From Eledone cirrhosa (Eukaryota), in assembly GCA_964016885.1 (NCBI GenBank), contig OZ024761.1, positions 12,276,001-12,340,000 on the forward strand: a stretch of 64,000 bases of DNA. Reading direction: 5' to 3'. Below the pieces are notes generated by a model, which searched no databases, had not been told where the DNA came from, and worked only from the letters and a program-made list of their open reading frames with translations. This document shows positions 1-64,000 of the stretch, piece after piece. Each line of letters starts with the position of its first letter. Position 1 is the first letter of the stretch. Position numbers and translations under genes: made by a program.

Positions 1-394
1 TATAAATAAATATATATACATAAATATATATATATATATATAGATAGATATATACATACATATATTTATACATATATATATAACAACAGCCACAGCACAA
101 AACCCTTTGAGTATTTCATAAAACAACGCCCAAAACAACTTTCCATACTAAATACTGATAGACTCTTCTTTCTTTCCTTCCTTCCTTCCTTCCTTTCATT
201 CCTTCCTTCCTTCCTTTCTTTCTTCCCTTCCTGCCAGTATCTAGAATATATGGGATTCAACTACACTTTCTGTTGAAATGTCTGTCATCTCCAGCCGACC
301 ACTGATGAAGGGAATGTCCCCCCATTTGTGCTTTCCTTTTATTTTTCAATACACTTTATCAAGTAACCACACAACTCCTTCTATCTTCCACATT

Positions 395-1097
395 TGGTGT
401 GGTCGTGGATGTTTTCAAGAAACATCTCGACACCCTGCTGCTGGATCCTGTACGATCCTGGATCCTGTAGGATCCTGGATGAGCCTACAGCATGGTACGA
501 AGGTACCCGAAGGGCAGTAGCACTCGACACCCTGCTGCTGGATCCTGTAGGACCCTGGATGAGCCTACAGCACAGTACAGAGGTACCCGAAGGGCAGTAG
601 CAATGCACCAATGGCCAGCCAACACAGGCTGGACATAGAATGTGTAGCAACAAGGGCAGTGCCCCAGCATGGCCTCAGTCGGATGGCTGGATGAGCCTAC
701 AGCACGGTACGAAGGTACCCGAAGGGCAGTAGCACTCGACACTCTGCTGCTGGATCCTGTAGAATCCTGGATGAGCCTACAGCACGGTACAGAGGTACCC
801 GAAGGGCAGTAGCACTCGACACCCTGCTGCTGGATCCTGTAGGACCCTGGATGAGCCTACAGCACGGTACAGAGGTACCCGAAGGGCAGTAGCACTCGAC
901 ACCCTACTGCTGAATCCTGTACGATCCTGGATGAGCCTACAGCACGGTACGAAGGTACCTGAAGGGCAGTAGCAATGAATTCCATCTTGCACCAATGGCC
1001 AGCCAACACAGGCTGGACATAGAATGTGTAGCAACAAGGGCAGTGCCCCAGCATGGCCTCAGTCGGATGGCTGGAACAAGTAAAAGAATAAAAGAGT
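395..1097 (+). mobile_element. CR1/L2-type LINE 3' end with internal ~80-bp tandem amplification
   Basis: GAGCCTACAG recurs at 481, 561, 693, 773, 853 and 933 (80-bp period), followed by a TAAAAGA tail. An unamplified homolog at 42515-42741 translates as [20 protein letters not shown]...[10 protein letters not shown]. Confidence 0.7.
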
Positions 1098-1104
1098 ATA
1101 TATC

Positions 1105-1305
1105 TCTATCTAGGGGCGGGCAAAATTCCCGAGATCCATGGACGAGTTCTCTCCAGCGTTCTCTGTCCCTCATTATCGCTGCCATGTCCTGCATCTCCAA
1201 CAGACCAGTGTCTGTCCTTAGGGCATCAACATATATCAACCTCGGTCTTTCTCTTCCAGTGTGTCCATGTAGGGGCTCCCACAGGAGCACTGAGTGCAAT
1301 GTCAA
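1105..1305 (-). mobile_element. RTE-type LINE C-terminal/3' fragment
   Basis: Translation LLWEPLHGHTGRERPRLIYVDALRTDTGL...MRDRERWRELV resembles the RTE-clade ORF C-terminus. Confidence 0.65.
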
Positions 1306-1322
1306 GTATATATATATACATA

Positions 1323-1667
1323 TGGAGGCACATGGCTCAGTGGTTAGAGCATTGGCCTTACAATCGAAAGGTTGTGAGTTCAATTCTCAGACCGGGTGAT
1401 GTGTTGTTTCCTTGAGCAAGACACTTTATTTCACATTGCTCCAGTTTACTCAGCTGTAGAAATGAGATGATAGGACTGGGGTCCCTATCATTCCACTGCA
1501 AAGTGGTCGTGGAGGTGCCACGGCAAAAAAGCACCCAGCACTCACTGTAAATGAGGTTGGTGTTAGGAAGGGCATCCAGCTGTAGAAATCAAGCCAGAAT
1601 CAGTTCCCATCCCACCCTTGCAAGCAGGGAAAAGCGGACGTAAAATTAAATGAATGAATGATGATGA
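1323..1667 (+). mobile_element. tRNA-derived SINE (family 1), full length
   Basis: A box TGGCTCAGTGG, B box GTTCAATTC, CCTTGAGCAAGACACTT body and (ATG)n tail. Other copies at 2226-2580(-), 2702-2928(+), 6770-6992(-) and 23634-23970(+); heads at 13410 and 14578. Confidence 0.85.
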
Positions 1668-2164
1668 AATGACATATATATATATATGTGTGTATATATA
1701 TATATATACATATATATATATTCTCAGTGCTTCAAAGGCTGAAAATTCGGCTTCATACATTGTTTATATATGTATATATGTTAAGTTTTTCCGTAGAAAA
1801 GGTAAAGGAAAGAAGTGTGCTCTATATATAGTACAGAGCTATTTAATTACATAATAAACAACACAATATAATTATTCCATTACCAAAGGTTTCGGGAAAT
1901 TAGACAATTCTTACAGAAATGTCCAGTTCGTTCATAAGATGAAATAGTTAAGTTTTGAAATTGATATCTATTAAAAATGAAAGTGAGGCTGAGTTAAAAT
2001 AATATCTTATAATGGTTAAAAAAAAATATACATATACACACACACTTATATATACATACATACATGCACACACACATATAAACTTGAATGCATGCATCTA
2101 TAAGTACACTCTTACATAGATATATAAGCGCATCAACCACATATACACACTTATATATATGTAT

Positions 2165-2213
<49 letters not shown>

Positions 2214-2225
2214 TATATATATATA

Positions 2226-2580
2226 TCATCATCATCATCATTTCATCATCATTTCATTTTACGTCTGCTTTTCCCTGCTTGCAAGGGTGGGACGGGAACT
2301 GATTCTGGCTTGATTTCTACAGCTGGATGCCCTTCCTAACACCAACCTCATTTACAGTGAGTGCTGGGTGCTTCTTTGCCGTGGCACCTCCACGACCACT
2401 TTGCAGTGGAATGATATGGACCCCAGTCCCTATCATCTCATTTCTACAGCTGAGTAAACTGGAGCAATGTGAAATAAAGTATCTTGCTCAAGGAAAAAAC
2501 ACATCACCCGGTCCGAGAATTGAACTCACAACCTTTCAATTGCAAGACCAATGCTTTAACCACTAAGCCATGTGCCTCCA
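2226..2580 (-). mobile_element. tRNA-derived SINE (family 1), inverted copy
   Basis: Near-identical reverse complement of 1323-1667. Confidence 0.85.
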
Positions 2581-2659
2581 CAATATATATATATATATTA
2601 CTAAGGTAAGATTATTTCATGTTAGCAATCTTGATTTTCTTTCTAACGTATTGTATGGT

Positions 2660-2703
<44 letters not shown>

Positions 2704-2956
2704 TCAGTTTACTCAGCTGTAGAAATGAGATGATAGGGACTGGGGACCATATCATTCCACTGCAAAGTAGTCGTGGAGGTGCCACGGAAAAAAAAAAGCA
2801 TCCAGCACTCACTGTAAATGAGGTTGGTGTTAGGAAGGGCATCCAGCTGTAGAAATCAAGCCAGAATCAGTTCCCATCACACCCTTGCAAGCAGGGAAAA
2901 GCAGACGTAAAATGATGATGATGATGATATATATTATATATATATTATATATATAT

Positions 2957-3035
<79 letters not shown>

Positions 3036-3134
3036 GAAATTATTGTGTAAAGTGCTCAGGTGCACTACAACTCGTCAAGAAAGTACATAGAATAATACAC
3101 AAATGTCAGGGAAGTACATGTGTGTATATAAAAG

Positions 3135-3360
3135 GAAAAGAAATCGAAAATGCAACTGGAGTCTTTGTAAGAATATTTATTTGTTTCCTTTATTGGTTTC
3201 ACAGTTCTTATGCTTTCCAAAAGTAGAATTGAGATGGAGGGTTTGTCGTGTTTCCCTCCATCTCAATTCTACTTTTGGAAAGCATAAGAACTGTGAAACC
3301 AATAAAGGAAACAAATAAATATTCTTACAAAGACTCCAGTTGCATTTTCGATTTCTTTTC
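3135..3360. repeat. Fold-back palindrome (~107-bp arms)
   Basis: GAAAAGAAATCG...GAGATGGAGGG, a ~12-nt spacer, then CCCTCCATCTC...CGATTTCTTTTC. Confidence 0.9.
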
Positions 3361-3422
3361 ATTACTCTTTCACTCGTGTAAGACATCACGGTTTTTTTTT
3401 CATTTAAAAAAAAATTCATTTT

Positions 3423-5199
<1,777 letters not shown>

Positions 5200-5434
5200 C
5201 TGTATCCTTTGATGACAGCAAGTGACCACAAAAGGGGTGTCAGCCATATTGGAGGAGTTGCTACGGTAATTTAGTGTTGATGAGAATATTGAGTCCTTGG
5301 TAGATAGGTTGGTGTCTCTCCTAACATATCTCAGGTGTTGAAAGCTGTTTAACGAGCTTTCCACCCTTTACAGGTGTTTACTTAGTATTCAAAGGTGCTT
5401 ATTGTTTTACAGTAGCTTTTTACCTTCACCTTCT

Positions 5435-6000
5435 TATCACCATCATCATCATCACCATCGTCATCATCATAATTAATTTCATCATCACCATCATCGTCAT
5501 CATCACCATCGTCATCATCATAATTAATTTCACCATCATCACCATCATCATCATTATCATCATTATTAAGGTTGACTTTGCCTTTCATCCTTACGGGGCT
5601 CGATAAAATAAAGTACCAGTAATGCACTGGGGGTAATTGCTGGCCTTGTGCCTAAAGTAGAAACAATTATCATCATCATCATCATCATCATCATAGTCAT
5701 CATAATTAATTTCATCATCATCATCATTATCATTATCATTATCGTCATCATCATCATCATTATCATTATCATTATCATTATCATCATCATCATCATCATC
5801 ATAATTATTTTCATCATCATCACCTTCCTATCATCGCCATCATTGTCATCATCATAATATTCATAAACCTCATGATCATCATCATCATCATCATCGTCAT
5901 CATTATTATTATCACCATCATCACCAGCAACATCACCATCATCACTACCACCATTATTATCATCACCATCACCACCACCACCACCACCACCACCATCACC
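5435..6000. repeat. (CAT)n/(CAC)n microsatellite with embedded SINE family 2 3' fragment (5567-5670)
   Basis: Directly visible; the fragment matches the 3' half of 9964-10152. Confidence 0.9.
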
Positions 6001-6527
6001 GTAGGGTGGCTATAAAACTGACTGTCAGCCCCCCTCCACCTTCGAATGTACAGAATCAAAGCAGACTCTAACTGCCTTGTTTGCTTTCTTGATCACAGCT
6101 TAGCATGTCCATAGCAAGACTCGTGTCTATTATACATAAACTTATTGTATATACCTTTATATACACCTTTATTGTGAAGCACACTATCTTAGTGTTACTG
6201 CTTATATATATATATATATATAGTATTTACGTATCGAGAAAGAGAGAAAAAGGAGGGATAGGTGATACATATAGTTATTTGCCAAGTAGCGTATGCCAAA
6301 GGTGCTCGATACTAGTGCCGGCAGTATTAAATATTCGAAGTGTTAATATTTAGTGGGCTAGAGAGTTAGCAGAGCGTAAGCACGTGGGAAAGTAAAAATT
6401 CGGAGAATAGACCGTTAAAACATGTTTATTTAAAATATCACCTACGTACGTTTCGCCCAGTTGGGCTTCTCAAGGGCATAAATAATCACAAGTGTTCCTT
6501 ATATAGTTCGGAAAGAGTTTTGGGGGT

Positions 6528-6560
<33 letters not shown>

Positions 6561-6600
6561 CAGAATATTAATAAATGAAGACATTCACATAATCAAAATA

Positions 6601-6670
6601 TATGTTATATTATATATATTTCGAAGGTACTGTGCTGTTTTTTCAGTACGTCCTCGTCAGATAAAATACA
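6601..6670 (-). ncRNA. Minimal type I hammerhead ribozyme (PLE-type)
   Basis: Minus strand: tgtattttat-CTGACGA-ggacgtactg..cagtaccttc-GAAA-tatata-TA-atataacata. Complete core with palindromic stem III. Confidence 0.75.
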
Positions 6671-7147
6671 TGAATTAAGTATGACATACCTCAACGGTCT
6701 TGATGGTTCAATTCCAGTATTGGCAGTATTGACTGTTCAATTCCAGTATTGCCAATACTGGAATTGAACCATCATCATCATCATCATTTCATTTTACGTC
6801 CGCTTTTCCCTGCTTGCAAGGGTGGGACGGGAACTGATTCTGGCTTGATTTCTACAGCTGGATGCCCTTCCTAACACCAACCTCATTTACAGTGAGTGCT
6901 GGGTGCTTTTTTGCCGTGGCACCTCCACAACCACTTTGCAGTGGAATGATAGGGACCCCAGTCCATATCATCTCATTTCTACAGCTGAGTAAAATATATA
7001 TATATATATATTAACTCCGTACTCGCACCACCAACTACACAAACGAAGACGGTTGAGCTGCTTTACATTGAGTACTCTCCATATTATTACATCAAGATTG
7101 ACCATACGGAATGACCAGCTCTATCCAGTGGTGAACTTCAAACCTAA

Positions 7148-7202
<55 letters not shown>

Positions 7203-7209
<7 letters not shown>

Positions 7210-9491
7210 ATACTTGGGGAGGGTCATATTTGCGTAATATTGCCAGAATTAATAACAGAACACACTCACTGTTTGGTTGGTTTTCGCTTCTCGCTGTCTT
7301 TTATTATATCTGCGATCTAACTTACTCGGTCCTCAATGTTGCCATTGACTGACCGGCGGTCAAAAATAATACAGATACAATATAGACACAAACACATATA
7401 TATAGTTTACATAATTTACATAAATCTTTCGTTGCACATCTGCAACATCGTCAGTGGTGTTATATTCATTGTTCCTCCTGTTGTGTTGTATGCCTACGCC
7501 ATTTTTTATTCAGTCTGTCTATATATTTATTTATTTATTTGCTTGTTTGTTTATCTTATTTTATTTTGTCTTCTTTGCGCATGCGTTTGCGTGTGTGTAT
7601 AGTGTTATGTGTGATGTGTGACTAGTGTGTATAGTGTTGTGTCTGCTGGGTGACTAGTGTGTGTTTATGTGCTTGTTGTTATTGTGCTTGTGTATGTATT
7701 TATTTATCTTATTTTATTTTATTTTATTTACTTATTTATACTTCTCTTAGGTCAGTGTTGTTTGTTTGGGTGTTGTTGTTGTTCCACTCATTCTTTCTGT
7801 TTAGCTTTGGTCTTCTAATTTCTATTTCACTGGCCTCTCTGATTTGCCTATCTGCTGGGTCATTCCTATGTTTAGATATTATTCTAATTTCTATGTTGTC
7901 TATGTTACCGTCATGTTGTTGTCTAGCATGTTCGTATAGTACTGACCCGTTTTTTCGTTCTTTTAGTTCCCCCCAGTGTTGGTCTATCCTTTCACCTATG
8001 CTACGAGCTGTCTCACCTATGTATGTTGTTGTCATGTTTCTGCAAGTACCCTCTGTACATCTTATGCTATAGACTACGTTTCTAGTTTTACAGTTTATCC
8101 GGGGGTTCACCTTACATATGATACACTTCCTATTGGTACAGTGGGTTTTCTTAAAAGGGTAGGTTTTGCTGATCAGGGATTTTATGGTGGTTCCTGGCTT
8201 TTCTACCACCTTTATTTTTAAGTGGGTCTTTCTCAGGGCCTTTCTACACTGGTTAGCTAATTTCCCTCCAGGGGTGGCGTCCACAAACATGACACTCTGA
8301 TATCTCTGGTTGTCGTACCATGATGTGGCCTTCCCTATCTTATGTCTAGCCCTATCTAAGCTATTCCCTGATTTGCTCCTGTATAGTGGGCAGATTCCTT
8401 TCATGTCCAGTTCTATGAGGGTCTTATACTTTTCCATGGCTCCTTCGTATACTCTGACTCTGTCTCTTTGGTTGTAGCCAGAGAACTGCATGCGGTTGAT
8501 GAAGTGTTGGATGTGTCCTTCCATTTCTGTTGGGTCGCACATGCTGGACACATTCTTCATCACTCGTACCAAATCTGCGATCAGAATATTAAACTTAGCA
8601 CTACTGGACATTGCTGAGTTTTTGAGTATCAGGTATTTGGAGGCCATGGGTTTAGCATAGTGTGAGTGGAAAATTTGGGCTCTCTCGTCTATAGTGTTAA
8701 TCCAGAGTTCTGTGTCTAATACAGGTAGTCTATTGTTAGGGTGTTTGGAAGGGAAGTCTATAGTTACAGTTATACTCTGGTGTATGGAATTAGCTATCTG
8801 CTGGATGCTTTCCATCGTGCTACGTTCTAAATCAAACTTGTTAGTGCTCTCTAGTGGGGGTGTTCTTATAACTATATTGATATCATCTACATAACGAGAG
8901 TACATGATGAGGTCTATGGAGCTTTCATTAAGGAGATCTTTAAGTCTCCTTTCCCACCATACCATGAAAAGGTTGGCAACATCACCAGCTATGCTGACGC
9001 CGATGGCTGCTCCCTCATTTTGGGTGTAGATTTTCTCATTGAACTTAAATATGTGGCCCTTTAGGGTAGTTTTGATACTAGCCCCTATTGCATGTGCGAC
9101 CATTTTTCTTACTTGATCAGTGTTTTGGGGGGTCCGTATGGCTTTGGTCCACCCAATCCACCTTCCTATGGGAGTCTTTTTAGCCATTGAGGTTATGGTG
9201 GGGGGTCTACCTCTTATAGGTCTACTAGGGCAGAAACATCTAAGGTCATGGCTGTCTAGGTAGCCAGTGTCGTAGGTAAGTCTAAGTAGGAGGCCCAGTT
9301 CGTCTGTGTCGACGTCGCAGAACTCCACTTCACTCTCAATGATCATCTCCACACATCTTTTCACAGCAAAATCAATGTTAATGGATGGGTACAGTGACAC
9401 TACATCCATGCTGCCTATTATGCAGTGAGTGTGTTCTGTTATTAATTCTGGCAATATTACGCAAATATGACCCTCCCCAAGTATAACAATA
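7203..9491 (-). mobile_element. Penelope-like retroelement, 5'-truncated, with inverted copy of its 3' terminus
   Basis: RT plus GIY-YIG ORF. 7203-7271 is the reverse complement of 9423-9491. The 3' end abuts (TA)n. Hammerhead-like core CTGACGA..GAAA at ~7400-7460(-). Confidence 0.9.
7736..9422 (-). CDS. PLE reverse transcriptase + GIY-YIG endonuclease (N-terminally truncated, open frame)
   Basis: Motifs SMDVVSLYP, GAAIG, RYVDD, LPVLD, Cys linker CTNRKCIIC..NC, and NVVYSIRC...YIGET.R..ER..QH. The first ~30 aa of the ORF-track protein come from the inverted tail and flank. Confidence 0.92.
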
Positions 9492-9730
9492 TCTGTTTCG
9501 ACACACGATTTCATATAAAAAACCTCGCAAAACTATATATATATATATATATTATTATTATGTAATAAACAACATAAGGCAATTATTCCATTTACCAGTG
9601 GTTTCTTAAAAGCAAAAGTAAATGGAATAATTGCCTTATGTTGTTTATTACATAATAATAATAATTAAGCTCTGTTGCATACATAGAGCACTCTTTTTTC
9701 CTGGACTTTTCCGATGGAATTACTTCATTT

Positions 9731-9773
<43 letters not shown>

Positions 9774-9963
9774 CTCGGCTATTCATATAACAGGATAAAA
9801 ATTTTCATTTAGTCCAGAATTAGCCGTCTAAATGGCTTGAGCTCAGCCGTCGGGGTCCTACTCGTTCCTATTACCCACTCTACTACCCTAAGTATCGAGT
9901 ACTTTGGTGCGTTATGGTCCACCTGGTTCCTTACCACATTTCCTTCGTTATATATATATATAA

Positions 9964-10149
9964 GAGCGGTGAATTGGCAGTATCGGTAGAGGGTTGGACG
10001 CCATGCTTTCCAGCATAGTTACGTCCCTTTACGGTCTGAGTTCAAATCCCGTCGAGGTTAACTTTGCCTTTCATCCTTACGGGGTCGATAAAATAAAGTA
10101 CCAGTAATGTACTGGGTAATTGCTGGCCTTGTGCCAAAAGTAGAAACAG

Positions 10150-10152
<3 letters not shown>
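9964..10152 (+). mobile_element. tRNA-derived SINE (family 2)
   Basis: A-box-like TGGCAGTATCGG, B box GTTCAAATC, and CTTTGCCTTTCATCCTTACGGGGTCGATAAAATAAAGTACCAG body. Copies or fragments at ~13067, 31285, 39330, 40805, 46425, 47655 and 59217. Confidence 0.8.
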
Positions 10153-10183
<31 letters not shown>

Positions 10184-10644
10184 CACACTGTAATGTGGCC
10201 GTGTAGGCAACACGGTAAAAACCTCCCAGACCCACACTGTAAATGTGGTTGGTGTTAGGAAGGGCATCCAACTGTAGAAAACCTGCCAGACAGTCCTATG
10301 CGAGCAAGACAATCACTCTTGCCTCAAGTGGGACTACCCCCGTCCAAACCCATGCAAGCATGGAACACGGACGTTAAACGTTGATGATGATGATGATGAT
10401 GATATATATATATGTATATATATGTATATATATATATTTATAAAGAATTTGAAGTCTGAAAGCCACGACAATGTGGGTTTGGATGGAGAATAATTAAATG
10501 GTAAGAAACAGGACTTGTTTCTTTTACCTTTATTTCTTCCTATGTCCTCATATTTCGAGATTAATGTCTCTTCTTCCGAGGAAAATAAAAGAACTATTCC
10601 AGTCTCTGATGTGGTTTGCTGTACCATGCTGGCCATACACACGT

Positions 10645-12692
10645 GTAGAGAGACACACACACATATACATGTAGAGAGACACACACATATACATGTAGAG
10701 AGACACACACATATACATGTAGAGAGACACACACACATATATACATGTAGAGAGACACACACACATATATACATGTAGAGAGACACACACATATACATGT
10801 AGAGAGACACACATATATACATGTAGAGAGAGAGACACATACATATACATGTAGAGAGACACACACACATATATACATGTAGAGAGACACACACATATAC
10901 ATGTAGAGAGACACACATATATACATGTAGAGAGAGAGACACATACATATACATGTAGAGAGACACACACACATATACATGTAGAGAGACACACACACAT
11001 ATACATGTAGAGAGACACATACATATACATGTAGAGAGACACACACACATATACATGTAGAGAGACACACACATATACATGTAGAGAGACACACACATAT
11101 ACATGTAGAGAGACATACACACATATACATGTAGAGAGACACACACACATATACATGTAGAGAGACACACACACATATATACATGTAGAGAGACACACAC
11201 ATATACATGTAGAGAGACACACACACATATATATGTAGAGAGACACACACACATATACATGTAGAGACACACACACACACATATACATGTAGAGAGACAC
11301 ACACATATACATGTAGAGAGACACACACATATACATGTAGAGAGACACACACACATATACATGTAGAGAGACACACACACATATACATGTAGAGAGACAC
11401 ACACATATACATGTAGAGAGACACACACATATACATGTAGAGAGACACACACATATATACGTGTAGAGAGACACACACACATATACATGTAGAGAGACAC
11501 ACACATATACATGTAGAGAGACACACGCATATACATGTAGAGAGAGACACATATATATACATGTAGAGAGACACACACACATATACATGTAGAGAGACAC
11601 ACACATATACATGTAGAGAGACACACACACATATACATGTAGAGAGACACACACACATATACATGTAGAGAGAAACACACACATATACATGTAGAGAGAC
11701 ACACACATATACATGTAGAGAGACACACACATATACATGTAGAGAGACACAGACACATATACATGTAGAGAGACACACACACATATACATGTAGAGAGAC
11801 ACACACACATACATGTAGAGAGACACACACACATATACATGTAGAGAGACACACACATATACATGTAGAGAGACACACACACATACATGTAGAGAGACAC
11901 ACACACATATACATGTAGAGACATACACACATATACATGTAGAGAGACACACACACATATACATGTAGAGAGACACACACACATATACATGTAGAGAGAC
12001 ACACACACATATACATGTAGAGAGACACACACATATACATGTAGAGAGACACACACACATACACACAGACATGTAGAGACACACACACACATACGCACAG
12101 ACATGTAGAGACACACACACACATACACACAGACATGTAGAGACACACACACACACATACACACAGACATGTAGAGAGACACACACACATACACACAGAC
12201 ATGTAGAGACACACACACATACACACAGACATGTAGAGACACACACACATACACACACATATGTAGAGACACACACACACACATACACACACATATGTAG
12301 AGACACACACACATACACACACATATGTAGAGACACACACACACATACACACAGACATGTAGAGACACACACACATACACACACATATGTAGAGACACAC
12401 ACACACATACATACACATACACACACATATGTAGAGACACACACACACATACACACATATGTAGAGACACACACACATACACACAGACATGTAGAGACAC
12501 ACACACACATACACACAGACATGTAGAGACACACACACATACACACAGACATGTAGAGACACACACACACATACACACAGACATGTAGAGACACACACAC
12601 ACATACACACACATATGTAGAGACACACACACACACATACACACACATATGTAGAGACACACACACATACACACACATATGTAGAGACACAC
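10645..12692. repeat. Minisatellite, ~24-30 bp unit ACATGTAGAGAGAC(AC)nATAT
   Basis: Directly visible tandem array with a unit shift near 12060. Confidence 0.95.
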
Positions 12693-13364
12693 CTGCGAAT
12701 CTGAAACATTTTTTTCTCTTGGACAGTAGAACATGTGGGAGAGGGGGAGAGGGGGTGAGAGAGAGAGAGAGATAGGGAGAGGGGAAGGGAGATATAGAGG
12801 GGAGGGAGAAAGGGGGAGTGGGCGAGAGATAAAGGGAGAGAGAGAGACAGAGAGAGAGAGAAAAGAAGTAGAGGTATATGAAAGAGAAAAAGAGAGAGAC
12901 AGAGAGAGAGAGAGAGAGAGGAGGCGGGGTGAGGTTAAGTGCGCCAGGTAGCAGAGGTTAACGAGAGCGTGTGAACCAGGATATTGTTGTTGTTGTTGTT
13001 GTTGTTATTGTCTTCTTAAAACTTTGGCTTGGCGGCTAATTCTAAAACAACGCCATTGTTTCTTAAAAAGGCGGTGAATTGGAAGATTCGGTAGAGCATC
13101 CAATGAAATTGTATTTATTCCGGCTCTGTGAGCTGCCAGTTCAAATTAGACACGAATCAATTAGATATGGTGTTTATGATTTCATAGATCAATAAGTAAA
13201 GTATTACTAATTTAAGGGGCGGTGTTGTTGGTATTGTTGTTATTCTTGTTAGAATATTTGAATTATTAAAAAGGTTTCACCTTATTTGGGGCCAGATCCC
13301 TGCTTCCTGTGGTCGGAATCCTACCGAGGAGGTAAATTTTGATGACTGTGTGTGTGTGTGTGTG

Positions 13365-13406
<42 letters not shown>

Positions 13407-14014
13407 GTGAAGGCGTGTGGCAGAGTGGTTAGACAATTGGATTCACAATCTTGAGGTTGTGAGTTCGATTCCTGAACCGGGCGATGCGTTATGTCCTTGA
13501 GCAAGACACTTTATTTCACGTTGCTCCTTCTACCTGGAGTTGCGACCGATAGATAGTAATAGCAATTGGAAAGACCAACGGAAACATTGTTTCCTAGGTC
13601 CGATTTGACGAAAGTCGATCGATCCAAAAAAAAAAAAATATATATATATATATATCTCATCATCATCATCATCATTGTTTAACGTCCATCTTCCACGCTA
13701 GCATGGGTTTAGACGGGAGTTGTCCCACTTGAGGCAAGATTGGTCGGGTGACCATGTCTCGCTTGTATGGGGCTGTCTGGCAGGTTTTCTACGGCTGGAT
13801 GCCCTTCCTAACACCATAATGTGTTAGGTAATTCCAAAGGAAAAGCAAAGGAAAAAAGAGTGCTCTATATATAGAACAGAGCTATTTATTTAGAAAGTGA
13901 ACAACACAAAATATAACTACTCCATTACCAAATGTTTCCAGACGTATATTAACATTGTCTGGGATCCAGAAAGCTTTGGTAAGGGATTAGTTATATCTTG
14001 TGTTGTTCACTTTC

Positions 14015-14052
<38 letters not shown>

Positions 14053-14056
<4 letters not shown>

Positions 14057-14260
14057 AACAAGTAGGACCTCGACGGCTGAGCTCAAGCCGTTTCGACGGC
14101 TAATTCTGGACGGCTAATTGAGTCCAGAATTAGCCGTCGAAACGGCTTGAGCTCAGCCGTCGGGGTCCTACTTGTTCCTATTACCCACTCTACTACCCTA
14201 AGTATTGAGTACTTTGGTGCGTTATGGTCCACTTGGTTCCTTACCACACTTCCTTCGTTA
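14053..14260 (+). mobile_element. Short PLE-tail element with 3' half of a hammerhead and inverted 5' duplication
   Basis: GACGGCTAATT-gagtccag-AATTAGCCGTC-GAAA-CGGCT-tgagctc-AGCCG-TC-GGGGTC. Family members at 9811-9950, 14278-14394, 21919-21977, 22154-22213, 26711-26900 and 42768-42820. Confidence 0.7.
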
Positions 14261-14702
14261 TATATATATATATATAGGAAAAGAGTCAGGACCCCGACGG
14301 CTGAGCTCCGGCCATTTTGACCACTAGATTTGAACAGTTCGGATCTAGCTGTCGAAATGGCCGGAGCTCAGCCGTCGGGGTCCTGACTCTTTTCATATAT
14401 ATATATATATATATCATCATCATCATCATCATCATACATCCGCTTTTCCCTGCTTGCAAGGGTTGGACAGGTCCTATTCAGCGCAGCATCTCTCCACTTG
14501 TTACGGTCCTTTGTCATCTCCTCCGTGAGCTTCAGCGATCTGGGGTTTGCTCTCACCACCTCCCACCCATGTTTTTCATGGCTGAGTGGTTAGAGAATTG
14601 GATTCATGAGGTTATGCATTCAATTCCCGGACCGGGCGATGCATTATGTCCTTGAGCAAGACACTTTATTTCACGGTGCTCCTTCTACCTGGAGTTGCGA
14701 TG

Positions 14703-14763
<61 letters not shown>

Positions 14764-14766
<3 letters not shown>

Positions 14767-15205
14767 GAGGTGGTGTGTCAGAAAAGTTCCAGGACTTATG
14801 TCATAAAAGATTTATTTCAAACCCAAACTTCACACTAAGAGTTTTCTCCTTCAAAGTAATCCCCCTGGAGTCTAATGCACTTTTCCATCCTTTTCTGCCA
14901 CGCTTGCATGCACTCCTGGAAGGATTCTTCCGGGATCCTCCGCAGTTCCGTCGTCACGGCCTTTTTGATGTCGCCCACGTCTTCAAAACGAGTCCCCTCC
15001 GGGTCGTCCTCGAAGATCCATGACTCACCACCGGTGATGACTGTCCCTAGCAAGTGTGGTTCGGTTTCAAGACCCTCGAGGATGTCCTGGCACACTTGCA
15101 TGCGTCGATCCTTCTGGTCATCGTTCAGCAGTCTTGGCCCCATCTTCGCGCAGACTCTCCGCATGTCCAAATCTTCAGTAAGAATCTTCCAGGTGTGCAG
15201 TTAAG
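14764..15205 (-). pseudogene. Mariner transposase remnant with one TIR
   Basis: RVCAKMGPRLL, ITGGESWIF (degenerate ITGDEsW) and CIRLQGDYFE. The catalytic region is deleted. TA-CGAGG terminus at 14764. Confidence 0.88.
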
Positions 15206-16410
15206 CACTCAATAGGGTATATATATATATATATGTTATATATATATTATATATATATATGATATGTTATATATATATATGTTATATATATATTATATAT
15301 GTATGTATATGTTATATACATATATATATATATTTAATATAGAAATGGCTTCTACAGTACTAGAACTGTTTCATTCGAAGGAATCATCAAGAAAGCCAAC
15401 TGCCATTGTGATAAAATAAAGTACCAGTAATACACTGGGATAATTGCTGCCTTGTGCCAAAAGTAGAAACAATTATTATTATTATTATATATTCTTATTT
15501 TTATTTCATTCCTTTTTTGTTTTCTTTCTCTTTCTTTTTCTTCTTCTTCTCTCCCCCACCCCCGGGGTTTCATTCCCTCCTCCACCCTTCTCCATTCTTC
15601 TCACCGACTTTCGTCTCTCCCACCCCTCCACCACCTCCTCCTTCACCCCCCAGACAGGTTTCAGACTCAATATGTTGAAACTGTGTGTGTGTGTGTCTAT
15701 TATATATGTATGTATGTATCTGTGTATGTATGTATGGATATATGTATGTATGTGTCTATTATGTATTATATGTATATATATATATGTGTATGTTTGTATG
15801 TCTGTCTGCCTGTATGTATGTATGTATGTATATATATATATGTATGTATGTATATGTGTGTATGTATGTATATATATATATATATATGTATCTGTCTGTA
15901 TGTATGTATATATATGTCTGTATGTATGACCCCTTAGCCTCCGGGAGAGATGACCCCTTAGCCTCCAGGAGAGATGACCCCTTAGCCTTTGTCAAGGCAG
16001 CATTCTAGGAGAAGGAAAACTCTGATATAACACCTGCAACCCTGATGGTATCCAATGATGTTGACTTGTTCTTCTTTTTGGTAAATATCATCTTGGTTAA
16101 GAGAGTGGGACTGGCTTTGTGCAGTGCCTTTGCTCACTATAAAAGCTTCACGGCACAGGCATTGCTTTATATCTGGAGATCTCTCTGCACTTGTCGTCAC
16201 ATGGTACCATGGGCCCAGCACTATGTGTCAATAATTGTCACAAGTGTAGTGTCTGTACCAGAGTTTTCAAGTCACTGGCTGGACTAAAAAGTCACACTCG
16301 TTCAGCACATCGGTAGGGGTTCTCCTACATGGATATAAAGTAGTGGCCGTACTCGAAAACGAGTTGGCAGCCACCATATATATATATATATATATGTATC
16401 TGTCTGTCAG

Positions 16411-16452
<42 letters not shown>

Positions 16453-16481
16453 AGAACAAAAGAAGGTTAAAAGAGTTCCAT

Positions 16482-16553
16482 GTATTTTATTATGCGCATT
16501 TCAAAAACAAACATCATCATGCAATAATATTTGTGTTTTCATCAGATAACACA
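16482..16553 (-). ncRNA. Minimal type I hammerhead ribozyme
   Basis: Minus strand: gtgttat-CTGATGA-aaacacaaatattatt..gatgatgtttgttttt-GAAA-tgcgca-TA-ataa. GU-rich stem II and palindromic stem III. Confidence 0.75.
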
Positions 16554-16737
16554 GGAAGACATGATATGAAGGTTAAAAAACACTTGTGGATAGTGCAGTT
16601 TTAAATCAACATATGAGAAGTAGTTTTAGATTGATGTGTGATATTGGGGGGAATATTTTATTTTGAGGGGGGGGGGGAGAAGAGGAGGAGATGAGGAGAA
16701 GCATTGCTTTATTGTACTACAATAAAACTCACCTCCT

Positions 16738-19488
<2,751 letters not shown>

Positions 19489-20568
19489 AATGAGAACCTT
19501 AAATATGTAAATACGAGTTCTAACCATCCACTCTCTATAATTAAATCCATCCCTAGAAATGTTTCTCTTAGAATCTCCCGCCTATCGTCCAACCAACAAA
19601 CCTTCAAAGAACATGCCGAGTATTATGATGATGCACTTAGGAAAGCCGGTCACCTAGATAATATAGAGTATATAGTCAATGATCACCAAAACACCCAAAA
19701 TAAATCACATAAGAGTAGAAATAGCACAGAATCACCACCATACATACACTACCGCAATAGACACAATAATAGTCGCACACCACCAAACAGAAGGCGATGT
19801 AAGGAGTATATCTGGTACAACCCGGTCTATAACAAATCTATTAAAACCAATCTACCCTCAAAATTCTTTCGATTAGTTAGAAAACACTTTCCAACATCAC
19901 ATAAATATAATAAAATCTTAAACCCTAACACCATCCGACTTTCATATTCAACCGCCCCTAATATTGAACAACATATAAAAATGCTTAACGCAAAACGGTT
20001 GTATAAACGCCTTCCAACACATAACAATACACGTAAAACATTAGCTATAACATCACAAAACAACAAACAACATCCTGTCCTACATAAGCAACCTCATCAA
20101 CCCATCCATGGCAATACAACAACGCAAAATTGTAATTGCAACTGTGTCCAACCAGGAATGTGTCCGTTGAACAATCAGTGTCTTGAACGCAACATCGTAT
20201 ACAAATGTACTATCGAATCGGATAGACAGAAGTGGTACTATGTGGGATCTACAGCCACCTCCTTTAAATCACGCCTTTATAGACATCGTTATTCGATAAA
20301 ACATGAAAACCAGCGTTATGTAACAACACTCGCAGACAAGGCTTGGCAGCTGCGTGAAAATAACCAACAATTTCACCTAAAATGGGATATAATAGCGACT
20401 GCCCCCCCATATTCCAATGGACAGGAATTTTGTAGATTATGTAATGTAGAATTATTTTGTATTATGAAATCCAAAAACATTTTATTAAATAACAGAATAG
20501 AGCGATCGTTATACTGTAACCATCGCTTAAAATCTACATTTTCATATTATAAATACTACCAGGATTGA
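19489..20568 (+). CDS. Second PLE: RT thumb, Cys-rich linker and GIY-YIG endonuclease (5'-truncated, open frame)
   Basis: [23 protein letters not shown]...CPLNNQC..NIVYKC...YVGST..FKSR..RH and CRLCNVE. The 5' end is fused to (TA)n. Confidence 0.88.
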
Positions 20569-20785
20569 ACGCCTGTCTCTATCCCCGTTTGATTGTCAAA
20601 ATAGATATGAACATTCTTTATTAGTCTTAATTCTATCAACTCTTCTATTATTTACCTTTTAATACAAACTGCTATAGATAAAATGAGATTTCTGATTTTT
20701 TGATTCAATTCCCTAATGCAAATACCAGCTGACTACTAGCATTGATGTTATTTAGTAGCAATCGAAATCTCCCCCTTCCCCAATT

Positions 20786-21921
<1,136 letters not shown>

Positions 21922-22418
21922 CAGAATTAGCCGTCGAAACGGCTTGAGCTCAGCTGTCGGGGTCTTACTGGTTCCTATATATATATATATGTAAGTGTTG
22001 AAGTTTCCATTGAAAAAGTCAGAGCAATGAAGAGTGCTCTATGTAAGTTACAGAGCTAAATATTTAATGTATAATAAACAATACAATATAATTACCTCGT
22101 TAACAGAGGTTTCCCGAATAAGACGGATACAAGAAATATTTTATTTTTTATTTAGTCCAGAATTAGCCGTCGAAACGGCTTGAGCTCTGCCGTCGGGGTC
22201 ACACTTGTTCCTATATATATATATATATAGGGATTGTAATGTCCGGTTATTGTACGTTCACCAGAGTGAGCACTTGATGTATAGTTTCCAGAGGTCAGAC
22301 GAGCTTTTGATTCCAGAGTCAGGCCAGATCAATACAGATTGAACCTTGATCTGATCAATAGCTAAACACGTGTCTCCGATCAATAAATGTAATAAAGACA
22401 TAACAAATCATCCTTTAA

Positions 22419-22836
22419 TTATTATTGTTCTTTGAGTCTCAGTCATTGATGTTATTTAACTGGAAAGTTTGTTGAAATGAATATCAAGCCGCTTCCTGCA
22501 GCCTCAGATATTCAGGACGTATCGGAGGGTTGTTGCTGTTCCCAGCAAGCATGTCTTTTGAAGTGTTCCAAAAAGCGGGGCTGGACTAATCTTCTTTAAC
22601 CATCCTTGAAACCTCTACGAGATAGTATCTAGAGCTCCTATGACAATCGGGACGACCTTGATTTCATGGCAGTCCCAAAACCTTTTTAACTCCGACTTTC
22701 AATCCTGCTATCGGTTAATTTTCTCCCTCTCCTTTTCTTGCACCCTTGTGTCAAATGGGCAGGCTACATCTACAATCAAGCATGATCTTTTTTCCTTGTC
22801 CAAAACCACCAGGTCAGGTCTATTGTGTTCTAATTT
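22419..22836 (-). mobile_element. R4/Dong-like non-LTR element 3' fragment (restriction-like endonuclease)
   Basis: HNRPDLVVLDK...IVDVACPFD...EK, then VVPIVIGAL and LQKTCLLGTA. Flanked by (AAT)n. Confidence 0.8.
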
Positions 22837-22859
22837 CTTCTTATTATTATTATTGTTAT

Positions 22860-22905
<46 letters not shown>

Positions 22906-22991
22906 ATAATAATAAATTTGAAGACTAAAATCCAACAAGGGCTCGATAAGGATAAATATATATCAAATATATAAGAACCCTAGAGCAAATA

Positions 22992-23080
<89 letters not shown>

Positions 23081-23633
23081 CACACTGTAAAGTGGACATG
23101 TAGGCGCCACGGCAAAAAAGCACCCAACACTCACTGTAAATAAGGTTGGTGTTAGGAAGGGCATCCAGCTGTAGAAATCAAGCCAGAATCAGTTCCTGTA
23201 TGAGCAAGACAAGGTCAGCCGACCTGGCATTGTCTATAACAGGACAACCTGTCTAACCCATGCTAGCGTGGAAGAATGGACATAAAATGGTGATGATGAT
23301 GATATATGTATATATATTGCTGAATAAGACCCGTCCCACCCTTGCAAGAGCGGATGTAAAATGATGATGATGATGATGATAATGATGATATATATATATA
23401 TATATATATATATTTATTACAATAACAGATTAAAGTTTAAGCAAAGAATCGCTGCTTTTACCCTTAACGGGATCTTCTGAAAGAGTTTCAGAAGATCCCG
23501 TTAAGGATCTTTAAACTTTAATCTGTTATTTTAATAAATATTTGCTCTACGGTTCTTATATATTTGATATATATTTATCCTTATTGAGCCCTCTTTGGAT
23601 TTTAGTCTTCAAATTTATTATTATTACTATATA

Positions 23634-23970
23634 TGGAGGCACATGGCTTACTGATTAGAGCATTTGCCTTGCAATTGAAAGGTTGTGAGTTCAATTCTCA
23701 GACCGGGTGATGTGTTGTTTCCTTGAGCAAGACACTTTATTTCACATTGCTCCAGTTTACTCAGCTGTAGAAATGAGATGATAGGGACTGGGGTTCCTAT
23801 CATTCCACTGCAAAGTGGTCGTGGAGGTGCCACGGCAAAAAAAAGCACCCAGCACTCACTGTAAATGAGGTTGGTGTTAGGAAGGGCATCCAGCTGTAGA
23901 AGTCAAGCCAGAATCAGTTCCCATCCCACCCTTGCAAGCAGGGAAAGGTGGACTTAAAATGAAAAATGAT
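23634..23970 (+). mobile_element. tRNA-derived SINE (family 1)
   Basis: Matches 1323-1667. Confidence 0.85.
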
Positions 23971-24347
23971 ATATATATATATCATCATCATCATCCTCAT
24001 CATTTTACGTCCGCTCTTCCCTGCTCGCAAGGGTGGGACGGGTCTTATTCAGCACAGCATCTCTTCTCTCGTCACGGTCCTTCGTGCTGGTGGCACGAAT
24101 AAAAGCACCCAGTCCATGCTGTAAAGTGGCGCTGGTGTTAGGAAGGGCATCCAACCAGTGTATCAATGCCAAAACTCTTATCAGCACAGCAACAAATATA
24201 TATATATATATATATATGGAAAGTTATATTTAAATTGTTGGGTTAACAACGAGTAAATATTTATAACTGATATAAAAGCACTCAACAAGTATTTGGAGTA
24301 TATTTATGATATTAAATAAATGGAAACTATATTTATAAAACCATATT

Positions 24348-24413
24348 TATTTCGTTATATATATTTCAGGGATATCATATTAACAATATGTTATGCCTTC
24401 TTCAGACAAAATA
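24348..24413 (-). ncRNA. Minimal hammerhead ribozyme (left arm of the 24305-24670 palindrome)
   Basis: Reverse complement of 24563-24628 with one wobble change in stem I. Confidence 0.75.
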
Positions 24414-24562
24414 CAATATAAACAGTCTTATAAATAAATAGATACGACATACCTTTCAATCACCTTGCATTTGGGAGGTTGATTTGGCAGTGATCAACCT
24501 CCCAAATGCAAGGTGATTGAAAGGTATGTCGTATCTATTTATTTATAAGACTGTTTATATTG

Positions 24563-24628
24563 TATTTTGTCTGAAGAAGGCATAACATATTGTTAATATG
24601 ATATCCCTGAAATATATATAACAAAATA
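24563..24628 (+). ncRNA. Minimal type I hammerhead ribozyme
   Basis: TATTTTGT-CTGAAGA-agg..catattgttaatatg..cct-GAAA-tatata-TA-ACAAAATA, with a perfect 8-bp stem I. Confidence 0.8.
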
Positions 24629-24665
24629 AATATGGTTTTATAAATATAGTTTCCATTTATTTAAT

Positions 24666-24735
<70 letters not shown>

Positions 24736-24859
24736 AACATAAACGCGGGAGTGTGTGTGTGTGTGTATGGTGGTGGGGGGTGATAGTTTAATTCTACGTG
24801 AATATATACTCTTTTTTTTTTTTTAAATAAGGAAATATAGGAATAGGCAGATAGACAAA

Positions 24860-26490
<1,631 letters not shown>

Positions 26491-26655
26491 GTGTGTGATT
26501 TACATTCACCCACTTTTCTCTTGCACTGAAATGACCGGCCTTCAAAATCCCGTTCTATTCACTATCAGATTCTAGCACAATAAAGTAAAACAGTTGCCTG
26601 CTTTGGTATTTCCAACAATGAGATATTCTACCATCACCCCCACCACCTCCATACT

Positions 26656-26712
<57 letters not shown>

Positions 26713-27324
26713 AAAATGTATGACCCCGACGGCAGAGCTCAAGCCGTTTCGACGGCTATTTCTGTCGAGAAATAGCCGTCGAAACGGCTTGAGCTCTGCC
26801 GTTGGGGTCATACTTTCTCATATTTCCCACTCTACCACCCTAAGTATTGAGTACTCTGGTGCGTTATGGTCCATCTGGTTCCTTATCACAACTCCTGATA
26901 TATATATATATATCATTATCATCATCATCGTTTAACGTCTATCTTCCACGCTAGCATGGGTTTAGACGGGAATTTTCCCACTTGAGGCAAGATTGGTTGT
27001 CTCGCTCGTATAGGACTGTCTGGCGGGTTTTCTACGGCTGGATGCCCTTCCTAACACCAACCACGTTTACAGTGTGGACTGGGAGGTTTTTACCGTGTTG
27101 CCTACACGGCTACATTACAGCGTGGACTGTGTGTTTTTGTAGTGACACCTACACAACCTAATTCATTTAGGACTGGATGTTGTGGTACCAACATAACTTT
27201 ACATCGAAAAGGGTGGTATTGATGGGGGTAGGGGTCGTGGGATGGGGGTGTATATTTGAGGTGCCTACTGACTGTAGGTTTCAAATTTATAATTACTATA
27301 TATATATATATTTAATATAGAAAT

Positions 27325-27376
27325 GGCTTCTACAGGACTACAACTGTTTCATTTGGGAGAAATCATCAGGAAGACC
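27325..27376 (-). ncRNA. Hammerhead ribozyme motif
   Basis: Minus strand: ggtcttc-CTGATGA-tttctcccaaat-GAAA-cag ttgtagtc ctg-TA-gaagcc. Paralogs at 15346-15398 and ~37615-37660 show attc/gaat versus attt/aaat covariation. Confidence 0.65.
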
Positions 27377-28079
27377 CACTATGTATTTATACTCTGCTAT
27401 GTATTGAGTACCTTACTTACTGTGGTTACCCCCGATTGAACCCGGGATAAACATATATAACTATCTCCCCCTCTTTCTCTCTCTCTCTCTCTTTCTCTAT
27501 GTCTCTCTCTCTATCTCCCTCTCTTTCTCTCTCTATGTCTCTCTCTGTCTCTCTCTCTCTCTATCTATCAATGTATATATATGTGTGTGTGAGTGCGTGT
27601 GTGCATGCTTATGTATGTGTGTGTGAGTGTTCCCCGTCAACAAATGTATACACATTACAACATTCTAATAAAAGTGTGTATACAATTTTTGGGACACCCT
27701 GTATTTATGTATGTGTGTCTGTATGCGTGTGTATTTATGTATTTGTATGTGTGTATATAGATATATATGTGTGTGTGTGTGTGTGTATATATATCTTCAT
27801 GTGTATGTATGTGTTGTCTCTTTCTCTTAATTTTGAGTTTATTTTTTAATGTGTTTCTTAGACTCTGGATCTGCAAACTCTTCACCAATGGCCCGTAGAT
27901 ATCCTCCTTCTCTTATATACTTCTTACTACATTGATGACATCAAGTGGGCAGCTGACATCTACAAAAGAGCATGTTTTTAATATGTTATCCCAAACAACA
28001 ATATCAGGCTGATTGTGCTTTCATTTGGTGGTGGGTTTTTATCTTTATATTTCTCTAATATTCCTGTAGCCATCAGTCA

Positions 28080-28520
28080 CAATTACGCTATGACTTGATC
28101 TGAGGTCATGGTGTGTTGAAACTAAAGCAATTACACTATGACTTGATCTGAGATCATGGTGGTTTAAAACTAAAGCAATTACACTATGACTTGATCTGAG
28201 ATCATGGTGGTTTGAAACTAAAGCAATTACGTCTTGACTTGATCTGAGATCATGGTGGTTTAAAACTAAAGCAATTACACTATGACTTGATCTGAGATCA
28301 TGGTGGTTTGAAACTAAAGCAATTACGTCTTGACTTGATCTGAGATCATGGTGGTTTAAAACTAAAGCAATTACACTATGACTTGATCTGAGATTATGGT
28401 GTGTTGAAACTAAAGCAATTATGTCTTGACTTGATCTGAGATTATGGTGTGTTGAAACTAAAGCAATTATGTCTTGACTTGATCTGAGATCATGGTGGTT
28501 TAAAACTAAAGCAATTACAC
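28080..28520. repeat. 48-bp minisatellite, ~9 copies
   Basis: Unit GCAATTACACTATGACTTGATCTGAGATCATGGTGGTTTAAAACTAAA (starts at 28127, 28175 and so on). Confidence 0.95.
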
Positions 28521-29085
28521 CATGGAAGAATTATTTTAGTCCTAGTTGTACTTGTCTGACAAGGGACTTTGATCAGAGACATTGTATTGAAAGAAAACCA
28601 AAGTAAGTCTGAGTGATGTGGCGTTCATAATCTACTTTAGGTCGTCAGCATTGTAAATAAAGAGTAACTACCTCTACTGAATATCGAAACAGGAATCATT
28701 GATTTGGTATGTAAGTTTGCAGTTAGATAATTAAACATATTCTAAATAGTTTTGTACATTTGACTAGTCCATCACATCCGTATCTCCAACTCTTTCTTCA
28801 GATCACACAAAAGACATTTCACCTGGAGGGTTAAAGATTACTTTTCTAAGTCATCCTTAAATCAATTGATTTTTACACTCCTTAAATTCCTGTTTCAGAA
28901 GACAAAGACTATTTTATGAGTTCTAGAACGAAACAGAAGACAACAGTTCCTTTTATAACAGATCCATTGTAGAAAGAATAACTATTTCAAACCAGTCAGA
29001 TGGCTTCTTCTGTACAAGTACAAGACAGCCGGAAATGAATCATTATAACAAGGGCTCATTCTATTTTGTTTCCGTAAAATACTGC

Positions 29086-29990
29086 AACAACAATAACAAC
29101 ACTAACAATAATATCAACACAAACAACATCAACAATAATAACAATAATAACAATAATAACAACACTAACAACACCAACAACAACACCAACAACACCACCA
29201 CCAACACCAACAACACCACCAACAACAACAACACCAACAACAACAACACCAACAACACCAACAACACCAACACCAACACCAACAACACTAACAACACCAA
29301 CAACAACACCAACAACACCACCACCAACACCAACAACACCACCAACAACAACAACAACAACACCACCAACAACAACAACACCACCACCAACAACAACAAC
29401 ACCAACACCACCAACAACAACAACACCACCAACAACACTAACAACAACACCACCACCACCAACAACACCAACACCACCAACAACAACACCAACAACAAAA
29501 ACACCACCAACAACAACACCACCACCACCAACAACAACACCAACAACAACAACACCAACAACAACAACACCAACAACAACAACACCAACAACAACACCAA
29601 CAACACCACAAAAAAACAACAACACCAACAACAACAATACCAACACCACCAACAACAACAACACCAACAACACCACCACCAACAACAACAACACCAACAA
29701 CACTAACAACACCACCACCAACAACAACAACAACACCACCAACAACAACAACACCAACAACAACACCAACAACAACACCAACAACAACAACACCACCAAC
29801 AACAACAACACCAACATCACCAACACCAACAATACCAACAACAACAATACCAACACCACCAACAACAAAAAACACCAGCACCAGCACCACCACCAACAAC
29901 AATAATAACAACAACAACAACAACACCAGCACCACCACCACCAACAACAACAATAACAACAATAAAAACAACACCAACAATAAGAACATA
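29086..29990. repeat. (AAC)/(ACC) trinucleotide microsatellite
   Basis: Directly visible. Confidence 0.95.
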
Positions 29991-30483
29991 ATTATTCTGT
30001 TTTTATTTCCAGCCTTTTACCCCAATCTACACCTGTGTGTAGTTTTCAATAAATTCTTATGGAAATACTTTTTCTTAATTCAGAATTTAGCATTGTCCAG
30101 TGTATTTTACTTGTATTTCTCAAATAGACGTATCTGTGTTGCTGTATTGAATGTGAATAATAAAGAAACCCAGTATAGAGCATGGGCGGATAAGGAGAAC
30201 AATGTAGAAGTGTGGTGGTGGTGTTGGTGGAGGCAGGAATGAAGTGAGGTTATTGTTTAAAGGGTTTATTGTGTGAAGGTGGCAAGGAGTGGCAGGAATC
30301 GAGGTGATGTTAAAAAATCCAGGAAAAATGTCACAGGAGAAAAACTCCATTTTATTTCGATCTTTCAGTATCGTATTTCCTGTTATTTGAAAATAATCAG
30401 AAATTTTGAGGGATTTAGTTATATAACTAACTTTCTCATTATTAAGCTGATGTTTTTTTGGAACATAACTTAATAAATAAAGT

Positions 30484-31035
30484 GTGTAGCTCAGAGATCA
30501 AAGAGTCACTCCAGGTAGAGCTGCTACTTCTCCGAATTGAGAGATCACAGCTCCGATACTACAGGCTTGTGGTTAGAGTGTCTTAGGAAAGAATGTGTAG
30601 CTTGGAGATCAAAGAGTCACTCCAGGTAGAGCTGCTACTTCTCCGAATTGAGAGATCACAGCTCCGATACTACAGGCTTGTGGTTAGAGTGTCTCAGGAA
30701 AGAATGTGTAGCTTGGAGATCAGAGAGTCACTCCAGGTAGAGCTGCTACTTCTCCGAATTGAGAGATCACAGCTCCGATACTACAGGCTTGTGGTTAGAA
30801 TGTCTCAGGAAAGAATCGTTGGACAGATTTTACAGGCAAAACCAACTGGCAGGAGACCCAGGGGTAGACCCTGAGCAAGATGGTTGGATAACATCCATGA
30901 ACTTGGCTGGTCACACTTGGGGATCCAGCCAGATCAGAGACGGTTTCTTCTGACAGGACCTACTGGAAGGAGTGTTTGAGGACTCTGCCCCCACGACCCT
31001 TTCAGGAATAAGTGGGTGAAGAAGAAGAAGAAGAA
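30484..31035 (+). mobile_element. RTE-type LINE 3' end with 3x111-bp tandem duplication and (GAA)n tail
   Basis: IRESLQVELLLLRIERSQLRYY...PTGRRPRGRP. Units start at 30484, 30595 and 30706. Confidence 0.8.
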
Positions 31036-31724
31036 CTTAACAAAGGTTCTTATATAAAATTTGAATACGAAACTGTTTGTTTTAAAGTGTTTATATTTAT
31101 GTAAGAACCTTCCATCATAATTTCATACAAGAACCTTTGTTAAGTCATGTTCCAAACATCAACTTTCCCATTTTTATGGTATTTAAATAAAATGAAACTT
31201 TCTCTCTGTTATGTTTTTATTCCTGAAATTCATAATTACAGGTAACTTAATTATTCTGTTGTTTTCATCAAGTAAAAGAGTGATAGACTGGCAGTAATTG
31301 GTAGAGGGTCGGACGCCATGCTTTGCAGCATAGACGTACGTCCCTTTGGGTTCTGAGTTGAAAGCTCACTAAGGTTCACTTTGCCAATTCCTTTACAAGG
31401 GTTATGTCGAGTTGAGACTATGGCAAATAAGACTTGCCCAAGGGGTCACCACATGATATCAAACCCAGAAGCATAATATTACGATTCATGGGATCCATTA
31501 GATGAGACCTGGTGGAGTGTCCTTTACACTTGGACTACAGCAGAGGCTTTCAAAGTGAGTTCCACAGAACTGAAGAGTTCCGCAAAAGAGTGTCTAGGGT
31601 TCTGTGTTTGGAAAAAGTTTGGGGAAACCCTTGGGTAAGAGGTATGTACCTCTTACCTTAATGAAATGCTGCCATCAACCTCTTGTATCAGATATTGCTA
31701 CAGAGTGGGATACATATGTATATA

Positions 31725-32150
31725 TATATATATATATTATATATACAATTTATATGTATATAATATATATATACAATTTATATGTATATAATATATATAT
31801 ATACAATTTATATGTATATAATATATATATATACAATTTATATGTATATAATATATATATACAATTTATATATATATAATATATATATACAATTTATATG
31901 TATATAATATATATATACAATTTATATGTATATAATATATATATATACAATTTATATGTATATAATATATATATACAATTTATATGTATATAATATATAT
32001 ATACAATTTATATGTATATAATATATATATATATACAATTTATATGTATATAATATATATATATACAATTTATATGTATATAATATATATATACAATTTA
32101 TATATATATATATAATATATACATACAATATATATATATATATAATATAT
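31725..32150. repeat. AT-rich minisatellite (~26-30 bp, ACAATTTATATGTATATA..)
   Basis: Directly visible. Confidence 0.9.
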
Positions 32151-33109
32151 ATAATAATTAATTTTATTTTATTTTATTTCATTTTATTTTGAAAGTCTGG
32201 GGTTCAATCCTGGCCAGGAGATACATGGAGGTGGATTCGAGTAGTCTTTTTCAATTTTCCTTTTACATCTCTTAGGAAAAATCTGGTAAAGTTTAGTGAG
32301 AATCCCAATGTGTATTTATTTTATTTTAATTTAATTTTTAATTTTATTTAATTTTACATCACAGCCATTTATCAGTACGTGTCTTCCTGAGAAAGAGAGA
32401 CAGAGATACACACACACATTCATGTATGTATATCTACATACACACTTATCTATATATTTACATTTAAAATTATATATATATACATATATACATATATATC
32501 TTTCTATATATGTAAATACTTTGGTCACAGTAGCGTAATGTAAATTACTCGGTCTCTTCATTTCTTAAAATGTCCCCAAAATAAGTGATATATATATATA
32601 TATATATATTAGAAATAACAGCCAAATGCCAGAGAAGAAGAGAAAATGAGGCGTACATGTTAAAAACAGCAGTTAAATTCCCAAAGACTTGTAGAAAAAC
32701 GAAGGACGTGTGTAACAACGTGCTAGAAATAGCAACGAAAGGTCTGCAAACGACAGAAAAGTGAAGATTTTCAAGGGAGATGACAAGTATCTGACTTAAA
32801 TGTAGATAGTTGCTTCCCTTAGGTCTTAAAATTTATAAGAAAAAAAGCAGTTCATATTATACACAGCGATATATACAAGGATTTTTATATATTTACATTA
32901 AAAGCCCTGTGCTATTAAGTTAGACATGACTGGCCAAAGCGCAGAGGCGGTACCCTAGCCAATAGGGGTTATCAGAGGCGTGGTTATTTCTAGTTGAAAA
33001 CTATAAACTAAAAGGTAAACAGAAATAACAACACAATCGGTACAGTATTTGGAAGGAATATATTAGTTTAACGCTTGAAATAGCAGGAAGCTGATTGAAC
33101 CGGGGATGT

Positions 33110-34170
33110 ACACACACACATATATATGTATATATATATATATATATGTATATATATAATGTATATATATATATATATATATGATGTATATATATATATA
33201 TAATGTGTATATATATATATAATGTATATATATATATAATGTATATATATATAATGTGTATATATATATATAATGTGTATATATATATATACACATATAT
33301 ATAATGTATATATATATATATAATGTATATATATATATATATAATGTATATATATATATATATAATGTGTATATATATATACATATATATATATAATGTA
33401 TATATATATATATAATGTATATATAATGCACATATATATATATATAATGCACATATATATATATATATAATGTATATATATATACATATATATATAGTGT
33501 ATATATATATATATATAATGTATATATACATTATATAAAATAGAGAGAGGGGAGATGAGAGAAACAAGAGAGAGGAGATGAGAGTGAGAGAAACGAGAGA
33601 GAGGGGTGAGAGTGATGGGAGAAACGAGTGGGAGAGATGGAAGAAACGGGAGAGAGAGGGAGAGGGGTGGGAGAAACGAGAGAGATGAGAGATGAGAGAA
33701 ACAAAAGAAGGGGGAGATGAGAGTGAGAGGGGTGGGAGAAACGAGAGAGAAAGAGAGATGAGGAGAGAGAGGGAGATGGGAGAAACAAGAGCGAGAGGGA
33801 GAGGAGAGAAACAAGAGAGGGAAGATGAGAGAAACAAAAGAGAGGGGAGAGAGAGATGTGAGGGGTGAGAGAAACGAGAGAGAGAGAGGGGTGAGAGAAA
33901 CATGAGAGAGAGAAAGAGAGATGAGGAGAGAGAGGGAGAGAGGGGTGTTGAGAGAAACAAGAGAGGGAAGATAAGAGAATGAGAAAGAAATGAGAGAATC
34001 AAGAGAGAGAGAGAGAGATGAGAGAAACAAGAGAGAAATGAAAGAAATATATATATGTATATATATATACATGTATATATATATATACATATATTTATAT
34101 ATATGGATATATACATGTATATATATATATATATATATAAATGTTAGTATATATATATATATATATATAA
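33110..34170. repeat. (TA)-rich and GA-rich low-complexity repeats
   Basis: Directly visible; GAGAAAC(A/G)AGAG recurs through 33555-34035. Confidence 0.85.
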
Positions 34171-34669
34171 TGGTGTGTTCACCTATTAAAAATCCACAAA
34201 ATACTTTTAATATTGTCGTTTTCGTCCATAGCAAGTGTTGTTTCGAAATAATTTTTGCGATTAAGTAAATACAGAGTTATCGTTCTTGAGATTTCGGCTC
34301 GGAGAAATTTAAGGAACTGATGTCGCTAAATCGCCAAATCATTTACCTGCCCCGTTGCCTCATGGGAGGGTAATGGCTGCCTTTTATTTTTTAAACGATG
34401 GCAGATTCTTTAGTTTCTTTCGCAGCATCTTTTTCCTTGTTTCATATAAGTAAATAATTAAAACATTTTGGCGAGAAAGATATTAAACAGACTGCCATGG
34501 TTTTCGAAAAATAAAAGGCAGCCATTACCCTCCCATGATGCAACGGGGGCAGGTAAATGATTTGGCGATTTAGCGACATCAGTTCCTTAAATTTCCCTGA
34601 GCCGAAATCTCCAGAACGATAACTCCGTCTTTACTTAATCGCAAAAATGGGTGCAAAAATTATTTCGAA
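34168..34669. mobile_element. MITE-like non-autonomous DNA element with long inverted arms
   Basis: 34242-34392 is inverted at 34507-34669. A homologous left end lies at 42958-43190. Confidence 0.7.
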
Positions 34670-34710
34670 TTTCTTAGTAATTATTTGTATATACTTACAT
34701 TGTTTGCATA

Positions 34711-36694
34711 TGAGGTAGGCTTAAAATTTCATAGGCTCACTATGAAAGAGTGATGCTAGGGCTGTGCAATCTTGCATGTTGAAAAATAAACCTCATTTGG
34801 TCATTCCATGAGAGTATCTTGGTCAGCCTATGAAGGAGTGATGCTAGGGCTGTGCAATCTTGCATGTTGAAAAATAAACCTCATTTGGTCATTCCATGAC
34901 AGTATCTTGGTCAGCCTATGAAGGAGTGATGCTAGAGCTGTGCAATCTTGCATGTTGAAAAATAAACCTCATTTGGTCATTCCATGTGAGTATCTTGGTC
35001 AGCCTATGAAGGAGTGATGCTAGAGCTGTGCAATCTTGCATGTTGAAAAATAAACCTCATTTGGTCATTCCATGAGAGTATCTTGGTCAGCCTATGAAGG
35101 AGTGATGCTAGGGCTGTGCAATCTTGTATGTGGAAAAATAAACCTCATTTGGTCATTCCATGAGAGTATCTTGGTCAGCCTATGAAGGAGTGATGCTAGA
35201 GCTGTGCAATCTTGCATGTTGAAAAATAAACCTCATTTGGTCATTCCATAAGAGTATCTTGGTCAGCCTATGAAGGAGTGATGCTAGGGCTGTGCAATCT
35301 TGCATGTTGAAAAATAAACCTCATTTGGTCATTCCATGAGAGTATCTTGGTCAGCCTATGAAGGAGTGAAGCTAGAGCTGTGCAATCTTGCATGTTGAAA
35401 AATAAACCTCATTTGGTCATTCCATGAGAGTATCTTGGTCAGCCTATGAAGGAGTGATGCTAGGGCTGTGCAATCTTGCATGTTGAAAAATAAACCTCAT
35501 TTGGTCATTCCATGAGAGTATCTTGGTCAGCCTATGAAGGAGTGAAGCTAGAGCTGTGCAATCTTGCATGTTGAAAAATAAACCTCATTTGGTCATTCCA
35601 TGAGAGTATCTTGGTCAGCCTATGAAGGAGTGATGCTAGAGCTGTGCAATCTTGCATGTTGAAAAATAAACCTCATTTGATCATTCCATGACAGTATTTT
35701 GGTCAGCCTATGAAGGAGTGATGCTAGGGCTGTGCAATCTTGCATGTTGAAAAATAAACCTCATTTGGTCATTCCATGACAGTATCTTGGTCAGCCTATG
35801 AAGGAGTGATGCTAGAGCTGTGCAATCTTGCATGTTGAAAAATAAACCTCATTTGGTCATTCCATGAGAGTATCTTGGTCACCCTATGAAGGAGTGATGC
35901 TAGAGCTGTGAAATCTTGCATGTTGAAAAATAAACCTCATTTGATCATTCCATGAGGGTATCTTGGTCAGCCTATGAAGGAGTGATGCTAGAGCTGTGCA
36001 ATCTTGCATGTTGAAAAATAAACCTCATTTGGTCATTCCATGAGAGTATCTTGGTCAGCCTATGAAGGAGTGATGCTAGGGCTGTGCAATCTTGCATGTT
36101 GAAAAATAAACCTCATTTGGTCATTCCATGAGAGTATCTTGGTCAGCCTATGAAGGAGTGAAGCTAGAGCTGTGCAATCTTGCATGTTGAAAAATAAACC
36201 TCATTTGGTCATTCCATGAGAGTATCTTGGTCACCCTATGAAGGAGTGATGCTAGAGCTGTGAAATCTTGCATGTTGAAAAATAAACCTCATTTGGTCAT
36301 TCCATGAGAGTATCTTGGTCAGCCTATGAAGGAGTGATGCTAGGGCTGTGCAATCTTGCATGTTGAAAAATAAACCTCATTTGGTCATTCCATGTGAGTA
36401 TCTTGGTCAGCCTATGAAGGAGTGATGCTAGAGCTGTGCAATCTTGCATGTTGAAAAATAAAACTCATTTGGTCATTCCATGACAGTATCTTGGTCAGCC
36501 TATGAAGGAGTGATGCTCGAGCTGTGAAATCTTGCATGTTGAAAAATAAACCTCATTTGATCATTCCATGAGAGTATCTTGGTCAGCCTATAAAGGAGTG
36601 ATGCTAGAGCTGTGCAATCTTGCATGTTGAAAAATAAAGCTCATTTGGTCATTCCATGAGAGTATCTTGGCCAGCCTATGGAGGAGTGATGCTA
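34711..36694 (+). repeat. 88-bp satellite, ~22 copies, derived from mariner-element ends
   Basis: TATGAAGGAG period of 88 (34741, 34829 ... 36677). The unit halves match mariner left-end (44305, 62897) and right-end (63508) fragments in this window. Confidence 0.92.
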
Positions 36695-36903
36695 TATATA
36701 TAGATATATATATATAGTTATATATACATGTATATTTATATATACATGTATATCTGTTAGAACACGAAAAGTGTGAAACAACAGAATGTTCACTTTTCGT
36801 GTTCTAACATATATGCCTAACATCTTCATAAATTTTTCGGGGATAGCCGTGGTGGTGGTGATCGTATGTCATTGGCTAATTTTCAACCAATCAGAGTAAG
36901 TGT

Positions 36904-36949
<46 letters not shown>

Positions 36950-38273
36950 TATTCCCCCTCTCTCTATATATATCTTACGCTTTCGCTTTACACTCCTCCC
37001 CTTCAATAACACATTTCCCCCTCTCTATATATCTCTTCCACTGTTACTTACGCCTGTTTCTCTCTATCTGTTCCGTCTCTATATATCGCTCTTACTCTTT
37101 CGCTTTGCACTCCTCCCCTTCAATACCATCTCTCCCCCTCTCTATATATTTGTTACTCTATCGCTGCACGCTCCTCTCCTTCAATATATCAATTACACAC
37201 GCTTTACACTCCTTTATCCCCAGCGCCCCTATATATACACCCCCCTCCCGCATCTATATTTTAATGTTCCGTTGCACCGTGAATATATGTGTCTATATAT
37301 ATATACATATATATTGTATATACACATTCATGTATGTGTATACACACTCATGTATGTATATACACTGGTTTTATGTGTGTATTGTAAATTTGTACTGTTA
37401 AAACACGAAACTAACATTCGATTGACACTTTGATTACCTGTACAGGCAATAGTTATTAGAATGCTGTTGAAGTGTGTATATATTTTTGGGGGACATCCTG
37501 TATATACACACATTATATATAATACAATAAACAGATAAATACACACATATATATATGAGCTTATTTAATTATAAATATTGTGAATTTTTAACTCAGTTCA
37601 ATTATATATATAAATGGCTTCTACAGGACTAGAACTGTTTCATTCGAAAGAAATCATCATAATATTGAGAGGGGGGACTAGATAAAATATTTCAAATCAA
37701 ATGTGTATAAGTTATAAGTTAAAATGTATAAATAGAGACGATAGTGGAGGTATATCTGTTTAGTGGAACAGTAGACGATAGAATTAAATACAGACGAGAA
37801 TCTCCCTTTAATGAAACAGCAGACGATAGAATTAAGGCAATTTAAATTTTAAGCATTTGCATTTCATCGTTACGGGGTCGATAAAATAAAGTACCAGTAA
37901 TACACTGTCACTATAAGTAGACGACTTTCAAATTGAATTGTTGGTTCCATTTCTTTAGTATTTTCAATTGTAGTTATCTACTTAAAAAGCGTTACACGGT
38001 TAGAGACATAATTGGTAAGTTATATCTTCCCTATTAAACCATTGCATTATTTCGCCTACAATAGAACAAAAATGAAATGTTCTTTAAAGAAACAGGAATA
38101 TAACTTTATAAAAAAAAAAGTTGCATCCGCTTCTTTTATCATTGATAATTTTTTCGTTTTAATATTAATTGTTTTTTGTAGTTGTTTATATTAAAAATCT
38201 TACTGTAATATTTACTTAAACGAAGGCAGACATCTAAACTTATAGATTAATCTTGAGCGAAGGACTAGATAAA

Positions 38274-38338
<65 letters not shown>

Positions 38339-38636
38339 GAAGAATGATAACATTTCAAGCAAAGAGTTTAATTAGGTAATGACTTACAAATTTGTTTCAG
38401 TATATATTTAATATAATATTAATATATTTTGTAATATTATTAACTAATTATTATAATTAGCGCTTCAGGCTTTGTCTATATACTGAAACAAATGTGTAAG
38501 TCATTACCTAATTAAACTCTTTGCTTGAAATTTTATCACTCTTCGTTTTGAATTTCTCCTAAGTATTCAATACTCTGTTGAGAAATACATTTTACATAAA
38601 CAGTCTTTGTACCATTTATACGGTATTAATTACTTA

Positions 38637-38671
<35 letters not shown>

Positions 38672-38749
38672 CGTATGATTAGAACTGTGTTTATTATTAA
38701 TATTTTAATGGATTTAATGAAAAATTTTAGGTGTTCATATATATATTCT

Positions 38750-38811
38750 AAAACTGCGCGAAATCGTGAATCCGCGATAGTTGAACCGCCAAGTAGCGAG
38801 GTATCACTGTA
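38750..38811 (-). mobile_element. Tigger/pogo-like MITE terminus
   Basis: GCGAGGTATCACTG-TA terminus (CAGTGATACCTCGC on minus) with TA flank. Confidence 0.5.
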
Positions 38812-38837
38812 TATATGTTTAAATATATAGTGTAGCT

Positions 38838-39302
38838 GTGATGTATCTCGCGAGTGAATCGAGACCTGTCACTGATTTTGGTGTCCCCACTGCCGATGTG
38901 AATGAGCAACGCTGCACTTGTGAATTGGGTCTTGATGTTGCAGGCAGTTCATATACTTACAATGATGCGGTCCCACAAGCTTGTTCACATTCCTGTGCTA
39001 ATAATCTAGATGGGCGTATTAAATTGGATGTGAAAGCAGCTTACCGGATGCGGAATCGGGAGAAGTTGAGACAAAAACAGGCCGATTATAGAGCTGTGAA
39101 TTTTGATAAATTAACACAAAAACAGGCCAAGTATAGATGTTCAAAACGGTATGAATTGGCAAACAAGCAGGCCAAGTATAGATCTGCAAATTCAGCTATT
39201 ATATCTCAAAAGCAAGCCGAGCGTAGAGCTTCTAAACGTACCGAGTTAGCTAAAGAGCAGACCGAGTACAGATCTGCAAATATCTTATTGCACAAACAAT
39301 AA
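38838..39302 (+). CDS. Orphan ORF fragment with 15-aa basic repeats (possible Helitron N-terminal remnant)
   Basis: KQADYRAVNFDKLTQ/KQAKYRCSKRYELAN/KQAKYRSANSAIISQ/KQAERRASKRTELAK/EQTEYRSAN. Not microsatellite-derived. Confidence 0.4.
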   Translation: MMYLASESRPVTDFGVPTADVNEQRCTCELGLDVAGSSYTYNDAVPQACSHSCANNLDGRIKLDVKAAYRMRNREKLRQKQADYRAVNFDKLTQKQAKYRCSKRYELANKQAKYRSANSAIISQKQAERRASKRTELAKEQTEYRSANILLHKQ

Positions 39303-39689
39303 TTCTGCACAAATGTTGCTCCATTATTTTGGCAGTATTGGTAGAGGGTCGGATGCCATGCTTTCCAGCATAGTTACGTCCCTTTACGATCTGAGTTCAA
39401 ATCCTGCCGAGGTTGACTTTGCCTTTCATCCTTACGGGGTAGATAAAATAAAGTACCAGTAATGCACTGGGTAATTGCTGGCCTTGTGCCTAAAGTAGAA
39501 ACAATTATTAGATCTAATGTTGCAACGATACAGTTAAATGTTGTCTGTGTATTTTAAAAAAGATTTGCTTATAATCTTTTCAAATTTCATTACGCCAATG
39601 ATTCAAGCTCAAATTGACATTATCTAAAAAATTGTACAAACAGCGGTGGATTAGCAGTAGTGAACAGATAAATCAGTCAATTTATTAAG

Positions 39690-40336
39690 ATTGACTTGGC
39701 ATCAATCAGCAAGACCTTCATTAGCTGCTCTCCAGCCATCTATTTAAAGCTGTATACATCTATGGTACGAATACACTTGGAGTTCGCGCCATCAGTCTGG
39801 AACCCCTATCTTGCTCAGAACATTGACCTCCTGGAAACTGTTCAGAGACATGCAACCAAGCGCATACCCTCCATCAGACACCTACCATACCCTGAATATT
39901 TTGCTTCTCTCTGGCAATGGACTTGGTAAACACCCACAAAGTTATTAACCATCCGACCAACAACAACCCCGAACACCTTTTTGATCTCCATGTGTCTAAC
40001 ACGTGGACATGCCTACAAAGTCAGAAAACAACACAGCTCCCATGACTTTAGGAAATATTTCTTCATGCTCAGAGTTGCTGAAGGATGGAACAAACTTCCT
40101 GCATCAGTTGTTAGCTGATGACACACTGCATCCTTTAAAACCATCATACATTCCGAAATACACCAAAACTACACCTGATGTCCCCCTTCCATACACATGC
40201 ACATATGTGTATATCATGACTCATGCACTGTTCTTTTTTCCTGACGTTTTTATATTACCCTATGTATTATATATGCACTTTTGATGAGTTGTAGTGCACC
40301 TCAGCATTGTACACAATATTTTCATTATTATTATTA
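39690..40336 (+). mobile_element. CR1/L2-type LINE 3' fragment
   Basis: LYTSMVRIHLEFAPSVWNPY...LETVQRHATKRIP with an (ATT)n tail. The same tail is inverted at 3020-3080. Confidence 0.85.
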
Positions 40337-41527
40337 CACTCATTGATCCATTTTGCACTAACTCTGCATCAAGCACCCTCACCTAAATATTAACCAATCA
40401 AGGATCCAATACAGCTATCTGTTGGATGAGTATTGTATAGTGCCAAAAACGAAACCAATCAGTTTAGCAGAAAGTTTCCAGACAAGAAACACGCATATTT
40501 TGCTATCCTCAAACACGTTTACACATGGCATGAAATATAACTAATCCGAGATGGCTAGGTTTCATCTTCTAACTGGATATACGAAATCCATTATATCTTG
40601 ACAACAACATGAGGTAACATTATGTTATTCACAGACACACTTTGTACACTGTTCCATATCAGAATGTATTTCCTTCGTCACATTCACAAACAGTATTGAA
40701 AATATGTTCTTCGGCAAATAAAAATGTTTTGTTCATAATATTTCAACTAGCGATTGCTCTACTCCACGCACGACCACCATAAATTAATGACCAGCTCAAC
40801 ACAAGTATTGGTAGAGCGTCAGACACCATGCTTTGCAGTATTGTTATGGTCCTTTGCATTCTAAGTTCAAATCCTGCCGAGGTTAACTTCGACTTTCATA
40901 CTTACTAATTCGATAAAATAAAGTACCAGTAATGGACTGCCGTAATGGATTTGTGCCGAAAAATAGAAACACTATTAATGTGCAATAAGAGCAAAATATA
41001 ACGACATTGCTCAATTATTTTATCTAATGTTGTAATAACACAAGGAAATGTTGTTTGTGTATTTTTTTTTATATTTGCTCATAGGCTTTTACAATTTCGC
41101 TCAGCCAACAACTATTAAAAAGTGAGTTGCTTAAGATAACAATTTAATCACAAATTGTTGCTATCTTTTAATACACTCCAACAAGTCATCAAATTATGTA
41201 CAATAAAAACAAATCTTATTAATTTGCTCAGGGAATATAAAGAAAATGTATATACACTGATAATTGCAATTGTATGTAAATATTTTGTTTTTGTATTGTT
41301 TATTTTATGTTTTCTATTATGTATAATATATTGATTTAATATTGATTGTTTTTTGTAGTTGTTTATATTAAAAGTCTGAAAATATTTTTATACATCTTAC
41401 ACTAATATTTATAAGATAATTTATAATAACAATTACATAATCTAATTACATTACAACGATAATTTATTATTAATATATATCCTCTTTAACTAGAGTTATT
41501 ACAAGCGTTGCCTTAAAAAAATATTAA

Positions 41528-42484
41528 ACTAGACATGAAAAATGCGCAAGCTCAAAAGTGCCACAGAATGTTATAATAAACCTTCAAAAGTGTGGGACTA
41601 GAGTTGTTGCTAAAAAATATTGTAATCATTATATATCGTACATTCTGTGGCATCCTTTATAAAAATAGCTTAAACCAACGAAGCCTTTATTTTTACGCTA
41701 TTTCACTTGGTTAATTCTTAGAGTGTAACATATAAAAATAAATACATCTATGTTTAATGTAATAACAGCTATAAATAATTACGTAATATTATTATCATAT
41801 ACTCATAGTAACAAAATAATTGTGTTGAAAATTAATATGATGCTTATATGAACGATCAAATCTATAATGATAATTTCTTAAATATACTAATAGTAAAATA
41901 ATTTAGTTATCTATTGTTACATTTTCATAGAACTATAATATTAACAATCGTATTGCATTATCAAATTTTTATCACTACAAACTTTCATATTGGAATTACC
42001 TTAAGCCACTTATTATTACTTCGCTTTCGTACTTTTACAGCTGTAGATATTGCGCTGTATCTTATATCTAATATCAATATCTCATGGTAATTTGCATGCA
42101 GTGTAAAATAGGTTTATTAATAACTTTAATATGAAATGTATTATACAGGGCTGCGGAGTCGGCCAAAAATTGACTGGCTCCAACTCAGGATCCGATACTC
42201 CATTATTTCCTAAATTTCAGCTCCGCAGCTCTGTTATTATATTAATTAATTTATTTTATAGTTGTAAATCATATTTTTATATGTTACACTCTAAGAATTA
42301 ACTAAGTGAAATAGCGTAAAAATAAAGGCTTCGTTGGTTTAACCTATTTTTATAAAGGATGCCACAGAATGTACGATATATAATGATTACAATATTTTTT
42401 AGCAACAACTCTAGTCCCACACTTTTGAAGGTTTATTATAACATTCTGTGGCACTTTTGAGCTTGCGCATTTTTCATGTCTAGT
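41528..42484. mobile_element. MITE with ~213-bp terminal inverted repeats
   Basis: 41528-41740 is almost exactly the reverse complement of 42272-42484 (ACTAGAC...GTCTAGT). Confidence 0.8.
42146..42233. mobile_element. Tiny hAT-like MITE nested in the larger MITE
   Basis: TIRs CAGGGCTGCGGAG/CTCCGCAGCTCTG; flanks gtattata/ttattata (7/8 target-site duplication). Confidence 0.6.
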
Positions 42485-42514
42485 ATATATATACATGTAT
42501 ATATATATACATGA

Positions 42515-42741
42515 GAGATTTGCATGACGTGGAGGTGGATGTCTTCAAGAAACATCTCGACACCTTGTTATCCAGGATCCCGGATGAGCCCACAGCAAGA
42601 CACGAGGGAAACCTAAGGGCAGCAGCAACAAACTCCCTCTTACACCAGTGGCCAACCTATACAGGCTGGAGATAAAATGTGTAGCAACAAGGGCGGTGCC
42701 CCAGTATGGCCTCAGCCGGTTGGCTGAAACAGGTAAAAGAG
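42515..42741 (+). mobile_element. CR1/L2-type LINE 3' end
   Basis: [20 protein letters not shown]...NSLLHQ, stop, then TAAAAGA tail. Confidence 0.7.
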
Positions 42742-42826
42742 TATATGTGTATATATAGATGTAATGTATTAGCCGTCGAAACGGCTTGAGCTCAGCCGTC
42801 GGGGTCTTACTGGTTCCTATACATAT

Positions 42827-42916
<90 letters not shown>

Positions 42917-44295
42917 GTATATATATATATATATATAAATGTATATATATATATATATAATGATGTGTTCACCTATTAAAAATCCACAAAATCCTTTTAA
43001 TATTGTCGTTTTCGCCCATAGCAAGTGTTGTTTCGAAATAATTTTTGCATCCATTTTTGTGATTAAGTAAATACAGAGTTATCGTTCTTGAGATTTCGTC
43101 CTGGTGAAATTTAAGGAACTGATGTCGCTAAAGCGTCAACTTATTTACCAGCACTGGTTGCATCATGGGAGAGGTTAGGGTTGATTTTTTTTTAAATAAA
43201 AAGGCGAGTTTTTTAATTTACTCCTTGCCACCGTGTTTGTTGTTTGATATAAGTAAATAAATAAAAGAATTAATTCCATCCCACACCTCCCTGTAATCTG
43301 AATATCTAATTACCATGGTGTCGGGAGTGGTTAATGTAAACAAAGGGCAATATGTAATCGCTACACCGGCCTCATCATAATTACTATTGTTCTCCTATTT
43401 TTCTTCAAAGCGATTTCGCTTCTTTATTTCATAGAATCGTGGCTAATTAATTTAAAGCCACTCACTGACGATCTCCGGCCTCTCACCCTCAGATGTTCTG
43501 TCTTCTACAACCCCTTTTAAAACAATGAAAGGTGCATTCAACGATGTAGATGTGGGTACCTTGATAATCATATAAACACAGGATGGTCACGGCAGGTATA
43601 CCATCGATTACACACATGTCGGGTCATCTTGTCTTGCTCGTTCAAGACCTGTGAATAAAAGTAAACAACAGCAACACGTCTCTACGTCTATGCTCCACTT
43701 GCTAGAAATAGAAGCCAGGTTTCCTAAGAATTACGGAGGTGAATTAGCTGTGACACATGTAAATACAATCTTTTATATTTTATCTGTGTAGGAAGATATT
43801 AACAATGTTTTTACTTTTGATTATGTATATGTAAATATATGTCTTGATCGCTCAGGTCTGATTTGTCAATGAAAGTAAACAACAGCTACCTTATGAAATT
43901 TTCACCATTTAAACCCCAACAAAATGCATACAGACATATATAAGTATATATATACTCGAAATTATATATATATACGCCAAATTTTTACACGGGGGACAAA
44001 CAGTTCCCATAACCTGAATAGGTCCTCTGAGAACCGACTTATGTATATAGAATAAATGAGATTCCAGCGTTGACCAATATGTGTATATATGACTATCTAA
44101 AACTACATCTTCTAATGTGTCCTTCATTATTTTAAAACGTGGCGAGCGATAAATATTTGGCTGCTATTTCCAGCAATAATTCTAATGTCACTTTTGTGTG
44201 AATATCTAGTAATTAGTATATTCTCTTCTAAATCTTTCTTATATGTTGGGGCTTGTTTAAGACGTCAGCCCCCGTCGGGCTTGACCCAGCAGAAG

Positions 44296-44580
44296 TACGA
44301 AGGTTGGCTGACTATGAAGGACTGATGCTAGAGCTGGGAAATCTTGCATGAATTAATTTCAAGCCTTCTTATTAATAACTGCATTGTTTCTTTCAAAGTA
44401 AATTGACATCTGACTGTTGAAAGAGGACTTCAAATGTAATTAGTAATGACCTCTTGAAAATGGACAACATTTGGCATCGTGGTATTATCAAGTACCTGTA
44501 GAAAAGGGGTTTATCCCCCAAGGACATTCATGTTGACAAGGTTGCTACATTAAGGGATGACACTCCAGCTTTATCAACAA
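44296..44580 (+). pseudogene. Mariner left end and transposase N-terminus remnant (duplicated at 55931-56205)
   Basis: From ATG 44460: MDNIWHRGIIKYL*KRGLSPKDIHVDKVATLRDDTPALST, resembling the mariner HTH N-terminus. Confidence 0.75.
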
Positions 44581-45289
44581 TTCAACAGGCTCTGGTCCAC
44601 AATTATTGTCTCTCCTCCTTCTGCACATTATACCTCTACTACAATGGTCTCTGCTCCTCCCCAGCCCATAAATATGATGTTCCCTCTCTACCTCTACTAC
44701 AATGGTCTCTGCTTCTCCCCAGCCCCTAAATATGCCGTTCCCTCTGCCTATTCTATCTCTACTACTGTAGTCCCTGCTCCTCAGAGGTTGCTGGTCTCCA
44801 CTGAAACACTCATCAGTTATGTTGAAAGCCTCTGGTCTATATAGTCACTACATTGAAGACATCCAACTCTGTTTTCTTCAAACCCACCATAACTTAATTC
44901 CTCTGCTGCTGTAGCTGAAACAATGGTTAGGTTTTTCACTCACCATGGATACCTTTCCATCCTGTTCACAGACACTGGTAAGGGTAACTTAGGAGTCCAT
45001 TGCTCTACCAATCTTCCTCCTTCACACGACAATAACCTTCTGTTATTTTTCCCCTTTCAAAAAAACCTACAACCATAAGAAACTCCTTGTCCACAGTTCG
45101 TGAAAAAGTTTCGGGATAAAAGAACTGGTGTAAACCTCCTTCGAAATGTAACCTTGTAGGAGGTCAGTGTATATATATATATATATATGTAAGTGTAAAG
45201 AGAGCTGGATGATGATCAACGAGATTACAGGAAGGAAGAGAGGGAGTTTGATTTAGATCTGGGGATAAGAAGAGGCTGGACCATTTTAA

Positions 45290-45614
45290 GACCCTACTAG
45301 GAGAGCCACCTTCGACAGCCCAGAATACCAGGGAGATCAGACAGCTGTTTGAGGAACTGGATATTGAGACAGCAGAGAGGGGCTTCAGCGAACCAAGAAG
45401 ATCAAGACCCATGGAGAGGCATCAAAAGTGATGAAGAGGTGTTATTTTGATGATATCATCCTGGAGTTCTGTAACCAGGCACTGGAGAAAGTTGCCCTTG
45501 ATCACTAACATCATCTCAGTACCAAAGAAGGGAGATCTTTCTAACATGAACAACTACAGGGGAATCTCATTGATGTCACTTGTGGCAAAGACCCTCAACA
45601 GAATCCAGCCCGAG
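45290..45614 (+). pseudogene. LINE reverse transcriptase fragment (duplicated at ~56840-57175)
   Basis: IISVPKKGDLSNMNNYRGISLMSLVAKTLNRI. Confidence 0.85.
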
Positions 45615-47258
45615 ATGTATATATATATATATTATAAGAATTTTCTGTACTATGGACATATATTGTTTCCTTTATTTAAGTGTTGTGTTTGCACCACCTT
45701 AATCCATAAACTTTGGTGTAAGCAGGATTAAGCACTCTATGTATCCAACAGTGGTATTGGATTGCTTATAACACATTGAAGTATCAGTGTATATATATAG
45801 TTTGTTTTTTTGTCCCTTTCATTTCATAAAACCAAATACCTAGTTAGCTACAACTACACTGTACTAAACACACTATATATATATACTATGTATGATGATG
45901 TCCAAGGATGATTCAAGTTGGCATTAGTTACATTCTAGAAATATCCCATATTGCTCAATGCACACTCTGAAGGTTTCCTTTTGTCTTCCTCACATGAAAC
46001 AGAACTATCAGAGTCATTCTTTTTCACCGATGAATCAAGAACATCATAAAATTGTACATGAGTTGGCAGTGAATTTTGATTGCTCCACCAAGTCCTATGA
46101 TAATGAACCTAACTACAATATCTCGCAGTTCTAGCATCACTTCTTCAAAGCCAGCCTATGAGCTTTTCAGCTGATCCTCTTTTGTAGAGAAGAATGTTTA
46201 TATAAATGTAGCTTTGTGTGTCTGACTAGAGAAGATTTAGTTGTGTTTATTTGACAAGGTAAGTATTTATATATAACTGTATCTATGTGTAAGTCTAGAG
46301 TAGGTTTAATTTCTTAGAAGAGGTATATATAAATGTAGCTTTATATGTTATGTGTGTAGAGAGAAGATGTTTTGTTTATTAGACAAAGTAAGTATGTATA
46401 TATGAATGTAACAGAATGCCTTCAGTTCTCTGAATTAAAATCCTGCTGAGGTCAACTTTGCCTTTCATCCATTTGAGGTTGATAAAACAAAGTACCAGTC
46501 TAGTATTGAGGTTGATTCTTCTGTTTCTCTGGAAGAAATCTGCTGTATTCAGACCTGGAGAGGAGATGGGTCTGCCAGGTTTTAAAAAGTGCCCTAGAAA
46601 TACTGTATGTCAATGTGTGGCCTGTATGACTCCCTTAGGAGTTGCAGGTCCATGCATACATGTAACTCTCACAGTTTGGAAGTTCTGCATTCATCACATT
46701 GCTCCAGTACTCACAGCCGGGGAGTTAGTCCTGTGGTAGACCAGCGTACTATCCAGGGAGAGTCTTGTACTCTCAGACACTTAACACCAAGCAAACTGGT
46801 CATAAGCTGAGAACAGTCTTTATATATTATACTAAATTTTGGTCTAATCACATATCGATGAAGGAAATCATGGTCTTAAGATGCTTATTACCAAAATACA
46901 TAATTAGTGATTGATACTAATTACTAAGATCGATGGTTTGCATTTTTTATTTTCTGTATTAACATAAACATTACTATCTTGAAGTAAATATACTTATTGT
47001 TCTGTATATATATATGTATTAAATACTAGTAGTTTAAACTTGTTACATATAGAAACGGGATGAAAGTAAGGTAACACACGTGAAAAAGTAATTTCTTTCT
47101 GAAAATATTTCGGAGACGAAGTATAATATTGATAATTATTCGGTAGAGATCTCAACTCTCACCATACGAAATATATTCAGAAAGAGATATTTCTCCACGC
47201 CCTCAGTTATCTCGTCTTCATTCCGTTTTTATATATTTTTAATAAATAAAATTCTAAC

Positions 47259-47437
47259 TATAAGTATGACTAAATTACTCAGTAGAGTTGCGCTCTGTGC
47301 ATGGCGCTGCACGTAACGTTTCGGGCTTCGCTGTCGTACTTCGGTATGGCATGACCATTCTACGTGTCTGAGGATCGAATCGTTGCGGCGGCAGCCCGGC
47401 TTTATGCTGGCCTGCGCCCCACCTCGCATTGAGTTTT
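47259..47437 (+). ncRNA. Candidate Pol III structured RNA, type A
   Basis: TATAAGTA at 47259, A-box-like TGGCGCTGCACG at 47302, B box GATCGAATC at 47373, TTTT at 47434, and a cUUCGg hairpin at 47332-47351. Confidence 0.45.
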
Positions 47438-48993
47438 ACTAAAAAATTCGCTGAGAGTTATCGTTTGAATTACTTGCCCCTGATTGGAACTATTCTCGTT
47501 TGTTGTCATTCTTCTTTATTGAATTAAACTGTTAACATCGTTTGGATTTACTCGTGTAATTTGATAGAATCAGTCTGGATATTATACTAATGGTGAGAGG
47601 TATGTAATGTTTTATTTGCCGTATATACACTCACAGACATACATTATTCTATATGCCTTTCATCCTTATAGGGTCGATAAAATAAAGTACCAGTAATGCA
47701 CTGGATAATTGCTGGCCTTGTGCCAAAAGTAGAAACAATTATTCTATATACAGAAAGATTCTAGAGACGTACATATTGTTTTATTTAAACCTAAATACAC
47801 ACACAAAACTAGATTTATATATATAAATGTTCTTGAACTGAGGTAAAATACCCTCTAATTTACCTATACGAACGCTTTATTTGCCATGTATATTTTAATT
47901 CATTGCTAAACACTCGAAAATACAGTCTTAGATATATATATTAACATTCTTTAGTGTATGCATTCACCTCTATAATCCATACACTGGAAGAAACGTTTCC
48001 TATCTAGATCAATATACACATATAAAGCTACATTTATATATACACCTTCATTCTTCTAAAGAGGTATGTAATGTTTTAGTTGTCCCTTAAATTCATCGAT
48101 AAACACGTAGTTATTCCTGAGACACAAGAATATATTTCACTACTCTTCATATACAGGAGGAATGTTAGAGACGTATATGTATAATATAACCGTCTTTTTA
48201 CTAAGAATAATAACTAAAACCCCTTCATACTCAGGAAAACTAAACATTCTATCTACATACACCGCCTTCTGTCTTATTCATAGTGGTACATTGTTAGAAG
48301 TAACTAACTAAGCCTTCTCTCGACACTATCATTGCATATTTTAAAATCCACTTCTTTATATACTATATTTAGGTTTAATCAATACTTGATGATTGGAATC
48401 ATGGTCTTAAGATTACCCAAATCGATACTAACTATTACAAATACAGATCTCTCTAAGGCTATGTTACCTACATATTAATTGTTCTGAAAAGATGGATCAG
48501 TCTTCTCCTCTATGAAGCAGAAACGTGGCCCCTCACAAAGACGATTGACAGCAGTGCCCTGAGGACCATCACAGCCTTACTCTCGTTCAACGCAGTAGCA
48601 CCTGGTCGGCTCTACCCATGATGATGCCGGTCTAGTCTAACAAGAATAGATGTACAAAATACTCGAATATAAGGTGACCCTCCTCCCTATCTTATGTCTG
48701 AGAAGTGGGCAAAAATGCGAACCTTATTTACGTAGAATTTGAAGTTGGCGAAAATGGTCAAACTATTGACTCCCTATATAAGTCAATCCCTTACTACATA
48801 TTCCCTGGCTTCTATTCGTGTATATCCCGTTATATATGTACAAAATACTAGTAGTTCCTTAATGGCTATATATCCCGTTATATGTATATATAGAGAGAAA
48901 CGGAAAGAAAGCGAGATAACACTCGGAATATGTCGTGTTATCTCGCTTTCTTTCCGTTTCTTTTTTTTTTTAAAAAAGAAGGAAAATGTTAGC

Positions 48994-49188
48994 TATAAGT
49001 ATGACTATTTGACTCTGTAGAATTGCGGCTTGTGCGTGGCGCTGCACGTAGCGTTTCTGGCTTCGCTCTCGTACTTAGGTATGGCATGACCATTCTATGT
49101 GTTTGAAGTTCGAATCGTTGCGGGGGTCGGCCGGGACCACAGCAGGCTGGCTTTATGCTGGCCTGCTCTCCCCCTCGCATGAGTTTTT
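48994..49188 (+). ncRNA. Candidate Pol III structured RNA, type B
   Basis: TATAAGTA at 48994, TGGCGCTGCACG at 49037, GTTCGAATC at 49108, TTTTT at 49184. Confidence 0.45.
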
Positions 49189-51392
49189 GCCAAATAATTT
49201 AACGAGAGTTATCTCCCCTAAATTGGAATTATCTGCCTTTTGTTGACATTGAACTACTTCCGGTTTGTGGAACTCTTCTTACTTTGTTGACATTTCTCTT
49301 CAGTGTATGGAAGCTGTAACATCATTCTATTTACTCTGGGACTATTAACGATATCTGTTTGGATTTTACGTTCGTGTAAAGAGGTATGTAAAGTTTTATT
49401 CACACTCACGAATATTATTGAGACACAAAAATACATTTCACTATCTTGGAAATATACATACATTTAATTCTTCAATATAAATACATTCTTGTAGTGTTTT
49501 AGTTGCCATGTCTTTTAAATTTATTCTAAACCTCCTTCCGAGAAACAAAACAAAACAAATAATATATACACGCAGCTACCTCTTCTAACTAAACATACAT
49601 GTTACTTTCCTCTCTATACCTTATACCATCGTAATTTCTACGTCGAGTTACCTCGGCATCACCACCTTTACTCCAACTCAGCATTCTCTCTTGCACACAT
49701 CATATCAACTATATATTTATATTATAATCGTATCTCTATTACACCTTCTCTGTATATACTTACTTAGAAGAAAGGTATATCTCCTCATTATACACAGTAT
49801 CCGGAGCTATATCAGAAACTGTAGTATATAGAATACAGACCCTCTCTCTATACATAAACACACTTCGAAGTATCGTATATATGCAGCATCTACATACACA
49901 CAAGGCAAAGTTAAAACCCTCATCTCTACTACTTTTCCCGAGGATACTTACATAAAACTCTGGATATTTTATCAAGGCATCTATTTTTTGTATGTAGAAG
50001 ACATTATATTCACTATCCTTCTCAATAGAGGAAAACAACTCCCCATACATACAGTTCTTTATAGAATACACTGCCTTGTTATATAAATATTGTACACATG
50101 TGTGTATATAATACACTTCTATATATATAGAAACTTACTACTAGATATTGTGTGTACACAGCAAAGAATCTACTTTTTGTATGTAGAGACTCCTCTGTAA
50201 CATCTAGAAGGCTTATATTTACTATCCTTCTCTATAATTAAAAAAAAAACCCATATATACAGTAATACCTTATCTAGAGGCATATAAGAAACTGTATTTC
50301 ACAGCCCTATACCCACTCTCCTAAGAAACTAAACTGTTCATGATAAAGAGGTTTAATTTCTGCCTCTAGAAAAGTATTGATGTTAGAGCTGTGTAATCTG
50401 GATTGTTTTTATTAATACCCTCTGCTTCTTTCCAGGTATGTTGAAGATCTCCGCCAGCTCAACTTAGTGTGTAAATACACACAGTCGTCTCAAGAAATAA
50501 AATAACTCCAACAACAAAATGTAGTTTATTTATTGATCTTTATTTCACATTTTCGTTTCTTATATATATACACAGGTAGTATCTTACATGTAGATCGTTT
50601 AACTTTCATTCATATTAAATATATAGGAATTAACAGCTGTGTATATATAACTAGTGGATTGTTAAACACATGCCTAGAGATAAAAAGGTATTAACATGCG
50701 AGAGAATTCAATTATTATGTCATTAGTGAGAAACATCCTTCTTGTAAGAAGTGTATATATAGAATAGATTAATTAATGTGTATGTACACTATAGAATCCC
50801 AGTAAGAAACATCCTTCTTACTGAAAGAAGTAAGTGTGGTGCTATAGAAAAGTTTCTTTGAGAATGGAAACTGTATATATAGATATGTAATGCGAGTAAG
50901 TTTATTTCTTTCTGTGTATATAGGTATTCTATATCTCCTGTAAGAGGTTATAATATCTATATATACAGGGTTATGTGGATATTCTATATCTCTCTCATAC
51001 TTACCAGTAAGTATATAGGTATTAATAAATAAGTTTCATATTATAAACATTTATAATGTGTATATATACAGTATTCTAGTAAGTTTATTTCCTTCTGTAT
51101 ATAGAATAGATTTGTATTCTATATCTCTCCCAGTATGTATATAGGAATAGAAGTATGAATTCAGTTCGAAACATCTTTCATGAAAGTAATGTATATAATG
51201 CAGTATTCTAGTGAGGCCATTTCTTTCTGTATGTATACATATGCCTAGAGATAGAAGGGTGTTAATATGTATGGATTCTATAGAAGTAAGTGTATATATA
51301 CACATGGTTTTAAGGTAATAGTATCCTATAGAATACACATACTTACTTCTATCTAGAGAAAAAAGTTCAACTCCTTAGCTATATTTATATAA

Positions 51393-52972
51393 ACATACAT
51401 ATGTATGTATATACACATATGTATATATATATACATATGTATGTATATATACATACATATGTATGTATATATACATACGTATGTATATACATACGTATGT
51501 ATATACATACGTATGTGTATGTATATATATATACATACGTATGTATATATACATACGTATGTATGTATACATACGTACGTATGTATGTATATATACATAC
51601 GTACGTATGTATGTATATATACATACGTATGTATATATACACATGTATATATACATACGTATGTATATATATATACATACGTATGTATATATACATACGC
51701 ATGTATATATACGTATGTATACATACATATGTATGTATATATACATACGTAAGTATATATACATATATATATATACATACACACGTATGTATACATACAT
51801 ATGTATGTATATACATACGTATGTATATACATACGTATGTATATATATATACATACGTATGTATATATATACATACATATGTATATATACACATACATAT
51901 GTATGTATACATACATAAGTATATATACATACGTATACATACATGTGTATATACGTATGTATATATATACATACGTATGTATATATACATACGTATGTAT
52001 ACAGACAGACATACATACGTATACGTATGCATGCATACATATGTATGTATATATACATGTAAGTATATATACATACGTATGTATATATACATACGTACGT
52101 ATGTATACATACATACGTATGTATATACATACGTATGTATACATACTTACGTATGTATACATACATACGTATGTATATACATACGTATGTATATATATAC
52201 GTGTGTATATGTATACGTATGTATGTATACATACATATGTATGTATACATACGTAAGTATGTATATATACATACGTATGTATATATACATACATACGTAT
52301 GTATATATATATATATACATGTGTATATGTATATATAAATACGTATGTATGTACATACATATGTATATACATACATGTATGTATACATACATATGTATAC
52401 ATACGTAAGTATGTATATATACATACGTATGTATGTATACATACATGTATGTATACATACATATGTATACATACGTAAGTATGTATATATACATACGTAT
52501 GTATGTATATATACTTACATGTATGTATATATACATACGCATGTATGTATACATACGTATGTATATATAAATACGTATGTATGTACATACATATGTATAT
52601 ATACATACATATGTATATATGCATACATACGCATGTATATATACATACATATGTGTATACACACGTATGTATACATACATATGTATATACATACGCATAC
52701 ATACGTATGTATATATACATACATATGTGTATACACACGTATGTATATATATATATACACGTATGTATATATACATATGTATATATATATACATGTATGT
52801 ATATATATACATGTATGTATGTATATATATACATATGTATTTATATATAGATATGTATTTATATATATACCTACTTGTGTATGTATACATACATATGTAT
52901 GTATATATATTCATACATATGTATATATATACATACATATGTATGTATATATACATACATATGTATATACAT
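51393..52972. repeat. CpG-containing (TATG/TACG/TACA) compound microsatellite
   Basis: Directly visible. Confidence 0.95.
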
Positions 52973-54524
52973 CTTTAATTCCTTAGCTATATTTATATAA
53001 TACAGTAGTGTAGAGATATAAGGGTACTAATATGTATGTAGGTTGTTGTCTTTATATCTGTGTAGTGTAACTTCTAATTTTACAATGAAGATATGCTTTA
53101 TATACACAAAAGTGTTTATATGGTGAGTATGCCTGCCTAGAGGAGAACAGGGTATTGATGTATCCTTTAAAGAAAAGGGTAACTGCGTACATATTGTTCT
53201 ACATACTGTACTCTATTGAACACAACTTCAATATATAATGGAGGTACTTCTTCCAATATAGAGAAGAAGGTATATTATAGACATGAAGTAAGCTTTGTGT
53301 GTCATATTGAATATAGTTTTTCTATATATGTGTGTATGTAAAGAACACTAAATTTCTTTGTATTTATACAGTTAGCTCTCTTGCTTCTTAGGAAGCATGT
53401 ACACTTTCTACTGTGAGATCCTTATACACAACTAGAAGAACAATAGTAGTAGTTTCCTAAGAGACGTATGTGTAGTATCTAGCGAGAATGTATTGATATG
53501 TATGTACAGATCAAAACCTCTTATCTTATATATGTATGATGTTCACTTCCAGGTTTCTACATACACGTGTATAATATAAAGAGACACACACAATGTGGGT
53601 TTAGATATATTCTATAGAATACAGTTTCTTATATACAGACATGTCTACATTGATGTTATTTACCTGTATATAGAGATGGCTTGTTTCTAATAGGTGTGTA
53701 TCTAGGAAATAATTTATATAATATGAATCTAGTATACAGTGACAGAAGGTTTTTGTCTTCCTACAGTGTAAGAGGTGTCTAGTGTGTGTATATATACAGG
53801 GAGTAAATAATAAGGCAACAAAGGAAAATACTGGTTTATTCTTTTATTTCACAATTTATTTACCTTTCTTCTTGAGATAGGGTTGTAGTAGTCTCCAGGT
53901 CTGGTGCTGTTCCTTAGGAATATAAAATAGGTTAGTTGTGTATATATAAAGGTTTAGTTTTGTATCTAGTGAAGAACGTTTATATATGGATGATGTAGCT
54001 ATCAAGCAGGTGCGGATGCTAGAAGTAGTAGTAAGGAGTCTTACGGCAAAGTAATGGAGCTACCATGCTTCGTTAGATATAACTGTATGGTTTAGCTTCT
54101 ATATTTATATGTCTAGAGAAGGTTTAGTTTCATGTCTATTATTCCAGTACGAACAAGTTTGTATATTGCGCCTCATAAGTATCTGTTATGATAGAAGGGA
54201 GACCGTTTATATATGAATATAGCTTCATGTGTACGTATGTCAACAGGATTCTTCATCTACATGGTTTAGAATAAATTTACGGCTAATACATAAATATGCC
54301 TGAAGTGTTTGTGTATTTACGTGAAAAAGTGTCTTCTTGTATATAGAATATCTGTGTGTGTATTCAGGTATAAGGTTTATATACAGAAGATAAAATGTGT
54401 ATAGAGAGGAAGCTTGGTTATATTTCCTTACAAGTATGTATATAGTATCGAGAGAAGATTTAGTTGTAACATGTTAGAAGAGGTGTGTATATATACAGAT
54501 CATACTTAGTTTTGTATCATAATA

Positions 54525-55930
54525 GAGGAGGGTAACATGTATGTTTAGTTAGAAGAGGTAGCTGCGTGTATATATTTAGTTTTGTTTCTTTAAAAGACAT
54601 GGCAACTTACTTTTGTGTCTCAATACGGCAAATAAAACTTTACATACCTCTTTACACGAACGTAAAATCCAACCCAGAGTAAATAGAATGATGTTACAGA
54701 TTCAATACACTGAAGAGAAATGTCAACAAAGTAAGAAGAGTTCCACAAACCGGAAGTAGTTCAATGTCAACAAAGGGCAAATAATTCCAACTAAGGGGAG
54801 ATAACTCTCGTCAAATTGTTTGGCAAAAACTCATGCGAGGGGGAGAGCAGGCCAGCATAAAGCCAGCCTGCTGTGGTCCCGGCCGAACCCCGCAACGATT
54901 CGAACTTCAAACACATAGAATGGTCATGCCATACCTAAGTACGAGAGCGAAGCCAGAAACGCTACGTGCAGCGCCACGCACAAGCCGCAATTCTACAGAG
55001 TCAAATAGTCATACTTATAGCTAACATTTTCTTTCTTTTTAAAAAAAAAAAAGAAACGGAAAGAAAGCGAGATAACACGACATATTCCGAGTGTTATCTC
55101 GCTTTCTTTCCGTTTCTCTCTATATATAAATATAACGGGATATATAGCCATTAAGGAACTACTAGTATTTTGTACATATATAACGAGATATACACGAATA
55201 GAAGCCAGGGAATATGTAGAAAGGTGTTGACTTATATAGGGAGTCAATAGTTTGACCATTTTCGCCAACTTCAAATTCTACGTAAATAAGATTCGGATTT
55301 TTACCCATTTCTCAGACATAAGATAGGGAGGAGGGTCACCTTATATTCGAGTATTTTGTACATCTATTCTTGTTAGACTAGACCGGCATCATCATGGGTA
55401 GAGCCGACCAGGTGCTACTGCGTTGAACGAGAGTAAGGCTGTGATGGTCCTCAGTGCACTGCTGTCAATCGTCTTTGTGAGGGGCCACGTTTCTGCTCCA
55501 TAGAGGAGAAGACTGATGCATCTGTTCAGAACAATTAATATGTAGGTAACATAGCCTTAGAGAGATCTGTATTTGTAATAGTTAGTATCGATGTGGGTAA
55601 TCTTAAGACCATGATTCCAATCATCAATATATGTATTGATTAAACCTAAATATAGTATATAAAGAAGTGGATTTTAAAGTGTGCAATGATAGTGTCGAGA
55701 GAAGGCTTAGTTAGTTACTTCTAACAATATACCAATATGAATAAGACAGAAGGCGGTGTATGTAGATAGAATGTTTAGTTTTCCTGAGTATGAAGGGGTT
55801 TTAGTTATTAATCTTAGAAAAAAGACGGTTATATTATACATATACGTCTCTAACATTCCTCCTGTATATGAAGGGTAGTGAAATATATTCTTGTGTCTCA
55901 GGAATAACTACGTGTTTATCGATGAATTTA
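54525..55930 (-). repeat. Inverted duplicate of ~48087-49615
   Basis: Reverse-complement match with small deletions; the ORF-track peptides are mirrored. Confidence 0.92.
54825..55019 (-). ncRNA. Candidate Pol III structured RNA, type B (inverted copy)
   Basis: Reverse complement of 48994-49188. Confidence 0.45.
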
Positions 55931-58820
55931 TGGCTGACTATGAAGGACTGATGCTAGAGCTGGGAAATCTTGCATGAATTAATTTCAACTCTTCTTATTA
56001 ATAACTGCATTGTTTCTTTCCAACTAAACTGACATCTGACTGTTGAAAGAGGACTTCAAATGTAATTAGTAAGGACCTCTCGAAAATGGACAACATTTGG
56101 CATCGTGGTATTATCAAGTACCTGTAGAAAAGGGGTTTATCCCCCAAGGACATTCATGTTGACAAGGTTGCTACATTAAGGGATGACACTCCAGCTTTAT
56201 CAACAATTCAACAGGCTCTGGTCCACAATTATTGTCTCTCCTCCTTCTGCACATTATACCTCTACTACAATGGTCTCTGCTCCTCCCCAGCCCATAAATA
56301 TGATGTTCCCTCTCTACCTCTACTACAGTGGTCTCTGCTTCTCCCCAGCCCCTAAATATGCCGTTCCCTCTGCCTATTCTATCTCTACTACTGTAGTCCC
56401 TGCTCCTCAGAGGTTGCTGGTCTCCAATGAAACACTCATCAGTTATGTTGAAAGCCTCTGGTCTATATAGTCACTACATTGAAGACATCCAACTCTGTTT
56501 TCTTCAAACCCACCATAACTTAATTCCTCTGCTGCTGTAGCTGAAACAATGGTTAGGTTTTTAAATCTTCCTCCTTCACACGACAATAACCTTCTGTTAT
56601 TTTCCCCCTTTCAAAAAAACCTACAACCATAAGAAACTCCTTGTCCACAGTTCGTGAAAAAGTTTCGGGATAAAAGAACTGGTGTAAACCTCCTTTGAGA
56701 TGTAACCTTGTAGGAGGTCAGTGTATATATATATATATATGTAAGTGTAAAGAGAGCTGGATGATGATCAACGAGATTACAGGAAGGAAGAGAGGGAGTT
56801 TGAGTTAGATCTGGGGATAAGAAGAGGCTGGACCATTTTAAGACCCTACTAGGAGAGCCATCTTCGACAGCCCAGAATACCAGGGAGATCAGACAGCTAT
56901 TTGAGGAACTGGATATTGAGACAGGACCTTCAGCAGAGAGGGGCTTCAGCGAACCAAGAAGATCAAGACCCATGGAGAGGCATCAAAAGTGATGAAGAGG
57001 TGTTATTTTGATGATATCATCCTGGAGTTCTGTAACCAGGCACTGGAGAAAGTTGCCCTTGATCACTAACATCATCTCAGTACCAAAGAAGGGAGATCTT
57101 TCTAACATGAACAACTACAGGGGAATCTCATTGATGTCACTTGTGGCAAAGACCCTCAACAGAATCCAGCCCGATATGTATATATATATATATATATATT
57201 ATAAGAATTTTCTGTACTATGGACATATATTGTTTCCTTTATTTAAGTGTTGTTTGCACCACCTTAATCCATAATCTTTGGTGTAAGCAGGATTAAGCAC
57301 TCTATCTATCCAACAGTGGTATTGGATTGCTTATAACACATTGAAGTATCAGTGTATATATATAGTGTGTTTTTTTTTTGTCCCTTTCATTTCATAAAAC
57401 CAAATACCTAGTTAGCTACAACTACACTGTACTAAACACACACTATATATTTACTATGTATGATGATGTCCAAGGATGATTCAAGTTGGCATTAGTTACA
57501 TTCTAGAAATATCCCATATTGCTCAATGCACACTCTGAAGGTTTCCTTTTGTCTTCCTCACATGAAACAGAACTATCAGAGTCATTCTTTTTCACCGATG
57601 AATCAAGAACATCATAAAGTTGTACATGAGTTGGCAGTGAATTTTGATTGCTCCACCAAGTCCTATGATAATGAACCTAACTACAATATCTCGCAGTTCT
57701 AGCATCACTTCTTCAAAGCCAGCCTATGAGCTTTTCAGCTGATCCTCTTTTGTAGAGAAGAATGTTTATATAAATGTAGCTTTGTGTGTCTGACTAGAGA
57801 AGATTTAGTTGTGTTTATTTGACAAGGTAAGTATTTATATATAACTGTATCTATGTGTAAGTCTAGAGTAGGTTTAATTTCTTAGAAGAGGTATATATAA
57901 ATGTAGCTTTATATGTTATGTGTGTAGAGAGAGATGTTTTGTTTATTAGACAAAATAAGTATGTATATATGAATGTAACAGAATGCCTTCAGTTCTCTGA
58001 ATTAAAATCCTGCTGAGGTCAACTTTGCCTTTCATCCATTTGAGGTTGATAAAACAAAGTACCAGTCTAGTATTGAGGTTGATTCTTCTGTTTCTCTGGA
58101 AGAAATCTGCTGTATTCAGACCTGGAGAGGAGATGGGTCTGCCAGGTTTTAAAAAGTGCCCTAGAAATACTGTATGTCAATGTGTGGCCTGTATGACTCC
58201 CTTAGAAGTTGCAGGTCCATGCATACACGTAACTCTCACAGTTTGGAAGTTCTGCATTCATCACATTGCTCCAGTACTCACAGCCGAGGAGTTAGTCCTG
58301 TGGTAGACCAGCGTACTATCCAGGGAGAGTCTTGTACTCTCAGACACTTAACACCAAGCAAACTGGTCATAAGCTGAGAACAGTCTTTATATATTATACT
58401 AAATTTTGGTCTAATCACATATCGATGAAGGAAATCATGGTCTTAAGATGCTTATTACCAAAATAGATAATTAGTACTAATTACTAAGATCGATGGTTTG
58501 CATTTTTTATTTTCTGTATTAACATAAACATTACTATCTTGAAGTCAATATACTTATTGTTCTGTATATATATATGTATTAAATACTAGTAGTTTAAACT
58601 TGTTACATATAGAAACGGGATGAAAGTAAGGTAACACGGTCGTGAAAAAGTAATTTCTTTCTGAAAATATTTCGGAGACGAAGTATAATATTGATAATTA
58701 TTCGGTAGAGATCTCAACTCTCACCATACGAAATATATTCAGAAAGAGATATTTCTCCACGCCCTCAGTTATCTCGTCTTCATTCCGTTTTTATATATTT
58801 TTAATAAATAAAATTCTAAC

Positions 58821-59000
58821 TATAAGTATGACTAAATTACTCAGTAGAGTTGCGCTCTGTGCATGGCGCTGCACGTAACGTTTCGAGCTTCGCTGTCGTA
58901 CTTCGGTATGGCATGACCATTCCATGTGTCTGAAGATCGAATCGTTGCGGCGGCTGCCCGGCTTTATGCTGGCCTGCGTCCCCACCTCGAATTGAGTTTT
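58821..59000 (+). ncRNA. Candidate Pol III structured RNA, type A (second copy)
   Basis: Matches 47259-47437 with a few substitutions. Confidence 0.42.
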
Positions 59001-60363
59001 ACTAAAAAATTCGCCGAGAGTTATCGTTTGAATTACTTGCACCTGATTGGAACTATTCTCGTTTGTTGTCATTCTTCTTTATTGAATTAAACTGTTAACA
59101 TCGTTTGGATTTACTCGTGTAATTTGATAGAATCCGTCTGGATATTATACTAATGGTGAGAGGTATGTAATGTTTTATTTGCCGTATATACACTCACAGA
59201 CATACATTATTCTATATGCCTTTCATCCTTATGGGGTCGATAAAATAAAGTACCAGTAATGCACTGGATAATTGCTGGCCTTGTGCCAAAAGTAGAAACA
59301 ATTATTCTATATACAGAAAGATTCTAGAGACGTACATATTGTTTTATTTAAACCTAAATACACACACAAAACTAGATTTATATATATAAATGTTCTTGAA
59401 CTGAGGTAAAATACCCTCTAATTTACCTATACGAACGCTTTATTTGCCATGTATATTTTAATTCATCGATAAACACGTAGTTATTCCTGAGACACAAGAA
59501 TATATTTCACTACTCTTCATATACAGGAGGAATGTTAGAGACGTATATGTATAATATAACCGTCTTTTTACTAAGAATAATAACTAAAACCCCTTCATAC
59601 TCAGGAAAACTAAACATTCTATCTACATACACCGCCTTCTGTCTTATTCATAGTGGTACATTGTTAGAAGTAACTAACTAAGCCTTCTCTCGACACTATC
59701 ATTGCATATTTTAAAATCCACTTCTTTATATACTATATTTAGGTTTAATCAATACTTGATGATTGGAATCATGGTCTTAAGATTACCCAAATCGATACTA
59801 ACTATTACAAATACAGATCTCTCTAAGGCTATGTTACCTACATATTAATTGTTCTGAAAAGATGGATCAGTCTTCTCCTCTATGAAGCAGAAACGTGGCC
59901 CCTCACAAAGACGATTGACAGCAGTGCCCTGAGGACCATCACAGCCTTACTCTCGTTCAACGCAGTAGCACCTGGTCGGCTCTACCCATGATGATGCCGG
60001 TCTAGTCTAACAAGAATAGATGTACAAAATACTCGAATATAAGGTGACCCTCCTCCCTATCTTATGTCTGAGAAGTGGGCAAAAATGCGAACCTTATTTA
60101 CGTAGAATTTGAAGTTGGCGAAAATGGTCAAACTATTGACTCCCTATATAAGTCAATCCCTTACTACATATTCCCTGGCTTCTATTCGTGTATATCCCGT
60201 TATATATGTACAAAATACTAGTAGTTCCTTAATGGCTATATATCCCGTTATATTTATATATAGAGAGAAACGGAAAGAAAGCGAGATAACACTCGGAATA
60301 TGTCGTGTTATCTCGCTTTCTTTCCGTTTCTTTTTTTTTTTTAAAAAGAAAGAAAATGTTAGC

Positions 60364-60558
60364 TATAAGTATGACTATTTGACTCTGTAGAATTGCGGCT
60401 TGTGCGTGGCGCTGCACGTAGCGTTTCTGGCTTCGCTCTCGTACTTAGGTATGGCATGACCATTCTATGTGTTTGAAGTTCGAATCGTTGCGGGGGTCGG
60501 CCGGGACCACAGCAGGCTGGCTTTATGCTGGCCTGCTCTCCCCCTCGCATGAGTTTTT
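60364..60558 (+). ncRNA. Candidate Pol III structured RNA, type B (third copy)
   Basis: Matches 48994-49188. Confidence 0.45.
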
Positions 60559-62141
60559 GCCAAATAATTTAACGAGAGTTATCTCCCCTAAATTGGAATT
60601 ATCTGCCTTTTGTTGACATTGAACTACTTCCGGTTTGTGGAACTCTTCTTACTTTGTTGACATTTCTCTTCAGTGTATGGAAGCTGTAACATCATTCTAT
60701 TTACTCTGGGACTATTAACGATATCTGTTTGGATTTTACGTTCGTGTAAAGAGGTATGTAAAGTTTTATTCACACTCACGGATATTATTGAGACACAAAA
60801 ATACATTTCACTATCTTGGAAATATACATACATTTAATTCTTCAATATAAATACATTCTTGTAGTGTTTTAGTTGCCATGTCTTTTAAATTTATTCTAAA
60901 CCTCCTTCCGAGAAACAAAACAAAACAAATAATATATACACGCAGCTACCTCTTCTAACTAAACATACATGTTACTTTCCTCTCTATACCTTATACCATC
61001 GTAATTTCTACGTCGAGTTACCTCGGCATCACCACCTTTACTCGAACTCAGCATTCTCTCTTGCACACATCATATCAACTATATATTTATATTATAATCG
61101 TATCTCTATTACACCTTCTCTGTATATACTTACTTAGAAGAAAGGTATATCTCCTCATTATACACAGTATCCGGAGCTATATCAGAAACTGTAGTATATA
61201 GAATACAGACCCTCTCTCTATACATAAACACACTTCGAAGTATCGTATATATGCAGCATCTACATACACACAAGGCAAAGTTAAAACCCTCATCTCTACT
61301 ACTTTTCCCGAGGATACTTACATAAAACTCTGGATATTTTATCAAGGCATCTATTTTTTGTATGTAGAAGACATTATATTCACTATCCTTCTCAATAGAG
61401 GAAAACAACTCCCCATACATACAGTTCTTTATAGAATACACTGCCTTGTTATATAAATATTGTACACATGTGTGTATATAATACACTTCTATATATATAG
61501 AAACTTACTACTAGATATTGTGTGTACACAGCAAAGAATCTACTTTTTGTATGTAGAGACTCCTCTGTAACATCTAGAAGGCTTATATTTACTATCCTTC
61601 TCTATAATAAAAAAAAACCCCATATATACAGTAATACCTTATCTAGAAGCATATAAGAAACTGTATTTCACAGCCCTATACCCACTCTCCTAAGAAACTA
61701 AACTGTTCATGATAAAGAGGTTTAATTTCTGCCTCTAGAAAAGTATTGATGTTAGAGCTGTGTAATCTGGATTGTTTTTATTAATTCCCTCTGCTTCTTT
61801 CCAGGTATGTTGAAGATCTCCGCCAGCTCAACTTAGTGTGTAAATACACACAGTCGTCTCAAGAAATAAAATAACTCCAACAACAAAATGTAGTTTATTT
61901 ATTGATCTTTATTTCACATTTTCGTTTCTTATATATATACACAGGTAGTATCTTACATGTAGATCGTTTAACTTTCATTCATATTAAATATATAGGAATT
62001 AACAGCTGTGTATATATAACTAGTGGATTGTTAAACACATGCCTAGAGATAAAAAGGTATTAACATGCGAGAGAATTCAATTATTATGTCATTAGTGAGA
62101 AACATCCTTCTTGTAAGAAGTGTATATATAGAATAGATTAA

Positions 62142-62912
62142 GGTGCTACTGCGTTGAACGGGTGTAAGGCTGTGGGCTGATGCGTCACTCTGTTGGAAAC
62201 GTGGTGGTCCCATCTGCTGTTTTAGATGGTCCTCAGGGCTCTGCTATCGAAGCTGTCAATCGTCTTTGTGAGGGGCCATGTTTCCACAATTAATATGTAG
62301 TTAAATATACTTCAAGATGGTAACATAGCCTTAGACAGATCTATATATGTAATAGTTAGTGTCGATTTGAGTAATCTTAAGACCATGATTCCAATCATCA
62401 ATATATGTATTGATGAAACCTAAATATAGTCTGTTCTAGGCTTCTCACCAGTTTCTTTGGAATTAAGTGTCTGAGAGTATAGGACGCTGAGTGTACTGGA
62501 GAAATGTGAAATGGTTTTAAAGACTTACATACAGAACTTCCAAGCTGTGAGAGTTACATGTATGTATGGACCCATAACTCCTGAGGGAGGCAACGCATTG
62601 ACCTACAGTGTTTCTAGGGCTCTTTTAAAAACCTGGCAGAGCCCAGGTCTGAATACAGCGGATTTCTTCTAGAGAAGTATAGAGGAAGAATCAACCCCGA
62701 ATGGATGAAAGGCAAAGTTGGCCTTGATGGGATTTGAATTCAGACAGCTGAAATGAAGGCATTCTATCTGTTACATTTATATATACATACTTTCTTTGTC
62801 TAATAAACAAAACTAAATCTTCTCTAGACACACACATAAAGTTACATTTATATAAACGTTCTTCTGTACAAAAACGAGGGTCAACTGAAAAGCTCATAGG
62901 CTGACTATGAAG
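62142..62912 (-). repeat. Older diverged inverted copies of ~48360-48602 and ~46150-46810
   Basis: GGTGCTACTGCGTTGAACG, CTTAAGACCATGATTCCAATCATCAA and TTTTAAAAACCTGGCAGA are shared in inverted orientation. Confidence 0.75.
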
Positions 62913-64000
62913 GAGTGAAATCTTGCATGCATTAATTTCAACCCTCCTTACTAATAACTGCATTGTTTCTTTCCATTTGGTCAGTCAGCCCTCTTACATA
63001 GATACTTCTGATTCTCTTTTTTACTAAGAAACAGAATTAAACCTTCTCTACACAGGAAAATACTACTGCCATCTTCAAAGGAATGTAAATAAACTTCCTT
63101 ATCTAGCGACGAACATGTGAAATAAACCAAACTTTTGCTTTTTCATTTCTTCTAAGAAACAAGATAGCTAACTCCAATAAGTGTGTATACAAAAAAAATG
63201 TCTACACACTTCAGGAAAAGAAAAATTTGTATAAATATATATTTAGCACCCATCCACCATCTTTGGAATAACAGGAGTTGAATAAATACCATGTCGTTGC
63301 CGACTGCATGGTGTCCAACAGGTTGTGATACTGAATTACTATATGAATATATCCCACTCAATGTATGAGGAAAACACAACAGGTTTATATTAATGCTAAA
63401 AATAGCAACCAAAATCAGCTCAGTATAGATGCCCTTGCTTTGGATGACTTCGGCACATAAAGTCACCATAATATTGAACAGTTTTGGAGTGATAATATTC
63501 CACTCTTCCTCATTTGGTCATTCCATGAGAATATCTTGGTCAATCAACCCTCATACATATATAAACTTAATCTTTCTTCTGCTTTACTTTTTTACTGAGA
63601 AACAAAACTAAACTTTCACTACACAGGAAGATACTACTCCCATCTTTGAAGGAGTGTAAATAAACTGTCTGGTCTAAAGACGAAAAAAATGTGAAATAAA
63701 AGAATTAAATAAACCAAACTTTTGCTTTTTCATTTCTTCTAAAGGACATGACAGCCTCCTAGTGCTGGTGGTCTACACAATAAAAACAACCACTGAATGC
63801 TGTAAAGTGGTGGGTGTTCGGAAGGACAAGCAATTGTAGAAAACTTGCCAAACAAGGGGTTAGGGAGATCTTTCAGTTTGTGTCAAGAGATATGACAACT
63901 TCTCTGCACTCAAAATGACCATATGTAAGCGAGATACAGAACCCTTGGCTTGTCTGGGAGGTCAGTAGCCCTTCTTCAGTATTGAGTTGGTGTATGTAGA

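What the first reader, a model, noticed from the sequence alone, without database searches (positions are those of the whole stretch)
47259..60558. Five-copy cluster of an unidentified structured RNA gene with Pol III architecture
Seen: a CpG-rich island in very AT-rich DNA, in two diverged types (A at 47259 and 58821; B at 48994, 55019 minus, and 60364). Both keep TATAAGTA, then 43 nt later TGGCGCTGCACG (one mismatch to A-box TRGCNNARYNNG), then 71 nt later a B box (GATCGAATC/GTTCGAATC), and end in T4-T5. Shared helices are GTGCR-tggcgc-TGCAC, UGUCGUAC-UUCG-GUAUGGCA (UUAG loop in B), GCAGSCYGGC-uuuau-GCUGGCCUGC and a TGCGG..CTCGCA closing stem. B adds a GGTC..GACC hairpin. The G-U pairs favour this strand. 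Established: TATA plus internal A/B boxes plus oligo-T is the layout of vault-, 7SL- and EBER-type Pol III genes. By eye it is not tRNA, 5S, a spliceosomal snRNA, 7SK or 7SL. Inference: a novel ~150-165 nt Pol III ncRNA family or a SINE master gene.
Basis: partly seen in the sequence, partly recalled or inferred. Interest (0 to 1): 0.8.

Follow-up and report, generated by a model that had tools for sequence, protein, structure and literature searches.

The report
Amplified small RNA gene facing inward
These five copies belong to a family of more than a hundred copies of an uncatalogued gene-like unit in this animal genome, mostly set in inward-facing mirror pairs; its core changes far more slowly than the DNA around it, so it is likely a selected, polymerase-III-type small RNA gene, though no RNA has yet been seen.

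Summary
The five copies are real and lie where stated, but they come from one tandem and one inverted duplication and belong to a genome-wide family: 111 exact-motif copies plus older subfamilies, 73-87% identical, on further contigs. The cores match no Rfam family; vault, 7SK and U6 lie elsewhere. 25 of 30 clusters face inward, none outward. The core is 87-94% identical between units whose shared interiors are 56-57% identical. Copies carry promoter and flanks and lack target-site duplications, so this is not a SINE. Best reading: a multicopy Pol III RNA gene family, organised like rodent 4.5SH or ape snaR. Weak points: no RNA data, no second species, poor A box, little double covariation, and a Pol II first-exon rival. 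A tRNA origin was not significant. The scan probably noted this family before on other DNA (e1-9568948).

The parts
47259..47266 (+). TATA-like box TATAAGTA, copy A1 (predicted -31/-24)
   Evidence: Sequence; each position kept in 89-98 of 100 copies; this genome's U6 has its TATA 30 nt before +1
47290..47437 (+). Predicted 148-nt RNA, type A copy 1: A-box-like 47302-47313, rod strands 47312-47324 and 47375-47387, B box 47373-47381, T4 47434-47437
   Evidence: Coordinates; fold; start site is predicted from TATA spacing only
48897..48960 (.). 26-bp inverted repeat upstream of the TATA of copy B1; present upstream of most copies, loop expanded in type A
   Evidence: Sequence; no plus-strand G-U bias (35 vs 52 events), so probably not part of the plus-strand RNA
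48994..49001 (+). TATA-like box, copy B1
49025..49188 (+). Predicted ~163-nt RNA, type B copy 1: A-box-like 49037-49048, rod 49047-49059 and 49110-49122, B box 49108-49116, T5 49184-49188
   Evidence: (z -2.73)
54825..55019 (-). Type B copy 2 with its TATA (55019-55012), facing copy B1 across a 6-kb interior; predicted RNA 54988-54825
58821..59000 (+). Type A copy 2 with its TATA; predicted RNA 58852-59000
60364..60558 (+). Type B copy 3 with its TATA; predicted RNA 60395-60558
48085..55933 (.). Inward-facing unit: arms 48085-49433 and 54608-55933 (95% identical, inverted) around a non-coding interior with a central microsatellite
   Evidence: no Pfam match in six frames of 49400-51300 and 53000-54700 with stops read as X
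44305..62141 (+). Tandem segmental duplication, period about 11.4-11.6 kb, 98-99.6% identical, that makes copies A2 and B3
49189..49400 (+). Moderately conserved 3' flank with ACTTCCGG (49256) and a donor-like GAG|GTATGT (49381-49389)
   Evidence: 77-83% identical between diverged units; motifs in 49 and 72 of 100 copies
50390..50549 (+). Conserved interior patch: pyrimidine tract and AG at 50435, AATAAA at 50496, then two minus-strand AATAAA
   Evidence: 74-82% identical to units on C8 and C23 against 56-57% for the interior
53782..53873 (-). Second conserved interior patch with AATAAA-type words on both strands
   Evidence: 78-86% identical to units on C8, C22, C23

Best explanation
The five copies are members of a family of over 100 copies that spread by segmental, mostly inverted duplication, and each copy is likely a type-2 RNA polymerase III gene with an upstream TATA box, predicted to make a 140-200-nt structured RNA whose core is likely held by purifying selection. 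Shown: copy number, inward-facing layout, duplication at the DNA level with promoter and flanks, slower change of the core, a nearly invariant B box, a T-run at the end. Inferred: TFIIIB on the TATA at -31/-24 and TFIIIC on the internal boxes start Pol III at the G 31 nt after the TATA; it stops at the T4-5; the RNA folds into a 13-bp rod plus 4 bp closed by two hairpins, followed by a 3' hairpin domain that varies between subfamilies. Most likely job (inferred by analogy only, about 1 in 4): an abundant ligand or decoy for double-stranded-RNA-binding proteins, as snaR-A is for NF90. The inverted layout would protect copies from deletion and let arms correct each other (inferred).
For: Window unit against units on C8, C22, C23: core 87-94% identical, shared interior 56-57%, outer flanks 50-58%; interiors are colinear homologues. 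On a tree of 100 distinct copies, non-CpG changes per column: core 2.0 (61 columns), upstream repeat 6.7 (81), downstream 5.3 (112); p 1e-18 and 4e-14. B box G99 W97 T100 C99 G99 A99 A99 T99 C96 of 100; the one variable site switches between A (56) and T (41). First T4 lies 140-199 nt after TATA+28 in 87 of 100 copies. Changes at paired sites keep the pair in 85 of 194 events against 31% expected, 30 of 58 on internal branches; Watson-Crick to G-U 57, to A-C 35 (p 0.014); 22 of 27 changes at G-U pairs go to Watson-Crick; rod domain median z -2.8, plus strand more stable in 25 of 25. TATAAGTA resembles the -31/-24 box TTCAAGTA of 4.5SH genes (PMC7279448 abstract); this genome's vault genes also have an upstream TATA and a T at A-box position 7.
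Against: No RNA evidence and no second species. A box has three mismatches, B box two or three, to the published 11-mer consensus, and the boxes are 59 nt apart against 30-40 (PMC10137851 passages). Only 3 of 47 pairs show a change on both sides, no more than shuffles give. The fold was derived from these same sequences, so the pair tests lean toward it; the G-U bias is not significant on internal branches (19 vs 11, p 0.10); the full type A RNA folds at z -1.22 only. A 5'/3' terminal stem failed its controls. Conservation runs about 200 nt past both ends of the predicted RNA. Gene conversion between cassettes could also keep the core alike, and AT-rich flanks align worse, which inflates their rates. 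Many tip copies carry pair-breaking changes (81 of 136) and may be dead.
Confidence: 0.55

Rival explanations
1. The cassette is a CpG-island Pol II promoter and structured first exon of a multicopy spliced non-coding transcript that ends at the conserved poly(A)-type patches inside the unit.
For: TATA at -31 suits Pol II too; CpG island; donor-like AG|GTATGT 270-390 nt from the TATA in 72 of 100 copies, near where conservation ends; ACTTCCGG (ETS-type word, recalled) downstream in 49 of 100; the best kept interior patches hold a pyrimidine tract with AG and AATAAA words.
Against: The donor-like word recurs within a degenerate repeat (47597, 48061, 49381) and is missing in 28 of 100 copies; constraint peaks on the B box and rod and falls at the T-run; no reading frame is shared up to the donor.
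Confidence: 0.18
2. The cassette is the long inverted end of an old non-autonomous DNA element or viral relic, kept by DNA-level needs or arm-to-arm conversion rather than as an RNA gene.
For: 33 facing pairs 5.4-13 kb apart, 25 of 30 clusters bounded by inward-facing copies, none outward; ends conserved while the interior decays; an upstream DNA-type inverted repeat; two-way poly(A)-type patches inside.
Against: No fixed outer end and no target-site duplication at 16 arm ends in 9 regions; arms reach 166 to about 10,000 nt beyond the TATA; no transposase or viral domain in the window unit; none of 29 Parvo_NS1 matches lies in a listed pair; no match in viral contigs; strand bias toward G-U in the core but not in the upstream repeat.
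Confidence: 0.15
3. A silent or passenger Pol III relic (from a SINE or tRNA) carried along in amplifying segments; the core looks conserved only through conversion and low methylation.
For: Partial likeness to this genome's tRNA-Arg(TCG), best of 14 panel entries in each of three tests; many copies carry damaging changes; no function shown.
Against: The tRNA likeness is not significant (9 of 150, 25 of 500, 22 of 200 shuffles as good); non-CpG sites are slowed too, and most strongly in the B box and rod.
Confidence: 0.12

Closest known systems
Rodent 4.5SH RNA genes (PMC10137851 passages; PMC7279448 abstract)
   Same: Lineage-restricted small RNA gene with internal A and B boxes, a TATA-like box at -31/-24 of similar sequence, an oligo-T end, and hundreds of copies each inside a multi-kb repeat unit.
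   Different: 4.5SH descends from 7SL/B1 and sits in head-to-tail 4-5-kb repeats; here no parent is detected, boxes are 59 nt apart, copies face each other in palindromes on many contigs, and expression is not shown.
Great-ape snaR genes (PMC3045588 abstract and section 19)
   Same: Pol III small RNA family spread mostly by segmental duplication, with a core of gene plus about 0.5 kb parent sequence inside variable duplicons and several subfamilies.
   Different: snaR derives from Alu, is shown to be expressed and to bind NF90 and ribosomes; the section read describes tandem repeats; no sequence relation is claimed here.
Vault RNA (Rfam RF00006)
   Same: Upstream TATA with internal boxes and a T-run; same A-box deviation at position 7 in this genome.
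   Different: No Rfam match; the genome's vault genes are a separate tandem cluster on C3; here 55-110 nt follow the B box.
tRNA-derived SINEs
   Same: Internal A/B-box layout, many copies.
   Different: Copies include the upstream promoter and both flanks, no target-site duplication or tail, clustered inverted pairs, tRNA origin not significant.
Adenovirus VA RNA, EBER, nc886 (recalled)
   Same: Predicted 150-170-nt Pol III RNA with a long imperfect double-stranded rod.
   Different: No Rfam match; chromosomal multicopy family; protein binding untested.

Membership tests
Type-2 Pol III gene with upstream TATA | B box | tested here: met
   GWTCRANNC (consensus recalled) in 91 of 100 copies, nearly invariant; 2-3 mismatches to the 11-mer of PMC10137851
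Type-2 Pol III gene with upstream TATA | A box about 11 nt after the start | tested here: inconclusive
   Right place (+13) and conserved but three mismatches to TRGYnnARBGG
Type-2 Pol III gene with upstream TATA | TATA-like box at -31/-24 | tested here: met
   93 of 100 copies; position rests on a predicted start
Type-2 Pol III gene with upstream TATA | Oligo-T terminator | tested here: met
   First T4 at 140-199 nt in 87 of 100 copies; T4 is common in the AT-rich flank, so weak alone
Type-2 Pol III gene with upstream TATA | Transcribed by Pol III into a discrete RNA | not testable with these tools
   No RNA run listed
Vault RNA | Match to RF00006 | tested here: not met
   vault genes elsewhere
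7SK / U6 (type-3 promoter) | Rfam match; octamer and PSE upstream | tested here: not met
   No match on the cores; 7SK on C2, U6 elsewhere; U6 promoters show ATGCAAAT, not seen in the upstream 200 nt printed
tRNA | Cloverleaf found by ARAGORN or RF00005 | tested here: not met
   relaxed ARAGORN calls are inconsistent between copies
SINE | Copies start at +1 and have a tail and target-site duplications | tested here: not met
   Shared module runs from about -200 to +400 with fading ends
SINE | Head derived from tRNA, 7SL or 5S | tested here: inconclusive
   tRNA-Arg(TCG) best of 14 panel entries (about five real tRNA types) but p about 0.05-0.11; no 7SL or 5S Rfam match
TIR DNA transposon / Pack-MULE | Fixed termini with target-site duplication | tested here: not met
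Ambisense densovirus relic | NS1 or capsid coding remnants between the inverted ends | tested here: not met
   only the window's interior was scanned against Pfam, and very old remnants could be missed
Hammerhead retrozyme | CUGANGA and GAAA core boxes | tested here: not met
   No Rfam ribozyme match; the CTGAAGA-like word varies at core positions and is followed by GAAT
snaR / 4.5SH (membership) | Descent from Alu/B1 (7SL) | tested here: not met
   No SRP-family match; it is an analogue in organisation, not a member

The most novel reading that the evidence does not exclude
An undescribed, abundantly expressed cephalopod-lineage Pol III RNA family with its own fold, kept in 150 or more copies and several old subfamilies, whose genes are held in inward-facing palindromes; its double-stranded rod acts as a built-in ligand or decoy for dsRNA-binding proteins such as ADAR in an animal group known for extreme RNA editing, and readthrough between facing genes may add long duplex RNA.
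Probability: 0.15. Interest if true: 0.85.

Novelty: new variant of a known kind. Interest (0 to 1): 0.55.

Why it matters
Lineage-restricted multicopy Pol III RNA genes are described for rodents (4.5SH) and apes (snaR); my eight paper searches showed none for cephalopods, and four core motifs occur in no searched paper. If the RNA is made, it is a new structured RNA class in an invertebrate, with exact predicted ends and a fold that can be tested at once in existing small-RNA data. The strict inward-facing layout, kept while the DNA between the copies decays, is unexplained and bears on how multicopy genes are maintained in palindromes.

Tried and rejected
Rfam at gathering score on the window and at E<=10 or E<=1 on copies A1, B1 and nine loci: nothing on the cores; only weak microRNA-model hits on hairpins and microsatellites. 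No RNA holder listed among 8 runs. Contigs of three runs of one organism cover the whole 46900-49500 stretch; the run of a second organism covers 11 of 30 bins, mainly a common repeat, which shows neither presence nor absence of a diverged core. A comparison of an older subfamily with those runs could not be obtained, so cross-species conservation is open. Pattern scans of metagenome and viral contigs: 0 matches. Look-alikes in the scan index: none. tRNA-Arg(TCG) or tRNA-Asn origin: not significant. Densovirus relic: no NS1 match in a pair. TIR transposon: no fixed ends. Coding exon: a short frame shared by types A and B ends in a stop, and no frame is shared up to the donor; interiors share no long frame. 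5'/3' terminal stem: predicted in 67 of 94 copies but not better than shuffled 3' ends (median z -0.52) and own ends pair no better than swapped ends. Upstream hairpin as a plus-strand pre-microRNA: no G-U bias, loop expanded in type A, motifs absent from the searchable supplements of PMC9699675 (its data archive with the microRNA sequences was held cut, so this is not a full test).
Full report
Observation. The five copies, their TATA, the two boxes at +43 and a further +71, and the T-runs are as described. They are the only CpG-rich bins of the window and the only window hits of a covariance model. They are not independent: an 11.4-11.6-kb tandem duplication and one inverted duplication produce them.

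Family. An exact two-motif pattern gives 111 matches and 0 for its reversed control. A diverged copy on C8 retrieves older subfamilies, 73-87% identical to it, on C7, C9, C12, C13, C15, C20, C21, C23 and C24 (40 of 257 candidates scored, so counts are lower bounds). Among 27 representative copies the shared module runs from about -200 to +400 around the TATA and fades at both ends. At 16 arm ends there is no common terminus and no target-site duplication. The family therefore spread as DNA with its promoter, not as a retroposed RNA.

Layout. Of the 100 positions listed (of 111), 83 face an opposite copy within 15 kb; 33 neighbour pairs face inward at 5.4-13 kb; 21 are same-strand neighbours at 1.4-1.8 kb; 25 of 30 multi-copy clusters have inward-facing outer copies and none outward-facing. 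Older subfamilies on C12 and C20 are also paired, in near-perfect palindromes; five of the ten regions fetched showed only one full copy. Interiors look unrelated by BLASTN between subfamilies, but translated comparison shows colinear short matches among the window, C8, C22 and C23 units, so they are old homologues. They hold no long reading frame, and the window's interior has no Pfam domain.

Known families. Rfam finds nothing on the cores at gathering score, at E<=10 on 46900-49600, or at E<=1 on nine loci. The genome's vault genes (C3), 7SK (C2) and U6 genes lie elsewhere. ARAGORN finds no tRNA. By eye the 5' part resembles the genome's tRNA-Arg(TCG); it scores best of 14 panel entries, but 9 of 150, 25 of 500 and 22 of 200 shuffles do as well, and tRNA-Thr scores similarly against its own shuffles. 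I do not claim that origin. None of 29 Parvo_NS1 matches falls within a listed pair.

Constraint. Against units on C8, C22 and C23 the predicted RNA is 87-94% identical, the upstream 200 nt 81-96%, the downstream 200 nt 77-83%, and the interior 56-57%; forced alignments of outer flanks give 43-58%, so the interior is near saturation. On a tree of 100 distinct copies (biased toward the young types), non-CpG changes per column are 2.0 in the rod domain, 3.4 and 3.7 in the 5' and 3' parts, 6.7 upstream and 5.3 downstream. The B box is the most constant stretch: eight positions are kept in 96-100 copies, including a CpG, and the ninth switches between A and T. Gene conversion and poorer alignment of AT-rich flanks could add to this contrast.

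Structure. Most subfamilies fold into a 13-bp rod (47312-47324 with 47375-47387) continued by 4 bp and closed by two hairpins, then a variable 3' hairpin domain. 92.8% of 1041 cells pair, against 32-38% when slid, but only 3 of 47 pairs change on both sides, which shuffles match. On the tree, 85 of 194 changes keep the pair against 31% expected; Watson-Crick pairs go to G-U 57 times and to A-C 35 times, whereas the upstream inverted repeat shows 35 and 52. The rod domain has median z -2.8 in 25 copies; whole RNAs give -1.22 (A) and -2.73 (B). The fold came from these sequences, so these tests lean toward it. A 5'/3' terminal stem failed its controls.

Promoter. U6 here has its TATA 30 nt before +1, which puts the start at or near the G at 47290 and 49025. 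TATAAGTA resembles the -31/-24 box TTCAAGTA of 4.5SH genes (PMC7279448, abstract read). Against TRGYnnARBGG and GGTTCRAnYCY, with boxes 30-40 nt apart (PMC10137851, passages read), the A box has three mismatches, the B box two or three, and the gap is 59 nt. The first T4 comes 140-199 nt after TATA+28 in 87 of 100 copies, at 30-39 nt in 3.

Against the Pol III reading. A donor-like word sits near the end of the conserved module in 72 of 100 copies, an ETS-type word (name recalled) in 49, and the best kept interior patches hold an acceptor-like tract and AATAAA words on both strands. This fits a Pol II first exon. But the donor-like word recurs in a degenerate repeat, no frame is shared, and constraint peaks on the B box and rod.

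Mechanism and comparison. I commit to a multicopy type-2 Pol III gene with an upstream TATA (0.55). It is organised like 4.5SH genes (hundreds of copies in 4-5-kb repeats; PMC10137851) and like snaR genes (spread by segmental duplication around a core with 0.5 kb of parent sequence; PMC3045588, abstract and section 19 read), but it is a member of neither. A role as ligand for double-stranded-RNA-binding proteins is analogy only. Expression and conservation in other species could not be tested. Eight paper searches (listings only) showed no description; subscription journals and older SINE papers are not in that library, and the microRNA data archive of PMC9699675 was held cut.

Verdict. A real, selected-looking, uncatalogued multicopy RNA-gene-like family with an unexplained inward-facing layout; new variant of a known kind; interest 0.55, limited by the lack of RNA data.

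Noticed in passing
window 32933-33065 (+): U4 snRNA-like sequence just over the Rfam cut-off (46.8 bits against 46), with a degenerate 3' half; probably a pseudogene.
   Followed up: no
window about 46006-46113 (+): R3H-domain fragment (Pfam E 7e-07) inside the amplified segment upstream of type A; it resembles NFX1 (recalled) and looks like a captured, decayed exon.
   Followed up: no
L070-L074, G000:C3:221.18-221.25 Mb: Tandem cluster of at least 11 vault RNA genes of two types, with upstream TATA.
   Followed up: partly
L147, L149-L157 (C1-C5, C28): Dispersed family of tRNA-like genes with one body, nearly identical flanks and differing anticodons (GAC, AGC, GGC, GGT, GTC); likely a mobile or amplified tRNA look-alike.
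   Followed up: no
L131 about 4000-4290 and the matching arms in L125-L128, L132: About 290-nt imperfect foldback (about 82% arm identity) roughly 1 kb inside the C20-type units; resembles hairpin-RNA loci (recalled).
   Followed up: no
L131 about 5930-6370 and palindrome centres on C20: GC-rich low-complexity frame (PPPPGGG and acidic repeats) at the centre of the C20-type palindromes.
   Followed up: no
G000:C23:9372366-9415571 (L084-L089): A 43-kb palindrome, arms 96.7% identical, centred on an 88-bp tandem array that also occurs at window 34740-36694.
   Followed up: partly
window 7736-9532 (-) and 19366-20568 (+): Open frames resembling Penelope-type reverse transcriptase and GIY-YIG endonuclease (recalled, not searched).
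   Followed up: no
G000, 29 places: Parvoviral NS1-like matches, several in open frames of 440-570 aa, none inside the element pairs.
   Followed up: no
L104, L106, L117 (C13, C15): A subfamily that lost the TATA segment by deletion; two of the three have another TATAAAA about 30 nt before the conserved start region.
   Followed up: no
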